From an uncultured Candidatus Saccharibacteria bacterium (GTDB taxonomy: Bacteria; Patescibacteriota; JAUYIX01; CAYMIK01): DNA of 64,000 nucleotides. Each line of letters opens with the position of its first letter. Within the stretch, counting starts at the first letter, position 1. Shown piece by piece: positions 1 to 64,000 of the stretch. Location of the stretch: assembly GCA_964390745.1 (NCBI GenBank), contig CAYMIK010000002.1:26866-90865 (forward strand). The letters run 5' to 3'. Below the pieces are notes generated by a model. That model did not search any database. It saw only the letters and a list, made by a program, of their open reading frames with translations, and had not been told where the DNA came from. The translations under genes were made by a program, and so were the position numbers.

Positions 1-1359
1 GACGGAAAACTTCACGATGCTGTTGCTGTTCTCGACGAGTCTTCCCTCACGGGCGAAAGTCTTCCTACCGAGCACACCAAGGGAGAAGAGCTCATGTCGG
101 GTGCAATAAATTCTGACAAGGCTATTACCATTACGGCAACACAAACTGCTGAAAAAAGTCAGTACCAACAAATTATCGCTTTGGTGAAAGAAGCCTCGCA
201 GTCCGAGGCGCCATTCGTTCGCTTGGCTGACCGTTACGCTGTTCCATTTACATTGGTTGCTTTTGTGATTGCAGGAATAGCCTGGGCAATTTCTGGTCAA
301 GCCCTTCGATTCGCGGAAGTTCTTGTGGTAGCTACTCCGTGTCCGCTTCTGCTGGGTGCTCCTATCGCTTTTATCTCCGGCATGAGCCGAAGTGCGAAGC
401 ATGGGGTGATTGTCAAAAATGGTTCGATCTTAGAGCGGCTCGCGCAAGTGAAAACCGCTGCCTTTGATAAAACAGGAACGCTCACTGAAGGTAAGCCAAA
501 GGTGGTCAGTGTGCATCCTGAAAAAGAATTTACTGCGGATGAAGTTCTGAAAATTGCTGCAAGTGCTGAACAATCGTCCAATCATATTCTCGCTAAGGCC
601 TTGGTGGCTGATGCAGCGAAAAAGAATGTGCAACTTATGATTGCGCACGACCTCAAAGAAGTTATCGCGCAAGGAATTTCTGCAACGCTCGATGGCAAAA
701 AAGTTTTAGTTGGTCGTGCAAAGTTTTTGAAAGATAACGGTATTGCCATTCACCAGCAAGCCGACAAGATGGGCGAAACGATTATTCATGTGGCACAAGA
801 ACATATTTATGCTGGAAGTGTTATCCTTACCGACAAGATTCGCGACAACACACATGAAACCGTTGAAAGATTATACAATCTTGGCGTAGAAAAAACGCTT
901 ATTGTAACCGGTGACGAAGAAGAAGTTGCAAAACGCATTGCCAAAGAGGCAGGAATTTCCGATGTTCGAGCAAAACTCTTACCTCAAGATAAGGTGAATG
1001 CCATCAAAGAACTCAAAGAGCGTCCGGTTCTTATGATTGGCGATGGTGTAAACGATGCACCGGTCTTGGCAGCTGCGGAAGTTGGTATGGCCATGGGAGC
1101 AAGAGGCTCTACGGCTGCAAGCGAGGTTGCTGATGTTGTTGTGCTTGTTGATGATATTTCACGGGCAGCAGAAGCGGTCAAGATAGCGAAAAATACCCTG
1201 AAAATTGCTCTTCAGAGCGTCTGGTTTGGTATTGCGCTCTCTGTGGTCCTCATGATCGTTGCGGCTACTGGAATCATTCCTGCGGTGATTGGTGCAGCGC
1301 TCCAAGAAGTAGTAGACGTTGTAGTCATTTTCAACGCTCTTCGGGCACATCTTGCCTAA
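1..1359 (+). CDS. P1B-type (heavy-metal/cation) P-type ATPase, 5'-truncated by window edge
   Basis: Frame 1 is open from nt 1 and reads DESSLTGESLP. It also has DKTGTLTEGKP (phosphorylation site), GDGVNDAP (hinge) and C-terminal TM helices. The ORF-track M at 94 is internal. Confidence 0.9.
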   Translation, partial: DGKLHDAVAVLDESSLTGESLPTEHTKGEELMSGAINSDKAITITATQTAEKSQYQQIIALVKEASQSEAPFVRLADRYAVPFTLVAFVIAGIAWAISGQALRFAEVLVVATPCPLLLGAPIAFISGMSRSAKHGVIVKNGSILERLAQVKTAAFDKTGTLTEGKPKVVSVHPEKEFTADEVLKIAASAEQSSNHILAKALVADAAKKNVQLMIAHDLKEVIAQGISATLDGKKVLVGRAKFLKDNGIAIHQQADKMGETIIHVAQEHIYAGSVILTDKIRDNTHETVERLYNLGVEKTLIVTGDEEEVAKRIAKEAGISDVRAKLLPQDKVNAIKELKERPVLMIGDGVNDAPVLAAAEVGMAMGARGSTAASEVADVVVLVDDISRAAEAVKIAKNTLKIALQSVWFGIALSVVLMIVAATGIIPAVIGAALQEVVDVVVIFNALRAHLA

Positions 1360-1372
1360 CCTCCAAAGTAGG

Positions 1373-1412
1373 AAGCGAATCAATCTTCTTGATTTATTCG
1401 CTTGTTTCTGCT
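1373..1412 (+). terminator. Candidate intrinsic terminator after the ATPase gene
   Basis: Inverted repeat aagcgaat(1373-1380)/attcgctt(1396-1403) with inner aatcaa/ttgatt pairing, followed by gtttctgct. Confidence 0.45.
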
Positions 1413-1436
1413 AGGCTCAAGGTGTAAGGAGTAACT

Positions 1437-2027
1437 ATGTACGCGCTCAAAGGTAACCAACTTTATGCGCAGAGCCTCGAAACAGTGAACTCCACCGGGT
1501 ACGCAAAGCGTCTCGCACACGGACTTATACAATCAGCAATGAAGGCAGACCCAACGCTTGCGACATATCTTGTGGAGATGAAGGCAAGAAGTGCGCATCA
1601 TGATGAAATTGCGAGGAGCAATCCTCTCGAAGCCTTCGTGCGTTATAGAAAAAGAAGTGAGTCGATGAGAAACATCGACCAATTTTTGCATGCGGTTTCA
1701 CCGCGATTTTTGCAACGACTCATTCCGTTTTTGCGAAGTCGGGGCTACGAATGTGTCCTTGGCATATTTCCTTCGGGCGCAGAATCATTGATCATGTATG
1801 GTGGAACAACGCACGAAATTCAGTTGTCGCTGTGGATTCATTTGAAAAATATTGGAAATGTCTTCATGGCTGAATCGCAGACACGAAACAAGCACGACGT
1901 GGTGAATGTCATTCATTCTATGAACACGGAACGAAAAACCAGAATAGGAGAAGGGGATCGTGCATTTGACGTGTACGAATCAGATTCGCTCAACATTCCA
2001 CGAAGATTTCGAATGTGGGATTCGTAA
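1437..2027 (+). CDS. Hypothetical protein (196 aa), no recognisable domain
   Basis: Intact ORF with GGAG-like aaggag at 1424-1429, 7 nt before the ATG. No motif recognised. Confidence 0.5.
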   Translation: MYALKGNQLYAQSLETVNSTGYAKRLAHGLIQSAMKADPTLATYLVEMKARSAHHDEIARSNPLEAFVRYRKRSESMRNIDQFLHAVSPRFLQRLIPFLRSRGYECVLGIFPSGAESLIMYGGTTHEIQLSLWIHLKNIGNVFMAESQTRNKHDVVNVIHSMNTERKTRIGEGDRAFDVYESDSLNIPRRFRMWDS

Positions 2028-2075
2028 TCTCATATCATAGCTTGCGAAAAACACTGAACCAGTTATGATGGATGC

Positions 2076-2804
2076 ATGAAAAAACCAGACAACGCTGAAC
2101 GAGTACAAAAGATTCTTTCACAAGCGGGCTTTGCTTCACGGCGAGCGGCTGAGAAGTTGATCGAAGAAGGTCGCGTGTTTGTTAATGGGCAAAAAGTTTC
2201 GTTAGGAATGAAGGCCTCACTCTCCGACGATATCCGTGTTAACGGGAAAAAGATCTCACTTACTTTTGCTACGAAGCATGTGTATTTTGCGTTTCATAAA
2301 CCGCGAGGATACATCGTTTCGGAGGTGCAGCAGGGCGATGATCCGATTATCTTTGACCTCCTCCCGAAAAGACCACGAGTTTTTGCCGTCGGGCGGCTCG
2401 ATAAAGAGTCTGAGGGATTATTGCTTCTCACAAATGATGGTGACTTTGCGCAAATGATCATGCATCCAAAGCATGAAGTAAAAAAGATCTACAACGTATT
2501 GCTCGATCGGCCACTCGCTACTGCCGACAGGAACGCCATCGAGAAGGGTATTGATATTGTTGACGAAGACCACACGAAGTATTCAACCCAAGGAACCAAG
2601 ATATTGGCTCAAAGTGGCGCTAAGAAGTTTCGGGTTGAAATTCGTATGGGAAAGTATCACATGATTCGAAAGATGTTTGGCCATTTTGGATATGCGGTTA
2701 GCCGTCTCCAGCGTGTTGCGATTGGTTCTGTGAAGTTGGGAAATCTTGCCTCGGGGAAGTTTCGTGAACTTACAGAAGAAGAGCGAAATTCACTTCGTGC
2801 GTAA
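2076..2804 (+). CDS. rluB: Pseudouridine synthase, RsuA/RluB family (S4 domain + catalytic domain)
   Basis: N-terminal S4 RNA-binding segment (ILSQAGFASRRAAEKLIEEGRVFVNGQKV). Catalytic motif GRLDKESEGLLLLTNDG with the conserved Asp. Confidence 0.85.
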   Translation: MKKPDNAERVQKILSQAGFASRRAAEKLIEEGRVFVNGQKVSLGMKASLSDDIRVNGKKISLTFATKHVYFAFHKPRGYIVSEVQQGDDPIIFDLLPKRPRVFAVGRLDKESEGLLLLTNDGDFAQMIMHPKHEVKKIYNVLLDRPLATADRNAIEKGIDIVDEDHTKYSTQGTKILAQSGAKKFRVEIRMGKYHMIRKMFGHFGYAVSRLQRVAIGSVKLGNLASGKFRELTEEERNSLRA

Positions 2805-2853
2805 CAAGCGTAGATCTCTTCGCGACCAGGCGCTTCCGAAAAGGCCCTCATTT

Positions 2854-2862
2854 TGGTATAAT
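2854..2862 (+). promoter_or_regulatory. Extended -10 element TGgTATAAT
   Basis: tggtataat at 2854-2862, 3 nt before the first ATG of the downstream ORF. It implies a leaderless or second-ATG (2889) start. Confidence 0.3.
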
Positions 2863-2864
2863 CG

Positions 2865-3557
2865 GTGCAACTATTAAACTCCACGAATATGAAATCAGTA
2901 GAAACTCATGATGACGTTCCGGAATCTGGTGCGCTTTTTATTACCATCGTAATTTGTATTTTGCTTGTCATTTTGGCCGCTGGTCTTGCCTACAATCTTG
3001 GACAGGCAAACCCATTTGTTCCAGTGCCGGTTGGTGATGTGGTGAAAGTTGAACCAACGGATCTTGCCAAGAAACTCAAGATGGACAATGCTGATGTGCA
3101 TGTTGTTTTGAATCTGAACAATGGGTACGCGAATGTTGAAATCACACCAAAGGATGGTTTTGTTATGCCCGCTGGTGCAACTATTGAAGCCTATCTTGTT
3201 GATGGTGGCACCGTGGGAGACTTTGGAACCTCGTCTGAAACCAAGGCTGATGAATTCTATGGTCAAACGCTCTCGAACGGTGATGTTGACACGTTATACG
3301 ATCAGATCCCGTACGCGCTTTCTTTCGGAAGAATCAAACGAGAAGACAAAACAAACAGATACGCAATAACATACAATGTTCAGAACACTCTGACCCCGTA
3401 TGATCAAATTGTTTTGACCCTAGAAAGCGACACGGAACGATCCGATTTTGACCCTCGTCCCGGTGCCGTGCTCTTTCGAGGTTCAATTCCCAACACGATG
3501 AAATCACAAAAAGCCTTGAATGAGGCTGACGAAGCGAGTGATGCATCACGTAAGTAG
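2865..3557 (+). CDS. Hypothetical membrane-anchored protein (single N-terminal TM helix)
   Basis: Hydrophobic segment LFITIVICILLVILAAGLAY, then a hydrophilic domain. The start may be the M at 2889. Confidence 0.55.
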   Translation: MQLLNSTNMKSVETHDDVPESGALFITIVICILLVILAAGLAYNLGQANPFVPVPVGDVVKVEPTDLAKKLKMDNADVHVVLNLNNGYANVEITPKDGFVMPAGATIEAYLVDGGTVGDFGTSSETKADEFYGQTLSNGDVDTLYDQIPYALSFGRIKREDKTNRYAITYNVQNTLTPYDQIVLTLESDTERSDFDPRPGAVLFRGSIPNTMKSQKALNEADEASDASRK

Positions 3558-3564
3558 GTAGATT

Positions 3565-4272
3565 ATGCCACTTCCCACACCCAGTCCGATGCCAGGACAA
3601 ATGCCTATTGGAAACCCACAACGTCCCGTGGGTGGTTTTGGAGGTAATCCGCTTCCGCCTGCAATGGGTGGACAGATGCAGCAAGGAATGGCGGGAGCGC
3701 AACAAAGCAGCATGTCGGGCGGAATCCAGGGAGGAATGGCAGGTCAGTATCAGCCGCAAGGTATGGCGGGGCAATCGCGCATTGACTACGCAGGGAGACA
3801 GCGAGAAATTTTGAATGCACACTTGCAGCGCCAAGGACAGGCCGCCATGAATGCTGCGTCACAGAATTCTGGCGGATTCTTCTCTAAAATTTTTGGTGGC
3901 GGTGCGGCTACTTCGGCTAGTGGTGCTTCTGCTCCACGTTCAGCTACGGCACAACAAGCACAGGAGCAAGGAGGCACAAAGCCCGGTGGACTTTTATCTA
4001 CTTTGGGATTTGGCCGTCCATCGCAAAATGCAGCGCAGACACAATCGTATGCTGCACGCAGAGGCGAAGCCTACTCCTCCTACAAAAAAGCTACGATGCA
4101 GCAATCCAAAATGCAAAAAGATATGGCATTTCGCCAACGCCAGATGGAGCGTGCAAAAAGTTCTTCCATGCAGCGATTCCATGCTTCGAAGCTTGAGAAA
4201 ATGCAGAAATCTTTTGACAAAAGCTCCAAATCGACGAAAAAGAGCTACCTCGATTACAAGTACACAAAATAG
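3565..4272 (+). CDS. Low-complexity Gly/Gln/Met-rich protein (intrinsically disordered, prion-like composition)
   Basis: Repeated GGxMxQGMAG / QGMAGQ units, then a K/Q/S-rich tail. The stop shares 1 nt with the lgt GTG start. Confidence 0.55.
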   Translation: MPLPTPSPMPGQMPIGNPQRPVGGFGGNPLPPAMGGQMQQGMAGAQQSSMSGGIQGGMAGQYQPQGMAGQSRIDYAGRQREILNAHLQRQGQAAMNAASQNSGGFFSKIFGGGAATSASGASAPRSATAQQAQEQGGTKPGGLLSTLGFGRPSQNAAQTQSYAARRGEAYSSYKKATMQQSKMQKDMAFRQRQMERAKSSSMQRFHASKLEKMQKSFDKSSKSTKKSYLDYKYTK

Positions 4273-5060
4273 TGCTTCCATACTACCAATTCACAACCTA
4301 TCATATTGGACCCGTGGTCTTGCAGGTATGGGGAACATTTGTCGCGCTGGGTTTTGGTGCTGCGCTTTGGCTGGGTTTTCGAGAAGCACCAAAACGTCGT
4401 CTCGATACGGATTATTTTCTCTCTCTGTCGCTTTGGATGGTTGTCTTTGCGCTCATCGGCGCGCGGCTTTTTTATGTTCTACTTTTTTGGGGTGACTATC
4501 AGGGCAATCTCTTGCAGGTTCTGGAGGTTTGGAATGGGGGAATGGTAGCGTATGGCGGTATTATAGGGGCTCTTGTGGCACTGTATGTCTTTCTTCGACG
4601 CCACAAGCTTCCTATTCTCGAATACCTGGATCTGGTCGCACTTGTTTTTCCTGCGGGGTATGCTATTGGACGGATCGGTTGTCACCTCATCAGGGATCAC
4701 ATGGGAAAACTTACCAATATGCCATGGGGATTCGTGATTGCACCCGGCGAAGTTCGTCACGATACGGCTCTCTATAGTATCCTCGGCGGGATAGTTTTAT
4801 TTGCGATCTTCTGGTTCAATAGAAAGAGATTTCGTACTCCGGGTGTCATCGCCCTTGCAACGGCTGGTCTGTATGCCCTCGAACGCATGATTATTGATAA
4901 TTTTCGGGCTACGGACATTACCGGCAGTGACCCAAGGTTTTATGGCTTCACTCTTTCGCAGTATATTTCTGCTTTGACTGTTCTCTTTTGCGCTGTAACA
5001 CTTTTTTATCTACTTAGACACAAATCATCCCCAGAAATACGCGAAAAGCCTCTTGATTGA
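4272..5060 (+). CDS. lgt: Prolipoprotein diacylglyceryl transferase
   Basis: EVWNGGMVAYGGIIGALV and GRIGCHL signature regions of Lgt. Multi-pass membrane protein with a GTG start. Confidence 0.8.
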   Translation: MLPYYQFTTYHIGPVVLQVWGTFVALGFGAALWLGFREAPKRRLDTDYFLSLSLWMVVFALIGARLFYVLLFWGDYQGNLLQVLEVWNGGMVAYGGIIGALVALYVFLRRHKLPILEYLDLVALVFPAGYAIGRIGCHLIRDHMGKLTNMPWGFVIAPGEVRHDTALYSILGGIVLFAIFWFNRKRFRTPGVIALATAGLYALERMIIDNFRATDITGSDPRFYGFTLSQYISALTVLFCAVTLFYLLRHKSSPEIREKPLD

Positions 5061-5087
5061 GGCAGACCGGTTCATTATAATAATTGC

Positions 5088-5858
5088 ATGAAACGAAAAA
5101 TGTTCTCCTGGCAGAATTTACTCGTAGTTCTGGGAATTCTCGTGCCCGAAGGACTCCTTTTTTGGTATGCAGACAAAGGTACTACGAGCATATTTTTGCT
5201 TGCTGGTCTGGTGTTTGGATGGAACTTTGTCTTCTTAGCCGTACGTTTTTTCGCGGTTCGTTTTATCTTCGACAAAAAAGAAAAGTTTTGGACGCATGTC
5301 CTTACCATGTTTCTTACTTCGAACTATCTTTTCTTTGGTTTTGGAACCTGGATCTTTGTTGATACGGACTCCATAACCTACCGCGTCCTGCCATTTGCCT
5401 TGCTTGCGCTCTATGCTGTGGTGTGGCTTTCGCAAAACTCTGTATTTTGGGAAGTTTTTACCTTTGTTGCGCTCGCACTCAGTATGGTGTTTTCTTGGCT
5501 CCTGGTCATTCCACTCGCGTTCTCTGGTGGGGTACTTGCAGCCATCTGCCTGTACAGCGTCTTCATTGCGGCCTACAACTGGGCCAAAATTCAAGAACTT
5601 GATATACATAACGCCCTATTTTTTGCGGCACTGACATCGCTTATTATGAGCGAAGTCAGCTGGGTGCTCCTCCTCTGGCCCATACACCTTACGAGCCTCA
5701 CAGTTATTATGTTGGGGATCTTCTTTACCTTTGGGATGCTTGTTATACGTGCGCACCACAAAAGACTGCGCTCACACCATGCGGTTTCGTACCTTGCAAC
5801 CTCGCTCTTATTTTTCGTGTTCCTTTGTATGACGAGTCAATGGAAGCCTCCCTTATAA
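5088..5858 (+). CDS. Hypothetical polytopic membrane protein
   Basis: About 8 hydrophobic helices and no catalytic motif recognised. Confidence 0.5.
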   Translation: MKRKMFSWQNLLVVLGILVPEGLLFWYADKGTTSIFLLAGLVFGWNFVFLAVRFFAVRFIFDKKEKFWTHVLTMFLTSNYLFFGFGTWIFVDTDSITYRVLPFALLALYAVVWLSQNSVFWEVFTFVALALSMVFSWLLVIPLAFSGGVLAAICLYSVFIAAYNWAKIQELDIHNALFFAALTSLIMSEVSWVLLLWPIHLTSLTVIMLGIFFTFGMLVIRAHHKRLRSHHAVSYLATSLLFFVFLCMTSQWKPPL

Positions 5859-7441
5859 AAAAAATACAACAATTTCTTGTTCACTATTCGTACCAGCTTT
5901 CTCTGGCGTTTCTTGTCATTCTGGTTTCTGTATTTGGTGCCATTGAGCTCGTTCGTGGTGGAACGCTCACGACGTTTACGGGCATCGCGATGCTCCTATT
6001 GGTTCTGGTTGTTGTTGCGGTGTGGGTGAAGAAGGGTCACGTTGAATGGATCCTGTACGCCTACGTCTTTATTCAGCCACTTACAAAATTCCAGACGATT
6101 GTCTTTGGATCAATTCGTCTGAGCTTCGTATTGTTTGGGTGCGCTATCCTTGGTTATATTTTCGTCGTTTTCAAAAAGAAATCCTGGAACGATGTAAAGC
6201 TTTCGAAACTCTTTGTTCCACAGGCGTTGTTTGTTGCTGCAGTAGTTCTCTCTACTTTGATCAATATAGCCCACGTACAAAGTTTCGAGCGAGCTGTTTT
6301 GCATCTTTCTAACCTTATCTTTGTTGTCCTTGCTTTGCAGCTTATTGATTCAGGAGAGAAGTTCTTTCGACTTGTAGCAACGTGGTACGCAAGTGTTACG
6401 CTTCTGGTTCTTTTTGGTGCGGCTGTTTCTGTCTGGAGCGAGATTACGGGGCGCACGACTTCTGAATTTGTACAAACTTCCGTTGATGGCGTGATTCGTA
6501 TTTCTTCGCTGACTCCCGATGCCGGGTATTTTGCCTCCTTGCTTCTGATCCCGATGGCACTGGGTCTTGCTCTTCTGCTGACACAAAAAATTCTCTTGAA
6601 GCGGTCGTATGCAATCTTCCTGACCTTTTTTGTCGTCATGAGCATTGCACTTATGCTCATCTCGTACTCTCGCGCAGGATTCTTGGCGATGCTCGCAGTA
6701 TTTTTCTTCCTTTTGTTTTTTGAAAAACAGTATCGGCGCTACCTTTTCTGGACAAAATTTGCTGGGCTTATCGTTGCAGGTATTATTGTTGCCGTCGTTT
6801 TGCAGCCACAATTCTTGCGCAACATGGTGCTCCGTGTCCCGAACTCAGTAATTTCTCAGCATGAGAAAATTATAATGGCTTCAGCACTGAACTTTGATAA
6901 GTCGAAAATTCTTTTTGTCGGGCAGGGGAGAGGGTTGGTTGGCGGACACGATGCTACGGCACAGGAGCTCGATCAAAACTTTGAAGACAATATTTCTTCA
7001 GATGCGATCGATGTTCGAACATTGTACTGGAATGTAGCGATAAAAATGTTTCAGAGACACCCAACTTTTGGTCTCGGATCCAATGGGTATCCATACAATT
7101 TTGAAACATACTACGGCTACTCCTACTTTGCCAAGTTGCCCAACGCGCATAATATTTACCTTGAAACGGCAGCCGAGTATGGAGTTGTGGGGCTCGCTGC
7201 CCTCGCGTATCTTGTGATTCGCGCCTTGGTACAGGTTCGAACCTTGCACTCTTTTGCAGGCGACGCGCAAAAACCATTCCTGTACGCGCTGGGTGTAGCG
7301 TTTATTGCCTCGCTCTTGCAGTTTTTCTTCCAGCCCGGTTTCAATGTCCTGAATCTTTGGCTTATTATCGCAGCTTTGAGTCTCTATGAAGTTTTACCCA
7401 AAGAAGAGCTGAAAAAAATTTCTCAAACCATTTCCAAGTAA
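5840..7441 (+). CDS. O-antigen ligase / Wzy-type polymerase family membrane protein (Wzy_C domain)
   Basis: ISYSRAGFLAMLAVFFF and NAHNIYLETAAEYGVVGL motifs are typical of the WaaL/Wzy family. The ORF-track start at 5825 is TTG; the first ATG in frame is 5840. Confidence 0.7.
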   Translation: MEASLIKKIQQFLVHYSYQLSLAFLVILVSVFGAIELVRGGTLTTFTGIAMLLLVLVVVAVWVKKGHVEWILYAYVFIQPLTKFQTIVFGSIRLSFVLFGCAILGYIFVVFKKKSWNDVKLSKLFVPQALFVAAVVLSTLINIAHVQSFERAVLHLSNLIFVVLALQLIDSGEKFFRLVATWYASVTLLVLFGAAVSVWSEITGRTTSEFVQTSVDGVIRISSLTPDAGYFASLLLIPMALGLALLLTQKILLKRSYAIFLTFFVVMSIALMLISYSRAGFLAMLAVFFFLLFFEKQYRRYLFWTKFAGLIVAGIIVAVVLQPQFLRNMVLRVPNSVISQHEKIIMASALNFDKSKILFVGQGRGLVGGHDATAQELDQNFEDNISSDAIDVRTLYWNVAIKMFQRHPTFGLGSNGYPYNFETYYGYSYFAKLPNAHNIYLETAAEYGVVGLAALAYLVIRALVQVRTLHSFAGDAQKPFLYALGVAFIASLLQFFFQPGFNVLNLWLIIAALSLYEVLPKEELKKISQTISK

Positions 7442-7453
7442 TCGGGAGGATGT

Positions 7454-8674
7454 GTGTCTGAAACCATCATTACTTCTATTAAAGAAAAATCAGAAGGACC
7501 ATACCAAAAAATGAACGATGTCGACATGAAGCGACGTTTTAAGAAGCGACGAAGAGCGTTTGCTGGCCTCTTTGTATTTATTTCACTCGTAGTAGGTTTT
7601 ATCGGCGCCTTTTTGTATGATGAATTTGGACATCCGTTTTTTGCTTCCCATGGTCTTTTGCTGGGAATGAGCAATGGTGAAACTCGCGAGCTACAACCAG
7701 TAACTGTTGTCCAAAACGATGCAACCATTGATGCAGTTTCGAAGGTGAGCCCGGCCGTAGTAAGTATTGTGGCGCAATCTGGAAACAAGCGTATTAACTT
7801 TTTTAACGGCCAAGTGGGAACAACAACAGCATCTGGCTCGGGATTTATTGTGACTAGAGATGGACTTATCGCAACCAATCGTCATGTTATTGAAGACTCA
7901 ACAAAGATTTCCGTCATAACACAAGACGGTGGAAATTATGAGGCTAAGCTTATTAGTACCGATCCGCTCAATGACTTCGCGATCATAAAAATCGATAAAA
8001 AGGACCTTCCCGTTGTTGATCTTGGGTACTCCGACGAATTGAAAGTTGGGGAGCCAGTTATCGCCATCGGAAACGCTCTTGGCTCGTACACAAACTCTGT
8101 AACGGTAGGAGTTATTAGCGGAACCAACAGGGCCATTGTGGCGCAGTCAGAAAATTCTGAATCAGATCTTGAGGGTTTGTTGCAGGTGGATGCAGCCATT
8201 AACCAAGGTAACTCTGGCGGCCCACTCGTAAACATTAAAGGACAAGTAATCGGCGTTAACACGGCTGTCGACAAATCGGGGGAAGGCATTGGTTTTGCTA
8301 TACCGATTAATGATTTGCGACCAGCGATAGAAAGCGTGATCTCACAAGGTAAGATTGTTCGGCCCATGCTGGGAGTTCGCTACGTAAACATCACGCCAGA
8401 AATTTCTGCTCTGAACAAACTTTCAGTGAACAGGGGCGCGCTCCTCGATGGTGGACAAGGTGCAGAAAGTGGCATCATCGCTGGTGGCCCCGCCGACAAA
8501 GCAGGCCTCAAAACGGGGGACATAATAGAATCGGTCAACGGGCAAGAGATTAACGAACAAAACAGTCTCACGCGTATCTTGCAAAAGTTTAAGCCAGGTG
8601 ATCAGGTGGAAATTAAGTACCTTCGCGACGGCAAAGAGGCTTCTACGAAGGCAACCCTTAAAGAGGCTTCATAG
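7454..8674 (+). CDS. htrA: HtrA/DegP-family trypsin-like serine protease with C-terminal PDZ domain
   Basis: TNRHV (His), GNSGGPL (Ser), PDZ segment GIIAGGPADKAGLKTGDIIESVNG. N-terminal TM anchor. GTG start preceded by gggagga. Confidence 0.9.
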   Translation: MSETIITSIKEKSEGPYQKMNDVDMKRRFKKRRRAFAGLFVFISLVVGFIGAFLYDEFGHPFFASHGLLLGMSNGETRELQPVTVVQNDATIDAVSKVSPAVVSIVAQSGNKRINFFNGQVGTTTASGSGFIVTRDGLIATNRHVIEDSTKISVITQDGGNYEAKLISTDPLNDFAIIKIDKKDLPVVDLGYSDELKVGEPVIAIGNALGSYTNSVTVGVISGTNRAIVAQSENSESDLEGLLQVDAAINQGNSGGPLVNIKGQVIGVNTAVDKSGEGIGFAIPINDLRPAIESVISQGKIVRPMLGVRYVNITPEISALNKLSVNRGALLDGGQGAESGIIAGGPADKAGLKTGDIIESVNGQEINEQNSLTRILQKFKPGDQVEIKYLRDGKEASTKATLKEAS

Positions 8675-8716
8675 AGCCTTTTCTTGGGAGTTGCTTGAAA
8701 CCAGAAAGCGCGTGTC

Positions 8717-8745
8717 TTGACAAAACACATAAAAAACGTTAGAGT
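8717..8745 (+). promoter_or_regulatory. Sigma70-like promoter TTGACA-17-TAGAGT
   Basis: ttgaca at 8717-8722, 17-nt spacer, tagagt at 8740-8745, about 22 nt upstream of the ATG at 8767. Confidence 0.45.
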
Positions 8746-8766
8746 TGGTTGTCAGAAAGAAACTCT

Positions 8767-9639
8767 ATGAAGCCAACACTCTTTCAAATCATCCGATCGC
8801 GCTTTGAGCACCTCGTTGTTATCTTCTTAACGGTGACGCTCATTGCGGTTATTATCACGATTGCCACGACTCCAAAATACGAAGGGCACTCGCGTATTCT
8901 TGTTATCCAAAAACAGCAATCGATCGATGCTTTTACGGCATCCAAGTCTGCTGACTACATAGCTGGCCTCTTAAATGAAGCGGTGTATTCCAAGTCATTT
9001 TTTGATTCACTCACAAAGCGCGACACGGGCCTTGCGTCACATTTTAGCAGTGACCCCGATAAGCGTTCGAAAGAATGGGCAAAGATGGTGGACTCGCGCG
9101 TGGATTCTGGAAAAGGCATCCTTGAAGTAAAGGTGTACGATGCGGACTCGAAACAAGCACAGCATGTTACTGATCTTATCGTTGCTACTCTCGTAAGTGA
9201 TGGTGCAAGCTATTACGGAGGGAGCTCGGATATTTCGATGCGTGTTATTGACGCTCCATCGGTTTCCACAAAACCGGCTCGACCATCGTTTGTATTAAAC
9301 ATCGGTGGCGGTATTTTGGTTGGCCTTGCACTTGACCTTGTGTACATTTTTATTATCGATTTGAGTTTGGCTCGAAAATTGGAAGAACGAGAGTACAATG
9401 GCCGACTTCATGAAGAAAACGAAATTCCACAAGACATTGAATTCTTGGCAGACGGTCATGTAGCCGCACAGCCGACACAACATGTTGTTTCGGAAAACTT
9501 TGAAGCACTTACTTCCCTGAAGCCATTTGCTTCAGAAGATCAGCCAATGCAAACTCCGCCTCAAGCACAAACTGTTCGTGAGGTACCTTTGCCGGATGAC
9601 GCTGCTTCGAATATTCAAAATTGGATGCGAAAAGAATAA
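8767..9639 (+). CDS. Wzz/CapA-like polysaccharide chain-length determinant (polysaccharide co-polymerase), no kinase domain
   Basis: N-terminal TM + PKYEGHSRILV Wzz signature and a C-terminal TM (LNIGGGILVGLALDLVYIFII). No Walker motifs. The ORF-track start at 8749 is TTG. Confidence 0.7.
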   Translation: MKPTLFQIIRSRFEHLVVIFLTVTLIAVIITIATTPKYEGHSRILVIQKQQSIDAFTASKSADYIAGLLNEAVYSKSFFDSLTKRDTGLASHFSSDPDKRSKEWAKMVDSRVDSGKGILEVKVYDADSKQAQHVTDLIVATLVSDGASYYGGSSDISMRVIDAPSVSTKPARPSFVLNIGGGILVGLALDLVYIFIIDLSLARKLEEREYNGRLHEENEIPQDIEFLADGHVAAQPTQHVVSENFEALTSLKPFASEDQPMQTPPQAQTVREVPLPDDAASNIQNWMRKE

Positions 9640-9659
9640 GTTGTTCGCGCAGAAGAAGC

Positions 9660-11114
9660 CTAGCGAATATTTCGTAGGTGTTTTTGGTTTTGGAGCACAT
9701 GGAAGATGCTTCCAAACATCGCAAGGAGAATCCAGTACAGCGTTGTGTTTTGGTAGAGATTATCAAAAAAACTCACGAACATCATGCCTAATGTCTCAGC
9801 GAGAATAAGGTACACAAGTACTCGCTCCTTTTGTGACGAGGCTCTTTTGAGATATAAGATAACCTCCGAAGAAAGCATTGCGAAAAAACCAATGAACGCG
9901 GCAAGGCCTGCGACCCCAAGTTCTACAAGAAGCTTCAGGTAGTCGTTGTGCGCATCAAACGATGTGTTGATTTCGTTTTCAGCAAACTGAATAAAGGTTC
10001 CGCCGCCGTAGCCTTTCAGAAGATGTTCTTGTGCGGGTCCGAGAATAGCATTCCAAAACTGGAATCTCCAGGTAACAGAGGTATCGGGGTTTAATTGGGC
10101 TGTTTGTAAAAGCCTTGAGACGATCGATATTTGAGTTGGTTGAAATGACGTATAGGCCTGCAGGAAAAGCCCAAGGGCGACTACGGCAAAAAGAGTGCCA
10201 AATGCCAACACCGTGAGTCGTGCAAAGTGTTCACGAAAGAAAACTATACTCAAAAGAGCTACGCCAATTACCGCGTAACCCCAGCCAGCACGCGAGAACG
10301 TAAAGACCAGCAAAAATCCGTAAAAGAGAAACAGCACGCCGTAGGTTCGTTTATACAACGGAAAAAGAACCATGAGTGCCAGAGCAAGAATCATCAGGGC
10401 TGCAAGGTAGTGGCCAAAGAGTGATGGGTGAGCAAAGGTTCCGAGAATTCGATTGCTGCTGGCTTCATCGGCGAGACCTGTTTTGGTAATGAGCTGATAC
10501 AAACCAATCACCACGGGGGAGATGGAAGAAGCAAAGATGGCCGTAGTTATCGTGCGCACGTCGTGCAGATTTTTGGTGAATTCAAAGCCAAGCAAAAAGA
10601 TAACAACGTAGCTTGCAATACGTATGGTTTCGCCAAAAACGGTTATTGGATCGCGGGTAAAAATAATTGAAGCAAGTGTTGCCAAAACCAAAAGAGCGAG
10701 TGGATAAAAAACAGGAATGCGGAAAACGCGCGTACGTTTGTACAAAAGATAAAATATGCCCCAGCCAACAACGAAGATTCCAAAGATCGCATTGAGGTTA
10801 ATAATGAGAACATTTTGAATATTGAATGAAACGCGCTGTCCCAGCATGTCGATGAGCGGACGCGCAATAAGAAGGGCGATAAATCCAGCTTTTGGGCGCA
10901 CCACAAAAAGTGGCGCAATGAGTACCACGGCAAATGCTGACAAGATCTTTAAGATGTCAGCGTTGACTATAATGAGCACGGTGGCAACGATAGTTCCCAG
11001 AAGAACCAGCATTGCCGCAAAAAATTGTGACTGGCGCGTGGTAAGGCTTTGTGACACTAGATTCTTTTTACAGATAACGTATAATGCGGATATGAGGATT
11101 TTGCATGCCAACAA
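9660..11114 (-). CDS. O-antigen ligase / Wzy-type polysaccharide polymerase (Wzy_C)
   Basis: FTFSRAGWGYAVIGVALL and DAHNDYLKLLVELGVAGL motifs, with 10-12 TM helices. Confidence 0.75.
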   Translation of the reverse strand: MLACKILISALYVICKKNLVSQSLTTRQSQFFAAMLVLLGTIVATVLIIVNADILKILSAFAVVLIAPLFVVRPKAGFIALLIARPLIDMLGQRVSFNIQNVLIINLNAIFGIFVVGWGIFYLLYKRTRVFRIPVFYPLALLVLATLASIIFTRDPITVFGETIRIASYVVIFLLGFEFTKNLHDVRTITTAIFASSISPVVIGLYQLITKTGLADEASSNRILGTFAHPSLFGHYLAALMILALALMVLFPLYKRTYGVLFLFYGFLLVFTFSRAGWGYAVIGVALLSIVFFREHFARLTVLAFGTLFAVVALGLFLQAYTSFQPTQISIVSRLLQTAQLNPDTSVTWRFQFWNAILGPAQEHLLKGYGGGTFIQFAENEINTSFDAHNDYLKLLVELGVAGLAAFIGFFAMLSSEVILYLKRASSQKERVLVYLILAETLGMMFVSFFDNLYQNTTLYWILLAMFGSIFHVLQNQKHLRNIR

Positions 11115-12324
11115 GTTTTATTTTCCAAAGCGGGGAGCGGACCGCATCTTTTTTAATTTGACCGAACTCTTAGAAAGGCACGGCCACGAAGTGATTCCGT
11201 TCTCCATGCAGCACCCAAAAAATCTGAAGTCAAATTTTAGAGAATATTTCGTAAGCCAGGTGCACTTTGAAAATCCTACTACCATTATAGAGAAATTTCG
11301 CGTCTTGGGAAGGATGATGTACTCATTTGAAGCGCGCCGTAAACTTTCAGCGCTTCTCGATGCGTATCCGTGTGATATTGCACACCTCGAAACCATCTAT
11401 CATCAGATCTCACCTTCCATTTTGAGCGTCATGAAAAAACGTGGTATGCCGATTGTTATGACTGTTCACGACTACAAGCTCATGTGCCCAAACTACAAAA
11501 TGTACACGCAAGACGCGGTGTGTGAGCGATGCTTCAAGCACAAGTACTACAATGCCGTAACGCATAAGTGTATCCAAAATAGTAGCATTGCTTCGGTGCC
11601 CGTGATGCTTGAAATGTACTTCCACAAAATCATGAAGTTTTACGAACGATACGTTGACGTCTTCTTGGCATCGAGCGAGTTCATGAAGAACAAGTTGGTT
11701 CAGTGGGGTTTTGACGAGAAAAAAGTGCTTGTTTTGAACAACTTTATTGACACCTCATTTTTTACGGCTGGCAAACAGGACCAGGGCTACTTCTTATTCT
11801 CTGGTGGACTTGAAGTTGAGAAGGGCGTTCTTACTATTGCGCGAGCAGTGAAGAAGTCTAAGAAGCTCCGCGTTGTTTTTACGGGTACGGGTAACCTTGA
11901 AAAGTATCTGCATGAATTCGTTGAGAAGAATAGCTTGCATCATCAGATTGAGTTTCGAGGATTTGTTGAGCGCGAAGAAACGCGACGACTCCTTCAGAAC
12001 TGCACTGCGCTCTTGGCACCCTCTGAGTGGTACGATAACAACCCACTCACTATCATTGAAGCAACGGCCTGTGGCAAGCCAGTTATTGGTACGGAAATAG
12101 GTGGGATTCCTGAGTTGATTGAAGATGGGAAAACGGGATTCGTTATCAAGCCCGGTGACCATATTGCACTTGCATCGCTCATGGAACGTTTGGCGATGAA
12201 TCACTCCGAAGCCGCTGCAATGGGCCGAAGAGCACTTCGAAACTCCACGCGATTTTCGCCCGAAAAGCACTACAACGCCGTTATGTCGGTCTATAACGAT
12301 CTCTTGGCCAAGAAGGCTACGTAA
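11092..12324 (+). CDS. Glycosyltransferase family 4 (GT-B fold)
   Basis: MRILHANKFYFPKRGADRIF N-terminus. C-terminal EWYDNNPLTIIEATACGKPVIGTEIGGIPELIEDGKTGF (E-x7-E GT4 motif). The ORF-track start at 10822 is an antisense-overlap artefact. Confidence 0.85.
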   Translation: MRILHANKFYFPKRGADRIFFNLTELLERHGHEVIPFSMQHPKNLKSNFREYFVSQVHFENPTTIIEKFRVLGRMMYSFEARRKLSALLDAYPCDIAHLETIYHQISPSILSVMKKRGMPIVMTVHDYKLMCPNYKMYTQDAVCERCFKHKYYNAVTHKCIQNSSIASVPVMLEMYFHKIMKFYERYVDVFLASSEFMKNKLVQWGFDEKKVLVLNNFIDTSFFTAGKQDQGYFLFSGGLEVEKGVLTIARAVKKSKKLRVVFTGTGNLEKYLHEFVEKNSLHHQIEFRGFVEREETRRLLQNCTALLAPSEWYDNNPLTIIEATACGKPVIGTEIGGIPELIEDGKTGFVIKPGDHIALASLMERLAMNHSEAAAMGRRALRNSTRFSPEKHYNAVMSVYNDLLAKKAT

Positions 12325-12355
12325 GCGCTTCACGGGGCATTTTTAGGGCACGGTC

Positions 12356-12384
12356 TTGACAAAAACTCCATAGTACTGTATTCT
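12356..12384 (+). promoter_or_regulatory. Sigma70-like promoter TTGACA-17-TATTCT
   Basis: ttgaca at 12356-12361, 17-nt spacer, tattct at 12379-12384, upstream of the GT4 gene at 12438. Confidence 0.4.
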
Positions 12385-12437
12385 ACATGGCTTTCTCTCG
12401 AACTCGCCTCATTATTTGAATTTCTCCCAAACCTTGT

Positions 12438-13586
12438 ATGAAAATCGCTTTTATAGGCCAAAAAGGAATACCAGCAACTTACGGTGGCATTGAACGCTAC
12501 GTAGAGGAGCTTTCAACGCGACTTGCTGATCGTGGCCACGCGGTGTGGGTATATGTTCGAAACTACTACACGCCAGGAACCGACACGATCTACAAAGGTG
12601 TGTATCTTGTTCGAATTCCTACCATCCGCTCAAAGCACTTGGACACCCTTGTGCATGTATTTTTGAGTACGCTCGACCTTATTCGTCGAGATGTAGATAT
12701 TATCTATGTTCATGCGGTTGGTCCTTCGGCGCTGATTCCGTTGATGCGACTTTTGAAGCCGAGGGCGAAAGTTATTTCCGTGTTTCAATCGCGCGATGAT
12801 CTCCATGCGAAATGGGGAAGGTTTGCACGGTTCTGTTTGCGAATTGGAACCTGGTTTGCATGTAAGATGCCACACGCAACAGTTACGAGCAGCAAGATTC
12901 TTCACCAGTATGCCATGGAAAAATATCATGCTGACACCGTTCAGATTTATAACGGCGCACCGTCACCAAAAGAACTGCATGGCAATGAAATGGAACAAAA
13001 ACTTGGAATTACCCAGGGTTCGTATTTCTTGATGGTCACTCGATTTGTTCGACACAAGAACATTCACAAAGTTATTCGTGCGTTTAAGAACCTGAAAACC
13101 GACAAGAAGCTTGTTATTGCGGGCGGTGCGGTGTATACGGATAAGTACTACCAAGAGATTCAGGAACTCGCAAAGGGTGACGACCGTATTATTTTGCCAG
13201 GTGTTGTCTCGGGAAACAATTTGTGGGAACTCTATCAAAAGGCATATGCCTTCGTTCAGGCTTCTGGAAGTGAAGGTATGCCACTTGCCGTTTTGGAAGC
13301 TATGTCCTTTGGATGTGGAATTATCGCGAGTGATATTAAAGAGCACTACGAAGTTCTCGAAGAAGCTGCGCTCTACTTTGATGTAAACAGCGTTAGTGAA
13401 CTTACGGCATTGATGGGCCTGGCACTCACGCAGCCACAATCATTGTTTGAAAAAGGAACATTGGCTCGACAACGTGCACGAAACGTCTTTAGCTGGGAAC
13501 GAATTACGGATCAGGTTGAATGGCTTTTTGAAACCGTCATCAACGATCCAGAATCTGTAAAAGTCTTCTCAGAGAAGATTCGATAA
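12438..13586 (+). CDS. Glycosyltransferase family 4
   Basis: MKIAFIGQKGIPATYGGIERYVEEL N-terminus. C-terminal ASGSEGMPLAVLEAMSFGCGIIASD. Confidence 0.85.
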   Translation: MKIAFIGQKGIPATYGGIERYVEELSTRLADRGHAVWVYVRNYYTPGTDTIYKGVYLVRIPTIRSKHLDTLVHVFLSTLDLIRRDVDIIYVHAVGPSALIPLMRLLKPRAKVISVFQSRDDLHAKWGRFARFCLRIGTWFACKMPHATVTSSKILHQYAMEKYHADTVQIYNGAPSPKELHGNEMEQKLGITQGSYFLMVTRFVRHKNIHKVIRAFKNLKTDKKLVIAGGAVYTDKYYQEIQELAKGDDRIILPGVVSGNNLWELYQKAYAFVQASGSEGMPLAVLEAMSFGCGIIASDIKEHYEVLEEAALYFDVNSVSELTALMGLALTQPQSLFEKGTLARQRARNVFSWERITDQVEWLFETVINDPESVKVFSEKIR

Positions 13587-13600
13587 TAGAACTGATGCAT

Positions 13601-13627
13601 AAAACTGGCGCACAAGCGCCAGTTTTA
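13601..13627. terminator. Bidirectional intrinsic terminator between convergent genes
   Basis: aaaactggcgc-acaa-gcgccagtttt is a perfect 7-bp GC-rich stem flanked by an A-run and a T-run. It abuts the stop of the 1314-aa gene. Confidence 0.7.
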
Positions 13628-13629
13628 TT

Positions 13630-16600
13630 TTAGTAGTAGTCTGTAATTTGAACGCCGGTGTAGTAGTGCTGCAAGATTTGCGTGTAACTTCGGCCTTCGT
13701 TGGCTTGTTGTAGTGCGCCGTATCCCGAGAGGCCTACGCCGTGGCCATTCATTGGGCCAGGACTTGACCAGTGATCATCAACGGAAACGAGGTAAGGGTA
13801 TGCACCGGGAGTTCCGCCCCAGACTTCTTGGTAGCTTCTGGTTCTGCCATCACTTCGAGAGAAGTATGGAGTCAGCGCAATGGCACTGCGATAGGTAACC
13901 ATCTGGCCCTTTGTCTCATTTACTGCCTGAACGATGTGAGGCGAGCGTGATTCAAGACCATAGCCTTTGTACACCTGATCGCCAGAAGTGTTGTTGAGGT
14001 CAAAGTGTTCGTTTGCGTGCTTGCCACCGCGTTGAACATTGTAGTACGCGTACGTTCGTTCCGCGACGGACATGGTCTTGAGGTGTGTGTAGGTAGTGCT
14101 ATCACTTTGTTCGGCGATACCTTTGAGGTAGTCTTCCATCTTAAGTTCGTTGATTGCCCAGAAGTTTCCCGTAGAGCCACTTCGCCATGCCAATATGTTT
14201 CCTCGGAAGGTGTTGTCATCAAGTGACGTGTTGAAGCCTGGATGGTCGTGGTAGTTATAAACCTTCAGGATAGTGCCCGTGTTTGGAATAAAACGAACAT
14301 AGTCGGTGGTGGTAACATTTACACCCGGTCCCGCCAAGCGATAATAACTATTTCCACCTTCAACGGTAACAGTTGCAACGTTGCCTGATGCAAATGTACC
14401 CAAAAGTGAACCATCGCCACCTTTCACGGCACGGAATGCGCCATTTCCGGAAACCTGTACCTGTGATAACGCGGCAATACCAATCTTTATTGTGGGCTCA
14501 GAAAGGGTAGAGCGAACATGAATACGAATCGTTCCGGTTGACGATGGCATCCAGGCAACACCTTGTGCGGTCAGCTTGAACTGTTCAGTATAGTCACCGG
14601 TAGTGTCAGGAGCTTGCAGATAGAAGGTGAATGTTCCCGTGGCGTTTGGTGCAACGGAGGTTGAGTCCATCACTGTAGGACGGTAGTAAGCTGGCCAACT
14701 GCTGTCTTCAAAAGTTGAGTGTCGGTTTGCTGGGTTGGTGGTTTGGAGTGAAACGTAGGCATCGCCCGTATTACTCCAGGTTCGTGTGCCGGTATTTTTG
14801 TAGTTGAAAGTAAACGATGTTCGGCTTCCAGGTGAAACGGTGATCTCCGTTGCTGTCTGGCTGGTAACTTGGCCGTTGTATCGTGGAGTTACGGTAATGT
14901 AGAAGTTCGTTGTCGTACTCAAGACCGTTTGACCGGCAGACTTCATATAGAAGCTTTCGGTATAACTGCCCACCATTTGATCTGGCGTATTGAGCCTGAA
15001 ATTGAATGTTGCCGAAGCACCTGGCACGACATCGTGATCAAGAATATCAACGGCACCCGCAGGCCACGTGATATCTTGGAATGGTGAAACGCGTCCGCCA
15101 GGAGCGGTATATAAACCATCGCCGGCATGCCAAGTCTCAGAACCAATATTTTTTATCGTCAAAGAGAGGTCGCGGGAAGCGTGATCTTCCATGATAATAG
15201 TTTCAGGAGACTTTGCGGTAATCTGTCCTTCATATGGATTCAAGGCGCGTACGGTCAGGTCAAAGCTTGTTCCCGCAATCCACGTAACATTTTCAGCAAC
15301 CGCTTGGAAGTATTCTTTGTAGGTCCCAGCAGTTTTTGGTGCCTTGATGGTGAAATCAAATTCACCAACTTGGCCTGGGCGAACCTCCGCTGTTGTCATG
15401 CGGCCCGGTCGGTAGGGGTATTCTGTCCAGGTGGCGGGATCTTTGATGGCGGAATTCTTCCCTGGAGGGTTGTTGACGTTCAAGGCAATAAAATTGCTTC
15501 CGCTGTTTTTCCAGGTTGCGCTTCCGGTATTCTTAATTCGAGCCGTAATCTCTTGTGTTTCGTTGACGTCGAGCGTTGGCCCTGGGGTAACAGAAACCAC
15601 CTCACCCTTGTATGGGCCAATAACATTCACGTGAAGTGTAAAGTGACTGCCGGTAATCCACGTAATGCCTTCCGAAACGGCCTGGAAGCCTTCGTTGTAG
15701 ACCTTGGTAGTGGTTGGTGCTTTCAGTATAAATTTAAAGTAACCCCATTCGCCCGGATTCAACGTGTCGGGACTGCTCAAGAGCGTTGGGCGATACGAAA
15801 GAGGCCAGCTTGCGCTGTCATAAAATGCCGAGCTTCTGCCCGCGGGATCTTGCAAGTTTAGGGCAACGAAGTTTGGTCCTGTTTTTGTCCATGCTCGAGT
15901 TCCGATATTTTTCATCCAGATAGCGACGGTGGTTTTTTGCCCGGGCGCAACGTCAATATTTCCGTCACCAGGAAGTTCGTCAATTTGAGCTTTGTAGCGA
16001 AGACTTACGTGAACGTGCAGTGTAAATTGGCTGCCATCAATCCAGGTGAGGCCGGATGCCACGAGTTTGAAAGTTTCATCGTAATCTGCTTCGAGGCCAC
16101 GTGAATCGCGCATCACAAAACTAAACGTTCCAATGCCTCCCGGTGGCACCGATGCTTCTTTGAGTTTGGCTGGGCGATACGATGCGAGCCAGCTGGAATC
16201 GTAGAAAACGGAGTTTCTATTTGCGGGGTCGGCTGTTTGTAAGACAACCGCATTGGGGCCTGAGTTGCTCCACAGTGCGTCACCGGTATTTTTGATCTTT
16301 ACGGTTACGGTGTGCCAGTTTTTATCCTCGAGGTTGACAAGGTCGGGGACACTGTTCAATTCGGCGGCGTACGGGTTGTAGTCTCCATGAGGTGTTGCGT
16401 TTATTGCAGCTTGTGCACCGTTTCGAATTTCCGCTACATCAGCATAAAGATCCGTTCCTGGACACGAGGTGTAGTCAACGTCACGATGTCCGATGACGCC
16501 TGGCATATTTCGATCAACAAAGTAGCTGACGGTTGTTGGATTAATATTGTTTTGAATTCCCTTGTACCCAATAAAATTGATGAGGGCATTTTTTGTCGCA

Positions 16601-17574
16601 GTAGTTACTGTGTCGTTGTCATAGTTTCCAAGGACAGATATGCCAATAGAACCAGGGTTGTAACTCACAGAGCTTCCGCCCGATTCTGTTCGGAGAGCGT
16701 GTGCGCCAATAACGCCGTTGCCACCATAGCGCCCTTCGTAAATATTTCCATGCTCGTCTGCGACGTAGTTGTAACCAATATCTCCCCAGCCACGTGTAAC
16801 GGCATGGTATCGATAAATCCCACGAATGACTGATGCTGGATCGCTTCCACCCTGAGCACCAGCAGTGTGATGGATGATAAACTTTTTAGGTGCGGAGTAT
16901 TGTGGTGTCCAGTCCATGATGGATTCATCAGCGCCCCACTCGGCACGGCTAATAACCCGCGGAGTCGTTACTGCGCCCTTTGTCTGTATAGAGCTGAAAT
17001 TCATTTGCGGACCTGGGCGAGAGTCGAGGTAGTGTGCCTGAATATCTGAAACGATAGGAGTAACGGCTTGATTGCTCGTTGAAAGCACTGCCTTGATAGC
17101 AAAACTTGTTGCACCGCTGCTGACAAAATTTAACTCGCTAAAGTGTTCCTTGGTATCTGGATCTTGCATGTCTTCGTTTTCTGGAAGCGGAAGCCAGTTG
17201 CTTGTCACACCATTTGCGGTGGTCTGCATATAAAAGCTTGCATGTGTTCCTTGCGGCTGATCAATCTTCCATGTAACGGCAAGTGCGTTAAAGTTGTAAT
17301 CTGCTTGCACTTGACCAGTGGTAAATTCATGACTTTGTTCAAATGCAGACCCATTTTTTGAAAGTTGCAGCGTCGTGTTTGTGGCTCGCGTGCTGATGCC
17401 CGAGCTCGAAGATCCACCGAAACCCAAAGAGACGTCACTCACGGAGTTGTTCTGCGGTGCGAGCGCAGCTTTTGCGGTATTGGCAAAATGAAAATTTCCT
17501 GCCAATGGAAGCATGGCAAGAATGGCAACGATACCAACGAGAGAGTATTTTGTTTTTTCGCTCCAAACTTTCAT
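13630..17574 (-). CDS. Secreted modular peptidoglycan hydrolase: signal peptide + N-acetylmuramoyl-L-alanine amidase (Amidase_2/PGRP) + 5-6 tandem Ig-like repeats + C-terminal SpoIID/LytB domain
   Basis: N-terminal LVGIVAILAMLPLAG signal. Amidase_2 region (AEWGADESIMDW...FIIHHTAG...GWGDIGYNYVAD...HRDVDYTSCPG). Repeats of ~115-130 aa each carry W.N.G...P..R.S.F.DSSW...YRP. The C-terminus matches SpoIID (ERTYAYYNV...YKGYG...GHGVGLSGYGA). Confidence 0.85.
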   Translation of the reverse strand: MKVWSEKTKYSLVGIVAILAMLPLAGNFHFANTAKAALAPQNNSVSDVSLGFGGSSSSGISTRATNTTLQLSKNGSAFEQSHEFTTGQVQADYNFNALAVTWKIDQPQGTHASFYMQTTANGVTSNWLPLPENEDMQDPDTKEHFSELNFVSSGATSFAIKAVLSTSNQAVTPIVSDIQAHYLDSRPGPQMNFSSIQTKGAVTTPRVISRAEWGADESIMDWTPQYSAPKKFIIHHTAGAQGGSDPASVIRGIYRYHAVTRGWGDIGYNYVADEHGNIYEGRYGGNGVIGAHALRTESGGSSVSYNPGSIGISVLGNYDNDTVTTATKNALINFIGYKGIQNNINPTTVSYFVDRNMPGVIGHRDVDYTSCPGTDLYADVAEIRNGAQAAINATPHGDYNPYAAELNSVPDLVNLEDKNWHTVTVKIKNTGDALWSNSGPNAVVLQTADPANRNSVFYDSSWLASYRPAKLKEASVPPGGIGTFSFVMRDSRGLEADYDETFKLVASGLTWIDGSQFTLHVHVSLRYKAQIDELPGDGNIDVAPGQKTTVAIWMKNIGTRAWTKTGPNFVALNLQDPAGRSSAFYDSASWPLSYRPTLLSSPDTLNPGEWGYFKFILKAPTTTKVYNEGFQAVSEGITWITGSHFTLHVNVIGPYKGEVVSVTPGPTLDVNETQEITARIKNTGSATWKNSGSNFIALNVNNPPGKNSAIKDPATWTEYPYRPGRMTTAEVRPGQVGEFDFTIKAPKTAGTYKEYFQAVAENVTWIAGTSFDLTVRALNPYEGQITAKSPETIIMEDHASRDLSLTIKNIGSETWHAGDGLYTAPGGRVSPFQDITWPAGAVDILDHDVVPGASATFNFRLNTPDQMVGSYTESFYMKSAGQTVLSTTTNFYITVTPRYNGQVTSQTATEITVSPGSRTSFTFNYKNTGTRTWSNTGDAYVSLQTTNPANRHSTFEDSSWPAYYRPTVMDSTSVAPNATGTFTFYLQAPDTTGDYTEQFKLTAQGVAWMPSSTGTIRIHVRSTLSEPTIKIGIAALSQVQVSGNGAFRAVKGGDGSLLGTFASGNVATVTVEGGNSYYRLAGPGVNVTTTDYVRFIPNTGTILKVYNYHDHPGFNTSLDDNTFRGNILAWRSGSTGNFWAINELKMEDYLKGIAEQSDSTTYTHLKTMSVAERTYAYYNVQRGGKHANEHFDLNNTSGDQVYKGYGLESRSPHIVQAVNETKGQMVTYRSAIALTPYFSRSDGRTRSYQEVWGGTPGAYPYLVSVDDHWSSPGPMNGHGVGLSGYGALQQANEGRSYTQILQHYYTGVQITDYY
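14400..16330 (-). repeat. Intragenic tandem repeats, period ~350-390 nt (5-6 copies), encoding the Ig-like modules
   Basis: Plus-strand landmarks ccggtattt at ~14797, ~15150, ~15517, ~15907 and ~16287. The corresponding protein repeats are ~30-40% identical. Confidence 0.6.
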
Positions 17575-17717
17575 TTTTGAGACTTTTGTTATTGACCATC
17601 AAGAAAACAGGTCGGTAGCAGCATTTCCCTTTGAATCAACCTTGACGCCAAGAATTGTGAGTTTTATTTGTGCATGTTATAATCAGTGCTGCTACGAGCT
17701 GAAATACACAAACAAAA

Positions 17718-20120
17718 TTGTCACGAATCAATACTTGTAAAAAACTTCTTGCGTCTATACTTATTATATTCGAAATAGGTTTTTTTTCAATAGGTTTTGA
17801 GGCGGCAGCTTCGACACAAACTGTGGAAAAAGTCAATGCAGCAGCTGGCACCAATAATTACATAAACAATGAAGTGATAGTAGAGCTTAAAGACCCGAAA
17901 GAGTCTGTCTCTTCAGCTTCGAACACTATATTTACTCAAGTAGTCTCGGGATTTCGACCTATTGCTATGAATGTTCAGCGCGAAACGCATATTCGAAAGA
18001 ATCGTGGCGCGCGATTCTTGTTGCAGATTGCAGACGGAACGGACCCCCAGGTTGTTGCAAAGAAGCTTTTGAATCGTCCAGGTGTTCTTTCTGCTTCACC
18101 GAATTTTATTTACCACACGGCACAAACATCAAACGATACGAACTTTGCACTCAAGGATGATTTATACAATACCGGAAGTAACTCTGGGAGAACGAGTGAG
18201 ACGAAGGATGCCGACATTGATGCCGAAATTGCGTGGAATACCACAAAGGGCGCGGGGAGTGTGATTGCGGTCATTGATACGGGAGTGCAACTCACGCACC
18301 CAGATCTTGATGGCAATCTGTGGACCAACCCCGACGAGCCTTCAAATGATAACGCTGATGCACCTGACGGAAATACTTTTATTGGCGACACTAATGGCTG
18401 GGACTTCGTTTCGCATGACAATAATCCGAACCCAGCACCTTCGGGTGCAGAAACAGGCCACGGAACACACGTTGCTGGTATTGCAGCTGCAGAAGTGAAT
18501 AACTCTGCGGGCATTGCTGGCGTTGCGCCAGAGGCAAAGATTATGGTGCTTCGGGCTTTTGATGGAAACGGAAGTGCGACAAGTGATGATGTCATTGCTG
18601 CCATTGATTATGCTATTCAAAATGATGCAAATGTTATCAATATGAGCTTTGCAACGGGACCAGGGGAGTACGACACGAGTTTCGATGCACCCTTGCAAGA
18701 TGCGTACAACAACAATATTGTTCCCGTAGCAGCGGCGGGGAACGACAATATTGATCTCAACAGTCAAAGAGTCTCGCCTGTAACGAATGACTGCGGTTCA
18801 ACGGATTGCGTCATCGGTGTTGCAGCCACGTCCAACGCAGACTATATGGCCTCGTACTCAAACTTTTCAAGTGGCGCAAACAAGTATGTTGATGTTTCAG
18901 CCCCGGGTGGTGTAACAGTATCGAGTCGTGCGATTTATTCCACCCTGCCGGGCTCAACCTATGGATACGAGGCTGGAACATCAATGGCGACACCGCAAGT
19001 AACCGGACTGGTTGCGCTTTTGCATGCAACAAACCCTTCTCTGACGGCCTCACAGATTATTTCACAGATTCGCAACAACACTGACCCCGCAAATTCTTCC
19101 AACATTGGTACTGGTCGAATCAATGCCGCGCATGCGGTGAATAACAGCATCATGAGCCGATTCGATGCGAGTGGAGGAAATCATTACAGCATCTCGAATC
19201 AGGTGAGCCAGATGCGGTTCCCACAAGATGGCACGGCAACTTCAGTGTTGATCGCTTCTGGGACAAATTTCCCCGATGCCTTGGCTGGTGGTGGTTTGGC
19301 GAAATCAAAAACGGCGCCACTTATTTTAACGAGTCCGAGTGGACTTAGCTCTTCTTCTCTTACAGAGATTCAGCGAGCGCTTTCGAATTCAACGAAGAAA
19401 ATTTATATACTTGGTGGCACGAGTGCTGTCTCTTCAAACATCGAGACGCAACTTTCTAATGTCGGCTACGCCAACACTGAACGAGTCGCGGGAGACGATA
19501 GGGTAGACACGGCAATTGCCATAGCGAACATCACAAATCCTTCAACCACCTCATACGCATTTGTGGTCAATAAAGATAATTTCCCCGATGGACTTGCGGC
19601 ATCGGCCATCTCTGCGGCCAAGGGAATACCAGTGTTAGTGAATGGCGCGGGCTCGCTTGATGCAAGAAATTCCAGTTGGCTCACAGCACACCATGTTTCG
19701 CGCGTTTTTGTTGTGGGCGGAACAAGTGTTGTGACCGATACCGTAAAAAATCAAATAGGTGCTTTGGGTATTTCGGTAACACGGCTCGCTGGTGCTGATA
19801 GATATGCCACGAGCTATGAAGTTGCGCGATGTTTTTATTCGACTTCGGCAACATCGGTGTGCAATGGTGTTGTGAGTTCGCGGGCTAAACCAAAACAGGT
19901 AGGATATGCAACAGGCATCTACTTTCAGGATGCACTAACTGCTGGGCCGTACATGGGGTACTATGCTGGGCCGGTTCTGCTGGTCTCATCGTCTGTTTCA
20001 AGTTCTGTGACGAGTTACGATGCCATGATTCAGGGAACAGCACGCGATGGATTTGTTTTTGGAACTACTTCGAATGTCTCGCCGTCTGTTTTGAGTACGC
20101 TTGCAGCGCAGTTGAAGTAA
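17718..20120 (+). CDS. Subtilisin-like serine protease (peptidase S8) with three C-terminal CW_binding_2 cell-wall-binding repeats
   Basis: Catalytic triad contexts VIAVIDTG (Asp), GHGTHVAG (His), GTSMATP (Ser). N-terminal signal/TM. C-terminus has three repeats of the FPDALAGG...PLILTS / FPDGLAAS...PVLVN / FQDALTAG...PVLLVS type. Confidence 0.9.
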   Translation: MSRINTCKKLLASILIIFEIGFFSIGFEAAASTQTVEKVNAAAGTNNYINNEVIVELKDPKESVSSASNTIFTQVVSGFRPIAMNVQRETHIRKNRGARFLLQIADGTDPQVVAKKLLNRPGVLSASPNFIYHTAQTSNDTNFALKDDLYNTGSNSGRTSETKDADIDAEIAWNTTKGAGSVIAVIDTGVQLTHPDLDGNLWTNPDEPSNDNADAPDGNTFIGDTNGWDFVSHDNNPNPAPSGAETGHGTHVAGIAAAEVNNSAGIAGVAPEAKIMVLRAFDGNGSATSDDVIAAIDYAIQNDANVINMSFATGPGEYDTSFDAPLQDAYNNNIVPVAAAGNDNIDLNSQRVSPVTNDCGSTDCVIGVAATSNADYMASYSNFSSGANKYVDVSAPGGVTVSSRAIYSTLPGSTYGYEAGTSMATPQVTGLVALLHATNPSLTASQIISQIRNNTDPANSSNIGTGRINAAHAVNNSIMSRFDASGGNHYSISNQVSQMRFPQDGTATSVLIASGTNFPDALAGGGLAKSKTAPLILTSPSGLSSSSLTEIQRALSNSTKKIYILGGTSAVSSNIETQLSNVGYANTERVAGDDRVDTAIAIANITNPSTTSYAFVVNKDNFPDGLAASAISAAKGIPVLVNGAGSLDARNSSWLTAHHVSRVFVVGGTSVVTDTVKNQIGALGISVTRLAGADRYATSYEVARCFYSTSATSVCNGVVSSRAKPKQVGYATGIYFQDALTAGPYMGYYAGPVLLVSSSVSSSVTSYDAMIQGTARDGFVFGTTSNVSPSVLSTLAAQLK

Positions 20121-20162
20121 GATTGTGTGTGGCAGGGTGGGGTTGTGTCATACAAAAATTCG

Positions 20163-20191
20163 TTGACAATTTGCCCATTTTCGCGTATGTA
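20163..20191 (+). promoter_or_regulatory. Sigma70-like promoter TTGACA-17-TATGTA
   Basis: ttgaca at 20163-20168, 17-nt spacer, tatgta at 20186-20191, upstream of the flippase/GT gene string. Confidence 0.4.
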
Positions 20192-20217
20192 TAGGGAGTT
20201 AACTTTGAATACATTTC

Positions 20218-21561
20218 ATGAGTGAACAGCACAAAACAACCTTTGGAAGTCAGGTGATTGAGCGTGTTTTTGTCGACGGATCCACGCTGGTGGGAATGTC
20301 ACTCATTAATATTCTTATTGCGCGGTCACTCGGGGCTTCAGGAAAGGGCGCTATTGCTTTGGCGATGCTCATTGCCAATATTATTTTTGTATTTTCATCG
20401 TTTGGCGTTCATCAGGCAAATAACTATTTCCGTGGTCGCAGAAATCATTCGCCAAGCGCACTGTACACAAACGCCATTATTTTTTCGATACTTATTTCGT
20501 TGGTTGCCGGTGGAATATTCTTACTGGTGTACCCAATGCTGGCTGATCGGTTCTTTTCTGGACTTCCCGTAAGATTTATTTTGCTTGCGTTGACTATTCT
20601 GCCCTTCTTGCATATTCAATCGAGCTTCACGAATTTTTTGCTCATTGAAAAAAAGCTTCGTTATTATAATGCCGTAAGTATTCTTAAAGTAGTTGTTCAG
20701 GTTGTATTGGTATATGTATTCTTGTTTCCGTTGCAACTTGGAACGTACTCGGTTGTGGCTGCATGGATTGTTGCGCAGGCATTCTTGGGAATTCTCACGG
20801 TCTATAAAACATGGCGCGCGCAAGACGCCAAGCTTTTGTTTCACTTTGCACTTTTGAAAGAAACCTTTTTGTTTGGCTTGCGCGGCTACTTTGGAAACTT
20901 TATTTATTTTATCAACCAGCGACTCGATCTCATTATGGTGAGTTTCTTTTTGCCACTCGCCGATGTTGGCGTGTATTCGGTAGCCTCAGCTTTGAGTGAA
21001 ATCTTGCTGCAACTTCCAGGATCTGTTACAACCATTTTGTTTCCACGAGTGGCGGCTACCACCGACGAGGATTCGAATCAATTTACGCCGCGTATCTTTC
21101 GAAACATGATCGTGATTATGATCCTTTTGGGCTTGGGCCTGGCGGTGTTTGGTCACCTCGTTATTTCCTTTTTCTTTGGTCCTGAATTTGAGCGAGGAAT
21201 TACGCCACTCTATGTTATGATTCCGGGTGTAGCGTTCATAGGGGCGGCAACGGTTTTAGGAAACGATCTTTCCGCGCGAGGTCGTCTCGAAGTTCATAGC
21301 TATATCGCGGGCATTGGATTGGTGCTCGATGTTGTTCTGAATATTCTTCTTATTCCACATTTTGGCTTGCTGGGTGCTGCGCTTGGCTCGACGCTGTCGT
21401 ACACGCTCATTGCTCTTGCGCTCATTGTCGCCTTCCGTGTTATTACAAAAGTCTCGTTTCGCGATATGCTTATTTTGAAGAAAAGTGATCTGGTGTATTA
21501 CGCCCGACTTCTTCACAAACTCCATCTTTTACCCGAATCAGTTGTTCAGAAACTCACATGA
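20218..21561 (+). CDS. wzx: Wzx-type polysaccharide flippase (MOP superfamily polysaccharide biosynthesis protein)
   Basis: About 12-14 TM helices and N-terminal GxSxxG-like segments typical of PF01943. It sits at the head of a glycosyltransferase operon. Confidence 0.75.
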   Translation: MSEQHKTTFGSQVIERVFVDGSTLVGMSLINILIARSLGASGKGAIALAMLIANIIFVFSSFGVHQANNYFRGRRNHSPSALYTNAIIFSILISLVAGGIFLLVYPMLADRFFSGLPVRFILLALTILPFLHIQSSFTNFLLIEKKLRYYNAVSILKVVVQVVLVYVFLFPLQLGTYSVVAAWIVAQAFLGILTVYKTWRAQDAKLLFHFALLKETFLFGLRGYFGNFIYFINQRLDLIMVSFFLPLADVGVYSVASALSEILLQLPGSVTTILFPRVAATTDEDSNQFTPRIFRNMIVIMILLGLGLAVFGHLVISFFFGPEFERGITPLYVMIPGVAFIGAATVLGNDLSARGRLEVHSYIAGIGLVLDVVLNILLIPHFGLLGAALGSTLSYTLIALALIVAFRVITKVSFRDMLILKKSDLVYYARLLHKLHLLPESVVQKLT

Positions 21562-22646
21562 AAAAGATTACCTTTCTTGCCGATGCCGGAAATGCACACA
21601 TGCAGCGATGGCTGACGGCTCTTTCGAAAGATTTTGAAATTCAGGTTGTGACCCAATCGTTGGATACAAACGTTCCAAAGAACGTTCAGCAGATTCACTA
21701 CAACATTCAGTTTTCAAGAAACCCTCTTTTGCGGCCGCTGCAGATTCTCCGGCAAAACCGAAAGATCCGAAAAGCTATTGCGGCATTTTCGCCAGATATT
21801 TTGCATGTGCATTATGCGTTAGCGCACTCCATCGCCTACGCACTACCAAAAAATATTACTACGGTAGTTTCATTGTGGGGTTCGGATATCGTGCCACTTC
21901 CGGGAAAAAATTTTTCCGACCAAGACTTCGCATACCTCGACTTATATCTTTCGAGAGCTACGCGTATTACGGTTACGAGCTCGTTTCTTGCGACCTACTT
22001 TACCAAGTTGTTTCGCGATACGTACCAAAAACCCACCGTCATTCCGTTTGGAATTGACACGGGGCTCTATGCTCCGATGCGCCGAACCAAGAATGTAGGG
22101 AAACCCGTTGTTGTGGGATTTGCACGGCAGTTCTATTCGCACTATGGATTTATGGATCTTTTGCAAGCTTCCGCGCCACTTTGCAAAGAAAACTTGCTAA
22201 CACTCAGGGTTGCGGGAAGTGGCGAAGAAGAGAATTTGTACAAAGCTGCCGTTGCCAAATTGGGTCTCCAGCATGCGGTTAAGTTTGTGGGGCGGATAGA
22301 AAACGCCTTTGAAATGCCAAAATTTTATGCATCGATAGACATTTTTGCGAATCCATCACACCGCGAATCATTTGGCGTTGCGGCGCTTGAAGCCGAATCG
22401 TGCGAAGTTCCGGTGGTTGCCGCAAAGACGGGCGGAATTCCGGAAACCGTAAAAAACGGCGAGACGGGAATTTTGTACCAAGTTGGAGATATTGAAGAGC
22501 TGCGTGCTGCATTGAAGAAATTGGCTGAAGACTCAAAACTTCGAGAAAGCATGGGGAGGGCTGGAAGAAAGTTTGTTCAGGAAACCTATGAGTGGCAAAA
22601 AAATGTTGAAGCTATGAAACAGGTCTACGAAGATGTCACAAAATAA
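21558..22646 (+). CDS. Glycosyltransferase family 4
   Basis: SHRESFGVAALEAESCEVPVVAAKTGGIPETVKNGETGILY (E-x7-E). 4-nt overlap with wzx. Confidence 0.85.
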   Translation: MKKITFLADAGNAHMQRWLTALSKDFEIQVVTQSLDTNVPKNVQQIHYNIQFSRNPLLRPLQILRQNRKIRKAIAAFSPDILHVHYALAHSIAYALPKNITTVVSLWGSDIVPLPGKNFSDQDFAYLDLYLSRATRITVTSSFLATYFTKLFRDTYQKPTVIPFGIDTGLYAPMRRTKNVGKPVVVGFARQFYSHYGFMDLLQASAPLCKENLLTLRVAGSGEEENLYKAAVAKLGLQHAVKFVGRIENAFEMPKFYASIDIFANPSHRESFGVAALEAESCEVPVVAAKTGGIPETVKNGETGILYQVGDIEELRAALKKLAEDSKLRESMGRAGRKFVQETYEWQKNVEAMKQVYEDVTK

Positions 22647-23967
22647 TAAAAAAGTTTTAGTTGTAGCATATTTCTTCCCACCTATGGGTGGTGGAGGAGT
22701 GCAGCGTACGGTGAAATTTGTAAAGTACCTGCGAGATTTTGGGTATGAGCCGGTTGTTTTAACCGTAAAGTCTGGCCAGCACACGGTTTTTGATGCATCG
22801 CTTTCACGCGATATTCCTAAAGGCGTTCGAATTATTCGAACCAACTACTTTGGGTTGTTTTTTGGTGGCAGTGAGGCAAAATCAAAAGAACGACTCTCGA
22901 GCCTTACAAAGAAATCAGATGAAGTAGCTCAAAAAACTTTTTCATGGAAGTCGTTGCTGCGAGCACCGTACCACTTTGTTGAACGAATGTTTCTTGTTCC
23001 TGACATTCAAACTTTTTGGCGAGGCTCTGCATACCGAAAGGCTATAAAGGTACTTCGAAAGGAACATTTTGATCTGATCTACTCAACTTCATCACCATAT
23101 ACCTCACATCTTATTGCGCGTGATTTACATCGCGAAACAAAAATTCCTTGGGTAGCGGACTTCCGTGACCACTGGACGCTTGGCCCAATGTATCAGCCGG
23201 CCAGCTTTGTTCATCAATGGATTGATCGTTCATATGAACGTTCTATTTTGCGCGAAGCGAGTGGTGTAGTTTTTAATACCGAACGAAATCAGAAGGATAT
23301 CGATCAATTCTTCCCAGAAATCTATCGCAAAGCTTGTGCTATTCACAACGGGTTTGATTCCGAAGATATTCACGAGACGGCGTATTACCACGAAGATGAG
23401 ATTAAGTGCTTTTTCCCTGCATCATTTTATGGCAAAGTAAACTCTCCAGAGAAATTTTTGAAAGCATTGGAAATAGTATCCAAAAAAGTTCCCAACATAA
23501 GTCTTTCTATCGCGGGTGATATTGATGCTACGAATCGTCACATGATTGAGTCTTCGCCGCTGTATGGAAAAAATATTTTCCTCCAGGGTTGGATTGCGCA
23601 CAGCGAAGTGACAAAATTTACAACAGCCGCAACATTTTTATTACTCTTCGTTCCGCCGCTTACGCGCGCTGCTTCGTGGGTGCCGCAAAAACTTTATGAA
23701 TATCTTGCTTCTGGCCGACCCATTTTTGCACTCGCACCAAAGAATGGGGAAGCGACAGAGATTATCGAGAAAACACAGACCGGTTATACCGTTTCGTCTG
23801 ATTTGAGCGTAGAAGATACCGCAAAAGAACTCTTGAAGTTTCTCGAGGGGCTTAAGGCCAAAAACTGGCAGCAGCGTGCGAACAAAGATGAAGTGGGAAA
23901 ATTTACCCGAAAAAATTTAACGAAAAAACTCGCGGAATTCTTTGATGAGGTTGTAGATGAAGCTTGA
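22633..23967 (+). CDS. GT-B fold glycosyltransferase (GT4-like), diverged
   Basis: N-terminus VLVVAYFFPPMGGGGVQRTVKFVKYL is typical of Glyco_trans_4-like N-terminal domains. Overlaps the upstream GT. Confidence 0.6.
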   Translation: MSQNNKKVLVVAYFFPPMGGGGVQRTVKFVKYLRDFGYEPVVLTVKSGQHTVFDASLSRDIPKGVRIIRTNYFGLFFGGSEAKSKERLSSLTKKSDEVAQKTFSWKSLLRAPYHFVERMFLVPDIQTFWRGSAYRKAIKVLRKEHFDLIYSTSSPYTSHLIARDLHRETKIPWVADFRDHWTLGPMYQPASFVHQWIDRSYERSILREASGVVFNTERNQKDIDQFFPEIYRKACAIHNGFDSEDIHETAYYHEDEIKCFFPASFYGKVNSPEKFLKALEIVSKKVPNISLSIAGDIDATNRHMIESSPLYGKNIFLQGWIAHSEVTKFTTAATFLLLFVPPLTRAASWVPQKLYEYLASGRPIFALAPKNGEATEIIEKTQTGYTVSSDLSVEDTAKELLKFLEGLKAKNWQQRANKDEVGKFTRKNLTKKLAEFFDEVVDEA

Positions 23968-25135
23968 AAATACTGCTATTGTGTATTTCTCGCCACTCAA
24001 CTGGCACGACAACTGGCAACGTCAGCAAGAGTTTGCGTCGCGCATGGCGGAAAAGAATTTTGTTTTGTTTGTCACGCCGATGGGCTTAATAAACTATAGC
24101 GTTTTGGGTGTCTTCAAAAAGGCATTCCTTCAACTCTTTGGTTTCAAAAAAGGTGGGCAACGGGAAACACAGAACGAAGTGCCAGAGAACATTCATTTTG
24201 TTACCTTACTTTTTCTTCCGCGACACAATAATAGGTTTTTTGAATCAATCAATACGAAGCTGCTTCTCTGGCAAATCCGAAAAAAACTCCGCGCCCTTGG
24301 GGCACAAGAAAAGAAATTAGTCTTTTGGACAGGAAACCCGGTTCGAACTATTAGTAACCTCATTCGGCCACTTGACCCGGAATGTGTTATTTACGACAAC
24401 GCGATGCGTTTTGAAAAACTTGAAAATGCACCTCGCTATACACTCGAACATGAAGAGGTGCTCGTGAAAAAGTGTGACTTTGTGGTAACCGATAACGACT
24501 TTAAAAAGAATCAGTTCGAACAATGGGGTGCAAGGGTTTATAAGATTCCTCAGGCCGTGAATCTTGCTCAGTTTGATGTAAATAAAACGTATGAGATCCC
24601 AGAAAATCTCGTGGGTGTGCAGCACCCAATTGTTGGTTATTATGGCGTGCTTCGCGAGGTGGTAGACTTTGAGCTTCTTCAGTATGTTGCCAAAAAACTC
24701 CCCAGTGTTTCATTCGTATTCATGGGCAATGTGTGGGATCAAGAGAACATTGAAAAACTGAAGGAAAACACAAATGTTCACGTGCTGCCTGCCGTTCCAC
24801 ATAGCCAGCTTCCTTCGTATCTTGCGCATTTCGATGTTGCTCTCATCCCATATATCGTCAATGACTATACACAAGGAACATTTCCGAATAAGCTCTTTGA
24901 ATACTTTTCTTTTTTGAAACCAGTGGTCGCCGAGCCTTTGCCAGAGTTTGAGTATTACAAGGATTTTATGTATCTTTCGAGTGACAAGGATGTTTTTGCG
25001 TCCCATATCGAAGAGGCAATTCAAAAAGGTACGAAAAACAAGGAAAAACTTCAAGCTTTGGTATATCGAAATACATGGGAAAAACGATTTGAAGCGCTTC
25101 AAGAAGCTTTCGAACAAACAAAGGGGAGAAAATAA
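23957..25135 (+). CDS. GT-B fold glycosyltransferase (group 1, TuaH-like)
   Basis: N-terminus IVYFSPLNWHDNWQRQQEFASRMA. C-terminal EGTFPNKLFEYFSFLKPVV region. Confidence 0.6.
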   Translation: MKLENTAIVYFSPLNWHDNWQRQQEFASRMAEKNFVLFVTPMGLINYSVLGVFKKAFLQLFGFKKGGQRETQNEVPENIHFVTLLFLPRHNNRFFESINTKLLLWQIRKKLRALGAQEKKLVFWTGNPVRTISNLIRPLDPECVIYDNAMRFEKLENAPRYTLEHEEVLVKKCDFVVTDNDFKKNQFEQWGARVYKIPQAVNLAQFDVNKTYEIPENLVGVQHPIVGYYGVLREVVDFELLQYVAKKLPSVSFVFMGNVWDQENIEKLKENTNVHVLPAVPHSQLPSYLAHFDVALIPYIVNDYTQGTFPNKLFEYFSFLKPVVAEPLPEFEYYKDFMYLSSDKDVFASHIEEAIQKGTKNKEKLQALVYRNTWEKRFEALQEAFEQTKGRK

Positions 25136-26310
25136 TGGAAAAAATAAAGGTTGCTTTTATAACGGTCAGTACCGAACAGATTGGCCCAAATGTTGTCATT
25201 TTGAATATCGCCAAAAGCCTGGATCGTTCGCGATTTGAACCGGTGGTAGTTGCTTTGGCAGGAAAAGGCTGGGGAAAATATACCAAGGAAGCACATGACT
25301 TCACGACAAAGTTTAAGGAAGCTGATATACCAGTTCATCAGCTCAGTCTTCCAAAAGGTCTTGATCTCTTTTTGGCCGTCCCAAGGCTTTTCTTCTTGTT
25401 GAGGAAGATTCGGCCGCATGTTGTCCATACACATCTTCTTCGCAGCGATGTTTACGGAAGGGTTGCGGCGGGATGGTTGAAGATTCCCGTGGTCTCGACG
25501 CTTCACAATGAAGATCTGTGGCTTACTGGAAAGAGTATCTTTGACGCTATCACTCGAATCGTTGAGCGATGGACGCAGCGTTACGCCGATGCATACATTG
25601 CGGTTGCATCGAATGTAAAAGATTTTTATTTGGCGCACGATGCATCTATCGCTGAGTCAAAGATAACGGTCATCAATAACGCCGTAGATACAAAAAAATA
25701 TGCTCCGAATGCAGCGATACGTGAAGAAAAGCGAGGAGAGCTTGGTGTGACAAATGAAATGACGGTCATTGGAACCACGGCCAGGCTCATAGAACAAAAG
25801 GATCCGCTGATGCTTTTGGCTGCACTTGAAAAAGTTTTTAAGAAGAACTCGCTTGCGCGATTTTTCTGGATTGGTGAAGGGCCACTTCGGAAAGAGGTAG
25901 AAGAACGACTCGAAAAATCGCCACACAAAAACCGGTTTGTACTTTTGGGCCAACGCCAAGATGTTCCGGACCTTTTGCAGGCCCTCGATATTTTTGTTTT
26001 GTCGTCACTCCATGAAGGTTTACCCATGGCACTCCTTGAAGCCATGGCTACAGGCACTGCTGCGGTTGCAACCGCAGTTTCGGGGAATCAAGTGGTCATA
26101 CAGAGTGGACAGACAGGCCTTCTTGCTAAGGTGCATGATGCAGAAAGTATGGCAGAAAATATGTTACAGCTTATCGAAAACTCCGAGCTTCGAAAAAACA
26201 TTGCGGAAGCAGGCACGAAACACGTGCAAACTCATTACTCACTCGAGAAGTTTGGGAAAGAACACCAGGATTTGTACGATCGAGTTTTGACCAAGCACCA
26301 ACTTCCTTGA
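25135..26310 (+). CDS. Glycosyltransferase family 4
   Basis: SSLHEGLPMALLEAMATGTAAVATAVSGNQVVIQSGQTGLL (E-x7-E motif). Start overlaps the upstream stop. Confidence 0.85.
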   Translation: MEKIKVAFITVSTEQIGPNVVILNIAKSLDRSRFEPVVVALAGKGWGKYTKEAHDFTTKFKEADIPVHQLSLPKGLDLFLAVPRLFFLLRKIRPHVVHTHLLRSDVYGRVAAGWLKIPVVSTLHNEDLWLTGKSIFDAITRIVERWTQRYADAYIAVASNVKDFYLAHDASIAESKITVINNAVDTKKYAPNAAIREEKRGELGVTNEMTVIGTTARLIEQKDPLMLLAALEKVFKKNSLARFFWIGEGPLRKEVEERLEKSPHKNRFVLLGQRQDVPDLLQALDIFVLSSLHEGLPMALLEAMATGTAAVATAVSGNQVVIQSGQTGLLAKVHDAESMAENMLQLIENSELRKNIAEAGTKHVQTHYSLEKFGKEHQDLYDRVLTKHQLP

Positions 26311-26347
26311 TAAAATCAATCACGTATGGCATAATTTTTCCGAACAT

Positions 26348-27172
26348 ATGGATGTTTCTATAATTCTCGTTAACTATAAAACTCCGAAGCAATTGTGCGA
26401 ATGCATCGAGAGTATCTATGCGAACACAGAAAATGTGGACGACATTATTGTTGTGGATAACGATTCGCGTGATGAGAGCATTCAGTTGGTTCGAGAGAAG
26501 TATCCTAATGTTCGAACGGTAGCCTCAAAACACAACGGTGGTTTTGCTATGGCCGCAAATTGGGGAATGAACTTGGCCCGACACGAAACCGTTCTCTTGT
26601 TGAACCCAGACATTATTGTTGAGGGCAACGCTATCGCCACGCTGTACCAAAAGCTGCATGCATCCAAAGATATTGCAATCGTTGCGCCCAAGCTTCTGAA
26701 CTTTGATCGAAGCTTGCAGTACTCTATTGCAAAGTTCCCTAAATTTTTTACGCCATTGTACCGAAGAACGCTTTTTGGAAGACTTTCATTTGGCAAAAAA
26801 GAGTTGCAACGATTTGAAATGAAGGACGTAGATCACGACAGAGAACAGGATGTTGATTGGGCTATCGGCGCTGCACTCATGATGAAACGCGATATTGTTA
26901 TGGCTCTTGGCTGTATGGATAGCCGGTACTTCTTGTATTTTGAAGATGTTGATTTATGTCGAAGGGCTTGGGAGGCTGGCTATCGTGTTCGATATATCCC
27001 TGAAGCTATTATGCTCCACGAGCACAAAAGACTCAGTGCTGACCAGTCTGGGCTGAAGTCTATCGTGAATCGTGTGACGCGTATCCATATTTATAGCTGG
27101 ATCCAGTATTTCTTCAAATTTAAAGGGAAGCTTCGAGTTGCGAAGCGATCGGGTGAAAGTGGACCAAAGTAA
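26348..27172 (+). CDS. Glycosyltransferase family 2 (GT-A fold)
   Basis: VSIILVNYKTPKQL...VVDNDSRDES (DxD region), YFEDVDLCRRAWEAGYRV. Confidence 0.85.
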   Translation: MDVSIILVNYKTPKQLCECIESIYANTENVDDIIVVDNDSRDESIQLVREKYPNVRTVASKHNGGFAMAANWGMNLARHETVLLLNPDIIVEGNAIATLYQKLHASKDIAIVAPKLLNFDRSLQYSIAKFPKFFTPLYRRTLFGRLSFGKKELQRFEMKDVDHDREQDVDWAIGAALMMKRDIVMALGCMDSRYFLYFEDVDLCRRAWEAGYRVRYIPEAIMLHEHKRLSADQSGLKSIVNRVTRIHIYSWIQYFFKFKGKLRVAKRSGESGPK

Positions 27173-29138
27173 TCTTGCACATCAGCCACAGCCTCTCTAT
27201 AAAGAACACGCAGCATTCTACTTGAACTCAAAGGATGGGGGACACAAGCAGCGAAGAACGATTCTTCGCGTCGTTTTTATCGTCCTTGCTCTAGTACTTG
27301 GATTTCTTGCGATAACGGGCATAACCTATGGAACGTATGGGGTTCTCGCGTTTCGATCGCTCACATCGGCGCAGAAAAATGTGGAAGCTGCCAAAACCCA
27401 ACTGGCTTCAAAGCAAATTGGCAAGGCGGTCATTTTCTTGAACGCCGCGCGCGATGACTTGAGTGCGGCACGAAGTGATCTTGCCAAACTTACCTTTCTG
27501 AAAGTTGTTCCGGTTTTAGGAAATCAGTATCTTGCGGCCGTACACTTAGTGAACGCGGTGTATGTTGTTGATGCGACTATTGCCTCGGCGGCAGATGCTG
27601 CCAATCAGGTTATGTCGGCACTTCCTTCTGGTGACCCCAGCAAAACAACGTTTAACACACTCAACTCTGAACAAAAGGGTAAAATTCTTACCAAGCTTCA
27701 CGAAGTTTCGCCATTATTTGATGGCTCGTCTCAGGACCTTGCACTCGTACAAGGCGAAATTAATAAAATTCCAAGTTTCGGCATCCTTCGCCAGATCACA
27801 AAAAATGCGAATGAAATGAAACGCATTCTGCCAGCCCTTCAGGAAGGCATAGGATTGGCATCGTCGCTTTCAAAAATTGGGCCCGACCTTGCGGGCTACA
27901 AACAAGATAAACGCTACCTTGTTTTGTTTTTGAATAATTCAGAACTCAGGCCGGGTGGTGGATTTATCGGTTCGTACGGCATTATGACTATTAAAAACGG
28001 CGAAATAACCGACTTTCCTGCACACGACATTTATGACATCGATAACGCCTCAAAGGGTGTAAATGCAACAGGGCCAGTTGCAAAGTACATAAATCCTGTC
28101 TTGTACATGCGCGATTCCAACTGGTCGCCTGATTTTCCAACATCGTCTGAAACGGTTTTGGATTTTTACAAACGAGAAAGTGGCGACAAGAAAAATATCG
28201 ATGGCGTTATAGGCATTACGCCCAACGTCATTCATGATTTGCTCACGCTCACTGGCCCAATAACGGTTCCTGGATATCCGTACACATTTACGAGCGAGAA
28301 CTTTTCTACTGAACTCGATCTTGCCGTTGAGTACAACTACTATCAGGCAGGTGTCTCATTTGAAAACCGAAAAAAGATCCTCGGTGATCTCAATAAGACT
28401 ATCCTTCAGAAAATTCTCAGCCTTCCGCAGGATAAATGGAAGAACATACTCGAAATTGTTGCGAACAATATGAGCGGCAAACAGATTATGTTATACCCAA
28501 CGAAAACTTTGGCCGAGCATGATATAATACAATCAATTCTGAGTGAACAAAATTGGGACGGGCACATCGTTCAGACGGATTCTGATTACCTCATGGTTGT
28601 AGATGCTAACGCTCACTCCTTGAAGGCAGATCCCGTGGTGAAGCGAACCATCGATTATCATGTGCAGCTCACAAACGATGGAAAGCCAAAAGTACGCCTC
28701 AATATTACCTATCAACACACGGGTTTCAAAGATCGATTAACCGACGCCTACCAAACGTATACACGCGTTTTGGCACCAAAGGGTTCGAAGTTGATTGGTT
28801 CAAAGAATCTTGGCTCCGACGTAGACACGACGGAAGAAAGTGGAAAGACGAGCTTCGGATTTTACAAACGCATCGAACCACAGACAACGCAAATCGTGAC
28901 GCTTGAATACGAACTGCCACAAAGCATTGCCGCACAAATCCAAGGAAATACGTATAAGTTATATGTTCAGAAGCAGCTCGGTGCATTCGATCGCAACTTA
29001 AATGTCACCCTGCAAAGCCCAAAACAAATCACTGGCTCTGAACCTGTCGGCATCCCATTCGCACTCTCATCAAACAACGAAGGAACATTTCAAACGGTTC
29101 TTTCAAAAGACCTTACGTTTACACTTCATCTCCAATAA
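27138..29138 (+). CDS. DUF4012-family membrane-anchored extracytoplasmic protein
   Basis: N-terminal TM (VVFIVLALVLGFLAI) and NNSELRPGGGFIGSYG core resembling DUF4012. TTG/GTG start at 27138-27159 overlaps the GT2 end. Confidence 0.6.
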   Translation: MRSDRVKVDQSNLAHQPQPLYKEHAAFYLNSKDGGHKQRRTILRVVFIVLALVLGFLAITGITYGTYGVLAFRSLTSAQKNVEAAKTQLASKQIGKAVIFLNAARDDLSAARSDLAKLTFLKVVPVLGNQYLAAVHLVNAVYVVDATIASAADAANQVMSALPSGDPSKTTFNTLNSEQKGKILTKLHEVSPLFDGSSQDLALVQGEINKIPSFGILRQITKNANEMKRILPALQEGIGLASSLSKIGPDLAGYKQDKRYLVLFLNNSELRPGGGFIGSYGIMTIKNGEITDFPAHDIYDIDNASKGVNATGPVAKYINPVLYMRDSNWSPDFPTSSETVLDFYKRESGDKKNIDGVIGITPNVIHDLLTLTGPITVPGYPYTFTSENFSTELDLAVEYNYYQAGVSFENRKKILGDLNKTILQKILSLPQDKWKNILEIVANNMSGKQIMLYPTKTLAEHDIIQSILSEQNWDGHIVQTDSDYLMVVDANAHSLKADPVVKRTIDYHVQLTNDGKPKVRLNITYQHTGFKDRLTDAYQTYTRVLAPKGSKLIGSKNLGSDVDTTEESGKTSFGFYKRIEPQTTQIVTLEYELPQSIAAQIQGNTYKLYVQKQLGAFDRNLNVTLQSPKQITGSEPVGIPFALSSNNEGTFQTVLSKDLTFTLHLQ

Positions 29139-29150
29139 TTTTACGGATTT

Positions 29151-30359
29151 ATGGAAAAACAAAAATCTTTTCGAACAAAATTTGGCGTCTTGATTGCTGT
29201 TTTTGTGGTTGCTGCATTTGGTGTTGGTGTATTAGTTGGAAGCACCAATGCGCTGCCGCCAGCAGTTACTTCGCTTATCAATCGAAGTGCGAGCAATTCT
29301 CGCAATGTCGATTTTAATTTGTACTGGCAGGTCTGGGACTTGCTCGAAAAGAAATTCTATAAACAACCACTTTCGGATCAAGATCGCTTTTACGGATCTA
29401 TCAAGGGAATGGTTTCTTCGCTGGGCGACCCGTACACCGAGTTTATGACACCCGATGAGACTAAGCGTTTTCAATCTGACTTACAAGGTTCGTTTCAGGG
29501 TATTGGCATTGAAATTGGACTCCGAAATGATGTGTTAACGGTTATTGCTCCTTTGGCGGATTCTCCTGCGGAGAAGGCGGGTTTGAAGGCAGGTGACCTT
29601 ATTCTGAAGATTGACGGTGCCGATACGAGCAATATGCAACTGAACGATGCTGTTGCGAAGATCCGTGGCGACAAGGGAACGACCGTGAAATTGAATATTT
29701 TCCACAAGAATAGCTCAAAGGCGGAAGATGTTTCGATTGTTCGTGAAGACATCTCCGTGCAAACGGTCACCGTGAAATATCTGGATAATAACAATGTTGC
29801 ACAGATCGAGCTTTCGCGATTTGGAGAAACCACAGACGACGAGTTCGCAAAAGCGATTGGTGAAATTCGTCAAAAGAATATCAGCAGAATCATTCTTGAT
29901 TTGCGAAATGACCCAGGTGGACTGCTCGCGACATCGGTAGACGTTGCAAGCAAATTTATTGAGAGCGGCGTTGTTGTTATTCAAAAAGCAGGGGACGGTA
30001 CAGAAACAAGATACGAACGAAAGGGCGATGCTCCATTCAAAGATGCGAAGGTTGTGGTGCTCATGAATGAGGGAAGTGCTTCTGCCTCAGAAATCTTGGC
30101 TGGTGCGCTTCGAGACGACAAAGGCGTGAAATTGATTGGTGAAAAGAGCTACGGCAAAGGCTCGGTGCAGGATGTTGAGCTCTTGCCTGATGGATCAAGC
30201 ATTCGTGTAACCATTGCTCGCTGGCTGACCCCAAAGGGAACAAGTATCAACGAAACGGGTTTGCAGCCTGACATCAAGGTGGATCTGACCCAAGATGATA
30301 TCGATGCCGGCCGGGACCCACAACTTGATAAGGCACTCGAGACGGTGAAGGGGCTCTAA
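29151..30359 (+). CDS. ctpA: Carboxy-terminal processing protease (peptidase S41) with PDZ domain
   Basis: PDZ (AEKAGLKAGDLILKIDG). S41 core LDLRNDPGGLL and GSASASEILAGAL (Ser) ... GEKSYGKGSVQ (Lys). N-terminal TM. Confidence 0.9.
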   Translation: MEKQKSFRTKFGVLIAVFVVAAFGVGVLVGSTNALPPAVTSLINRSASNSRNVDFNLYWQVWDLLEKKFYKQPLSDQDRFYGSIKGMVSSLGDPYTEFMTPDETKRFQSDLQGSFQGIGIEIGLRNDVLTVIAPLADSPAEKAGLKAGDLILKIDGADTSNMQLNDAVAKIRGDKGTTVKLNIFHKNSSKAEDVSIVREDISVQTVTVKYLDNNNVAQIELSRFGETTDDEFAKAIGEIRQKNISRIILDLRNDPGGLLATSVDVASKFIESGVVVIQKAGDGTETRYERKGDAPFKDAKVVVLMNEGSASASEILAGALRDDKGVKLIGEKSYGKGSVQDVELLPDGSSIRVTIARWLTPKGTSINETGLQPDIKVDLTQDDIDAGRDPQLDKALETVKGL

Positions 30360-30390
30360 TTTTAGCCCCTTCCGTTTGCGAAAAAAGTCC

Positions 30391-30419
30391 TTGCACCTTT
30401 TTTAAAAATCCTGTATATT
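30391..30419 (+). promoter_or_regulatory. Sigma70-like promoter TTGCAC-17-TATATT
   Basis: ttgcac at 30391-30396, 17-nt spacer, tatatt at 30414-30419, upstream of rplI. Confidence 0.4.
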
Positions 30420-30461
30420 CTATTCAATAGTTCTAACCTTGCAACGCACGGATTTTCTTTT

Positions 30462-30914
30462 ATGAAAGTCATTCTTTTACAAGACGTACCAGATGTAGGT
30501 CGCAAGGGCGAAGTCCAAGAAGTTTCGAAAGGATTCGCTCGGAATTTCCTTCTCAAAAATAATCTTGCCAAGGTGGCGACAGCTTCGGATGAAGCCAACG
30601 CCAAGCGGGCCGCCGAAAGGAACGCCGCACAGATTGAGGCAGATCGGCAGAACAACGCACTCTTAGCATCCAAGCTGAAAGACGCAAATATTACCATCAC
30701 TCCCAGCAAAGTTACCTCAGCTGGGAAACTTTTTGGTTCGCTTTCTGAAAAAGATGTGGCAGTAGCCGTCAAGGAACAACTTTCTCTCACTTTAGACCCA
30801 AAAACCATCCTTCTCTCAGAACCACTGAAGAAGGTAGGTTCATATACAGCTCGAATCATTTTGGGTGGTTCGAGTGCGGAGCTTACTATTAATATTCTTA
30901 ATTCAACAAAATAA
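30462..30914 (+). CDS. rplI: 50S ribosomal protein L9
   Basis: MKVILLQDVPDVGRKGEVQEVSKGFARNFL is the classic L9 N-terminus. Confidence 0.92.
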   Translation: MKVILLQDVPDVGRKGEVQEVSKGFARNFLLKNNLAKVATASDEANAKRAAERNAAQIEADRQNNALLASKLKDANITITPSKVTSAGKLFGSLSEKDVAVAVKEQLSLTLDPKTILLSEPLKKVGSYTARIILGGSSAELTINILNSTK

Positions 30915-32554
30915 TGGCCAAGAAACAACCAACGAAGTACATCTTCGTTACAGGAGGAGTTATCTCGGGTATTGGAAAAGGTGTAGCCACCTCTTCTATC
31001 GCGCGAATCTTGAAAGATAAGGGGTATCGTGTTTCGTGTATGAAGGCAGATATGTACATCAACCTTGATGCAGGAACGATGCGTCCAACCGTTCACGGAG
31101 AAGTGTTCGTGACAACTGATGGTATGGAAACAGACCAAGACGTTGGAAACTATGAACGATTTTTGGACGAACCACTGGATTCACGGCACTATACCACCAC
31201 AGGTCAGGTATATCAGACCGTTATTCAAAAAGAGCGAAACCTCGAATACGATGGAATTTGTGTTGAAGTTGTTCCACATATTCCCGAAGAGTTTATTCGT
31301 CGCGTAAAAGCAGGTGCAAAAGACAAGAGCTCTGAAATATTCGTAATTGAAATTGGTGGAACAACGGGTGAGTATCAGCAGGCTCTGTTCTTGGAGGCTA
31401 TCCGAATGATGGCGTTGCAAGAGGGTTCTGAAAATATTATCAATATTCACGTTGCGTACTTGCCAATTCCTCAGCACTTGGGTGAAATGAAGTCAAAACC
31501 GGTGCAGCACTCCGTGCGAATGCTGAACGGCGCCGGAATCCAGCCTGATTTTATTGTTGCTCGCTCAGAGGAGTATATCGACGAAGAACGACGCAAGAAG
31601 ATTTCTATCTTCTGCAATGTTTCTCCTGACTCAGTTATCGCAGCACCAAACGTGAAGTCTATTTACAGCGTTCCCTTGGTCTATGAAAAGCAGAAATTTG
31701 GCGATAAGCTCTTGAAGCGGATGGGGCTCAAGGCAAAGAAGAAGGATGGTAAAGAGTGGCAGGCGCTTGTAAAACGCATTGAATCGGCCAAAAAAGAGGT
31801 AAAAATCGGTATAGTAGGGAAGTACTTCGATGTCGGAAACTTCACTTTGGAAGATTCGTACATTTCTGTTATCGAATCCCTGAAACATGCAGCCTGGGCA
31901 AATGGCGTAAAGCCAAAGTTGGATTGGATTAACTCGAAAGAATTTGAAAAAGATCCTAAGGCACTTGAACGATTGAAAGAATACGATGGTATCTTGGTTC
32001 CTGGCGGATTCGGCTCAAGTGGAATCGAAGGAAAGATTAAAGTTATCGAATTTGTTCGAGAGCACAAAATTCCATACTTTGGTTTGTGCTACGGCATGCA
32101 GCTTGCAGTGATCGAGTTTACGCGCAATGTTCTTGGATTGAAGGATGCTCACACTACCGAGGTGAATCCAAAGACCAAGAATCCGGTGATTCACATCATG
32201 GCCGAGCAGGTTGAGAAAGTTGCCAAGAAAGATCTTGGTGGAACGATGCGACTTGGCTCATACCCATGCGTATTGGTTCCAGGCTTGAAAGTTGCAAGCG
32301 CCTACGGAACTCGAAAGATTTCCGAACGACATCGCCATCGATATGAGTACAACAACGAGTATCGAAAGCAGCTTGAAGACGCTGGGCTGAAGGTTGCTGG
32401 TCTTTACCCTGAAAAAGACTTAGTAGAAATTGTGGAGCTTGAAGGACACCCATGGTTTGTGGGAACACAGTTCCACCCAGAGTTCCAATCTTCGCCATTG
32501 AATCCACATCCTTTGTTTAAGGACTTCATAGCAGCGGCGTTGAAGAACAAATAG
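30914..32554 (+). CDS. pyrG: CTP synthase
   Basis: KYIFVTGGVISGIGKG N-terminus. Glutaminase domain GLCYGMQ (Cys) and HPEF (His). Confidence 0.95.
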   Translation: MAKKQPTKYIFVTGGVISGIGKGVATSSIARILKDKGYRVSCMKADMYINLDAGTMRPTVHGEVFVTTDGMETDQDVGNYERFLDEPLDSRHYTTTGQVYQTVIQKERNLEYDGICVEVVPHIPEEFIRRVKAGAKDKSSEIFVIEIGGTTGEYQQALFLEAIRMMALQEGSENIINIHVAYLPIPQHLGEMKSKPVQHSVRMLNGAGIQPDFIVARSEEYIDEERRKKISIFCNVSPDSVIAAPNVKSIYSVPLVYEKQKFGDKLLKRMGLKAKKKDGKEWQALVKRIESAKKEVKIGIVGKYFDVGNFTLEDSYISVIESLKHAAWANGVKPKLDWINSKEFEKDPKALERLKEYDGILVPGGFGSSGIEGKIKVIEFVREHKIPYFGLCYGMQLAVIEFTRNVLGLKDAHTTEVNPKTKNPVIHIMAEQVEKVAKKDLGGTMRLGSYPCVLVPGLKVASAYGTRKISERHRHRYEYNNEYRKQLEDAGLKVAGLYPEKDLVEIVELEGHPWFVGTQFHPEFQSSPLNPHPLFKDFIAAALKNK

Positions 32555-32563
32555 TCAAACACT

Positions 32564-32590
32564 AAAAAACACCGGTGATCGGTGTTTTTT
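32564..32590. terminator. Bidirectional intrinsic terminator between pyrG and the convergent phosphatase gene
   Basis: aaaaaacaccg-gtgat-cggtgtttttt. Confidence 0.65.
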
Positions 32591-33044
32591 AGTTCTTCTT
32601 GAGTGTTGTGACGAGTTGATCAACCTTCTTCGTTATCTTATCGTAACTTTTTTCAAAAAAGGCGTGCATTTGTTTATCCGTCTTTGGGGGTTTACGAACC
32701 TCACCGATATCAGCTATGTGCCAGACGATAACCTTTCTTGGAAGTTTCACTATTTTTTTGACTTCGCTGAAGACGCGTTGATTGACGCAGACGATGATAT
32801 CGTTTTTGTCTATGCGAGCTTGCGTGAGTCGGTTACTTCGTTTCTTTTTGTATTTTTTAATTTTGTGTTCAATGAAAATGCTCTTCAGGTTGTCACTGAT
32901 GGTGTCGGGATCGCGGTTTGCCACGGTTCCACTTGAAATAACGCTGACGTTGGGAAGATGGAGCGACTTGAGATACGCCTCGGCAATCTTACTTCGAAAA
33001 ATATTTCCGCGACAGATAAAATGGATACGCAACGATTTTTTCAT
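32589..33044 (-). CDS. Low-molecular-weight protein-tyrosine phosphatase / ArsC-fold phosphatase
   Basis: P-loop IHFICRGNIFRS (C-X5-R) at the N-terminus, ~150 aa. Confidence 0.7.
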   Translation of the reverse strand: MKKSLRIHFICRGNIFRSKIAEAYLKSLHLPNVSVISSGTVANRDPDTISDNLKSIFIEHKIKKYKKKRSNRLTQARIDKNDIIVCVNQRVFSEVKKIVKLPRKVIVWHIADIGEVRKPPKTDKQMHAFFEKSYDKITKKVDQLVTTLKKN

Positions 33045-33131
33045 GGGGGAATGATATCACGAAGGGCAAATGGGGACAATGTGCGAGAAAATGATGATAT
33101 AATCGAAGGCGTAAGCCAATGAAAGGAAATT

Positions 33132-33797
33132 ATGAAACTTCTTCTCACGTCGAGCGGACTCATGAATACATCAATTATTCGTGAGCTAAAACGACTCATT
33201 GGAAAACCGATGAGCAAGGTGAATGTCGCCTTTATTCCTACAGCGTTGAATGTGGAAGAGGGGGACAAGCATTGGTTTTTAGAAGATCTCCAGGATATCT
33301 ACAAGTTGAAACCTGCACAAGTGGATATAGTTGATATTTCGGCGTTATCGCGCGAAGTATGGCAAAAGCGCCTTCAAAAAGCAGATGTTCTTATTTTTGA
33401 AGGTGGCAATACGTTCCACCTTATTAACTGGGTTAGAAAGAGTGGGCTCGAAAAGATTCTGTCTAAGCTTTTGAAAACTCGTGTATATGTTGGAATTAGT
33501 GCGGGATCGATTCTGGTGAATCCAAGAATTAAACTCGTACCCGAGGAGAGGCTTGAATCTTTTGAACCTAAGGGATCGGTCCAAGAAGGTTTGGGTCTTG
33601 TGTCATTTGGAATTCGACCACATGTGAACAGAAGATCTTTTCCTGACATGCGATTTTCAAAACTCAAACAGCTTGCCAAAAAGACTGTGATGCCATTTTA
33701 CGCGATCGATGATGACACGGCCATTTCTGTTGATGGAAAAAAGATCAGAGTTATCTCAGAGGGCAAGTGGAAGCTCTTCAATGCTGAAAAGCAATGA
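33132..33797 (+). CDS. Peptidase S51 (dipeptidase E / cyanophycinase-like)
   Basis: LLLTSSG ... VLIFEGGNTFHL ... YVGISAGS (nucleophile Ser) pattern of the PepE family. Confidence 0.7.
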   Translation: MKLLLTSSGLMNTSIIRELKRLIGKPMSKVNVAFIPTALNVEEGDKHWFLEDLQDIYKLKPAQVDIVDISALSREVWQKRLQKADVLIFEGGNTFHLINWVRKSGLEKILSKLLKTRVYVGISAGSILVNPRIKLVPEERLESFEPKGSVQEGLGLVSFGIRPHVNRRSFPDMRFSKLKQLAKKTVMPFYAIDDDTAISVDGKKIRVISEGKWKLFNAEKQ

Positions 33798-34399
33798 AGA
33801 TTCTTGAAAAGATTACTGAAGATGAAATGATTTCTGTATTCTTGCTCGCCGAGATTCATTCGAGCCGTTTTGGTGCCCGCATTCGAAAATTCGTGAAACA
33901 GCTCGGGGTCTCCAAGGAGGTTGTGCTGAACCCAGACCTCAAAGATGAAAAACAGAACAGGCAAAGAAAAAACATCCTCGAGAAACATCGATATTACAAG
34001 AGTCGAAAAAGATTTTTCGAGAGCTTTCCTGCGGATGTTCAATGGTATCGAGCTGAAATAAACCCAAGAGAATTCAGAAAACTCTTTTACATCAATGAAG
34101 AGTACTGGGTGCTCCGCTCTCATGGCTCGAGACTTGCGAGTGATGGTGCGAAAAGTGTTCTTTCGGGAGAGAAAATCTTTAGTGAATCCAATCGGGTATT
34201 TTACGATGTCGCAAGATCTCTTGATAACAAAACGCAACGGCCAATCATCCTGGTCGCACAAAACAAAACGTCAAAACGTGTGGTCATGGAAGGTCATGTG
34301 CGCATGACAGCTTATTCGATGCGACAAAAAAAGATTCCAAAAAGAATGAGAGTTCTTGTGGGCTTTTCAAAGAGAATGAATGAGTGGGATCTGTATTAG
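33794..34399 (+). CDS. Hypothetical protein (201 aa, basic)
   Basis: Intact ORF with a 4-nt overlap with the pepE-like gene. No motif recognised. Confidence 0.45.
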   Translation: MKILEKITEDEMISVFLLAEIHSSRFGARIRKFVKQLGVSKEVVLNPDLKDEKQNRQRKNILEKHRYYKSRKRFFESFPADVQWYRAEINPREFRKLFYINEEYWVLRSHGSRLASDGAKSVLSGEKIFSESNRVFYDVARSLDNKTQRPIILVAQNKTSKRVVMEGHVRMTAYSMRQKKIPKRMRVLVGFSKRMNEWDLY

Positions 34400-34409
34400 C
34401 GACCTAATC

Positions 34410-34436
34410 AAAAACTGCTCGTGAGAGCAGTTTTTA
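34410..34436. terminator. Bidirectional intrinsic terminator
   Basis: aaaaactgctc-gtga-gagcagttttt between convergent genes. Confidence 0.65.
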
Positions 34437-34443
34437 TATCAAC

Positions 34444-34740
34444 TTATTTCGCTTTTTTTACAGCGCCAGCTTCAACGCTTACAAACGTTCGAAGCTTGAG
34501 AAGTCCGGTATAAGCTTTCACCTTTCGGCGAGCAAACTTTACCTTACCTTCAATCGTTGCAAAGATGGTGTGGTCCTTACCCATGCGAACGCCTGTTCCT
34601 GGGTGGAATTCCGTTCCGCGTTGGCGGATAATGATGTTTCCCGGGAGAGCCTTGGAACCACCAAAGATCTTCACGCCGAGGCGTTTGGATTGTGATTCGC
34701 GGTTATTGGAGGTAGAACCAGCGGCTTTTTTGTGTGCCAT
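34444..34740 (-). CDS. rpmA: 50S ribosomal protein L27
   Basis: [24 protein letters not shown]...[15 protein letters not shown] is the L27 signature. Confidence 0.92.
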
Positions 34741-34760
34741 GTTGTTTCAAAAATTAGAAG

Positions 34761-36005
34761 CTAGATGCTCCATACGCTGATTTCGCGTCCAACCTGAGCG
34801 TCGGGGCGAGCGTACAGAAAAGTTTTTCGTGAGACGGAAAAATCGGAAGGGGGAGTAATGCCCGATCCTGAAAAAAGATCAAGCTGAGTATATCCCAAAC
34901 TGCGTACGGTGTCAAGCCATGGGGCGAAAACGCGGTCTTTTCCCATTTGATAGAACGGCATGCACAAAACAATGCGTGAATTTGGCTCAAAAAAGCCTGA
35001 TTTCAAGGACTTAAGTGCTTCGATGCAAATTCGCTTGAGTCGCATGTGTTCTTCGTTCAGATCGAAGATTTGAGGTTTGTTGAAAAATGTCTTTCCGAGG
35101 TACCCCTCGGTTACAACAGCATGCATTTTAACACCAAAAGTGTTGGCGACGGTTTGGGCGTTCGCTTGCTTGATTTCTATCGCCTTGCTGATTTCGGGGT
35201 GTTCCTTTTGGAGCCATGCCAAGTTTTCTTTGGCTCTCTCGATCACTTCTTCGCTTATGTCAGAGCCGTAGGCGTTGTAGCCCATGAGAACAGATTCCTG
35301 GAGGATGGTGCCAAGGCCACAAAATGGGTCGTAGATATTGGCGTTTTCTTTTGGTGTCGCAAGGTTAATAAGTATCTGCGAAAGTTTGAGGGGAAGCATT
35401 CCAAGTTTTTTGTCGCGATGTGGGCGAAACTCGTCGCGCTGTGAGTAGGCTTCGATATCTTGAACGGCGCAGGTTCGGGCGAGGCAGTATGCCGACTTCG
35501 TCTTGATAACAATGAGCTCGCTTTTTGTTTCGTGCAGCTTGTTTTGAAATGTGGTTGCTGACGTAAGAATATTTTCTTGTCTTGATTCGACATAGCGCGA
35601 TTTGATGCCTTGGGATTTGAGTTCCTTTTTGAGCGAGATACCAATTCCGGAGAGTGTTCGTGCAATGTTCTGTTGAATGTTGAGCGCGCCGAGATTAAAG
35701 CTTCTGGCATCGTTGGTGAAGGCGTGTTTTGAGACAAGGTCGGCGGTAAAAACTTCGTTTATAAGTTGCGCAACATCGCGATGCGTTTTGGAAGCTTCGG
35801 CGTCTTCGAACTCTTCCACGATTTCCATAATACGAATAGTTCCACCCAATTGATTGATGAGTTTTTGGGCTTCGAGGTCTTTTGAAACTTCAATAACGAC
35901 AACTTCTTGTTCGTGGGAAAGGGAAGAAATCTCTGGCACAGCACAAAGAATTTCTGCTAAGCTGAGAGCTTTATTGGTTCCAAGTTGGAAGGCGTATTTA
36001 GGCAT
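34761..36005 (-). CDS. THUMP-domain RNA (guanine/adenine-N) methyltransferase, class I SAM-dependent
   Basis: DPFCGLGTILQESVLMGYNAYGSDIS (motif I) with an N-terminal RNA-binding region. Confidence 0.65.
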   Translation of the reverse strand: MPKYAFQLGTNKALSLAEILCAVPEISSLSHEQEVVVIEVSKDLEAQKLINQLGGTIRIMEIVEEFEDAEASKTHRDVAQLINEVFTADLVSKHAFTNDARSFNLGALNIQQNIARTLSGIGISLKKELKSQGIKSRYVESRQENILTSATTFQNKLHETKSELIVIKTKSAYCLARTCAVQDIEAYSQRDEFRPHRDKKLGMLPLKLSQILINLATPKENANIYDPFCGLGTILQESVLMGYNAYGSDISEEVIERAKENLAWLQKEHPEISKAIEIKQANAQTVANTFGVKMHAVVTEGYLGKTFFNKPQIFDLNEEHMRLKRICIEALKSLKSGFFEPNSRIVLCMPFYQMGKDRVFAPWLDTVRSLGYTQLDLFSGSGITPPSDFSVSRKTFLYARPDAQVGREISVWSI

Positions 36006-36053
36006 AATGACGAGGTTAATCGTTTCTTAATAAACAAGTGCCAGAATCGTAGC

Positions 36054-36635
36054 ATGAAACTTTTAGAAAGTCGAAAAGAAATCTTGATTCGAGCTTTGAA
36101 GGTGCTGTGTTTGGTTTTAGCGCTCGCTTCTGCTTTTGTGGGTGGGGTGTTGTACTCAAGGCAGCCCGACGGCTTGAATTTTGTTGAGCCAAAGCCGCGG
36201 CCAAAGGCAGTCGTCGCGGTAAATGCGGGTGGAGTTGCCGTTCCAAAGTCGCAGGATTTTACATTGTATGCAAAAGACGGACTTGCGACAGCGGGGGACA
36301 AGGTGACGGTTTCAGGGTTTGCTGGGCCCATTTCTGTTTTTAATGATTCGCTAGAAGTGGAGTTGAATTTTGAGAAAGGGTTTGGGGCGCAGGGGTCTGT
36401 TCCTGCGTGTGGTGCAGGTGAAGATGCTCTTGCGGGTTCTGCTGATGCAAAAAGTTCTGGAGCAAGTACTTCTGGCCGAATAGTGGCATCAAAAAGTGGC
36501 ACGAAGTATTATTTTGAGTCGTGCTCGGAGGTTGGGCGAATTAAGAAGGAAAACTTGGTGTATTTTGCTTCGGAGGCAGGGGCGAAGGCGAATGGGTATG
36601 ATGCGTCGAGTTGTGTAAGTAAGACAAGAATCTAA
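36054..36635 (+). CDS. Hypothetical secreted/membrane-anchored protein
   Basis: N-terminal hydrophobic LKVLCLVLALASAFVGGVL and a Cys-containing C-terminal segment TKYYFESCSEVGRIKKENLVYFASEAGAKANGYDASSC. The ORF-track start at 35985 would overlap the divergent MTase start. Confidence 0.5.
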   Translation: MKLLESRKEILIRALKVLCLVLALASAFVGGVLYSRQPDGLNFVEPKPRPKAVVAVNAGGVAVPKSQDFTLYAKDGLATAGDKVTVSGFAGPISVFNDSLEVELNFEKGFGAQGSVPACGAGEDALAGSADAKSSGASTSGRIVASKSGTKYYFESCSEVGRIKKENLVYFASEAGAKANGYDASSCVSKTRI

Positions 36636-36657
36636 AATACACTATTAGCCGGAATTA

Positions 36658-37314
36658 TTAGAAAAGGCTAATCCAGTACTTCAATTTTGATTGTTCCATA
36701 AATCTATAATGCTTTCCCGGATCCTTAGAGATTTCTTCTTGCACATATTCTACAGCCTTCTCGAAACTCTTATATAGTGAAAATGGGTCAATAATGTACC
36801 TTTTTGATTCGCTTTTTTTCCAAGATTGATCTTCCTGTATGACATCGCCCGAATCTATTGCGCCCAAAATGAAGAAAGAAAGAATCTTGGTGGTTTTGTT
36901 TCGATGATAAAGTGAATACTTGTTATGTTTTACGCCATTTGCTAAATCGGCAAGGGCCTGAACAAGGTCCTGATTGTTAATAACCATATAACGTGACAAG
37001 AAGTCTGGGTGGCTAATGCCCAGAACTTTTCTCAGGATATCAATACCAATACTCAACAGTAGTAGCGATGCAAAAATTGCTGGACCAAACGTCAAGTTGT
37101 GCATATTATTCTTTCCTGCCCTCGTCTTTCCAAGACAATACATTATATCCTCTCTTAGCAAATAGAGCGGAGAGTACCTTATCCCGTATTTGATAATATG
37201 TTGCTCGTTGTATTTTTGTCTATAGTCCAGTGCATATCGCGCATGATCAAGCCTTGGGGAATAGAAATAAAAAAACGACCTCAGGTCAATTTCTTCTGTG
37301 GGAATCTTTTTCAT
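36658..37314 (-). CDS. Hypothetical protein (218 aa) in an AT-rich segment, start overlaps atpC stop (ATGA)
   Basis: Intact ORF. The coding DNA is visibly AT-rich relative to its neighbours. One hydrophobic segment (LTFGPAIFASLLLLSIGIDIL). No recognisable family. Confidence 0.55.
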   Translation of the reverse strand: MKKIPTEEIDLRSFFYFYSPRLDHARYALDYRQKYNEQHIIKYGIRYSPLYLLREDIMYCLGKTRAGKNNMHNLTFGPAIFASLLLLSIGIDILRKVLGISHPDFLSRYMVINNQDLVQALADLANGVKHNKYSLYHRNKTTKILSFFILGAIDSGDVIQEDQSWKKSESKRYIIDPFSLYKSFEKAVEYVQEEISKDPGKHYRFMEQSKLKYWISLF

Positions 37315-37717
37315 TTATCTTGAGCAACCTTCAGTCTCGTTCTCGCATACTCCAACGCCTTCAAAGCTTGATCAAAGCTCAACGAATTGTCTCTGCCTTG
37401 CATTACGGCAAGAGCTTTTTGTCGCGAAGCTTCAGCTTCGGCAATGTTGATATCCGAAGGAAGTTCGGCAGAATCGGCAAGAATAGTGACAATGTTGTTA
37501 TTTACTTCCAAGAATCCGCCGCTTGTGGCTAAGGCGATTCGCTCAGAGCCGCTGTGAATTTTAATTTCACCCGGCTCGATGAGGGTTACCAGGTTATCGT
37601 GGTGGGGAAGGATTGTTATTTCTCCTAACGCCGTTTTTGCGGTTACTGAATCTGCTGTTTGTGAATAAACAGTTTTTTCTTGGGTAACAACGGTGAATTG
37701 GAGAGACTTTGATTCCA

Positions 37718-37718
<1 letters not shown>
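37311..37718 (-). CDS. atpC: F1 ATP synthase epsilon subunit
   Basis: LQFTVVTQEKTVY...GEITILPHH, at the operon end after atpD. Confidence 0.85.
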
Positions 37719-39106
<1,388 letters not shown>

Positions 39107-40015
39107 TTATTTGCTAGATGCTGCGCCAGCAGAAATTTCTGCCAACTCCTTCGTGATGCCTTCCTGACGAAGGCGGTTAAATGTAAGTGTGAGATCATCA
39201 ATCAACTCGGAGGCATTGTCAGAAGCATTCTTCATCGCAATCATACGAGCAGAATGTTCCGAAGCATTGGCTTCGAGCAAATTGTGATACACAAGGGTTG
39301 AAACCAAACGGGGGAGAAGTTTTTCTAAAACTTCAGCTCGGCCGGGTTCAAAAATATAATCGGGTGCAACAGGAAGTGTCTCAAGTTTTTCTTTCACGTC
39401 ATCGCGAAGATCTCCGAGATCTTCAATTTTTTCATGTGTGAGTGGCAACACTCCACGAATGAATGGCTTCTGTGACAACGTGGAGTAAAAGTTTGTAAAT
39501 GCCATGATCACTTTGTCATAGGTGCCTTGCGTGTAGGGAGTGATCAGTGATTCTGTAAATTTCCCGGCATCTTCTGTAGAGAAATTTCCATCAAACGAAG
39601 GGAATTCGGCGAGAAGTTCACGGCCAGTTTTCTTAACGTAGTTGGTTGCCTTCTTTCCCGCGGTAATGAAGTGCGTTGTTTTGCCTTTTTTGTCCTGCTC
39701 TTTCAAGAATTCATCAACCTTGCGGAACATGTTGGTATTGAGAGCGCCAACTAGGCCTTTGTCTGGAGAAATGAGCGCCACGATCTGCAAGTTCGTTTGC
39801 TTCTTCATGAGAAGTGGGTGTTCGTTCACGTTCAATGTTTTTGCAAGGCTTTGCAACATCAAGAAAGCCTTTTCGGCATAGGCACGTCCTGCAACCGCAC
39901 GATCTTGCGCGCGTCGCATCTTGGTGGCCGAAACGGTCTCCATAGCCGAGGTAATCTGCTGAATATTCTTTGCAGATTTACGTCGTCTTTGAATTTCTTT
40001 CGTTGAGTTGCTCAT
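39107..40015 (-). CDS. atpG: F1 ATP synthase gamma subunit
   Basis: IQQITSAMETVSATKMRRAQ N-terminus, C-terminal ITKELAEI. Confidence 0.9.
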   Translation of the reverse strand: MSNSTKEIQRRRKSAKNIQQITSAMETVSATKMRRAQDRAVAGRAYAEKAFLMLQSLAKTLNVNEHPLLMKKQTNLQIVALISPDKGLVGALNTNMFRKVDEFLKEQDKKGKTTHFITAGKKATNYVKKTGRELLAEFPSFDGNFSTEDAGKFTESLITPYTQGTYDKVIMAFTNFYSTLSQKPFIRGVLPLTHEKIEDLGDLRDDVKEKLETLPVAPDYIFEPGRAEVLEKLLPRLVSTLVYHNLLEANASEHSARMIAMKNASDNASELIDDLTLTFNRLRQEGITKELAEISAGAASSK

Positions 40016-40062
40016 AGTTTATTTCTCGACTCGCTGCTTTTGCAGCTCGCTCGAAATATGAA

Positions 40063-41583
40063 TTACTTCTTAATGTTGTCCTTCACAAAAGCTTCGAGAA
40101 CTTTCTTTAATCCACCTTCGAGTTCATCGTTCCAATCGTATTTGGAGTCCTTCAGCGCTTGTACCCAGGTAGATCCAAACTTTTCAAGATGGTTATACAG
40201 TGCTTCTTCGAGTTCACCGATCTTTTCTACTTCTGCTTCGTCTAGATATCCACGAGTCACTGCGTAAATCATCGCAACTTGGTTTTCGACAGAAAGAGGG
40301 GAGCCCTGTTTTTGCTTCAAAGCTTCAACGACGCGCTTGCCTCGTTCAATCTTTTTCTTGGTATCAGCATCAAGGTCGGATCCGAACTGAGCAAATGCAG
40401 CCAATTCGCGGAACTGTGCAAGGTCGAGTCGCAAACCACCCGAAACTTTTTTCATGGCTTTGGTTTGAGCAGCGGAACCTACGCGAGAAACCGAGATGCC
40501 CGTATCGATAGCGGGGCGCACACCTTGGTAGAACAAGTCGGACTGCAAGAAGATTTGTCCGTCAGTAATAGAGATAACGTTCGTTGGAATATAGGCAGAA
40601 ACGTCACCGGCTTGCGTTTCAATGATTGGCAAAGCGGTAAGTGAGCCACCACTTTGTGCATCGGAGAGCTTTGCAGCTCGTTCTAACAAGCGTGAGTGGA
40701 GATAGAAAACATCTCCAGGATAGGCTTCGCGTCCTGGCGGGCGGCGTAAAATAAGTGAAATTTCTCGGTAGGCTGCAGCGTGCTTGGAAAGATCATCGTA
40801 GACAACCAGCGCATCTTTTCCTTGTGACATAAAATATTCACCGATAGCTGCTCCGGCGTATGGCGCCAAGTACAGAAGCGAAGCGGGGAATGACGAAGAA
40901 GCGTTTACAACAATGGTGTATTCCATTGCGCCGTGCTTCTCGAGTTCAGCAATAATTTTGGCAATCTTTGATTCTTTCTGCCCGATAGCAACATAAATAC
41001 AAATCAAATCTTTGCCTTTTTGATTCAAAATAGTGTCGATGGCGATAGTGGTTTTACCTGTTTGGCGGTCACCAATGATGAGTTCTCGCTGACCACGACC
41101 AACCGGAATCATCGCGTCAATCGACTTCAAGCCTGTTTGCACGGGAGTATCAACACCTTTACGTTCGATAACACCAGGGGCAATTTTTTCGATTGGAAAT
41201 GCCTTGTCGCTCGCAATAGCTCCCTTGCCGTCTAATGCTTCGCCCAACGAGTTGACCACACGGCCAATCATTTCATCGCCAACGGGAATTTCCAAAATTC
41301 GTCCAGTAGCTTTTACTTGGCCACCTTCGCCTAACTTTTTGTAGTCTCCAAGAACAATCGCACCAACGTTGTCTTCTTCAAGGTTCAGCGCAACACCAAA
41401 TACGCCGCCTTCGAATTCCAACATTTCGGACGATTGAATATCTGACAAGCCATAAATTTGAGCAATTCCATCGGACAATTTGGTAATAGTTCCGACCTTC
41501 TCGTGAAGGGCTTTATTTGGGATGCTCGCAATCTCTGCTTTCAAGCTTTCAATCACTGCATCCTTGAAGTTCATATCTTTCAT
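40063..41583 (-). CDS. atpA: F1 ATP synthase alpha subunit
   Basis: [18 protein letters not shown] Walker A. Confidence 0.97.
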
Positions 41584-42116
41584 TGGTGTTTATTAACTCC
41601 CAGGATTAATTGTTCTTTCAAAACATTGATCTTTGCGCGTATCGTGTCGTCAATGACTTCGTCGCCATGCTGGATTCTTATTCCACCAAGGACCGAAGCG
41701 TCAACACGATGTACTACTTCAAGTTTTCTATCGAATTTCTTTTCCAATTTTTGTTCCAAAGATTTTTCTGTCTCTTTGGAGAGGGGAGTAGCCGATGTCA
41801 CAACGACTCGAGCTACGCCGGCATCTGCGTCTCGTGCTTCTTCAACTCGTTTGATGATGGTTTTGAGTTTTTCGATATCACCATTCTTCACAACAAGCAA
41901 AAGGAAGCGAGCGAATTCTTTTGAAGAAACTTTTTCTAACCACTTTTCTTTCTCTTCTGTTGTAAGGGTGGGGTCGAGCAAGAAACTGCGAAGCTTTCGT
42001 TCCGATCGTAAGAGATGGAAGAATGCCCACAACTCGTGCTGAAATTTCGTAAAAGCTTTTTCGCTCAAGCCAAGTTCAACAACGATCTTGGCATACTGTG
42101 ACGCCTCTAACTTCAT
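41580..42116 (-). CDS. atpH: F1 ATP synthase delta subunit (OSCP)
   Basis: Position between atpF and atpA. About 178 aa, helical, with a C-terminal [10 protein letters not shown]-type segment. Confidence 0.8.
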
Positions 42117-42610
42117 GCCAACTCCTTGATTGTCTTATCGACAATCGCTTCGTTCTTTTTGGCATCCATCGTTTCTTTGGAAACTTTCTCCAGCGCCATC
42201 ACGACCAACTTGGTTGTTTCGGCCTGAATCTCTGACTTCGCAGAATCACGCATGGCAGCAATTTCTCTTTCGGCACCTTCAAGCATCTTTTTCGAGTGCT
42301 CCTCGGCGTCTTTGTAGATATCCTGACTCAAGCGCGCGCCTGTCTTTTTCGCCTCATCAACAATACGTGAGGCTTCCTTCTTGGCTTCCTCGAGCTTCTT
42401 GGCAATTTCTGTATTAAGATCTTCGCGTTCTTTTTCGATTCGCTCAGCTTCCTGAATGCTCTTTTCGATCTTTTCTCGTCGTTTATCGAGCATTTCAACA
42501 ACTGGCTTGTACGCGAATTTCCACAATACAGCAGCCACTATCGCAAAGTTCACAACTTGTGCGATGAGAAGGCCTGGTTCAATTCCGAGTTTTTCAATGA
42601 GTTCGCCCAT
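42113..42610 (-). CDS. atpF: Fo ATP synthase subunit b
   Basis: N-terminal TM, then a long charged coiled-coil. Operon position. Confidence 0.85.
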   Translation of the reverse strand: MGELIEKLGIEPGLLIAQVVNFAIVAAVLWKFAYKPVVEMLDKRREKIEKSIQEAERIEKEREDLNTEIAKKLEEAKKEASRIVDEAKKTGARLSQDIYKDAEEHSKKMLEGAEREIAAMRDSAKSEIQAETTKLVVMALEKVSKETMDAKKNEAIVDKTIKELA

Positions 42611-42628
42611 AATCGCGGGCTCCTAAAC

Positions 42629-42856
42629 TTAAACGAACTTAACGATAAGAGCAACAACCAAGGCGTACACAGCGATAGCTTCAGCGAAAGCAATTGCCAA
42701 GATCATAGCGGTCTGAATCTTGCTTGCTGCTTCTGGATTTCGTCCAATAGCTTCCATAGCTTTTGCTGCCATCTTTCCGATAGCGAGTGCTGGGAACATA
42801 CCACCGATTGCGATAGTCGCACCTGCGATGATCGTGCTGATCATTTCTGCTGACAT
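42629..42856 (-). CDS. atpE: Fo ATP synthase subunit c
   Basis: 75-aa hairpin proteolipid with GRNPE loop and [10 protein letters not shown] (carboxylate helix). Confidence 0.93.
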
Positions 42857-42900
42857 AGTGATCCTTTCTTAATTGAATAATAAATTAATGATAAACAAAA

Positions 42901-43713
42901 TTAGTGTGAACTCTTTGCTTCCTTTGCGGCAACTTCTTTGGTAGGTTTTGCATGTTCTGTGTGCTCTTCGTGTTCAGAGTGATCGGCCATGGCTGTCTTC
43001 ATAAATACAAGGGTCAAAAGTCCGAATACCAGCGCTTGTATAAATCCAACGAAGAGTTCAAGGAAGTAAAATGGTACCGGTGCGACATAGGCTGCCAGGT
43101 AGGCGATAACGGCCAGGAGTACTTCGCCAGCGAAGACGTTTCCAAAGAGTCGAAAACTGAAAGAAATGAGGTGTGCAACTTCGCCAACAAGCTCTAGTAT
43201 ACCCACAAAGAAGGGAATTATGCCAGAAAAGTTGATGAACTTTTTACCGTATTTAAAGAACCCAATGGCCGCAATTCCAAAGAACTGAGTTACAACAATA
43301 GATACTATTGCTAAGGCGAGGGTCGAGTTAAGATCGCTGTTTGGTGAACGTAAGAATGGAACGAACTCTTTGCCGTGTTCGCCGATTTCGTAGAATCCAA
43401 TGGTTCCAACTCCCGGGAAAAGGCCCAGCCAGTTTGAAAGGGTAATAAGAAGTAAAAATGTAGCGATAAAAGGCAGAACGCGTCGAGTAAGCTTGCGGTC
43501 CTCCATGATTCCGTGCACCAGGTTGTATATTGCCTCAATGATTCCCTCGAAGAGATTGGCAAAACCCTTTGGAACAATTTCTGTGTTCTTTGTGCCAAAG
43601 TACGCAATCAAACATATCACAATAACCGCAACCCACGATGTCACCAATGTATTGGTAATTGGCAATGGGCCGATGTGGAAAAGAATTTCACTTGCGAGCG
43701 ATATATGGAGCAT
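42901..43713 (-). CDS. atpB: Fo ATP synthase subunit a, with His/Glu-rich C-terminal tail
   Basis: FRLFGNVFAGEVLL (essential Arg). Tail DHSEHEEHTEHAKP. Confidence 0.9.
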   Translation of the reverse strand: MLHISLASEILFHIGPLPITNTLVTSWVAVIVICLIAYFGTKNTEIVPKGFANLFEGIIEAIYNLVHGIMEDRKLTRRVLPFIATFLLLITLSNWLGLFPGVGTIGFYEIGEHGKEFVPFLRSPNSDLNSTLALAIVSIVVTQFFGIAAIGFFKYGKKFINFSGIIPFFVGILELVGEVAHLISFSFRLFGNVFAGEVLLAVIAYLAAYVAPVPFYFLELFVGFIQALVFGLLTLVFMKTAMADHSEHEEHTEHAKPTKEVAAKEAKSSH

Positions 43714-44051
43714 TATGCGTTGTCTTTTGTGTCGTTATCTTTTGAAGTTTGTGATTTTGAGTCAGATGTGTCTGGTTTGCCAAGATCATCAATGATGGGC
43801 GCGGCAATTCGGTAGATGCCTATGGTAGAGATTGCGAGTGAGGCAAGTATTCCGATAAGCAAAAAGATGGGGGATGTGCCAAGTCTTTTATCAAGTAACC
43901 TTCCTCCAAGGGCAAGAAGAACAATCGGGAGCGCGATGGTATAACCCATGCGCCAGGCGAGGTCTACGACTCTCCAATCGAATTTCGATCCGTTTTCAAC
44001 TTGCTTCATTTTTGGCGCCTCCATTCTATACGCTGAAGTACAAATCGTCAA
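43713..44051 (-). CDS. AtpZ/AtpI-like small membrane protein preceding the ATP synthase operon
   Basis: Two TM helices with LGGRLLDKRLGTSPIFLLIGIL, resembling the ATPase_gene1 (AtpZ) family. Overlaps the atpB start. Confidence 0.6.
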   Translation of the reverse strand: MTICTSAYRMEAPKMKQVENGSKFDWRVVDLAWRMGYTIALPIVLLALGGRLLDKRLGTSPIFLLIGILASLAISTIGIYRIAAPIIDDLGKPDTSDSKSQTSKDNDTKDNA

Positions 44052-44141
44052 GGGTCAAAATTTTAGAGGTTCTTGACCCTAAGAAGCGTCCAGATGTTTT
44101 ACGCGGTATGATATAATTCTCAGTGTAATTTTTAGGCCAAA

Positions 44142-44735
44142 ATGATCAAATCTATCTGCGTATTTGGTGATAGCATCGCATATGGGCGAAGTGATCTTGA
44201 GGTCGGTGGGTGGGTTACTCGCCTGAAGCTCGCTCTTCTTACCGATACCAAAGACTACACGGCCGTATTAAACTTTGGAATTCCTGCAGACCTCGTGGCC
44301 AAAGCAGTAGACAGAATCAAGCCAGAGGTGGAGTATTGCGAACCCGAGCTTTCATTTCTTGCTCTTGGAGTAAACGACACACCACATACATCTTTGCACG
44401 GATTGCCTACTACACAACTCAGAGACTTCAAGCGCCACTACGCACACATTATTAAAGTGCTGCAGAAGAATTCTAATCGTATATGTCTCATTGGTATTAC
44501 CAATGTTCACCCAAATAATCCTTGGCGCTATTCAAACGATGAAATTCAAAGATACAACAAAATTGTAACGACACTCGCCCAAAAAAAGGGGATAGACGTA
44601 ATCGAAACCTTTGGGCTCCTCGACCCTTCCACCGACTTTACAAAAGACGGAGTCCATCCAAATGGCAGAGGACACAAAAAGATATTTGAAAAAGTTTTGC
44701 CGGTTGCAAAAAGATTAGTAGAAAACAACAGATAG
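44142..44735 (+). CDS. SGNH/GDSL-family hydrolase
   Basis: ICVFGDSIAYG (GDS block I), GVND (block III), DGVHPN (block V). Confidence 0.8.
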   Translation: MIKSICVFGDSIAYGRSDLEVGGWVTRLKLALLTDTKDYTAVLNFGIPADLVAKAVDRIKPEVEYCEPELSFLALGVNDTPHTSLHGLPTTQLRDFKRHYAHIIKVLQKNSNRICLIGITNVHPNNPWRYSNDEIQRYNKIVTTLAQKKGIDVIETFGLLDPSTDFTKDGVHPNGRGHKKIFEKVLPVAKRLVENNR

Positions 44736-45329
44736 TAAGATGATGATACGTTGAGTTAAGAGTCCCGGGGAAGGCATGCAAATGCCAAGGGATTGAGCTC
44801 AGTGATACGTCGCACAATGTATCTTATGCGAACCATGTTTGAGATCAAGAAGGGGCCAAAACGCATCTCAATTACCCCGCTTCCCAACAAAGAGCTACGA
44901 AACGTTATGTTTCTATTATTCGTATGTCGCTAACGTTGTTCTCTCTTTCTGTTTATCTCTGCACTCCTTGTTTGACGTCTGCATATATAGATATGCCTTA
45001 GTTTGTGTATTTTTGACCCCTATGGGGTCTCAAATCGTCCTAGGGCCGCCTAAGTTGACTACGCAAGGCTTTAGGATACGTCAAATAGTCTCTTATGTAC
45101 TATGGCTGTGCCATAAAGAGGTTTTTTGCGGTTTGCGCTAAGTTCTTTCGGCAGTACATATAAAGCAAACCAAGACTCATGTGATCGCCAGCTGACACTT
45201 GTGAAAGACTTGATATTCCGTACACGAGTGCACGTGACATAATACAAAGAGCGACTCTGCCTGAGAGCTGTACCTTAGAACCCTTCATGTGTCGCACAAT
45301 ATTAAGGCTATTCTTCGAACAATGATCTA
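44736..45329. other. ORF-poor ~600-bp region; candidate structured non-coding RNA or regulatory region
   Basis: No ORF with coding character. Palindrome gacccctatggggtc (~45011-45025). Hairpin tatggc-tgt-gccata followed by aagaggttttttgcgg (~45100-45127). Partial internal repeats gatacgtc..tcttatg (x2) and gtcgcacaat (x2). Confidence 0.3.
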
Positions 45330-46532
45330 CTAGTAATAGTTCATTGCATTCACAGGAACACCGTTCACGCGTACTTCAAAGTGTAAGTGTGCGCCAGTGG
45401 AAAAGCCCGTAGTACCAACGGCAGCAATCTTTTGACCGGCACTCACCGTCTGACCATTTTGCACGTATATTGCTGATGTGTGTCCGTAAATAATGAGCAG
45501 GTTGCCGCTCTGAACGGCTACATAATAACCATACCCGCCATGGTTCGAACTCCAACCCGCGTGTACCACTACCCCATTCGTTGCTGAGTATATTGGGGTA
45601 CCAGATGGTGCTCCAATATCGGTACCCGTGTGTGTAAGCCCTGGGAAGTATCCAGCGCAATGGAATGGACACGTAATAACACCCATTCCAACGGGCAGTG
45701 GCCAAACAAAACCGCTTGTGTATGGCTCAGAGACGCCGTAGTGTGTGTTGTTTTCACGAAGCTGTCGCTCGAGGGCAGCGATTTCTGATTGACTCTTGTT
45801 GTACTCATCTCGTGCTCGTGAGAGCTGCGTCTGGAAGTTGGCTTCGTCATTTTTTGTTGAATCAAGGAGCTCTTGCTTCTCCTGTTTTGCGCCATTTAAC
45901 TCGCTGATCTTCATATCAAGATCTTTCTTCTGCTTCTCAAGGTTGCTTCTCGTGGTAACGAGTTCTTGTTTCTTGAGGTTGAGTTGCGCTTCGAGGTCCT
46001 TTATCGTGTCGAGAGAGTCTTTTACGTCGCCCTGCAGCGTTTCGATATTTTGCATATTGTTCAAAATATCTGAGAACGAATGATTCGAAAGCAGCATCTC
46101 TATCGAGCTCGTGTCGTCGGTGTAGCTCAAGGTTCGAATGTATTCAGAAATAACGTTCTTTTGGTGCGCGATCTGTGCTTCGGCATCGGTAATATTAGAC
46201 TCAGTCTGCTTGATCTGGAGATTTGTGCTCTGGATGTCTGTTTTTTTCTTGTTTACTTCGAGCTGATTCTTCTTTATCTGGTCATCAAAAATAGCCACCT
46301 GATTAGAAAGTGTGGCTGCTTGCCCCTGTTTTTCTTTTATGTCGCCCTGAAGCTGAGAAATTTTGTCTTGGAGGGCGTTGGATTCACTATTTTTCTGATT
46401 TATCTGATCGTTGATACCCGCAACAACAGCGCCTTGTGGCAGCATGAGTGTAAAAACAAAAATACCAGCAAGAATTGCTGATGCAGCTCGTTTGTTTCGT
46501 TTTCTTTTTGGTAATTCGATCATCGGTGTCAC
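45330..46532 (-). CDS. M23-family metallopeptidase (LytM/EnvC-like) with N-terminal coiled coil
   Basis: N-terminal signal/TM and ~250 aa of coiled coil. C-terminal GTTGFSTGAHLHFEV (HxH zinc motif). Confidence 0.88.
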   Translation of the reverse strand: MTPMIELPKRKRNKRAASAILAGIFVFTLMLPQGAVVAGINDQINQKNSESNALQDKISQLQGDIKEKQGQAATLSNQVAIFDDQIKKNQLEVNKKKTDIQSTNLQIKQTESNITDAEAQIAHQKNVISEYIRTLSYTDDTSSIEMLLSNHSFSDILNNMQNIETLQGDVKDSLDTIKDLEAQLNLKKQELVTTRSNLEKQKKDLDMKISELNGAKQEKQELLDSTKNDEANFQTQLSRARDEYNKSQSEIAALERQLRENNTHYGVSEPYTSGFVWPLPVGMGVITCPFHCAGYFPGLTHTGTDIGAPSGTPIYSATNGVVVHAGWSSNHGGYGYYVAVQSGNLLIIYGHTSAIYVQNGQTVSAGQKIAAVGTTGFSTGAHLHFEVRVNGVPVNAMNYY

Positions 46533-46574
46533 CGATTATACCACAAAAGCGACCCTTCGTACAGTGCAGGTTGG

Positions 46575-48041
46575 TTAAGCGTTTTGAAGCTTTTCTTTGG
46601 CTTTTGTGAGCCGTTCTACCGACTCCTCAACACCCATGGCCCAGATCATTTCAAAGACCCCTGGGGACATCTTTTTTCCAGAAAGCGCGTATCGAAGTGG
46701 CCAAAAGAAGTTTCCTGGCTTCAAATTGAGCTTTTCTGCCTCTTTTTTCAGATCTTCTTCAAGCTTTTTCGGGTCTAAATCAGCATTGTTCTGGCCAGCA
46801 ATAAAGGTTTTACCCGCTTCGAGTGCTTGGAGCGCCTCTTCTTTGTTGGACTTCTTCCAAATAACCTCATTGGCATCGTACGTAGCATCATATTCAAAGA
46901 AGAGTTTCGTAAGTTCGGGAAGTTCTGAGAAGCATTTGAGTCGCTCTTGCTGAATAAGGAGTGCGCGGTCAATGAGCGATTCGTGAGTAGAAGCAACATC
47001 ACCCAGGAACGGCTTAGCGTACTCGAGATATTCTTTTTGAGGCATTTGCTTAATGTAATGGGCATTGAACCAGTTGAGGCGGTCCATGTTTACCACAGCT
47101 CCAGCCTTGTGGACGTTCGCAAGATCAAATTTTTCAATCATCTCTGGAAGTGAAAGAATTTCTTGTTCGGTTTTTGGATTCCAGCCCAGGAGCACCACGA
47201 AGTTCAAGATAGCATCGCGCAGATAGCCTTTTTGGATATAGCTTTCAACAGAAACATCGCCCTTGCGTTTTGAAAGCTTGGTTTTGTCGGGATTTAAGAG
47301 CAAAGGAAGATGTGCGTATTCTGGCTTCTCCCAGCCAAACGCTTCGTACAAAAGAATGTGCTTTGGCGTTGACGAAAGCCACTCTTCGCCACGGAATACG
47401 TGTGAAATCTTCATGAGGTGGTCATCAACGATCACGGCAAGATGGTAGGTAGGAAATCCGTCGGACTTCATGAGAATCTGGTCATCAACGGTATTGGTAT
47501 TAAATGTTACCTTGCCACGCACCAAGTCATTAAAAGTTACTTCTTTATTTTCTGGGACAAACATACGCACAACATGCGGTGCATTTTGCTGCAACAGCTC
47601 CTTGGTCTTTTCTTCTCCTAGGGTAAACTGGTTTCGCATAGAATCGCGATCATACATGGGCGCGCGCTTTTCTGCGGTTTGTTTGGCGCGCATAGCCTCG
47701 AGCTCTTCTGCGGTATCAAAGGCGTAGTAAGCACTCCCCTTCTCAATCAATTCTTGAACATATTTATTGTACAAGTCCTTTCGTTCTGATTGTGTGTAGG
47801 GGCCAAAATCGCCTCCCTTGTCGAGTCCTTCGTCATACGCAAGACCAGACCACTTCAAGGTCTTCATGAGTGCGTCTACGGCACCTTCAACTTCTCGTTT
47901 TTGATCGGTATCTTCTACACGAATAACAATCGTGCCATGGTGCTTCTTGGCAAAAAGATAGTCGTACAGATAGGTACGGAGGGTTCCAATGTGGAGATAT
48001 CCTGTTGGACTTGGCGCGAGTCGAACTCTGACGGTGTTCAT
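46575..48041 (-). CDS. gltX: Glutamyl-tRNA synthetase
   Basis: RLAPSPTGYLHIGTLRT (HIGH) and KLSKRKG (KMSKS). Confidence 0.92.
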   Translation of the reverse strand: MNTVRVRLAPSPTGYLHIGTLRTYLYDYLFAKKHHGTIVIRVEDTDQKREVEGAVDALMKTLKWSGLAYDEGLDKGGDFGPYTQSERKDLYNKYVQELIEKGSAYYAFDTAEELEAMRAKQTAEKRAPMYDRDSMRNQFTLGEEKTKELLQQNAPHVVRMFVPENKEVTFNDLVRGKVTFNTNTVDDQILMKSDGFPTYHLAVIVDDHLMKISHVFRGEEWLSSTPKHILLYEAFGWEKPEYAHLPLLLNPDKTKLSKRKGDVSVESYIQKGYLRDAILNFVVLLGWNPKTEQEILSLPEMIEKFDLANVHKAGAVVNMDRLNWFNAHYIKQMPQKEYLEYAKPFLGDVASTHESLIDRALLIQQERLKCFSELPELTKLFFEYDATYDANEVIWKKSNKEEALQALEAGKTFIAGQNNADLDPKKLEEDLKKEAEKLNLKPGNFFWPLRYALSGKKMSPGVFEMIWAMGVEESVERLTKAKEKLQNA

Positions 48042-48095
48042 AATTGTGAGTACTTTTTGTGTTCTTATGCTAACAAAATGCCTAAATTGTGCAAG

Positions 48096-48680
48096 CTAAT
48101 CAATATTTTCTGGGTCGAACTTATCGTCTACGATCATTTTCGCTTCTGAAAGAACCCGGTACTCAACCGGTGGCTTTTCCTTGAAGATAGTTTCGATGCA
48201 GGCAACGGTATCAACTTCAAAGCGCTTCTTGAACTGCATAGATGCGGCCTTTTCAAGAATAGCCGGAATTTCAGGTGTTCTTTTGAGGTTGATAACAGAG
48301 ACGTGCGGGAAGAAGCTCTTCTCCGCTTGGGCGCCAATATACTTTTTCAAAACATTGCGCAACCCGTACTGCAGATCCATGAGGTTGCGATTTTTTACCA
48401 TCGTAATGACGAGCTTTTTTGGTGACTTTGAAGGAAAACTTTCAATTGCGTTGAAATACACATTGAAATATTTTTGGCTTGAGACAAAGGCAGAGACCTC
48501 TTTTTGAATCTCCGATAGGCTTTCTTCTGTAACGTCACCGATAAAAGAAAGAGTCACGTGCCAATTTTCTTGGGGAATCCAATAAAAACTTTTTTGAAAC
48601 GTATCAAATGGTGCCAACGTTTCACGCAAGTTTTCTGAGATATTTTTTCCGAGAGGTATGCCAATAAAAACACGCTTCAT
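48096..48680 (-). CDS. thpR: RNA 2',3'-cyclic phosphodiesterase (2H family, LigT/ThpR)
   Basis: Two H-x-T/S-x motifs: WHVTLSF and PHVSVIN. Confidence 0.8.
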   Translation of the reverse strand: MKRVFIGIPLGKNISENLRETLAPFDTFQKSFYWIPQENWHVTLSFIGDVTEESLSEIQKEVSAFVSSQKYFNVYFNAIESFPSKSPKKLVITMVKNRNLMDLQYGLRNVLKKYIGAQAEKSFFPHVSVINLKRTPEIPAILEKAASMQFKKRFEVDTVACIETIFKEKPPVEYRVLSEAKMIVDDKFDPENID

Positions 48681-48734
48681 GCGCGAATTGTATCAAAATT
48701 GGCCCGACGCTGCAAAACTCGTTATACTTGTGCC

Positions 48735-50711
48735 ATGAAAGAAACGAATGAACGTATCTATAATGTCCTGCCAAATGCGAAGATTGGAAGCAAAAACTTC
48801 CACGGCTTTTGGTATTCATCTTCTCTTGCGCTTGGTGTTGGTGATCTGGTTCAGGTGCCGCTTGGCGGAAGAAAGTCGTTGGGTGTCGTTACGGAAGAAG
48901 TTCATGAAAAAACAGAGCAGAAGCTCAAGCCTATTACTGAGTTGCTCGTCCCTGGATTCATGAACAAAGAACGCATGGAGCTGCTGGAGTGGTTTTCTTC
49001 GTACTACCGCGCTCCTCGGGGCCTTTCGCTGCATTTATTTTTGACGGGCTACTCACACGTCACTCGAAAAGTTACGCTGAAAAACGTTGTGCATTCAACC
49101 GAAAAGCATAAGAAAGTAACACTCAATACTGAGCAGAAAAAAGCCGTTTCCGAGATAGCTTCTTGTTTTCAGCAAAAAAAGTTTGAAAAATTTCTCTTGT
49201 TTGGCCCAACTGGAAGTGGAAAAACCGAAGTGTATCTTCGTGCTTGCGAAGAAAACATTGCAAACAAAAAGCAAGCTATCATCTTTGTCCCAGAAATCGC
49301 ACTAACACCTCAAACCGTTTCTCGATTCGCTTCGCGATTCCCGGACAAGGTTCATGTATACCACAGCAAAATGACACCGGCGCAAAAAAGAAAGGTGGTA
49401 GAAGCTGTCTTGGAAGATGAAACGGCCATTGTTGTGGGGCCTCGGTCTGCACTCTTTTTGCCCTATAAAAACCTGGGGCTCATGGTGCTTGACGAAGAAC
49501 ATGATTCGAGCTTTCAACAACTCGATCAGAATCCGCATTTTGATGCACGGCTAGTGGCAACCAAATACGCGGAGCTCTTAGGAATTCCCGTTATCTTTGG
49601 CGATGCCACACCCGAGATTGAACTTTTCTATGAAGCGACGCAACCAAAACCTCGTGTGAAACTTTTGCAACTTCACAAACGAATTTCCGAGTCGTCACAA
49701 GACATACCATTTCCAAAAGTTGCCATTGTTGATCTGGTTCAAGAAATCCGTGCCGGAAACCGCTCGCCATTTTCCAATAAGCTGGTTCAGGATATGTATG
49801 CGGCACTCAAAAATAAAGAGCAGGTCTTTTTATTTTTGAATCGCCGCGGGCTCGCATCGTCTGTTGTGTGTGTTTCGTGTGCGCACGTGATGCTGTGCAA
49901 GTTCTGTGATCGTCCTCTCATTCTTCACGGATCAAGGCTGGTGTGTCATCAGTGCGGAAGAAAACAAGACCTTCCGGTTTTATGCCCTGCTTGCAAGCGG
50001 CCAACGCTCAAGTCTCGCGGCATGGGAACGGAACGGATCACGCTTGAGGTTCAGAAACTTTTTCCAAGTGCCCGCGTCGCACAAGTGGATACCGATACTA
50101 TTAAAACACGAAATCAGTATCACGAAATCTATGAAAAAATTCACAATCATGAAATAGATGTGATTGTTGGTACCCAAATGATTGCGCAAGGACTCGACAT
50201 ACCTAACGTTCAGCTCATTGGGGTCATTCAATGCGATAACGCCCTCAACCTCCCTGACTTTCATAGCGAGGAGCGCGTCTTTCAACTTCTGACGCAGGTA
50301 GCAGGAAGAGCGGGGCGAAGAAAAAAACAAGGCGAAGTGATTATTCAGACCTTCTTCCCACTGCATCCGGTATTCGAAAGCGTTAAAGAGCACAGCTTCC
50401 AACATTTCTTTGACCGAGAAATCCTGCACCGAAAGAATTTCCATCATGCGCCGTTCACCCATCGGGTCGTGTGTATCTATGAACATCGCGATGAGCAAAA
50501 AGCAGAAGAACAAGCCAAGGTCCTCGCCGATATTCTTACAAAGACCGCGTATGTTGAGGTCTTGGGCCCTTCTCCGGCCTTTATCACCAAGCGACGTGGC
50601 AAGTTCCGATGGCAGCTTCATATACGTGTAAAAAGCCTCGAGGAAGTACCCTTTGACATCATCCCAAATACGTGGGATATTTATGTCGATCCTCAAAACC
50701 TCTTATTGTAA
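48735..50711 (+). CDS. priA: Primosomal protein N' (PriA helicase)
   Basis: GPTGSGKTEVYL Walker A, DEEHD Walker B. Cys4 zinc finger CVSCAHVMLCKFC...CHQCG...CPAC. First ATG at 48735; tatact (48723-48728) sits 6 nt upstream. The ORF-track start at 48699 is TTG. Confidence 0.9.
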   Translation: MKETNERIYNVLPNAKIGSKNFHGFWYSSSLALGVGDLVQVPLGGRKSLGVVTEEVHEKTEQKLKPITELLVPGFMNKERMELLEWFSSYYRAPRGLSLHLFLTGYSHVTRKVTLKNVVHSTEKHKKVTLNTEQKKAVSEIASCFQQKKFEKFLLFGPTGSGKTEVYLRACEENIANKKQAIIFVPEIALTPQTVSRFASRFPDKVHVYHSKMTPAQKRKVVEAVLEDETAIVVGPRSALFLPYKNLGLMVLDEEHDSSFQQLDQNPHFDARLVATKYAELLGIPVIFGDATPEIELFYEATQPKPRVKLLQLHKRISESSQDIPFPKVAIVDLVQEIRAGNRSPFSNKLVQDMYAALKNKEQVFLFLNRRGLASSVVCVSCAHVMLCKFCDRPLILHGSRLVCHQCGRKQDLPVLCPACKRPTLKSRGMGTERITLEVQKLFPSARVAQVDTDTIKTRNQYHEIYEKIHNHEIDVIVGTQMIAQGLDIPNVQLIGVIQCDNALNLPDFHSEERVFQLLTQVAGRAGRRKKQGEVIIQTFFPLHPVFESVKEHSFQHFFDREILHRKNFHHAPFTHRVVCIYEHRDEQKAEEQAKVLADILTKTAYVEVLGPSPAFITKRRGKFRWQLHIRVKSLEEVPFDIIPNTWDIYVDPQNLLL

Positions 50712-51166
50712 TGAAACTTCCTTCATCCTACGCATTGATTGAAAATACTGATAAACGACTTCGTGCAAAGAATGCTCCCGTTGACATCAAAGATCCGGCG
50801 CTTCCAAAGCTCATCGAAGATATGTTTGAAAAAATGTACGAATGGAATGGCATTGGTCTTGCCGCTCCGCAGTTTGGCGTAAATATTCGGCTTGCTGTGG
50901 TTGATACTGGCAAGGGAGAGAAATATGCTCTTATAAACCCAGAGATAACCTTTGCCTCCAAGGAAACTTCTCCTTTGGAAGAGGGCTGTTTAAACTTTCC
51001 AGGAAAATACTTGCGCATCGATCGACCACGAAAGATTCGTATTAAATTCCAAGATGTGAACGGCAAGTTCATCAAAATGAAGGCCTCGGGACTTTTGGCA
51101 AAAGTTTTTCAACACGAAACCGATCACCTCAACCAAACTCTCATCATTGATCATGCCAACGAATAA
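50711..51166 (+). CDS. def: Peptide deformylase
   Basis: GIGLAAPQFG, EGCLNFPG, HETDHLN motifs. The ATG at 50711 overlaps the priA TAA (TAATG). Confidence 0.92.
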   Translation: MKLPSSYALIENTDKRLRAKNAPVDIKDPALPKLIEDMFEKMYEWNGIGLAAPQFGVNIRLAVVDTGKGEKYALINPEITFASKETSPLEEGCLNFPGKYLRIDRPRKIRIKFQDVNGKFIKMKASGLLAKVFQHETDHLNQTLIIDHANE

Positions 51167-52091
51167 GCGTTTTATATTTTTCGGAACGGATACATTTGTT
51201 GTGCCTGTCCTCGAAACACTCCTTACGCTTCCGTATGAATGCGTCGGTGTTGTTACGGCTCCTGACCGAAAAGGGCGCGGCAGTCAAATAATCCCCTCTC
51301 CGGTAAAGCAGTGTGCCCTAAAACGCGGCTTGAAGGTTTTTACCCCAGAAAAGCTGAAGGATTTTTTTGATACCTACCAAGGTTTGGCGCCAGACTTCGC
51401 AGTTATTGCATCGTATGGAAAAATTATTTCGCAAAAGTTTATCGATGCAACACCGCTTGGAATCCTCAATATTCATCCTTCGCTTTTGCCTCGACACCGC
51501 GGGCCCTCGCCGGTTCCAGCAACCATTCTCGCAGGCGACACAATGACGGGCGTTGCCATCATGAAGATTGACGCTGGGGTTGATACGGGTGACATTCTCG
51601 CTATGGAGGAACACGAGCTTTCGGGCACAGAAACAACGCCGCAACTTCTTGATGAGCTCTTTATTCAGGGTGCACAGCTTCTTGCCAAGACGCTTGATTC
51701 ATATCTTGCGGGTTCACTTTTGCCACACGAACAACCAGGCGAAGGCGCAACCCACTCAAGCATGCTTCAGAAAGATGACGGGAAGCTCGATTTTACGGAA
51801 TCAGCTGAAGTTGTTGAACGAAAAGTTCGTGCACTGAATCCTTGGCCAGGAACTTTTGCGCAACTTTCTGGGCAACGTATAAAAATACTCAGCGTACGCC
51901 TGACCGAAAAATTGAAGAAAGCACTCACTCCTGGTACAATACAACAAGAAAGCGACCAACTTTTTGTCGGAACAGGAACTTCGCCTCTGGAAATCCTCGA
52001 ACTGCAAAAAGAAGGAAAAACTAAGCAGTCAGCAGCAGAGTTTATTCGCGGACTGCAGAACAAAAACGACGGCCTTCACTTCGATCTATGA
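51147..52091 (+). CDS. fmt: Methionyl-tRNA formyltransferase
   Basis: FFGTDTFVVPVLETLL N-terminus and NIHPSLLPRHRGPSP. Confidence 0.92.
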   Translation: MIMPTNKRFIFFGTDTFVVPVLETLLTLPYECVGVVTAPDRKGRGSQIIPSPVKQCALKRGLKVFTPEKLKDFFDTYQGLAPDFAVIASYGKIISQKFIDATPLGILNIHPSLLPRHRGPSPVPATILAGDTMTGVAIMKIDAGVDTGDILAMEEHELSGTETTPQLLDELFIQGAQLLAKTLDSYLAGSLLPHEQPGEGATHSSMLQKDDGKLDFTESAEVVERKVRALNPWPGTFAQLSGQRIKILSVRLTEKLKKALTPGTIQQESDQLFVGTGTSPLEILELQKEGKTKQSAAEFIRGLQNKNDGLHFDL

Positions 52092-52933
52092 AAACAAAAA
52101 CCATCAATATAATTTATATCGTTGCGCTCATTGTCATTATCTCAGGCGGCGTTTTTTTGCTGTACGGTGACGTATACTTTTGGATAACCGGCAATCGCTT
52201 GGGCAATTCCAATGCTCCGCAAAATACCGAAGATCAAAAATCGCAAATTCCAACGATTGATACGAATGCACTTTCGGCCAAGATTGATGGCGACAAGACC
52301 TTGCTTCTCTTGGATGTTCGAACTTCCAAAGAGTATGAATCTGGCCACATTAAGCAGGCCGTGAGCCTTCCTCTCGACCAAATTGATAACCAGATCGGCA
52401 AGCTTGAGCTCGCGAAAAACCAAGAAATTATTACGATGTGTGACGGAAAAGGCTGCAATCGCGCCGACCAAGCTGCGGCAAAACTTATTGGCCTCGGTTT
52501 CTCCAATGTTGCGAGTTATCACGATGGCATCACCGCATGGCAACTTGCAGGAAAGCCGGTTGTTACCACGAGTCTTGATCCCAATGACTTTATAGATCTT
52601 TTTAAGGATTTCAAGACACAAGAAATCTCCCCACAAGATACCTACCGAAAGATTGCCAAGGGAAATGTCATTATTATCGACGTTCAAACCCAAGGTGACT
52701 ATCAAAAAGAGCATCTTTCGGGTTCCGTGTACGTGGATCTCTTTACCGTCGCTGCAAAGGCGACATCGGGAGTTTTCCCCAAGAACAAAACCATCATCTT
52801 CTACTCAGAAGATGGCACACGAAGCAAGATCGCAACCGGCTCATTCCTTGAGCACGGATACAAAGATGTTTTCAGCATGACAGGCGGTATAAACGCCTGG
52901 AAGGGTATCGGAAACGCCTCGACGAACCAATAA
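52088..52933 (+). CDS. Tandem rhodanese-domain protein (sulfurtransferase-like)
   Basis: Two rhodanese-like modules with active-site-loop Cys (ITMCDGKGCNRA). N-terminal TM. Confidence 0.7.
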   Translation: MKTKTINIIYIVALIVIISGGVFLLYGDVYFWITGNRLGNSNAPQNTEDQKSQIPTIDTNALSAKIDGDKTLLLLDVRTSKEYESGHIKQAVSLPLDQIDNQIGKLELAKNQEIITMCDGKGCNRADQAAAKLIGLGFSNVASYHDGITAWQLAGKPVVTTSLDPNDFIDLFKDFKTQEISPQDTYRKIAKGNVIIIDVQTQGDYQKEHLSGSVYVDLFTVAAKATSGVFPKNKTIIFYSEDGTRSKIATGSFLEHGYKDVFSMTGGINAWKGIGNASTNQ

Positions 52934-52936
52934 AAA

Positions 52937-52968
52937 AACTCCGCCAAGATGGCGGAGTTTTTGGCTTA
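52937..52968. terminator. Bidirectional intrinsic terminator
   Basis: aaaaaactccgcca-aga-tggcggagttttt between convergent genes. Confidence 0.7.
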
Positions 52969-52975
52969 ACCGTGC

Positions 52976-53146
52976 TTAAGCAGCAGGCTTTGCAGCACCA
53001 ATCTTGAACATCTTTGTTCCACAAACTGGGCAAACACCCTGAACTGCTGGCTTACCGTTCTTCATCTTAATTTCCTGAGGGTCTTTCATGTCGCGCTTAG
53101 ATTTGCACTTAACGCAGTACGCGGTAACTTTTACATCATCTGCCAT
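52976..53146 (-). CDS. 56-aa zinc-ribbon protein (DUF5679-like), absent from ORF track (<60 aa)
   Basis: Minus-strand translation MADDVKVTAYCVKCKSKRDMKDPQEIKMKNGKPAVQGVCPVCGTKMFKIGAAKPAAA with two CxxC pairs. A terminator lies downstream and a promoter region upstream. Confidence 0.65.
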   Translation of the reverse strand: MADDVKVTAYCVKCKSKRDMKDPQEIKMKNGKPAVQGVCPVCGTKMFKIGAAKPAA

Positions 53147-53154
53147 GTGGGTCC

Positions 53155-53183
53155 TTGAAATTAATTGAAATTTGCCTTATATA
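53155..53183 (+). promoter_or_regulatory. Sigma70-like promoter TTGAAA-17-TATATA with SD aaggaa
   Basis: ttgaaa at 53155-53160, 17-nt spacer, tatata at 53178-53183. aaggaa lies 7 nt before the ATG at 53208. Confidence 0.45.
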
Positions 53184-53207
53184 TAGCACAAACCAAGGAA
53201 TTACGCA

Positions 53208-53669
53208 ATGTTTCGAATAATTTTAGATACGAATGTTTTACTCGATGCCGAGCGCGGATCTTTTAGCTATCCGGCAAGAATTATGCAAGAAGTGATCGAC
53301 GGAAACATCTCAGCGTTCGCCTCACATCGCACCAAGCGTGAGCACGACCTGATACGCAATCGAATCATTCGCGATCCCGAGGTTCATCAACTTATTGATG
53401 AGTACCTGGACCACGTAACCTTTGTTCGGCCAACGCAAAGAATTTCAGTTGTGTCTTCTGATCACGAAGACGACAAGTTTATTGAGGCAGCCTACGAGGC
53501 CCAGTGTGACTACATTGTGACGAGCGATCGCGATTTGCTCAATTTAAAGCAGTACGAGGAAATTGAGATTGTTACTCCGGGAGACTTTTGGAAAATCTAC
53601 GAAGATGACCGAGATCCCGAAGGAACGGGTCAGTGGCAAAATTGGATTACGGGATTTTTTCAGTCGTAA
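53208..53669 (+). CDS. PIN-domain protein (VapC-like putative ribonuclease), no adjacent antitoxin gene
   Basis: IILDTNVLLD (first acidic residue) plus DHEDDKFIE and TSDRDL acidic positions, ~150 aa. Confidence 0.75.
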   Translation: MFRIILDTNVLLDAERGSFSYPARIMQEVIDGNISAFASHRTKREHDLIRNRIIRDPEVHQLIDEYLDHVTFVRPTQRISVVSSDHEDDKFIEAAYEAQCDYIVTSDRDLLNLKQYEEIEIVTPGDFWKIYEDDRDPEGTGQWQNWITGFFQS

Positions 53670-54291
53670 CGTTTTGGATTTGCCGCTTCGCGAGCACCGC
53701 ATAGCGTTGCAATGTTGTTCCGGGTGGCCAACAGGTTATGAGAGTGAGATACTCTCCATTTTTGTTTTGATCAAGCACGGAGAGGTCATTTGGTGATATC
53801 GTCCGCGTGTCCTCGACTTCGTATCTCAGGAGCTCGCCGCTTACCCAAATAAATAGTGGGTCGCCCTTTGCAAGCCTATCAAGTAACGAGAAAACCGTTT
53901 TGTAGTTCCCTTTTTTCCAGAAGAAGTCATCTGAGTGTCCAAAAATCACCATATTCCCCTGTTCTCTCGGGTTCGCAGATCCAAACAGGTGTACGACCCC
54001 GTCTTGAAGCTGCCTGCTCATCAGAAAGATGTTTTTCGTGTCTCCTTCCTGGATGGGCGCGACCGTATAAGTCTTGGGAATGCACAGTTCGAACTCGCTG
54101 GTTTTTGGGCACATCTTTGGTACTTCGTCCGCTTGTTTCTGCGGCTGTGAGGCTGGATTCCTGGCAGTAATCTGAAAGTGGGCTTCTTGTGCAGCAAGAG
54201 GTGCAAACAAAAAGAGCGCGAAGATACCCACGACGCCTAAAAAGATGAGAAAAAATGTTTTAAGAAAATAAAAGAGTCGGGCATGATTCAT
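53647..54291 (-). CDS. Sortase-family transpeptidase
   Basis: N-terminal TM anchor, VIFGHSD (His) and LTLITC (TLxTC active-site Cys). Confidence 0.85.
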   Translation of the reverse strand: MNHARLFYFLKTFFLIFLGVVGIFALFLFAPLAAQEAHFQITARNPASQPQKQADEVPKMCPKTSEFELCIPKTYTVAPIQEGDTKNIFLMSRQLQDGVVHLFGSANPREQGNMVIFGHSDDFFWKKGNYKTVFSLLDRLAKGDPLFIWVSGELLRYEVEDTRTISPNDLSVLDQNKNGEYLTLITCWPPGTTLQRYAVLAKRQIQNVTTEKIP

Positions 54292-54314
54292 GCCCTTACG
54301 TTACACAATGATCA

Positions 54315-54926
54315 TTAACTTTTCTTTAAGGCCTCGGCGCAGTTCGTGAAAAGAATGTCTACCAGCTTTCGTACCTTTTCTTTCTCGTATCCGCTTGCCT
54401 GCACCAAGCAGCCGTGCGAAGCAATTTGTGCCTTTACTCGGCCATCGGCTTCGGTTCGTACTTCGTCGTAATCATCAGGAAGTGTGCCTTTGGCAAAGAG
54501 TTCATCGATTTTGGACGACGAAACGGTCTCGGTTACACCCGATGCGCGTATACTCACACCCACAATATTCAGGTTGGTAACTCCTTTGTCGCTATCACTT
54601 GAAAGACCAACTTCAAAATATTCTGTGGGCGGCTTAAACCGAATGACGCCGCTTGGGTCTTGTGCTGGGTATAGGCGCTTGTGCAGATCGAAGCCTGCTG
54701 CCTTGATCCAATCTTCCTTCACAAGGAAGTGGTAGTCTCGATATTCGGCCAATATCTCGCTGTCAGACTGCAAACTTGTTACTTTCACGCCCAGCGCAGC
54801 AGGCTTTGGTGGCTTGCCAGCGCGTGTATCCAAGAGAAGCCAGATGGCCAAGAGAAGCCCAAGCGAGACCAAACCAATGCCGATACCAACCAGTGTCCGA
54901 TTTTTTTGCGAAAGGAGTTTATTCAT
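54315..54926 (-). CDS. Hypothetical N-terminally anchored extracytoplasmic protein
   Basis: TM LVGIGIGLVSLGLLLAIWLLL. No motif recognised. Confidence 0.5.
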   Translation of the reverse strand: MNKLLSQKNRTLVGIGIGLVSLGLLLAIWLLLDTRAGKPPKPAALGVKVTSLQSDSEILAEYRDYHFLVKEDWIKAAGFDLHKRLYPAQDPSGVIRFKPPTEYFEVGLSSDSDKGVTNLNIVGVSIRASGVTETVSSSKIDELFAKGTLPDDYDEVRTEADGRVKAQIASHGCLVQASGYEKEKVRKLVDILFTNCAEALKKS

Positions 54927-55471
54927 TATTTCTTCAGTGGGTTATGGCCTGATTGAACTTCTTGCCCGTCGGTGTAGCCGTCATAGTCACTATCTTTTTT
55001 AGTAGGATCGGTACCGAGAACCTTTTCTCTGCCATCCGAAAGGCCGTCAGCATCGGTGTCTTTAGTAAAATCGTCGCTTGTGGAGGAAGGCGTTTGTGTG
55101 GTGTTTCCTGTGGTGCTCGTACTTCCTGCCTTGTAGCTTGACCGAGTTCCGTCTGGACGCGTCAGTGGATCATTCCCACTTTGAACTTCTTGGCCATCCG
55201 AGTATCCATCACCGTCGGTATCTGAGGCATTCATATTGGTACCAAGCTGCTGCTCAACAAGATTAACGAGCCCATCGCCATCAGAGTCTTCAATAGCGGC
55301 ATTGTGTGTATCATTCGTGCTTGTACCAAGAACTTCTGCGGGTTTTGGCGCTAAGAATGAGGCTGGAATAACACCAACTTTCTTCCCGACGCCGACAATC
55401 ACAAAAAACCCGCCGACGGCGAGAAATACAACAGTGAACCCTAAGATCAGCTTTTTGTTTTGAACGGACAT
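54926..55471 (-). CDS. Membrane-anchored protein with thrombospondin-type-3-like Ca-binding repeats
   Basis: N-terminal TM. Repeats DSDGDGLVN..., DTDGDGYSDGQEVQSGNDPL, DTDADGLSDG, DSDYDGYTDGQEVQSGHNPL (DxDxDG pattern). Confidence 0.65.
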   Translation of the reverse strand: MSVQNKKLILGFTVVFLAVGGFFVIVGVGKKVGVIPASFLAPKPAEVLGTSTNDTHNAAIEDSDGDGLVNLVEQQLGTNMNASDTDGDGYSDGQEVQSGNDPLTRPDGTRSSYKAGSTSTTGNTTQTPSSTSDDFTKDTDADGLSDGREKVLGTDPTKKDSDYDGYTDGQEVQSGHNPLKK

Positions 55472-55472
55472 T

Positions 55473-55922
55473 TTATGAGTATGTTACTACACGTATTGTA
55501 TCGAAATTTTTGGCTTCCTTCAACCCTTCCATTTTGAGTTCATGATATGGGCGCAACCTGAGTTCTTTCTGAAATGCCTTTGCGTGTGGAATGTATTTTG
55601 TCACTTCTGCCCAAAACTGTGCGCTGTGGTTCATGTGACGAAGATGACAAAGCTCATGCATAATGACATAGTCACGAAGTTCTTGCCGTAAAAAAATGAG
55701 CTTGGCATTGAGGTTGATGTTGTTATTTGCGGAGCAACTTCCCCATCGAGTTTTTTGGTGTTTCACAAAAATCTTTCTGACCGAAAAGTTGTATGCATTC
55801 GCAAGTTCACGAGTTCGCGCAACAAGAATCCTACGCGCCTCTTTGTGATACGCGGGAAGTTTGCTTCGTCGTTTTACTTTGCGACGCTTTCTTCTGGGGA
55901 CAAAAAAGTACCAGCTGCTCAT
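55473..55922 (-). CDS. YgjP/DUF45-family zinc metallohydrolase (M48-like, HExxH)
   Basis: WGSCSANNNINLN...YVIMHELCHLRHMNHSAQFW. Confidence 0.8.
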   Translation of the reverse strand: MSSWYFFVPRRKRRKVKRRSKLPAYHKEARRILVARTRELANAYNFSVRKIFVKHQKTRWGSCSANNNINLNAKLIFLRQELRDYVIMHELCHLRHMNHSAQFWAEVTKYIPHAKAFQKELRLRPYHELKMEGLKEAKNFDTIRVVTYS

Positions 55923-56671
55923 CGCGCCACCTCACCTCGAGCCTTGATAAACGCACAGTAGTCACAGTTTGGTGAGGCATTGGGAATTCTTTCATCGTTG
56001 AGACAAAATGCCACTGCCTCAAGAAGCTGCGGGATCCAATAGTCGTCACCATCGTAAGGAATAAGCGTAATGTCGAATTCTATTTTTCCGTCAAACGCCT
56101 TGCGATCTTTTTTTCCGTTGCAGTACACAAAGTATCCGCGGTCATCAACCTTGTAGCCATTTTGTCGTAGTAGCCATTGGTACACTTCCATTTGGCGGCC
56201 ATAGGCTCGCCATTTTCCATCTTCAGGGTTAATCTCTCTTTCTGTGCTGGTGGATTTGTAGTCAACAACAATAAGTTTGCCTTTTGGCGTTACCCAAATG
56301 TCGTCTACGGCTCCCGTAATAACGAGGTTGGTTGCCTTGTCATGATATCGAACACCTTTAAAATTCTCTCGCCATTCATCGAGATGTTCGTGATCAAGCG
56401 GGATGGCATCAATTTCGTATTCTTCCATCAAGGGGTGCTTGGTTCCGTTTGTACGATGAATATCGAATTCTTTTTTGAGCAAGGTGTCGACAGCGGAGTT
56501 TAAGGTAAACGGAAATCCCGGTGGTCTATCTACTCCTAGGCGTCGGTCAATATAAAAACAACGCGGACATTCAAGAAAAAGTTCCAAACGCGAACGACTC
56601 AAAGCAAAAGGCTTCTTTGCCTTTGGATTGTACAAATTTTTCTTTCGATGTGGCGTGTAATATTGCGACAT
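55919..56671 (-). CDS. PD-(D/E)xK nuclease, Cas4/RecB-nuclease-domain-like with Fe-S cysteines
   Basis: N-terminal Cys (ECPRC), GAVDDIW (D), VVDYKS (D/E-x-K), RQMEVYQWLL (QxxxY), C-terminal CDYC. 4-nt overlap with the downstream ygjP-like gene. Confidence 0.75.
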   Translation of the reverse strand: MSQYYTPHRKKNLYNPKAKKPFALSRSRLELFLECPRCFYIDRRLGVDRPPGFPFTLNSAVDTLLKKEFDIHRTNGTKHPLMEEYEIDAIPLDHEHLDEWRENFKGVRYHDKATNLVITGAVDDIWVTPKGKLIVVDYKSTSTEREINPEDGKWRAYGRQMEVYQWLLRQNGYKVDDRGYFVYCNGKKDRKAFDGKIEFDITLIPYDGDDYWIPQLLEAVAFCLNDERIPNASPNCDYCAFIKARGEVAR

Positions 56672-56685
56672 GGAACTTTAGTATA

Positions 56686-57945
56686 TCACTCTTCTTCCAG
56701 ATATTTTTTCCCCAGAAGTTTTGTCGGAAGATAATCCTGCTTGGCCTCTTCTGGATCTTTATAATCAGGTGTGTACTTGTAGCCTTTATGGTAGCCAAGT
56801 TCTTTCATAAGTTTTGTTGGAGCGTTTCTAATGTGCAATGGTACAGGCAGAGCTGGCTGTTCTCGAATATCTCGTTTTACTTTTTCATATGCCTGATAGA
56901 TAGCAACGGATTTCTTCGATTTTGCCATATATACAACAGCCTGCGCTAAGTTAATAGCACACTCAGGCATGCCGTTGAACTGACACGCCTGATAGGCTGC
57001 GACAGCTTGCGGAAGTGCGAGCGAATTTGCCAGGCCAATATCCTCAGAGGCAAACTCAATGACTCTTCTGGCAACATACAATGGATCTTCACCGCCTTCT
57101 AACATGCGCCCAAGCCAGTACAGTGCAGCGTTGGCGTCACCGCCGCGCATACTCTTGTGAAGGGCAGAAATAATGTTGTAGTGCTCCTCACCTTTTTTGT
57201 CGTACAAAAGATGCGTGCGCTGTAGCGATTCTTTAATTTCTTCATTGGTGATTTTAATCTTCTTGGTCTTTGTTCCCTGTTTAGAAATAACAGCCAACTC
57301 TAAGGCGTTCAAAGCACTTCTCGCATCACCATTCACCATATTCGAAAGAAAGTCGAGTGAGTCTTCAGATATTTCTATTTTGAGTGCGCCCAATCCCCTT
57401 TCCTTATCCGAGAGCGCTCGCTCTAGCAACTTTTTAATATCTTCCGCAGAAAGTTGCTCCAAAACAAACACTCTGGCCCGTGAAAGCAAAGCAGAATTTA
57501 CCTCAAAACTTGGATTCTCTGTTGTCGCGCCAATCAATATGAGTAATCCTTGCTCAACATAGGGCAACAACGTATCTTGCTGTGCTTTGTTAAAGCGGTG
57601 GATTTCATCGACAAATAAAATAGTTCGTTTATTTTCGTTTTGCAAGAATATTTTTGCTTTATGCGCAACATCCTGAATATCTTTTTTGCCAGAGTTCGTC
57701 GCAGAGATCTCCACAAAAAACGCCTTGGTTTCATTGGCGATAATCTTTGCGAGGGTTGTCTTCCCTGTTCCTGGTGGACCCCAAAAGATCATCGAAGGAA
57801 TGTTTTCTGTTTCGATAGCGTTTCGTAAAATCTTACCTTCGCCAATGATTTGCTCCTGTCCGACATATTCACCCAAATTTAATGGACGCATGCGGTCGGC
57901 AAGCGGTTTCGGCAAATGCAAGTTATCCACAATGAGTGTTTCCAT
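56686..57945 (-). CDS. rarA: Replication-associated recombination protein A (AAA+ ATPase RarA/MgsA)
   Basis: GPPGTGKTTLAKIIA Walker A, FVDEIHRFNKAQQD Walker B/sensor, C-terminal MgsA domains. Confidence 0.92.
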   Translation of the reverse strand: METLIVDNLHLPKPLADRMRPLNLGEYVGQEQIIGEGKILRNAIETENIPSMIFWGPPGTGKTTLAKIIANETKAFFVEISATNSGKKDIQDVAHKAKIFLQNENKRTILFVDEIHRFNKAQQDTLLPYVEQGLLILIGATTENPSFEVNSALLSRARVFVLEQLSAEDIKKLLERALSDKERGLGALKIEISEDSLDFLSNMVNGDARSALNALELAVISKQGTKTKKIKITNEEIKESLQRTHLLYDKKGEEHYNIISALHKSMRGGDANAALYWLGRMLEGGEDPLYVARRVIEFASEDIGLANSLALPQAVAAYQACQFNGMPECAINLAQAVVYMAKSKKSVAIYQAYEKVKRDIREQPALPVPLHIRNAPTKLMKELGYHKGYKYTPDYKDPEEAKQDYLPTKLLGKKYLEEE

Positions 57946-57980
57946 GTACCCATTGTACGCCTTTTGTTCGTGTCTGTCAC

Positions 57981-58742
57981 CTACTTCGACGCAATGAGCA
58001 CCTGCGTAACTCGCGTCTCTGTAATTTTTCCTTTGCGCAGCTTCCTTTCATATATCTTTCTCAACACATCCAGGGTCGCTTCGCGCTTATTTCTCGGAAC
58101 AAAATTCCATCGGCTGACAGATTGAACGTATAAAAGATAGCGCTTGAGCGAGTAGTGATCCTTGATGTTAATGGTTTTTGAAATGACCCTCTTTGCACCA
58201 GACTTTTTTAGAATATCAACAAACCGTTCACCTTGATAATATATCTTTGGTGTGGGGATTTTGAGATTCTTTGAAATATATTTTTTTAGTACCGCGGATG
58301 GCGTTCCTTGCACACGGATACCAACGATGCAAATGAGCCCATTTGGTTTGAGCACCCGAAGCATTTCTTTGACGGCATCTTTGTTTGCAAACCAATGAAA
58401 AGCCGTAAATGCTGTCACAACATCAAAAGTTTCTGGACCAAAAGGCAACCTTTCGGACTTCGCCATCTTGTAGAGAACATTCTTTGTTTTATAGCTTCTC
58501 GCTACTTCAAGCATCCTTCGATCAATGTCGGCTCCAATAACTTTTTTATTTGTCTTTTTCGCAAGGAGACGCGTTGAAATTCCCGTTCCGCAGCCCAAGT
58601 CTAATATTCGAGGGTTTTTTACCTCGATATGACGAAAAAGATAGTTGATGAGTGATTGAGGATACGACGGTCTCGCCTTATCATATGCACGAGCCAGGTT
58701 TCCAAAATTTCCGTTAAATGTTTTTGTCATTTTGTATTGCAT
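57981..58742 (-). CDS. Class I SAM-dependent methyltransferase
   Basis: ILDLGCGTGISTRLLA motif I. Confidence 0.8.
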   Translation of the reverse strand: MQYKMTKTFNGNFGNLARAYDKARPSYPQSLINYLFRHIEVKNPRILDLGCGTGISTRLLAKKTNKKVIGADIDRRMLEVARSYKTKNVLYKMAKSERLPFGPETFDVVTAFTAFHWFANKDAVKEMLRVLKPNGLICIVGIRVQGTPSAVLKKYISKNLKIPTPKIYYQGERFVDILKKSGAKRVISKTINIKDHYSLKRYLLYVQSVSRWNFVPRNKREATLDVLRKIYERKLRKGKITETRVTQVLIASK

Positions 58743-59157
58743 TGAGCTTCTTCTGAAGTTGATCGAGGGTATCTAAATTCCAAGCATTGATTTTTAGCTT
58801 TTTTGCTTCCATTGGAGTGAGCCATTTCATTCCTTGACCCTCATGAAGTACAAGTTTTTGTAACCCATCGTACTCTTCCATAAAACTTTTCTTGTGAACT
58901 GTTTCACTCTCCTTTTCTAAAGTAAACTCGTGGAAGAATTCTGGATCCTTAAGTTCATATTCCAACTCCTCTTTTGTTTCGCGAATAACAGCATCAATAA
59001 ACGACTCTCCTTCATCCACAGGCCCACCAAAAAATCCCCAGAAGTTTGGGAATGCCTTGTCGTCGCTGCTTCGGTGCTGAAAAAGAAATTTTCCGTCTTT
59101 CCTGTAGAGTGCTATTTGTGAAATATTTCGCTTTTTCATGTCAGTATTATAACTCAC
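58714..59157 (-). CDS. NUDIX hydrolase
   Basis: Nudix box GGPVDEGESFIDAVIRETKEELEYE. Confidence 0.85.
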   Translation of the reverse strand: MSYNTDMKKRNISQIALYRKDGKFLFQHRSSDDKAFPNFWGFFGGPVDEGESFIDAVIRETKEELEYELKDPEFFHEFTLEKESETVHKKSFMEEYDGLQKLVLHEGQGMKWLTPMEAKKLKINAWNLDTLDQLQKKLNAIQNDKNI

Positions 59158-60109
59158 TTATAGTTTTATCCAGAAGCTTCACAACTTCTTCTGCATCCTC
59201 TGCTTCAAAAAATGGTTCACGGAACTTCTTCGCCCCAGGGAAACCTTCCATGTACGATTTAAAATGCTTCTTCATAAAATCAAACGGCTTGATGCCGCCC
59301 AAATGTTCATCGTAGAGCAAAACATGCTCACGTAAAACTTCTAACTTTTCTTTCATGCTCACAGTTACCACATCACGGCCAGAAAAAAGCCAGGGATTTC
59401 CAAAGATCGCACGGCCGATCATAAATCCGTCGGCACCATATTTTGCGGCAAGTTCTTTGCCATGTTCCAAATCGCGAACATCGCCATTTCCCAAAATTAA
59501 CGTCTTTGACTTCATGGAATTACGAAGTTGCACGGCCTCACCAACCAATTCCCAACGGGCTGGAACTTTTGACATATCTTTTTTTGTCCGTGCATGCAAG
59601 ACGATGGCAACGGGCTCGGCTTCCAACAAAGCGCCAATCCACTCAGAAACCGTTTCCTTGTTATACCCTGCACGTGTCTTCACCGAAACTGGCAATTTGC
59701 CGGCACCTTTTTTTGTCGCAAGAATAATTTCCTGCGCCAACTTTGGTTCTCGAATGAGCCCTGATCCCGCGCACGTCTTACAAACATGGTCAATCGGACA
59801 CCCCATATTTATATCAACACCATCAAAACCTAATTTGTCTGCGAGTTTTGCCGCTGTTTCAAAATGCTTTGGTTCCGCGCCAAAAAATTGCGCGATAATC
59901 GGCCGCTCAGCTTCAGAGTAGCGCAAATCATGTATTAACCGCTTTCGCCCTTCAGGCGAAGATAAACCATCGGCCGAAGTAAATTCGGTATAAATAACAT
60001 CTGGCTTGCCATATTTTGCAATGACCGCGCGAAATGCCGAGTCGGTAACATCGTCCAGTGGGGCTAGCGCCCCAATAGGCTTATTCAGTTTTTGCCAAAA
60101 GTTCTTCAT
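59147..60109 (-). CDS. dus: tRNA-dihydrouridine synthase
   Basis: LAPLDDVTDSAFR, DINMGCP (catalytic Cys context), TIM-barrel FMN-protein layout. Confidence 0.88.
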   Translation of the reverse strand: MKNFWQKLNKPIGALAPLDDVTDSAFRAVIAKYGKPDVIYTEFTSADGLSSPEGRKRLIHDLRYSEAERPIIAQFFGAEPKHFETAAKLADKLGFDGVDINMGCPIDHVCKTCAGSGLIREPKLAQEIILATKKGAGKLPVSVKTRAGYNKETVSEWIGALLEAEPVAIVLHARTKKDMSKVPARWELVGEAVQLRNSMKSKTLILGNGDVRDLEHGKELAAKYGADGFMIGRAIFGNPWLFSGRDVVTVSMKEKLEVLREHVLLYDEHLGGIKPFDFMKKHFKSYMEGFPGAKKFREPFFEAEDAEEVVKLLDKTISEL

Positions 60110-60176
60110 AAAGTTCGATGTATTCTAAACAAAAACCGCCGAACAATCAAGTCTCGACGGTTTTGAGGAACAAACG

Positions 60177-61208
60177 TTACTGTGCCTTGTGCCCAGTCAA
60201 ATTGAGAAGATCGAGCGCTTTGTTGATCTGAGCCATGACCAAAGAGTCACTTTCGTAGCCAGATGCAACATAATTATCGATAAGTACTGATCCGTCCGTA
60301 GATGCCAGAATTTGTTTCTCTATGTTATCTATCGTAGACGATGTAAGTCCCATTCGGAATGAGTACGAAAGCCCCGTTGCGTCATTATAAAGCATCGCAA
60401 CAAACACCGGACCCAGACCCACCTCTTGCGATATGTTAGAGACCGTCCAGTATCCTCGCCAAGAGTTATCGAAGTTCTTCAGGTAGTTCACTTTCTTTAT
60501 GGTTACAGCGGCATTTTCTTTTGGAACAACGCCACCTGCTAGAATAATTGCATTCGTATCAACTTTTTGGTTGGCGTATGTCAACTTCAATGCGTCTATC
60601 GTTGCCTTGTTGTTGAGATTTGGGTCATTGGCCAAGCTCTTCGTGCTGCCAATAAATCCAGATACCCAATCATTTCCCGTCAGAGCGTTGAACTTTATGG
60701 TTGCACCATCATATGTTGTTGCAATTGGAGAATCAGCATTATACGCTTCCGTGGTATTTTCGATGGTGGCAGTATTCCAATCTTTTTGGAAGTAGAGAGA
60801 AACGCCTTTAACGGTTTGTGTGGTCACCGTACTTGGTACTGTTGGAGTTGTAACCGTGTTCGTTGTATTTGTGGTATTTGAAGTTGTATTGCTCGTATTT
60901 GCAACCGAGTTTACCGTATTGAGGGTATTGAGTTTCACCGTTGCATCTTCTTCGTCCTGACGATTGCTCAAGAAAAACCAGGCAATGCCGAGCGCAATGA
61001 GCGCAACAGCTAGAACGACAATCAAAACAATAAGAAGCTTACTCTTTTTTGGCGACCCATTCATTTGACCGGCTTGGTCAACTTGAGTGCTTTGGAGATT
61101 TGATGAATCTTGTACCATTTGTTTCTTTATTTTAGACAGGAAAAGTATAGCACAAAATACGATTTTGGGAACTTTAAAAGGGGCACTCCGAAGAGAAGCC
61201 CCTTTCAC
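60177..61208 (-). CDS. Hypothetical membrane-anchored surface protein with Thr/Asn-rich linker
   Basis: TM LLIVLIVVLAVALIALGIAWFFL and low-complexity NTSNTTSNTTNTTNTVTTPTVPSTVTT. No catalytic motif. Confidence 0.5.
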   Translation of the reverse strand: MKGASLRSAPFKVPKIVFCAILFLSKIKKQMVQDSSNLQSTQVDQAGQMNGSPKKSKLLIVLIVVLAVALIALGIAWFFLSNRQDEEDATVKLNTLNTVNSVANTSNTTSNTTNTTNTVTTPTVPSTVTTQTVKGVSLYFQKDWNTATIENTTEAYNADSPIATTYDGATIKFNALTGNDWVSGFIGSTKSLANDPNLNNKATIDALKLTYANQKVDTNAIILAGGVVPKENAAVTIKKVNYLKNFDNSWRGYWTVSNISQEVGLGPVFVAMLYNDATGLSYSFRMGLTSSTIDNIEKQILASTDGSVLIDNYVASGYESDSLVMAQINKALDLLNLTGHKAQ

Positions 61209-61326
61209 GATCCCAGATTCGGGACCGCACTGCTGTCGCGGTTGCGACTACCACCCCCTTCAACAGTCTTCAAAACCGCTCTATGTAGCGATAATCTTAG
61301 CCTCAAGGGAGCCGAAAAGATTCTGC

Positions 61327-61355
61327 TTGCCAAAACTGGCACTCTCGCCTATAAT
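61327..61355 (+). promoter_or_regulatory. Near-consensus sigma70 promoter TTGCCA-17-TATAAT, start codon 10 nt downstream (leaderless)
   Basis: ttgcca at 61327-61332, 17-nt spacer, tataat at 61350-61355, ATG at 61365. Confidence 0.55.
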
Positions 61356-61364
61356 GTGCTAACT

Positions 61365-62282
61365 ATGAAAAACGCAATAGAAATAAGATCTCTTTCGAAG
61401 ACATACCAAAACGGCGTCCATGCTTTAAAGGACGTGAACTTGGATATTCGAGAAGGTGAAATCTTTGCGCTTCTCGGTGAAAACGGCGCCGGAAAAACCA
61501 CGATGATTGGAATCATTTGTGGCATTGTTAATAAAACCGGTGGTACCGTAACCGTGATGGGCAAGGATATCGTAAAAGATTATCGCTTTACGCGAAAACA
61601 GATTGGACTCGTTCCACAAGAAATTAAGCTCGATATCTTCATGAAGGTTATCGATGCCGTTCGATTCTCTCGAGGTTACTTTGGCCTCAAGAAAGACGAA
61701 AAGAAGGTGGAAGAAGTTTTAAAAGCACTGGAACTTTGGGAACACAAAGACAAGATGGCCATGCAACTTTCTGGTGGTATGATGCGACGCCTTTTGATTG
61801 CCAAGGCACTTGTTCATGAACCAAGGATTTTGTTTTTGGACGAACCAACCGCCGGCGTTGACGTGAATTTGCGCCAAGGCATGTGGGACTACGTTCGTAA
61901 ACTCCAAAAAGAAGGCGTAACGATCATTCTCACCACGCACTATATTGAAGAAGCAGAAGAAATGGCTGACCGCATTGGTATTATTGCTGGTGGCGAACTG
62001 AAAGTAGTGGAAGAAAAGGACAAGCTTATGGAAACCTTGGGGCAAAAGAAAATGATCATGCGATTGTCACAAGCCGTAAACGAAGTTCCTTCTTCGCTTT
62101 CTCATCTCGACATCAAGCTTTCTCAAGACAAAACAAGCCTTGAATACACCTACAAAGCTGGAAATGGAAAGATCCACGATGTCTTGACAGCGCTTGCTGG
62201 ATCGAACATTCAGATTCAAGAAATTGATACGGAAGAAACCAAGCTGGAAGAAATCTTCTTGAATATTGCGAGGAAAAAATGA
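61365..62282 (+). CDS. ABC transporter ATP-binding protein (ABC-2/DrrA-like)
   Basis: GENGAGKTT Walker A, LSGGMMRRL signature, ILFLDEPTAGVD Walker B. The ORF-track extension from 61110 overlaps the divergent gene and the promoter. Confidence 0.9.
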   Translation: MKNAIEIRSLSKTYQNGVHALKDVNLDIREGEIFALLGENGAGKTTMIGIICGIVNKTGGTVTVMGKDIVKDYRFTRKQIGLVPQEIKLDIFMKVIDAVRFSRGYFGLKKDEKKVEEVLKALELWEHKDKMAMQLSGGMMRRLLIAKALVHEPRILFLDEPTAGVDVNLRQGMWDYVRKLQKEGVTIILTTHYIEEAEEMADRIGIIAGGELKVVEEKDKLMETLGQKKMIMRLSQAVNEVPSSLSHLDIKLSQDKTSLEYTYKAGNGKIHDVLTALAGSNIQIQEIDTEETKLEEIFLNIARKK

Positions 62283-63046
62283 AATTTAACTTTATCCCCT
62301 TTTGGACCATTTTGGTTCAGGAAATTCGAAGAATTGTTCGCGTCATTTGGCAAACCATTGTTTCGCCGGTCGTGTCTGCTTCGTTATACTTCCTCGTCTT
62401 TGGATCTGCGTTAGGAAACCGCATCAATACGATTGATGGAATTCCTTACATTCAGTTCATCGTTCCAGGACTTATTATGATGAACGTGCTCATGAATGCG
62501 TTTTCGAACTCTTCGTTCACGCTGTACATGGCTAGATTCCAGGGAACCATTAAGGAAATTTTGGCTTCGCCCATTTCGTATTTCGAACTTGTTTCGGCGT
62601 ACACCATTGCTTCCATCTTCCGTGCAGTTCTAACCGGCATAATCATTTGGATTATTGCTCTCATCTTCACGAGCATTCCCGTTTACAACATTGGCATCGT
62701 GATCATCTTTTTGCTGCTCGTTTCACTCACCTTTGCGGTTGGTGGAATTATTGTTGGGCTTACATCAAAAGACTTCAACAGCGTAAACTTGATCCCAATC
62801 TTTGCCATTACTCCTTTGAGCTTCTTGGGCGGCGTGTTCTACTCTGTAAACATGCTTCCTCCAGCACTCAAAACCATTTCGCACTTCAACCCAGTGTTTT
62901 ACATGATTGATGGTTTGCGATATGGATTCTTTGGAACAAGTTCGGTAAATCCTTGGTACAGCCTTGGAGTTATCATGGCCTTCTTGGTGGTCTTCACCGC
63001 CATCGCATGGCAGTTGTTCCGAACAGGATACAAGCTGAAGGACTAG
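62279..63046 (+). CDS. ABC-2 type transporter permease
   Basis: Six TM helices and a 4-nt overlap with the ATPase gene. Confidence 0.85.
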   Translation: MKFNFIPFWTILVQEIRRIVRVIWQTIVSPVVSASLYFLVFGSALGNRINTIDGIPYIQFIVPGLIMMNVLMNAFSNSSFTLYMARFQGTIKEILASPISYFELVSAYTIASIFRAVLTGIIIWIIALIFTSIPVYNIGIVIIFLLLVSLTFAVGGIIVGLTSKDFNSVNLIPIFAITPLSFLGGVFYSVNMLPPALKTISHFNPVFYMIDGLRYGFFGTSSVNPWYSLGVIMAFLVVFTAIAWQLFRTGYKLKD

Positions 63047-63080
63047 CGTTTGGCGAATCACTCGAAACGAAAAACAGCGG

Positions 63081-63554
63081 TTATGCCGCTGTTTTTTCTT
63101 TGAGCTCCTTTATCACTTGTGTCGCGTGCTTCCTTGCCTGTACCGACTCGTATATTGTGGCTATTTTACCTTTGGGATCAATGAGATACGACATGCGCTT
63201 AATACCCATAAACTTGTTGCCGAACATCGATTTTTGTTGCCAGACACCATACGCGTTGATCACTTTTTTATCCACATCAGCGAGCAGAGGAAAATTTGTT
63301 CCATGCTTTGTTGCAAACTTCTTGTGACTTTCAACCGTGTCAGCGCTTACGCCCAAAATTTCTGCATTGAGGGCAGCAAAGGCTTTTTTGTTTACCGTCA
63401 TCATTTGTGCTTCTATGGTGCAAACTTGCGTGTCGTCTTTGGGATAAAAATACAGCAAAACCCATTTGCCTTTGAAGTGGGAAAGTTTTTGAGCCTTGTT
63501 ATTCTGATCACAAAGCTCGAAACCGGGAGCCTTATCGCCTACTTTGAGCTTCAT
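63081..63554 (-). CDS. bcp: Peroxiredoxin, Bcp type (AhpC/TSA family)
   Basis: FYPKDDTQVCTIE (peroxidatic Cys). Confidence 0.88.
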   Translation of the reverse strand: MKLKVGDKAPGFELCDQNNKAQKLSHFKGKWVLLYFYPKDDTQVCTIEAQMMTVNKKAFAALNAEILGVSADTVESHKKFATKHGTNFPLLADVDKKVINAYGVWQQKSMFGNKFMGIKRMSYLIDPKGKIATIYESVQARKHATQVIKELKEKTAA

Positions 63555-63847
63555 CCTACCCTCACGTGAATATCTTTATGTGCTTGATTGATCATATCAT
63601 CGAGAAAGTGAAAGCGCTGAACTTTTACTTCATGCGGCACTTCATCAATAAAACGTATCTCCGCCGCTGTTTCCACCAAACAACCCGTTACAATAATTCG
63701 CATATTCTTGTTGCGAGTCTTGGCTTCTTTCAAATTTCGAACGTAGCCATAGATTTTATTCTCGGCTCGCCGTAGCGTAGTGGAAATACGGTGAAAAATC
63801 AAGTTCGCTGTGGCTGCTTCCCAGGAACATTTTGAATGTATTCCCAT
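63551..63847 (-). CDS. Hypothetical small protein (98 aa; possibly shorter, from internal Met)
   Basis: ORF with a 4-nt overlap with bcp. Its N-terminal part overlaps the 3' end of the upstream epimerase gene. No motif. Confidence 0.35.
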   Translation of the reverse strand: MGIHSKCSWEAATANLIFHRISTTLRRAENKIYGYVRNLKEAKTRNKNMRIIVTGCLVETAAEIRFIDEVPHEVKVQRFHFLDDMINQAHKDIHVRVG

Positions 63848-64000
63848 GTTTTTCGTATGCCATCTTCAAGAGATGTTTTTGGCGCCACCTCAAACTCCGA
63901 GGTGAGGCGCGAAGTATCAAGAACAACCTTCTTTACGAACGAAGCCGGAGCCTCGATAAACTTTTTTGCGAGCGGATGCCCCGTCACCTTTTCAACGGTT
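63799..64000 (-). CDS. NAD-dependent epimerase/dehydratase, C-terminal fragment (gene continues beyond window)
   Basis: The frame is open to the window edge. C-terminal SLEDGIRKTWEYI matches the conserved tail of SDR-type sugar epimerases. Confidence 0.6.
   Translation of the reverse strand, partial: TVEKVTGHPLAKKFIEAPASFVKKVVLDTSRLTSEFEVAPKTSLEDGIRKTWEYIQNVPGKQPQRT

Follow-up and report, generated by a model that had tools for sequence, protein, structure and literature searches.

The gene at 13630..17574 of the window (the whole 64,000-nucleotide stretch of DNA that was analysed) rather probably encodes a secreted bifunctional peptidoglycan autolysin, which would strip and then cut the wall while tethered to it by FW repeats. 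In the Patescibacteria bacterium that carries it, its job is most likely the remodelling of the cell's own wall, either in turnover or in daughter-cell separation. In the proposed scheme, a PGRP-type zinc amidase would strip the stem peptides off MurNAc, leaving denuded glycan strands. These strands would then be cut by a SpoIID-type lytic transglycosylase, presumably into anhydro-disaccharides, and five FW repeats, probably acting as wall-binding elements and as a spacer, would hold both enzymes on one wall patch. Such a fusion is logical: sporulation SpoIID accepts no glycan other than denuded strands and fails to act on peptidoglycan unless the amidase SpoIIP is present (PMC6221140; PMC6934232), and the amidase here would supply such strands. 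If this scheme is true, the wall would be converted to free peptides and disaccharides by one chain. The gene and its parts are as follows.

13630..17574, minus strand: entire gene of 1314 codons, with the stop codon at 13630-13632 (ORF list)
17467..17574, minus strand: residues 1-36, probable Sec signal peptide (read from the sequence)
16975..17457, minus strand: residues 40-200 (approximate), all-beta N-domain (beta strands of the AF2 model)
16390..16974, minus strand: residues 201-395, predicted Amidase_2 / PGRP-type zinc N-acetylmuramoyl-L-alanine amidase (profile match, conserved active site)
14509..16365, minus strand: residues 404-1022, tandem array of five Ig-like repeats of the FW type (N_BRCA1_IG; profile match), each about 120 aa long, namely R1 (404-527), R2 (535-655), R3 (656-781), R4, degenerate (782-898) and R5 (900-1022)
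14170..14493, minus strand: residues 1028-1135, beta-rich region packing on the SpoIID core (joint model)
13633..14169, minus strand: residues 1136-1314, SpoIID/LytB catalytic ('hand') domain (PF08486, TIGR02669, alignments, Foldseek)

Translation of 13630..17574 on the minus strand gave 1314 aa, identical to the database protein P0001, and in the ORF list the reading frame is unbroken over 3945 nt. It runs from the signal peptide through the N-domain, Amidase_2, the five FW repeats and the beta-rich region to the SpoIID/LytB domain. The original prediction had named two findings that would speak against it: a lack of significant HMM matches to Amidase_2 or SpoIID, which were in fact obtained (see below), and a frameshifted fusion of two genes, with the junctions 14300-14500 and 16300-16400 as the places to look. 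Such a frameshifted fusion is ruled out by the intact frame and by homologs from independent assemblies: in 119 of the 120 best homologs, drawn from NCBI, JGI, ENA and Logan assemblies, both junctions are spanned colinearly. Furthermore, syntenic relatives with 58% and 44% identity carry the same gene, of 1302-1314 aa. In one Limnocylindria MAG (locus L063), amidase and SpoIID lie on two neighbouring ORFs, so that an ancestral two-gene state does exist, and this would favour an assembly or annotation artefact in which two neighbouring genes were joined by a frameshift or a chimera. Given the 3945-nt frame, the colinearity and the same-length gene in the syntenic relatives, this reading was rejected and its probability is negligible.

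At the N-terminus, a K-rich n-region is followed by a 17-residue hydrophobic core (YSLVGIVAILAMLPLAG) and an AKA/A site, as read from the sequence; a hydrophobic run within the first 60 residues is found in 105 of 120 homologs. A Sec signal peptide is probable, and secretion, which had been part of the original prediction, is likely from this Sec-like N-terminus. Residues 1-36 may instead form an uncleaved membrane anchor. The N-domain that follows (residues 40-200) matched no Pfam family in the profile search. It was modelled by AF2 as beta strands, with block pLDDT values mostly of 80-94, and stands directly before the amidase in all 72 of its occurrences, with or without SpoIID. This domain was absent from the original description of the protein.

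The presence of an Amidase_2 domain, predicted earlier from two motifs, was upheld. Pfam Amidase_2 (PF01510) matched residues 227-373 with an E-value of 4e-13 (50.2 bits, gathering score 26), the domain matched PGRP chains with an E-value of 2e-18, and the region shows the alpha/beta amidase fold. Both motifs are present: HHTAG (H235/H236) and GHRDVDYTSCPG (H363...C371). In T7 lysozyme, the zinc ligands are H17, H122 and C130, together with a catalytic Tyr, and it is the Cys that separates catalytic from sensing PGRPs. As in T7 lysozyme, C371 stands 8 residues after H363. The predicted zinc ligands are H235/H236, H363 and C371, with Y268 and T369 as predicted catalytic residues. H235, H236, Y268, H292, H363, T369 and C371 were kept in 119-120 of 120 homologs.

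The C-terminal SpoIID/LytB domain of the original prediction was likewise recovered, with significant matches to Pfam SpoIID (PF08486) at residues 1136-1228 (E 2e-15; 57.6 bits, gathering score 23) and to NCBIfam TIGR02669 SpoIID_LytB (117.5 bits, cut-off 83.3). The equivalog of sporulation SpoIID, TIGR02870, scored 82 bits, below its cut-off of 234.75, and where the sporulation enzyme has about 80 residues (203-283 in B. anthracis), the window protein has only 2, at 1275-1276. By its TIGR02870 score, the window protein is not an ortholog of sporulation SpoIID, and the substrate preference of its module may differ from that of the sporulation enzymes, since the 80 residues are missing and the TIGR02870 cut-off was not reached. 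Split alignments of the domain were obtained to 4rwr, 5i1t and 5txu. The beta-rich region and the SpoIID core were modelled as one unit (pLDDT 95.7, pTM 0.92; strands at model residues 6-123), for which Foldseek returned 5i1t (E 2.4e-15) and 4rwr (E 3e-11), with TM values of only 0.48-0.55. The SpoIID fold combines an alpha-rich hand with a beta-rich arm; the beta-rich region of the window protein is found in most family members and probably acts as the SpoIID 'arm'. Neither this region nor the loss of the 80 residues had been noted before.

The catalytic glutamate of SpoIID is E88 in B. subtilis and E101 in C. difficile. E1155 of the window protein aligns with the latter (5txu), assuming that chain numbering equals natural numbering. 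Together with R1173, Y1175, T1221, T1245 and H1278, it was kept in 119 of 119 homologs. In the original prediction, SpoIID was said normally only to stimulate or partner an amidase. This has to be corrected: SpoIID is itself a lytic transglycosylase, and amidase stimulation is a second, debated property.

Between the two enzymes, the five FW repeats share 25-42% pairwise identity and the skeleton KN.G...W ... P..R.S.F.D...W..YRP ... PG..G.F.F ... Y.E.F ... TW. Pfam N_BRCA1_IG (PF16158) was matched above its gathering score in 3 stretches (E 7e-20), and the repeats have an Ig-like beta-sandwich fold. FW stands for four tryptophans; the consensus here has two Trp that every repeat keeps and a third kept by four of the five. 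The earlier count of five to six Ig-like repeats was right as to type, which is the NBR1-like FW type, and is now set at exactly five. The wall hydrolases of this family carry FW arrays of 1-8 copies, and some relatives have other repeats at the FW position (CWB2 in L081/L082, LGFP in Actinomycetes), which are known or presumed to bind the wall. Most likely, the FW repeats also bind a wall component. From the typical size of an Ig domain, the array could space the enzymes by as much as about 20 nm.

More than 1000 homologs are detectable in this Patescibacteria family; conservation counts were taken over the best 119-120 of them, and the layout Ami-FWn-SpoIID recurs in 119 of the best 120. The two catalytic domains are the best conserved parts of the protein, with every checked catalytic residue kept in 117 or more of the 119-120 homologs, and the zinc ligands and catalytic Glu in at least 119. 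Both active sites are under strict constraint, their residues being kept in 119-120 of 120 and in 119 of 119 homologs, respectively. The proposal of one polypeptide with two predicted wall-cutting activities is supported. Its architecture, described earlier as unusual, is not rare, since it is the standard layout of a large family; that family is nevertheless uncharacterised, and the literature search found no published description of an amidase-FW-SpoIID fusion protein.

Other lineages combine amidase and SpoIID differently. Actinomycetes have the layout Ami-LGFPx8-SpoIID, whose SpoIID domain shares 52% identity with that of the window protein. Seven Chloroflexota loci (Anaerolineae) have the reversed order CarboxypepD_reg-SpoIID-Nd-Ami-Big_7, and the Limnocylindria locus has them as neighbours. 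Each half also exists apart, as Nd-Ami without SpoIID in 42 ORFs and, in 96 of 142 representatives, as SP-FWn-SpoIID lacking the amidase. In terms of sequence, the protein is a fusion of two such modules, one with signal peptide, N-domain, amidase and wall-binding repeats, the other with signal peptide, FW repeats and SpoIID. That the same two enzymes are coupled in several different ways argues strongly that amidase and SpoIID work together.

The window protein is best read as functionally like SpoIIP plus SpoIID and architecturally like Atl, built from different parts. Atl repeats form their own class of wall-binding repeats, whereas those of the window protein are FW/NBR1-like Ig domains. 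Otherwise, S. aureus Atl and S. epidermidis AtlE have the same part order: a signal peptide, an N-terminal pro/accessory domain (in Atl, a propeptide of unknown function), an Amidase_2-type amidase, repeats and a C-terminal glycan hydrolase, Atl being processed into two enzymes (PMC6262408). Both Atl and the window protein would turn the wall into free peptides and disaccharides, the glycan cutter being a GH73 endo-beta-N-acetylglucosaminidase in the former and a SpoIID-type lytic transglycosylase in the latter. Atl hosts are Bacillota, whereas the window family occurs in Patescibacteria, Chloroflexota and Actinomycetota. Outside the amidase domain, sequence comparison makes the window protein an analogue of Atl and not a homologue. 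The analogy with Atl was not drawn in the original prediction.

The same two-step chemistry would be expected as for SpoIIP and SpoIID (with SpoIIM) in Bacillus/Clostridioides engulfment, and the catalytic Glu is retained, as probably is the hand fold. However, SpoIIP and SpoIID are separate membrane-anchored proteins, sporulation-specific and held by SpoIIM, whereas the window has one secreted chain with an Amidase_2 domain, and its lineages are not known as endospore formers. SpoIIP comes from another family of amidases (PF07454), and the window protein has neither the 80 extra residues nor the TIGR02870 membership of sporulation SpoIID. No family match to SpoIIP or SpoIIM was found among the window ORFs scanned. 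In B. subtilis, LytC and LytB, products of the lytABC operon that each have wall-binding repeats, likewise pair a vegetative wall-turnover amidase with a SpoIID-domain protein, but as two proteins and with an Amidase_3 enzyme. Relatives of the window gene have CWB2 repeats on a second amidase. The SpoIID of Waddlia (Chlamydiales), likewise outside sporulation, is a stand-alone enzyme of the division septum, reported to depend on Asp rather than Glu, which digests denuded glycan and also cuts intact Gram-negative peptidoglycan (PMC6635528).

LytB raises the question of whether the amidase could be the only enzyme here, the SpoIID module being non-hydrolytic and serving to bind peptidoglycan or to stimulate the amidase. 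LytB has a SpoIID domain and is reported not to hydrolyse peptidoglycan, stimulation of LytC being its only reported activity; in one study even catalytically dead SpoIID still stimulated SpoIIP, and the window module lacks the 80 residues mentioned above. Nevertheless, E1155 and its surrounding motif are kept throughout the family, where a pure binding module would not be expected to keep a catalytic acid so strictly, and the hand domain, in a model of very high confidence, matches SpoIID. We therefore regard this reading as improbable. It is unlikely, to a lesser degree, that the chain is an Atl-like pro-protein, cut after export into amidase-plus-repeats and repeats-plus-SpoIID enzymes which act independently, with the N-domain as propeptide. 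Atl sets the precedent for such processing, both halves are stand-alone secreted proteins in related organisms, and a protease is at hand: a divergently transcribed, wall-bound S8 subtilase with three CWB2 domains is its neighbour, in syntenic position, in the window and in L081 and L082. This adjacency is, however, confined to the window's close relatives, and no processing site could be identified from the sequence. Conservation and a well-folded model set the N-domain apart from the usual disposable propeptide, and repeated independent fusion in different orders suggests selection for physical linkage. Cleavage of this kind would be compatible with the strip-then-cut chemistry and incompatible with physical tethering.

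About as unlikely as the pro-protein is a secreted host-directed or scavenging enzyme, which would breach or digest the peptidoglycan of a host bacterium or of dead cells, opening the way to the host or yielding peptides and amino sugars that the reduced genome is unable to supply. The window comes from a Patescibacterium, and the cultured members of this group are obligate episymbionts. For the CPR predator Vampirococcus, degradation of the host wall has been proposed as the role of secreted peptidoglycan hydrolases (PMC8080830). Moreover, no covalent or membrane anchor after signal-peptide cleavage is obvious in the sequence, full digestion to free peptides and disaccharides would suit a scavenger, and the envelope cluster holding the gene evolves faster than most of the housekeeping genes beside it (protein identity of 48-72%, as compared with mostly 74-99%). 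This divergence nevertheless affects the whole envelope cluster and is not particular to the fusion gene, and the same pairing is found in groups that are not known as episymbionts, namely Chloroflexota MAGs, with contigs or chromosomes of 2-3.6 Mb, and Actinomycetes. The genes around the fusion gene serve housekeeping or envelope biosynthesis, and its setting is not that of a mobile or weapon-like island; in Peregrinibacteria-type loci its neighbours are core housekeeping genes (TsaB-like, RsmI-like, RNase H, thioredoxin). No adjoining secretion-system, toxin or immunity gene was found in the neighbourhoods of the window and L081/L082, and the loci compared revealed no conserved partner from a division or peptidoglycan-synthesis operon. 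An own-wall role fits with the Chloroflexota and Actinomycetes members and with the housekeeping and envelope neighbours. Between the cell's own septum and the wall of a partner or host, both considered earlier, the distribution thus leans towards the own wall. Many Patescibacteria are episymbionts, and a host-directed role has to be kept in view.

Known FW domains (NBR1, ILRUN) are single-copy and intracellular, and those described from bacteria to date are XRE-type regulators (XRE-FW proteins). In contrast, the window protein family has extracellular tandem arrays inside wall hydrolases, of which the literature searched made no mention. It is conceivable, though a long shot, that the FW array is a wall-binding extracellular module of a new class, possibly one for stem peptides, in which copy number (1-8) sets the reach between the active sites. 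The fusion would then be a processive strip-and-cut machine and, in episymbiotic Patescibacteria, either the principal daughter-cell-separating autolysin or an outward-turned opener of the host wall at the attachment site. Recognition of stem peptides is suggested because the FW pocket of fungal Nbr1 binds a peptide terminus, the N-terminal peptide of a protein being the only defined FW ligand.

The hydrolase gene was an unbroken open reading frame of 1314 residues in the ORF listing of the window (13630..17574, minus strand), and a protein of identical sequence (P0001) was already present in public collections. A frameshift or a chimera was considered and is ruled out by this unbroken frame, by the colinear homologs and by two syntenic relatives of the window, L081 and L082. 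An artefact is effectively excluded, and the gene is real, not a frameshifted fusion. The three regions named in the original prediction were all recovered above the Pfam gathering scores: Amidase_2 at residues 227-373 (E 4e-13), SpoIID at 1136-1228 (E 2e-15) and the NBR1-like Ig repeat N_BRCA1_IG (hereafter FW) over three stretches (E 7e-20); in the same scan, CARDB scored below threshold. The domain-level NCBIfam model TIGR02669 (SpoIID_LytB) gave 117.5 bits against a cut-off of 83.3, and the protein was far under the cut-off of the sporulation equivalog TIGR02870 (82 vs 234.75). By its sequence, the N-terminus looks like a Sec signal peptide (AKA|A), and the 1314 residues include 27 Trp and a single Cys, C371. 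Promoter and terminator counts around the gene did not exceed those in shuffled sequence, and tRNA and Rfam scans of the whole window gave no matches.

Residues ~40-200 (N-domain) were all-beta in the model, with no Pfam match. In the fetched loci this domain occurred 72 times, each time directly N-terminal to an Amidase_2 domain of the window's kind, in ORFs with (30/72) or without (42/72) a SpoIID end, which marks it as an accessory domain to the amidase. The amidase itself is PGRP/T7-lysozyme-like, with PGRP sequence matches reaching E 2e-18, and its predicted Zn ligands and catalytic residues (H235/H236, Y268, H363, T369, C371) are kept in 119-120 of 120 homologs. Five homologs of the Peregrinibacteria type (P0021, P0024, P0039, P0059 and P0063) carry an insertion of ~50 residues between 'RYWTPE' and 'WPLQY', which splits the amidase match in two ('Ami-Ami').

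When the protein was searched with a profile made from one repeat, the Ig-like repeats were upheld, and their number, put at five to six in the original prediction, was exactly five, with a mutual identity of 25-42%:

Residues 404-527: FW repeat R1
Residues 535-655: FW repeat R2
Residues 656-781: FW repeat R3
Residues 782-898: FW repeat R4, YRP motif lost
Residues 900-1022: FW repeat R5

The middle slot is occupied by LGFP repeats in Actinomycetes and by CWB2 repeats in a second amidase of the window's relatives. Since this slot holds such repeats elsewhere, the FW array is a putative wall-targeting part and spacer. Outside this setting the FW/NBR1 domain is familiar from autophagy receptors of eukaryotes, and in bacteria the literature has so far described it in XRE-type regulators; the present family points to a likely extracellular role of the bacterial domain. 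An extreme version of the array is found in the homolog P0007 (1427 aa), in which the amidase is followed by eight FW repeats and by a C-terminus annotated PF26280 and PF14310; it is the only one of the best 120 homologs without SpoIID.

The C-terminal unit (residues 1023-1314) was modelled from an 18-sequence alignment (pLDDT 95.7, pTM 0.92) as two lobes packed together, one beta-rich (~1028-1145) and the other alpha/beta. With this model, Foldseek returned SpoIID proteins as the sole strong matches (C. difficile 5i1t, E 2.4e-15, TM 0.55; B. anthracis 4rwr, E 3e-11), and the transglycosylase SleC came next. The alignment to solved SpoIID was split in two, query 1141-1274 on 4rwr 63-202 and query 1277-1311 on 4rwr 284-318, so that ~80 residues of sporulation SpoIID are without counterpart in the window protein. 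We infer that the absent segment is part of the beta 'arm' described for SpoIID, whose role the ~100 residues before the SpoIID core may take over. With C371, the predicted Zn ligand of the amidase, as the single Cys of the protein, this SpoIID domain cannot form the Cys/His zinc site known from C. difficile SpoIID.

Searched by word index, a set of 5.8 billion proteins gave 1062 matches to the window protein (E<=1e-5). The best 120 of these came from Patescibacteria and Peregrinibacteria and are named 'N-acetylmuramoyl-L-alanine amidase' or 'SpoIID/LytB domain-containing protein' in databases; PF01510 was present in all 120, PF08486 in 119 and PF16158 in most. With our own domain profiles, the order amidase, FW repeats (2-5 detected), SpoIID was found in 119 of the 120. 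The architecture, first described as unusual, is thus not so within Patescibacteria. The window organism is itself a Patescibacterium, as its ATP synthase beta subunit is closest, among named matches, to the 'Patescibacteria group' (83%) and to Moran-, Falkow- and Magasanikbacteria (75-77%), and the window is ordinary chromosome, with genes for ATP synthase, GluRS, PriA and CTP synthase. In GTDB, scanned with one genome per species in a set outside which the source genome lies (best match 35%), at least 594 loci encode proteins related to the amidase part. The 80 loci kept belong to Saccharibacteria, Peregrinibacteria/Peribacteria, Gracilibacteria, Parcubacteria, Chloroflexota and Actinomycetes/Thermoleophilia, and both enzymes lie in a single ORF in 37 of them, as they do in L081 and in the window.

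The same pairing was also met in other designs. In an Actinomycetes locus (L029), Pfam placed eight LGFP repeats (E 3e-124) between Amidase_2 and a SpoIID domain 52% identical to the window's; the two ends are homologous, with an exchanged middle. Seven Chloroflexota/Anaerolineae loci have the reverse order CarboxypepD_reg, SpoIID, N-domain, Amidase_2, Big_7, with SpoIID domains 32-34% identical to that of the window. In L063 (Limnocylindria), neighbouring same-strand ORFs carry FW/CARDB and SpoIID, then N-domain, Amidase_2 and FW, and in the second ORF a signal-like peptide follows an internal Met; as the two ORFs overlap by 483 nt, the pair may be a frameshifted single gene. In L024, from a Patescibacteria SAG, a middle section of ~600 residues had no domain assignment in the Pfam scan.

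An exhaustive phmmer search of 1.84 billion representatives with the C-terminal unit gave 14,941 SpoIID-like proteins (E<=1e-3), of which 473 reached E<=1e-30; the unit was C-terminal in all of the best 150 matches. Among 142 newly fetched representatives, 96 were full-length proteins with a signal or anchor, one to six FW repeats and SpoIID without amidase, 27 had SpoIID alone and 19 had an amidase. Because FW-SpoIID proteins without amidase and N-domain-amidase proteins without SpoIID both occur, the window protein unites two modules that are also found apart. That the same two activities recur fused, fused in permuted order and on adjacent genes is comparative evidence of a classic kind that both belong to one process.

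SpoIID is inactive on peptidoglycan until the amidase SpoIIP has acted, and in Bacillus and Clostridioides SpoIIM holds the two together for sequential action (PMC6221140; PMC6934232); in Waddlia, which does not sporulate, the division septum is the site of action of a SpoIID homologue (PMC6635528). Since SpoIID needs prior amidase action, a covalent amidase-SpoIID fusion makes mechanistic sense: the amidase half would make in place the substrate that the transglycosylase accepts, the sole one in the sporulation enzymes. We thus favour, with some reserve, an autolysin that removes stem peptides and then cuts the bare glycan. In its overall layout the protein corresponds to S. aureus Atl, which runs from a signal peptide and a propeptide of unknown function through an amidase and wall-binding repeats to a glycan hydrolase (PMC6262408). 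A pro-protein of the Atl kind, cut into two enzymes after export, is nevertheless considered unlikely. That the SpoIID module is non-catalytic and LytB-like appears very improbable; E1155, which aligns with the catalytic Glu (C. difficile E101), is kept with R1173, Y1175, T1221, T1245 and H1278 in 119/119 homologs having the domain.

A further alternative is a host-directed or scavenging hydrolase. Cultured Patescibacteria are episymbionts, and secreted CPR hydrolases have been proposed to attack host walls (PMC8080830). Three observations speak for action on the cell's own wall: the family also occurs in Actinomycetes and in MAGs of Chloroflexota whose contigs or chromosomes measure 2-3.6 Mb; in loci of the Peregrinibacteria type the gene is surrounded by housekeeping genes; and in the window's lineage it lies within a surface-glycan biosynthesis cluster whose synteny is kept at 44% and 58% protein identity. 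We regard the host-directed or scavenging role as rather doubtful and retain the strip-then-cut autolysin.

Two-enzyme autolysins as a kind and the dependence of SpoIID on an amidase are established. In the literature searched, whose coverage leaves out most subscription journals, no paper joined SpoIID with Patescibacteria, and SpoIID and Amidase_2 appeared together in one, a B. subtilis hydrolase census. Repeated fusion, varied orders and linkers, and gene adjacency suggest that the pathway of amidase followed by SpoIID, familiar from endospore engulfment, is a general route of wall dismantling in Patescibacteria, Chloroflexota and Actinomycetota, and probably an old one. CPR peptidoglycan hydrolases are essentially unstudied, yet must govern tiny-cell division and host contact; the window protein offers a self-contained lysin with two predicted activities and clearly predictable active-site mutants, testable on sacculi.

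No conserved operon partner was found in the 39 loci with the fused gene. Their recurrent neighbours are lineage-specific housekeeping genes (TsaB-like, RsmI-like methylase, RNase H, thioredoxin, pseudopilin, CdaA), and the glycosyltransferase, Wzy, Wzz and S8-CWB2 context is limited to close relatives of the window. The window carries these envelope-related features:

5825-7441 (+), 8749-9639 (+), 9660-11114 (-), 11092-13586 (+) and 20218-27172 (+): surface-polysaccharide locus
7454-8674 (+): HtrA-like protease with PDZ
17718-20120 (+): S8 subtilase (800 aa; fervidolysin-like prodomain, three wall-binding CWB2 domains), divergent from the hydrolase gene
27138-29138 (+): DUF4012 protein (666 aa)
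29151-30359 (+): S41 CtpB-like protease with PDZ
45330-46532 (-): M23 peptidase (400 aa)

The polysaccharide locus is large for a small-genome bacterium and comprises two Wzy_C proteins (O-antigen ligase/polymerase-like), a Wzz-like protein, a Wzx/MurJ-like flippase, six GT4 and one GT2. A TTG-start ORF of 500 aa at 10822-12324 (+) is probably over-extended, since its GT4 match begins ~15 residues after 11092 and its first ~90 codons overlap the end of the opposite Wzy_C gene (9660-11114).

On a relative contig, ATP synthase beta was 99% identical and the hydrolase 58%, from which the idea of a hypervariable hydrolase started. Gene-by-gene comparison led us to reject it: the AtpD figure only reflects the strong conservation of that gene (88% DNA identity), and the hydrolase is not special in an envelope cluster that lies as a whole at 48-72%. 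Against contig DRR235453_2724, the envelope/glycan proteins of window ~3500-26300 were 48-72% identical and the housekeeping proteins of 29000-41600 74-99% (AtpD 99%, L27 97%), with an outlier of 48% at 33132-33797. The whole surface locus evolves faster than its flanks.

The synteny of the S8 subtilase with the hydrolase is kept in L081 and L082. This protease might have a part in processing or turnover of the autolysin, for which the wall-bound proteases of Bacillus offer a comparison. Between it and the flippase, both relatives have an extra Amidase_2 and CW_binding_2 gene of 650-669 aa (L081 5411-7363; L082 5379-7388), which has no counterpart in window 20120-20218. At the DNA level this extra amidase gene is 71% identical to window 16697-16956, within the amidase domain of the hydrolase.

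Follow-up and report, generated by a model that had tools for sequence, protein, structure and literature searches.

A divergent gene pair for a peptidoglycan hydrolase and a CWB2-anchored subtilisin as a probable envelope module in uncultured Patescibacteria

Introduction

The CWB2 module anchors proteins to the cell wall: in C. difficile it binds the wall polymer PSII, a step that depends on the presence of three repeats and on the ILL motif, and the cwp genes stand next to the PSII locus (PMC4973711). One protein anchored in this way is the protease Cwp84; its gene lies next to the polymer locus, and its task is the maturation of SlpA (PMC4973711). That proteases of the S8 family can act on wall hydrolases has precedents in CspB, which cleaves pro-SleC (PMC3567191), and in WprA and Epr, which degrade LytE and CwlO (PMC3817527). 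SpoIID of C. difficile requires residue E101 and acts only once an amidase has denuded the glycan (PMC6221140).

Here, we describe a divergent gene pair in a 64-kb stretch of DNA (the window) from a bacterium of the Patescibacteria (CPR), together with related loci (L numbers). An episymbiotic way of life is assumed for the Patescibacteria. An earlier note on this DNA had proposed that a minus-strand wall hydrolase and a plus-strand S8 subtilisin share one control region and form a coordinated unit for envelope attack or remodelling.

Results

Both open reading frames and the 143-bp gap between them lie exactly where the earlier note had placed them (Table 1), and the E-values of the domain matches in both proteins are far beyond chance.

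Table 1. Features of the gene pair and its surroundings; positions refer to the window.
Feature	Position	Strand	Description and basis
Wzx/Wzy-type surface-polysaccharide locus	5825-29138	.	Wzy, HtrA, Wzz, Wzy, 2 GT4, (pair), Wzx, 4 GT4, GT2, DUF4012; Pfam
Bidirectional intrinsic terminator	13601-13626	.	AAAACTGGCGC-ACAA-GCGCCAGTTTT; read directly from sequence
Hydrolase gene	13630-17574	-	ORF, 1314 aa; Pfam and NCBIfam; predicted secreted bifunctional peptidoglycan hydrolase
SpoIID/LytB lytic-transglycosylase region	13633-14490	-	aa ~1029-1314; Pfam core 1136-1228; TIGR02669; alignments to 4rwr, 5i1t, 5txu
Five tandem NBR1-type Ig-like repeats	14515-16338	-	aa ~413-1020; KN[TI]G...W motif in each; Pfam N_BRCA1_IG and repeat mapping
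Amidase_2/PGRP-type N-acetylmuramoyl-L-alanine amidase domain	16420-16992	-	aa 195-385; Pfam, PDB matches, fold match
N-terminal β-sandwich domain	17023-17445	-	aa 44-184; AlphaFold pLDDT ~95; kept in homologues
Signal peptide or N-terminal anchor of hydrolase	17467-17574	-	aa 1-36; hydrophobic core 10-27; AKA|A; hydrophobicity scan; helix 6-24 in model
Divergent intergenic region	17575-17717	.	143 bp, between hydrolase and S8 genes
Degenerate remnant of proximal hydrolase promoter	17612-17639	-	TTGATT-16-TGC-TACCGA; promoter scan of seven intergenic regions and aligned sequences
S8 promoter (predicted)	17655-17683	+	TTGTGA, 17 nt, TG-extended TATAAT (17678-17683); 34 nt before TTG start
S8 gene	17718-20120	+	ORF, 800 aa; pre-pro-subtilisin with C-terminal CWB2 trimer
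Signal peptide of S8 protein	17718-17810	+	aa 1-31; ...EAAA|S
Antisense σ70-like site in S8 codons 16-25 (signal peptide)	17763-17790	-	TTGAAA-16-TATAAT, 11/12; candidate distal hydrolase or antisense promoter
Fervidolysin/I9-like propeptide	17826-18116	+	aa 37-133; Pfam PF22148; model; fold matches
S8 catalytic domain	18216-19142	+	aa 167-475; Pfam, alignment, PDB matches
Three CWB2 repeats	19167-20117	+	aa ~484-583, 589-685, 689-800; PILL-type motif in each

The minus-strand product is richer than the plain wall hydrolase that had been described, as it combines Amidase_2, N_BRCA1_IG repeats and SpoIID (Pfam, NCBIfam). Its signal peptide would be cleaved at AKA|A. The β-sandwich that follows has no Pfam match and gave only weak jelly-roll/CBM-like matches in a fold search; it is probably carbohydrate-binding. 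In the amidase domain (Pfam Amidase_2 at aa 227-373, E 4e-13), the zinc ligands, namely either His of the HHT motif at 235-237 (H235/H236), H363 and C371, are invariant in 40 homologues, and the domain matches PGRPs in the PDB by sequence and the catalytic PGRP-LB by fold. The Ig-like repeats (E 7e-20, Pfam) are a candidate spacer or glycan-binding array. The SpoIID domain (E 2e-15, Pfam) scores 117.5 bits with TIGR02669 SpoIID/LytB against a cut-off of 83.3 and stays under the SpoIID equivalog cut-off; its E1155, a Glu nearly invariant among homologues, corresponds in the alignment to E101, the catalytic residue of C. difficile SpoIID. More than 1000 homologues share this architecture, mostly labelled Patescibacteria or Peregrinibacteria. 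The terminator separates the stop codon of the GT4 gene upstream (13586) from that of the hydrolase gene (13630), and the latter is therefore monocistronic.

The S8 gene starts with a TTG codon that is kept in relatives (MSRK/I...), whereas the NCBI call begins at GTG codon 36, so that the signal peptide is left out of the public gene calls. The propeptide matches PF22148 weakly at 37-129 (22.7 bits, cut-off 21), and its modelled β-α-β fold (AlphaFold pLDDT 80-90) resembles unprocessed pro-subtilisins. The Peptidase_S8 match covers 178-462 (Pfam, E 2.4e-52); the triad D187/H248/S422 and the oxyanion residue N342 are intact and invariant in a 14-sequence alignment, and the PDB matches include thermitase and Ak.1 protease. 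The subtilisin does carry the three CWB2 repeats that had been claimed for it, as Pfam places CW_binding_2 on three segments of it (E 5.1e-44; 149 bits, cut-off 24.9), each with a P[ILV][ILV][ILV] motif (PLIL 534, PVLV 638, PVLL 752). Residues 485-762 are similar in sequence to C. difficile Cwp8 (5j6q, E 1.6e-29). In the AlphaFold model (pLDDT ~85-95 over 480-800), the repeats form a Cwp8/SlpA-like trimer, with fold matches to the SlpA HMW subunit, which is the best, to Cwp8 (rmsd 2.3 A, 340 columns) and to Cwp6, all of C. difficile. The anchoring role assigned to the module is in line with PSII binding in that organism (PMC4973711). Of the claim that both enzymes are wall-targeted, the part on the protease holds with this anchor, but the hydrolase has a signal peptide and no CWB2.

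The divergent pair is present in eight distinct loci (window, L001, L084, L003, L085, L089, L091, L093), with identities down to 33% for the S8 protein and 34% for the hydrolase. The repeats match CW_binding_2 and the genes are adjacent in relatives, the two points on which the earlier note had staked its proposal. Most of these loci come from one lineage with extensive synteny, and adjacency may partly reflect ancestry; L091 and L093, however, have rearranged flanks and no DNA-level similarity to each other, and keep the pair at 33-34% identity. In L092 the hydrolase is surrounded by ribosomal and housekeeping genes, with no S8-CWB2 partner, and in L090 S8-CWB2 directly follows Wzy-GT4-GT4 without the hydrolase; hence, the two are not obligate partners. 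The hydrolase family is far wider than the pairing, with only about a dozen close S8-CWB2 relatives, and none of 80 generic S8 loci (0/80) has CWB2 or the hydrolase nearby.

The polysaccharide context recurs in seven other loci (L001, L003, L084, L085, L090, L091, L093), and S8-CWB2 lies within such a locus in 8/8 loci with informative flanks; this locus is presumably the source of the CWB2 ligand. In the 64-kb window we saw no LCP-type ligase, and neither an S-layer candidate nor a further CWB2 protein. A CWB2 protein (Amidase_2-CWB2 or CWB2-only) lies downstream of the S8 gene in seven loci: it is an amidase in five relatives and a CWB2-only protein of ~348 aa directly after the S8 gene in L091 and L093. 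In relatives, the S8 gene and the Amidase_2-CWB2 gene share 4 bp, a hint that they form an operon directed away from the hydrolase. No locus has a SpoIID module without at least one Amidase_2 module; the L085 hydrolase has no amidase, but a separate Amidase_2-CWB2 gene there supplies it. Judged from gene order, the most consistent partner of the protease is the polysaccharide locus, usually with the downstream CWB2 protein, rather than the hydrolase.

Within the intergenic region, the TATAAT noted earlier at about 17675 belongs to the predicted S8 promoter (Table 1). In the window, L001, L084 and L003 this element is TG-extended (4/4) and found 34-43 nt upstream of the start codon; in L089 the distance is 23 nt and the TG is absent. 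A scan of 7 kb found 10 promoter-like sites against 8.6 expected from shuffles, that is, no enrichment, so that the putative S8 promoter is within chance by itself and takes its weight from conservation in relatives. Back to back with it, four relatives have an intact hydrolase promoter (TTGAC[AG]-17-TGnTACA[AC]T), whose distance to the ATG downstream is 33-40 nt in L001, L085 and L091, and 80 nt in L089. Comparison with the relatives' intergenic regions gave no shared operator. The single control region proposed earlier is borne out only in part, as the missing operator, the S8 gene's own conserved promoter and the separate hydrolase promoter in four relatives point to separate transcription units with back-to-back promoters.

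The only hint of regulatory entanglement between the two genes, suggestive but confounded, is an antisense promoter-like site in the S8 signal-peptide codons. It occurs with the same spacing in five loci (window, L001, L084, L003, L085) and is absent from L089 and L091. It is the best promoter candidate for the window hydrolase, and since it falls no further than 75 nt into the protease gene, the two mRNAs may overlap head to head. The competing view, which we consider evenly balanced, is that the site is a by-product of coding: read on the opposite strand, its hexamers are codons for a conserved I-I...[F][S/T/A]-M stretch of a homologous signal peptide, with the rare ATA favoured for export-related slow translation and the hydrolase here transcribed from a weak intergenic promoter. 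The site is indeed largely explained by the conserved peptide and one rare codon: if recoding leaves the peptide and ATT-ATA unchanged, a -35 match is expected in ~20% of cases (P ~0.2; 7% in L085). The homology of the signal peptides, the chance-level number of promoter-like sites and the two loci without the site agree with this. When synonymous codons are resampled without these conditions, in contrast, P(>=11) is 0.004-0.015 for four loci, the background being 0.4% of 150-nt windows; ATA makes up only ~10% of Ile codons and ATT-ATA 2/27 of I-I pairs, yet 5/5 loci with the site use it, and hexamers and 16-nt spacing stay constant, although the spacer sequence and the peptide that it encodes do not. 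A coding by-product would also leave unaccounted for that the three loci without a proximal hydrolase promoter (window, L084, L003) all have the site, and that both loci without the site have that promoter.

Discussion

Based on these data, we regard the pair, with a probability of about 0.6, as a conserved cell-envelope module of this uncultured lineage for remodelling of its own wall. The zinc amidase of the hydrolase would most likely strip stem peptides, and the SpoIID/LytB-type lytic transglycosylase, held at a distance from it by the five Ig-like repeats, would most likely then cut the bared glycan strand. The pre-pro-subtilisin would be exported and auto-processed, and its CWB2 trimer, probably by binding a secondary wall polymer from the surrounding genes, would tether it non-covalently to the cell's own wall. 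The anchored subtilisin would most likely mature or turn over wall proteins, neighbouring hydrolase(s) included, and thereby keep wall cutting in check in growth and division.

It is possible, though doubtful, that the two are independent envelope genes which happen to stand side by side in a large syntenic locus, the real partners of the protease being the polysaccharide genes and downstream CWB2 proteins and the hydrolase being a general housekeeping autolysin. The solitary copies in L092 and L090, the high whole-locus synteny in the lineage, the terminator and, in four relatives, canonical promoter that the monocistronic hydrolase has to itself, and the S8 overlap with Amidase_2-CWB2 would all fit such neighbours. 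Mere proximity accounts less well for a pair that persists in L091 and L093, for an amidase module split in complementary fashion between hydrolase and CWB2 protein, and for conserved promoter-like elements on both strands of a compact region.

In our ranking, remodelling of the own wall is also more economical than envelope attack, in which the amidase/lytic transglycosylase and the surface protease would breach or remodel a host envelope at the contact site. This we consider improbable: in the one system where CWB2 has been characterised, the polymer bound by this tether belongs to the wall of the producer itself (PMC4973711), the genes around the pair are biosynthetic and serve the cell's own surface polymer, no genes for secretion systems, toxins or immunity are found nearby, and amidase and SpoIID-type enzymes are classic tools of self-wall remodelling. 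Envelope attack would suit the lifestyle of the cultivated Patescibacteria, all of which are episymbionts according to PMC11623550, and a large, predicted secreted hydrolase that is very common in the phylum and carries extra binding-type domains (β-sandwich and five Ig-like repeats). Unlikely, too, is a role analogous to that of Cwp84, in which the protease would mature a major CWB2-anchored protein of the surface or S-layer whose gene lies elsewhere, and not the hydrolase. The polymer-locus setting of Cwp84 (PMC4973711), the CWB2-only protein in L091 and L093 and the best fold match to SlpA HMW are reminiscent of it; however, the window lacks any such substrate candidate, Cwp84 is a cysteine protease and not of the S8 family, and what follows downstream in five relatives is a CWB2 amidase, not a structural protein.

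Own-wall remodelling would be the work of a well conserved and fairly ordinary module, all families and architectures of which are already known. The SpoIID domain of the hydrolase is shorter than that of sporulation SpoIID, of which ~85 aa are absent, and the two reaction steps predicted for its single chain are those that SpoIIP and SpoIID share out between two proteins.

Domain content of the subtilisin and the hydrolase

The divergent pair consists of a minus-strand hydrolase gene and a plus-strand subtilisin gene (S8-CWB2), and the two reading frames, their strands and the 143-bp gap between them lie exactly where the earlier note had placed them. In the 800-aa plus-strand protein, a Pfam search assigns Peptidase_S8 to aa 178-462 (E 2.4e-52), and the triad D187/H248/S422 in D-H-S order is, together with the oxyanion residue N342, invariant among 14 aligned S8-CWB2 proteins. 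The catalytic domain is preceded by a propeptide (aa 37-129) of the fervidolysin type, which has weak sequence support in Pfam (PF22148, 22.7 bits vs a cut-off of 21) and is modelled as β-α-β, with unprocessed pro-subtilisins as fold matches. Matches of the protein to the CspBA/CspC models are weak and reflect generic S8 similarity.

The C-terminus had been proposed to carry CW_binding_2 (CWB2) repeats, and Pfam indeed finds three stretches of this family there (E 5.1e-44). The region matches C. difficile Cwp8 in sequence (5j6q, E 1.6e-29) and holds a P[ILV][ILV][ILV] motif in each repeat (PLIL at 534, PVLV at 638 and PVLL at 752), a PILL-type motif in each repeat being required for anchoring (PMC4973711). 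In the predicted structure, aa 480-800 are modelled with a pLDDT of ~85-95 and the three repeats appear to pack as a pseudo-trimer like those of Cwp6, Cwp8 and SlpA, which are also the best Foldseek matches of the predicted trimer (SlpA, 9f8e_B, E 6.7e-20; Cwp8, 5j6q, rmsd 2.3 Å; Cwp6, 5j72). At the other end of the protein, a K/R-rich N-terminus followed by a hydrophobic segment forms a predicted export signal right after a conserved TTG start; both this start and an MSR(K/I) leader, basic and then hydrophobic, are kept in the window and in the related loci L001 and L084. Since GTG codon 36 is the start of the NCBI product P0001 (765 aa) and the start of several Logan calls falls within the signal peptide, the deposited annotations miss the export signal of the protease. 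Besides, relatives keep an acidic DDDGNG(F/Y)(V/I)DD loop on the way from the catalytic Asp to the catalytic His, which we take to resemble a calcium-binding loop; in the window protein it is degenerate (DAPDGNTFIGD), and this stretch (aa ~195-235) is the least confident of the predicted model.

The 1314-aa hydrolase starts with a hydrophobic signal or anchor, followed by a β-sandwich (aa 44-184) that finds no match in the Pfam search and whose model, itself confident, yields only weak jelly-roll/CBM-like fold matches. In the Amidase_2/PGRP domain, the predicted zinc ligands, i.e. the HHT motif (H235/H236), H363 and C371, are shared without exception by 40 homologues, and the modelled fold matches that of the catalytic PGRP-LB (PGRP/T7-lysozyme fold). 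Five NBR1-type Ig-like repeats separate it from a SpoIID/LytB domain (TIGR02669, 117.5 bits vs a cut-off of 83.3; PF08486, 57.6 vs 23), in which E1155 aligns with the catalytic residue of C. difficile SpoIID (PMC6221140), E101 in the full-length numbering used in 5txu. As the domain scores far below the TIGR02870 equivalog cut-off (82 vs 234.75 bits) and ~85 residues of SpoIID are missing from it, it is not a SpoIID orthologue. No SpoIIP or SpoIIM gene was seen among the window genes scanned. The hydrolase has more than 1000 homologues; among the 120 listed, all (120/120) carry the amidase domain and nearly all the three Pfam domains, and those named are mostly from Patescibacteria or Peregrinibacteria.

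Genomic setting

The pair lies within a polysaccharide locus with the gene order Wzy, HtrA, Wzz, Wzy, two GT4, the pair, Wzx, four GT4, GT2, DUF4012 and then an S41 protease. The window as a whole is chromosomal, with genes for an F-type ATP synthase, CTP synthase, Lgt, a pseudouridine synthase and ribosomal proteins, and its AtpD has its named relatives among the Patescibacteria (Moranbacteria, Falkowbacteria and Magasanikbacteria, 76-83% identity). The two Wzy-type polymerases/ligases are paralogues, and the locus is bracketed by envelope proteases of the HtrA type and of an S41/CtpB-like type. The hydrolase gene shares a clean bidirectional terminator with the upstream GT4 unit and is hence monocistronic. 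No terminator was found after the S8 gene, and a promoter-like site (TTGACA-17-TATGTA) is located in the gap before wzx.

Two other origins of the pair were considered. A prophage or a lysis cassette was rejected because the pair is flanked by chromosomal polysaccharide and ATP-synthase genes and tRNAs are absent from the window. A hypervariable surface island with cassette-like divergence was suggested by the comparison with a relative in which AtpD is 99% identical (L086) and the S8 protein and the hydrolase are 58-59% identical. However, further housekeeping genes of that contig reach 75-89% (PyrG and AtpG 89%, S41/L9/MTase 75-78%) and the surface-locus genes 48-72%, and AtpD is slow-evolving, which led us to reject the island as well. 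The case illustrates that one marker alone can strongly exaggerate relatedness.

Conservation of the pair and its CWB2 neighbours

Adjacency of the two genes in related genomes, which the earlier note had made a touchstone of its proposal, is borne out by the listed relatives, where the same divergent arrangement is found (see table). Among these, L091 and L093 differ in their flanks and have no detectable similarity to each other at the DNA level. There are two exceptions: in L090, S8-CWB2 comes straight after Wzy-GT4-GT4 and the hydrolase is absent, and in L092 the hydrolase stands alone among housekeeping genes. As a control set we used the 80 unrelated S8 loci listed by a scan of a genome collection with the S8-CWB2 alignment, whose back-translated patterns are generic for S8; neither CWB2 nor the hydrolase occurs within 10 kb in any of these 80 loci, which come from many phyla. 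The association of protease and hydrolase is lineage-restricted and non-obligate, and part of it may be strong lineage synteny.

The protease lies inside a polysaccharide locus in all eight loci with informative flanks (8/8). In relatives a second CWB2 protein is encoded directly 3' of S8, often with a 4-bp overlap, and is either an Amidase_2-CWB2 protein of 650-684 aa (L001, L084, L003, L085 and L089) or a CWB2-only protein of ~348 aa (L091 and L093). In the window, S8 leads straight to wzx across a 97-bp gap with no CWB2 gene in between, and tblastn over the 64 kb revealed no remnant or relocated Amidase_2-CWB2 gene, its only matches being the amidase domain of the hydrolase and the CWB2 region of S8. 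A SpoIID module is never found in these loci without one or more Amidase_2 modules. The hydrolase of L085 is a 756-aa protein of Ig repeats and SpoIID, without β-sandwich and amidase, and the only amidase there is that of the neighbouring Amidase_2-CWB2 protein (57% identity to the window amidase domain); thus, the amidase module seems to shift from one protein to the other. This complementarity, seen at the single locus L085, fits an order in which the amidase acts before the transglycosylase.

Features of the window and of related loci from other genomes (strand in brackets; identities are to the window protein)
Locus	Feature	Coordinates	Remark
Window	Wzy-type polymerase/ligase paralogue	5825-7441 (+)	
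Window	HtrA-type protease	7454-8674	
Window	Wzy-type polymerase/ligase paralogue	9660-11114 (-)	
Window	Bidirectional terminator	13601-13626	
Window	Hydrolase gene	13630-17574 (-)	
Window	Proximal hydrolase promoter, degenerate	17612-17639	TTGATT-16-TGC-TACCGA
Window	Inverted repeat, 9 bp	17615-17623 / 17687-17695	GTAGCAGCA / TGCTGCTAC
Window	TATAAT of the S8 promoter	17678-17683	TG before, TTGTGA 17 nt upstream
Window	S8-CWB2 gene	17718-20120 (+)	TTG start at 17718
Window	S8 export signal missed in deposited annotations	17718-17825	
Window	Antisense site	17790-17763 (-)	S8 codons 16-25
Window	Degenerate acidic loop of S8	18300-18420	
Window	Gap before wzx	20121-20217	
Window	Promoter-like site before wzx	20163-20191	
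Window	S41/CtpB-like protease	29151-30359	
Window	AtpD	37718-39091 (-)	
L001	Divergent pair		S8 ~59-60%; L002 is from the same population
L001	Amidase_2-CWB2 gene	12382-14391	
L084	Divergent pair		S8 ~58-59%
L084	Amidase_2-CWB2 gene	12469-14487	
L003	Divergent pair		S8 ~44-45%
L003	Amidase_2-CWB2 gene	12490-14442	
L085	Divergent pair		S8 47%
L085	Hydrolase gene	1562-3832	
L085	Amidase_2-CWB2 gene	6614-8605	
L089	Divergent pair		S8 37%; hydrolase truncated by contig end, 37.5% over ~900 aa
L089	Amidase_2-CWB2 gene	5555-7609	
L091	Divergent pair		S8 33%
L093	Divergent pair		Hydrolase 34%

Promoters and a candidate antisense site

The TATAAT that had been noticed at ~17675 lies a few nucleotides further on (see table). 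A TG-extended TATAAT precedes the S8 TTG start by 34-43 nt in the window, L001, L084 and L003, and L089 has a TATAAT without TG 23 nt before the start. On the other strand, a hydrolase promoter of the form TTGAC[AG]-17-TGnTACA[AC]T precedes the ATG by 33-40 nt in L001, L085 and L091, and in L089 a canonical one does so by 80 nt; in the window, this proximal promoter is degenerate. Each gene having its own promoter motifs, we read the region as separate back-to-back promoters. The single control region of the earlier note is only partly supported: comparing k-mers across seven intergenic regions gave promoter and leader elements and no shared operator. The S8 promoter does lie between the arms of a perfect 9-bp inverted repeat, and these overlap the degenerate -10 of the hydrolase and the start predicted for S8 transcription; since similar repeats arise in 4% of shuffles and this one is not kept in relatives, it is probably due to chance. 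A structured RNA leader or riboswitch was likewise rejected, as Rfam has no match in the window and shuffled sequences fold as well as the predicted 197-nt leader (z = 0.44).

Inside the S8 gene, on the minus strand, lies the strongest σ70-like match of the 7-kb region (TTGAAA-16-TATAAT). The window has this site in common with L001, L084, L003 and L085, all with identical 16-nt spacing, and it is absent in L089 and L091; its hexamers are fixed, unlike the spacer and the peptide encoded there. Read on the S8 strand, the -10 hexamer is ATT-ATA (Ile-Ile); ATA is the rarest Ile codon (~10%), and ATT-ATA makes up 2/27 Ile-Ile pairs in window genes. Under synonymous resampling, a score of at least 11 has a probability of 0.004-0.015 per locus, and the background is 0.4% of 150-nt windows. 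Besides, the two candidate hydrolase promoters complement each other: where the proximal one is absent (window, L084 and L003) the distal antisense site is present in 3/3, and where the distal site is absent (L089 and L091) the proximal promoter is present in 2/2. Three points count against an antisense promoter. If peptide and ATT-ATA are kept constant, ~20% of recodings are expected to give a -35 match; the signal peptides over the site are homologous among the loci; and rare codons are enriched in signal peptides. On this evidence from sequence, we give roughly even odds that the site is a real promoter in an excludon-like layout. If so, a hydrolase leader of ~180 nt would cover the promoter, 5' UTR and start codon of S8 in antisense, with an overlap of the divergent transcripts of ~65 nt, and the layout would provide a simple logic that separates autolysis from its proteolytic control.

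Looking at translation initiation in the window, a Shine-Dalgarno-like motif is found in only ~14/37 ORFs and before neither gene of the pair, and a TATAAT/TACAAT-like hexamer lies 6-10 nt before several starts, e.g. 5088(+), 45330(-), 48096(-) and 56686(-). This points to leaderless or SD-independent initiation being common in the source genome.

Proposed function

From what is known of the families, the amidase of the hydrolase would strip stem peptides and the SpoIID-type domain would then cleave the bare glycan, SpoIID itself cutting only glycan strands already denuded by amidase (PMC6221140). The subtilisin would be exported and its propeptide auto-processed, and by analogy with C. difficile its CWB2 trimer would hold it on the wall via a secondary wall polymer (PMC4973711). 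In C. difficile, the locus for the anionic wall polymer (AP/PSII) adjoins the cwp genes (PMC4973711); by the same analogy, the ligand here is probably the product of the surrounding Wzx/Wzy locus, whose presence is suggestive of non-covalent binding of CWB2 to an anionic secondary wall polymer. This would extend the C. difficile anchoring paradigm to a very distant phylum. As to its target, the protease may mature or degrade the neighbouring hydrolase(s), going by the gene neighbourhood and by two precedents: the S8 protease CspB activates the hydrolase precursor pro-SleC in Clostridia (PMC3567191), and WprA and Epr degrade LytE and CwlO in B. subtilis (PMC3817527).

The earlier note had taken the pair for a coordinated unit of envelope attack or remodelling. 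Its observations are confirmed and this interpretation is partly supported: we infer that remodelling of the cell's own wall is the economical reading, and an attack on the envelope of a host by a CPR episymbiont is possible, but specific support for it is absent at the locus. Going beyond own-wall remodelling, one may join Clostridium-like CWB2 anchoring to a locus-made polymer with a subtilisin and a hydrolase wired as an excludon-like toggle, in which wall cutting and its proteolytic restraint would be expressed mutually exclusively. We regard this joint reading as unlikely, at about one chance in five; if true, the toggle would offer a first handle on autolysis control in ultrasmall CPR cells and possibly on contact with the host wall.

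To our knowledge, the envelope biology of Patescibacteria (CPR) is almost unstudied. The papers searched contained no link of CWB2 or SpoIID-type enzymes to this phylum, and all families and both domain architectures are already in public databases. Each component belongs to a recognisable known family, and the function proposed here is read from homology and gene neighbourhood. The locus offers a testable three-part picture of i) a Wzx/Wzy polymer locus, ii) CWB2-anchored enzymes encoded inside it and iii) an amidase-then-lytic-transglycosylase on one chain.

Comparison with known systems

Excludon-type overlaps of divergent transcripts have been described in Listeria and others (PMC3377988, PMC12288877). 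The candidate hydrolase leader antisense to the S8 start resembles these, known here from sequence alone, whereas some relatives differ in using a non-overlapping proximal hydrolase promoter. With the CspB and WprA/Epr systems the locus shares an S8 protease, which in those systems acts on peptidoglycan hydrolases within the wall compartment and is here encoded beside one or two hydrolases, but those proteases are without CWB2 anchoring. The hydrolase itself recalls the DMP machinery (SpoIID-SpoIIP) of sporulation in Bacillus and Clostridioides: an amidase is combined with a SpoIID-type lytic transglycosylase whose catalytic Glu is conserved, and L085 splits the two activities over two proteins. 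In contrast to DMP, the window hydrolase is one secreted chain with the activities set apart by five Ig-like domains, its amidase is of the Amidase_2/PGRP type and not of the SpoIIP family, SpoIIM is absent and the organism is a non-spore-former. By its sequence, the hydrolase would work like DMP, yet it is not a member of SpoIID proper or DMP.

The C. difficile Cwp proteins differ from the window protease in several respects. Their host belongs to the Firmicutes and not to the Patescibacteria, no S-layer gene is found in the window, and Cwp84 is a C1 cysteine protease, whereas the window enzyme is a serine subtilase of the S8 family with a propeptide. The Cwp6 amidase is an Amidase_3, the amidase of the relatives an Amidase_2. 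Shared features are the three tandem CWB2 repeats with the PILL-type motif and the same trimer fold as predicted here, and the fusion of enzymes to the CWB2 trimer, a protease in the window and an amidase in relatives. In C. difficile, CWB2 genes adjoin a wall-polysaccharide locus with glycosyltransferases and a MurJ/Wzx-type flippase, and here they lie inside one. The Cwp/AP locus of C. difficile is the closest system-level analogue.

Follow-up and report, generated by a model that had tools for sequence, protein, structure and literature searches.

Six tightly packed genes in a Saccharibacteria genome: probably three juxtaposed units, not one system

Whether genes that lie head to tail on one strand work together is asked here of a block of six minus-strand genes in a 64-kb stretch of DNA from a Patescibacteria (CPR) genome, the whole of which is called the window below. 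The block runs from a rarA gene through a nuclease, a YgjP-like metallopeptidase and two membrane proteins to a sortase, and thus mixes DNA repair with the cell envelope. An earlier note on this DNA described six genes with gaps of 0-24 nt, a 4-nt overlap between the nuclease and YgjP genes and one position, 54926, common to the genes of the TSP3-repeat protein and of the next, 203-aa protein; it left open whether this was an operon of convenience or a real unit. The description is borne out: the ORFs lie contiguously from 53647-54291 through 56686-57945, with gaps of 14, -4, 1, -1 and 23 nt from rarA down to the sortase, and both the overlap and the shared nucleotide are read directly in the sequence. 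All six annotations hold as well, with Pfam backing the family calls and matching no family to the 203-aa protein. On the question left open, the evidence favours convenience, as the order is not kept beyond a narrow clade and a promoter-like element lies inside the block. The block is, in our judgement, probably three small units juxtaposed in a gene-dense genome rather than one system.

Packing and gene order

Tight packing is the norm in this genome, and that of the block is nothing special since the whole window shows it. Same-strand neighbours are separated by a median of 4 nt (n=48 pairs), 67% of these pairs have gaps of at most 24 nt, 48% overlap, and the coding fraction is about 0.95. 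The true co-directional run comprises ten genes, reaching 61208 and adding, upstream of rarA, genes for a SAM-methyltransferase, a NUDIX protein, Dus and a 343-aa membrane protein; the longest such runs in the window count 12, 11, 10 and 10 genes. A search for RNA genes found none. Streamlined CPR genomes have tight spacing and 4-nt overlaps by default, and in such genomes these features carry almost no information on shared function. As a system the block therefore matters little, and the side observations reported below may merit follow-up more.

Gene order in relatives, which the earlier note had proposed as a check, is lost outside a narrow clade and decays stepwise with distance. The full six-gene order is kept only in the genomes L001/L002, L003 and L088, which also keep the flanking genes (PIN, DUF5679, rhodanese, fmt, def, priA and Dus); order is thus kept only where flanks are kept, as expected from the general synteny of close relatives. 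Within this clade, an insert of 440-470 nt splits rarA from the nuclease in L003 and L088. An apparent YgjP pseudogene in L002, called as pieces of 45 and 52 aa, proved to be a gene-calling artefact, the ORF being intact in the DNA. Elsewhere, L086 and L087 have RarA followed directly by the membrane protein, and the nuclease, YgjP, TSP3 and sortase genes are absent; L089 retains only the pair of 203-aa membrane protein and sortase, behind ExoVII and ABC genes; and in L004 the nuclease sits between two aminoacyl-tRNA synthetase genes.

The wider survey consisted of single-sequence phmmer searches for neighbours (E<=1e-5), which very divergent partners may escape. At this threshold, none of 80 species-representative nuclease loci has YgjP, TSP3, the membrane protein or the sortase within 10 kb, and RarA is found at one of the 80; the commonest neighbour family shared by nuclease loci occurs at 6/76. 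Block partners such as rarA and the nuclease are likewise absent from 80/80 metagenome loci that carry YgjP relatives. In none of the genomes and loci compared was the order kept across lineages that have lost the surrounding synteny, the pattern that would mark a conserved operon. As the clade is shallow, at about six genomes, selection and recent common descent are not separable within it.

Promoter-like elements, rarA and the nuclease-YgjP pair

The first of the three units would be rarA (rarA/mgsA; 56686..57945, minus strand), which encodes a replication-associated recombination AAA+ ATPase of 419 aa. The protein has the full domain set of RarA/MgsA, a AAA+ ATPase of the WRNIP1/Mgs1 family: a AAA+ core (RuvB_N and AAA, the latter at 70.9 bits), AAA_assoc_2 (1e-29, 103 bits) and MgsA_C (2e-56, 190.8 bits). 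Its length is typical, with no notable difference from known members; it does not reach the NCBIfam PRK13341 equivalogs, since these models describe forms of about 600-736 aa. Clade relatives are 83-87% identical, and a role in fork or recombination maintenance would be expected.

This gene appears to have a promoter of its own. A sigma70-like element, GTGACA-17 nt-TACAAT (57952..57980, minus strand), is predicted here from sequence conservation: its 29 nt are 90-100% identical across the window, L001, L003 and L088, while in these genomes identity at four-fold sites of rarA is only 26-44% and the gene upstream is not the same. The element is the top minus-strand match of the promoter scan (10/12), is unique in the window and stops 6 nt before the ATG, so that a leaderless or near-leaderless rarA mRNA is predicted. 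Promoters that abut start codons, with the leaderless transcripts they suggest, may repay follow-up. A LexA/Cheo-box reading of the spacer (CGAAC...) was rejected because it offers a single half-site and no palindrome.

A candidate internal promoter precedes the nuclease gene. The extended -10 TGATATACT (56680..56688, minus strand) overlaps the rarA stop codon, 8 nt ahead of the ATG of the nuclease; in 4/4 clade genomes, L003 and L088 with their insert included, TG(A/C)TATACT precedes the nuclease start by 6-9 nt. Internal promoters had been named beforehand as evidence against a single unit. Two conserved promoter-like elements, before rarA and before the nuclease, bear on this question; generic scans for promoters and terminators yield no more sites than shuffles do. 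A transcript that reads through all six genes, or all ten of the run, may nevertheless be made. A hairpin resembling a terminator (54295-54279) was left unused, as it overlaps the start codon of the sortase gene and the scan total equals the shuffle expectation.

The nuclease, with its own putative extended -10, would head the second unit. The gene (55919..56671, minus strand) encodes a PD-(D/E)xK nuclease of the RecB/Cas4 superfamily (250 aa), an assignment on which Pfam, motifs and fold agree. PDDEXK_1 matches at 1e-16 (61.9 bits vs a cutoff of 22); the alignment shows invariant D123/D124, D137-x-K139 and Q160...Y164, together with C35, C38, C236 and C239; and the AF2 model (pLDDT 85) matches the DinG nuclease domain, RecE, AdnAB, MGME1, Cas4 and Exo5 in Foldseek at E 1e-5 to 1e-3. 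A sequence-profile search of the PDB gave no match. The protein shares PDDEXK_1, the D...D-x-K and QxxxY motifs and cysteines at both domain ends with Cas4, the AddB-AdnAB nuclease domain, Exo5 and MGME1, several of which carry an Fe-S 'iron staple', and its four invariant cysteines are candidate ligands of an Fe-S cluster. In Cas4 SSO0001 the cysteines consist of one N-terminal residue and a CxxCx5C motif, whereas those invariant here are arranged CxxC...CxxC, with a fifth nearly invariant. The protein also differs from Cas4 in falling below the TIGR00372 cutoff (27.7 bits vs 65) and in lacking a CRISPR-cas context: the window contains no cas genes and no CRISPR array, and the 80 nuclease loci reveal no recurrent neighbour.

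Homologues of this nuclease number more than 8000, the top 120 at >=60% identity. It is very strongly conserved and found throughout Patescibacteria, at 56-66% identity; such high conservation of a single gene across a phylum fits a housekeeping gene, not a patchy, fast-turnover defence gene. Its role would lie in DNA end processing, and this gene, too, may merit follow-up.

In this narrow clade only, the nuclease would be translationally coupled to the YgjP-like gene (55473..55922, minus strand), which encodes a short zinc metallopeptidase domain of YgjP-like/minigluzincin type (149 aa). The Pfam YgjP-like match is strong (2e-36, 126.2 bits vs a cutoff of 26), the HELCH motif is invariant in the clade, and clade relatives are 71-73% identical. 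The protein shares the HExxH zinc site with YgjP-like (PF01863) peptidases and with the minigluzincins proabylysin (4JIU) and projannalysin (4JIX), and resembles a minimal soluble gluzincin scaffold in size and core; it differs from YgjP-like proteins in matching the profile over its C-terminal half alone, from position 101 to 205 of 207, and in adding a conserved, strongly basic N-terminal tail. The YgjP start codon overlaps the nuclease stop as ATGA, an arrangement kept in L001, L003 and L088, and an SD-like GAGGTG/AGGAG stands upstream of it. Co-translation, which the earlier note held probable, is plausible given that overlap and motif are kept in four genomes.

The envelope proteins and the sortase

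The remaining three genes would make up the third unit, an envelope trio. The first (54926..55471, minus strand) encodes an N-terminally anchored protein of 181 aa with three bacterial TSP3 repeats of the Ca-binding type, matched by TSP3_bac (4e-24) in three stretches and visible as internal DNA repeats (D1, D3) and in the orthologue alignment (A3). The second (54315..54926, minus strand) encodes a lineage-specific, N-terminally anchored protein of 203 aa, whose alignment (A2) displays a conserved ectodomain with two invariant cysteines. This protein has no Pfam, NCBIfam or PADLOC match, and a search across 5.8 billion proteins turned up just 10 homologues; its AF2 model (pLDDT 82) has no significant fold match in the PDB.

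The third (53647..54291, minus strand) encodes a membrane-anchored sortase of 214 aa, matched by Pfam Sortase (PF04203; 3e-23, 82.5 bits vs a cutoff of 26.6) and by TIGR01076 (72 bits vs 39.35). More than half of CPR genomes are reported to encode sortases (PMC6744442). Like those of Gram-positive bacteria and CPR, this one has an N-terminal anchor and the catalytic His-Cys-Arg, the latter within GHS, LITCWPP (the TLxTC-like motif) and LxR. It differs in reaching no class model, so that it is assigned to none of classes A-F (the best score against its cutoff is that of class C, 72.3/160, followed by D at 58.7/165, E at 46.4/160 and F at 19.2/166), in its fast sequence turnover (clade orthologues are 27-41% identical, with GHS and TCWPPGTTLxR kept) and in having no adjacent substrate or pilin gene. 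The claim that the window holds no sortase substrate stands: among the ORF C-termini scanned over the 64 kb, none has an LPxTG-like motif with a hydrophobic tail. Substrates would sit elsewhere in the genome, where the enzyme would serve surface-protein handling. A PKPAxxLG motif that the TSP3 and 203-aa proteins share after their anchors was considered as a non-canonical sortase site and discarded, as it is not conserved in more distant 203-aa homologues. In L170 a sortase homologue is preceded by a 668-aa protein, which was checked as a possible substrate and has no C-terminal sorting signal. The pairing of a rapidly evolving, unclassified sortase with a clade-restricted 203-aa protein may repay follow-up.

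Other readings of the block

A single selected operon joining DNA repair to envelope remodelling would explain the tight spacing and the identical order in four genomes. We give it very little credence, as synteny is no weaker in the flanks than in the block, gene order is lost step by step with distance, and the block contains conserved promoter-like elements and insertions. Hardly more credible is a narrower version, in which RarA, the nuclease and the peptidase act in DNA-protein crosslink or stalled-fork repair; within the clade this would be a compact module, the nuclease being coupled to a basic-tailed, Wss1/SprT-like peptidase directly downstream of rarA. Several features are consistent with it: the YgjP-like protein weakly matches SprT-like (3e-4) and WLM (2e-3) profiles, its basic tail is conserved, in four genomes its start codon is coupled to the stop codon of the nuclease, rarA lies directly upstream, and in the PDB it matches proabylysin (4jiu, 1e-5), a template for modelling Wss1 and SprT, which work with a AAA+ partner (PMC4559962). 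However, these genes are neighbours in a single shallow clade only, with YgjP at 0/80 and RarA at 1/80 nuclease loci and either partner at 0/80 loci of YgjP relatives; the promoter-like elements are separate, rarA and the nuclease are split by the insert in L003 and L088, and L086 keeps RarA without nuclease or YgjP. Equally remote as the single operon is an anti-phage defence or restriction module, accessory or stand-alone, formed by the nuclease and YgjP. The earlier note had likened the two to accessory pairs near such loci, and this likeness found no support. The nuclease does match a Cas4 profile weakly (PADLOC 2.5e-9), and its neighbours elsewhere include HsdS-like and OLD/AAA-like proteins, each at 3/76 loci as read from sequence only. 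Yet the PADLOC models identified no defence system, giving weak generic Cas4 and AAA matches and none for YgjP or any member of the envelope trio; the score against the Cas4 equivalog is low; and the block has no CRISPR array, cas or restriction/modification genes, the nearby methyltransferase being a small-molecule SAM-MTase of BioC/UbiE type. The pairing itself does not recur, at 80 nuclease loci or at 80 loci of YgjP relatives, and the conservation of the nuclease across the phylum fits a housekeeping gene. Our literature search on YgjP with restriction-modification, or on Cas4-like nucleases in Patescibacteria, returned nothing relevant.

The TSP3 protein, the 203-aa protein and the sortase may also make up a true envelope module specific to this lineage, in which the 203-aa protein would be either a partner of the sortase or its non-canonical client. 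This is a less remote possibility, albeit an unlikely one, and is compatible with the reading of juxtaposed units for the other genes of the block. The genes of the 203-aa protein and the sortase stay neighbours in five genomes, at a distance of 11-60 nt, and do so even in L089 with its altered flanks on both sides; the TSP3 and 203-aa genes are spaced by -1 to 2 nt in 4/4 genomes; and each protein of the trio has an N-terminal anchor and is extracytoplasmic. Against this, the TSP3 and 203-aa proteins have no C-terminal sorting signal, L086 and L087 hold the 203-aa protein without the sortase, sortase homologues elsewhere lie in unrelated contexts, and the clade is shallow. Within the preferred reading of three juxtaposed units, two sub-pairs may still be real functional couples: nuclease and YgjP, as their ATGA overlap is strictly kept in the clade, and 203-aa membrane protein and sortase, as this pair survives the rearrangement in L089.

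Layout of the six minus-strand genes

The six minus-strand genes at 53647-57945 are best read as three separate adjacent units found together only in a narrow Patescibacteria clade, where they would be neighbours by happenstance: rarA (56686-57945); the nuclease and ygjP genes (55919-56671 and 55473-55922); and the genes for a TSP3 protein (54926-55471), a 203-aa protein (54315-54926) and a sortase (53647-54291). The ORF coordinates of the earlier note were borne out exactly, and each of its family calls agreed with Pfam where Pfam has a family: RarA/MgsA (MgsA_C, 2e-56), PDDEXK_1 for the nuclease (1e-16), YgjP-like peptidase (2e-36, covering only the C-terminal half of the profile), TSP3_bac (three repeats, 4e-24) and sortase (3e-23); the 203-aa protein has no Pfam family. 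From rarA to the sortase gene, the junctions measure 14, -4, 1, -1 and 23 nt. As previously noted, and as read from the sequence, the nuclease stop and the YgjP start have ATGA in common, and the TSP3 stop and the 203-aa protein start a single base.

This packing is not beyond what chance gives. The median gap of the 48 same-strand neighbour pairs in the window is 4 nt (67% with a gap of at most 24 nt, 48% overlapping), the coding fraction is about 95%, and four stretches of co-directional genes reach lengths of 10-12 genes. The run containing the block actually comprises 10 genes, with a SAM-methyltransferase, a NUDIX hydrolase, Dus and a 343-aa membrane protein upstream. Gene density of this degree is normal in Patescibacteria/CPR, the group to which homologue labels assign the organism. 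Taken at their longest, the ORFs of the N/T-rich 343-aa membrane protein (60177-61208, minus strand) and a divergent ABC ATPase (61110-62282, plus strand) share about 100 nt of 5' sequence; the true start of one or both is probably further downstream.

Gene order in relatives

The whole order is kept in homologous loci L001/L002, L003 and L088, whose nucleases are 82%, 73% and 71% identical to that of the window, respectively. These loci share their flanks with the window as well (PIN, DUF5679, rhodanese, fmt, def and priA to one side, Dus to the other), a case of general synteny among close relatives. In L004, where nuclease identity is 66%, two aminoacyl-tRNA synthetase genes flank the nuclease gene and no block partner is present. 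We then took one genome per species, giving 80 loci of 56-66% nuclease identity, and sought partners within 10 kb: YgjP, TSP3, 203-aa protein and sortase occurred in none of the 80 and RarA in one, and the largest family shared by nuclease neighbours was present in only 6 of 76 loci. Likewise, the other five block families are absent from 80 metagenome loci with YgjP relatives (35-58% identity), and sortase homologues of other lineages have contexts unrelated to the block.

Among 5.8 billion proteins, no more than 10 are homologous to the 203-aa protein, and this rarity makes it a clade marker. Ranked by its divergence, block contexts decay stepwise: at 59% identity (L088) the block is kept, though a further ORF of 118 aa separates rarA from the nuclease gene; at 54% (L089) only the 203-aa protein and sortase genes remain, behind ExoVII and ABC-transporter genes; at 49% (L086/L087) the 203-aa protein gene comes straight after rarA, with PIN next. 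Across the clade, the rarA/nuclease junction varies from 14 to 467 nt and YgjP/TSP3 from 1 to 95 nt, while nuclease/YgjP and TSP3/203-aa protein/sortase stay tight. A GC-rich insert between rarA and the nuclease gene (L003 2200-2666, L088 5781-6137; absent in the window and L001) holds the 118-aa ORF in L088 and a 42%-identical remnant with an N-run in L003.

Of the two readings left open by the earlier note, an operon of convenience or a real functional unit, the evidence favours convenience, the whole order being restricted to a clade with syntenic flanks. Nuclease-YgjP and 203-aa protein-sortase may each be a real lineage-specific couple, in a clade too shallow to prove selection. Overall, the block is an ordinary finding.

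Nuclease, YgjP-like protein and envelope genes

More than 8000 homologues of the nuclease were found, with identity of 60% or higher in each of the top 120; of 600 candidate stretches, 596 proved to be relatives. The nuclease occurs throughout Patescibacteria and is strikingly conserved (56-66% identity in 80 species-level genomes, loci L004-L085), without a conserved neighbour across these loci. Invariant residues are D123/D124, D137-x-K139, Q160...Y164 and C35, C38, C236 and C239, the cysteines in a CxxC...CxxC layout. Sequence-profile comparison with the PDB gave no match, whereas the AF2 model (pLDDT 85) resembles RecB-like nucleases at E 1e-5 to 1e-3 (DinG nuclease domain, RecE, AdnAB, MGME1, Cas4, Exo5); against the Cas4 family the score is 27.7, below the cutoff of 65. 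The YgjP-like protein, with a basic, conserved N-terminal tail, is similar to proabylysin, a minimal gluzincin (4jiu, 1e-5) whose scaffold served as template for Wss1 and SprT models (PMC4559962). JGI gene calls break the L002 ygjP gene (8692-9193) into 45-aa and 52-aa pieces; a pseudogene was rejected, as the DNA carries an uninterrupted ORF and the break is an annotation artefact.

The likening of nuclease and YgjP to a defence-type pair is not supported: PADLOC gave only weak generic Cas4 and AAA matches and none for YgjP, the window has no CRISPR array, tRNA or Rfam match, and no defence neighbour recurs around the YgjP relatives of the 80 metagenome loci. A lone nuclease gene that is strongly conserved across the phylum while its contexts vary is more in keeping with housekeeping DNA metabolism than with defence. 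RarA, the nuclease and a minigluzincin could also be combined into a crosslink-repair module; this finds no comparative support beyond the clade, and we consider it very improbable beside three units adjoining by happenstance.

The predicted fold of the 203-aa protein, an anchored protein with two invariant cysteines, is confident (pLDDT 82), with no significant match in the PDB. The sortase passed the general sortase model and no class model. Syntenic sortases (window 53647-54291, minus strand; L001 10400-10975; L003 5029-5619; L088 8661-9224; L089 3800-4453) are 27-41% identical against 65-87% for adjacent genes, and the clade sortases retain the catalytic His, Cys and Arg, which points to very fast evolution, under either diversifying selection or relaxed constraint. 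Over half of CPR genomes are reported to encode sortases (PMC6744442). As the earlier note stated, no substrate is evident in the window, where no ORF ends in an LPxTG-like motif plus hydrophobic segment. Nearby, a 56-aa DUF5679 zinc-ribbon protein (52976-53146, minus strand) is 93-98% identical to its clade relatives, exceeding every neighbour. Divergent to its gene is a PIN_3 toxin-like gene (53208-53669, plus strand), which has no obvious adjoining antitoxin and whose 3' end runs 23 nt into that of the sortase gene.

Promoter-like elements and start signals

Generic promoter and terminator scans of the window gave no excess over shuffles. Upstream of rarA, a 29-nt sigma70-like element (57952-57980, minus strand; GTGACA-17-TACAAT), occurring once in the window, ends 6 nt before the ATG. 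Its identity among four clade genomes (window, L001, L003, L088) is 90-100%, whereas four-fold degenerate sites of rarA reach only 26-44%, and the element is retained despite differing upstream genes (methyltransferase, Dus or NUDIX). This conservation, between genomes with saturated synonymous sites, takes in the 17-nt spacer, CGAACAAAARGCG, and that of the spacer hints at a regulator-binding site.

Before the nuclease gene, TG(A/C)TATACT stands 6-9 nt from the ATG in all four clade genomes, overlapping the stop codon of rarA in two of them (window, L001) and lying downstream of the 440-470-nt insert in L003 and L088. More generally, a -10 hexamer (at least 5/6 matches) ends 4-12 nt before the start codon in 10 of 58 window genes, against 2.6% of random positions; examples are the starts at 5088 and 2076 and, on the minus strand, 48680, 33044, 57945 and 56671. 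This sequence excess suggests that leaderless transcripts may be common in the organism. For YgjP, an SD-like GAGGTG/AGGAG lies ahead of the start, within the 3' end of the nuclease gene, and all four clade genomes keep the ATGA overlap.
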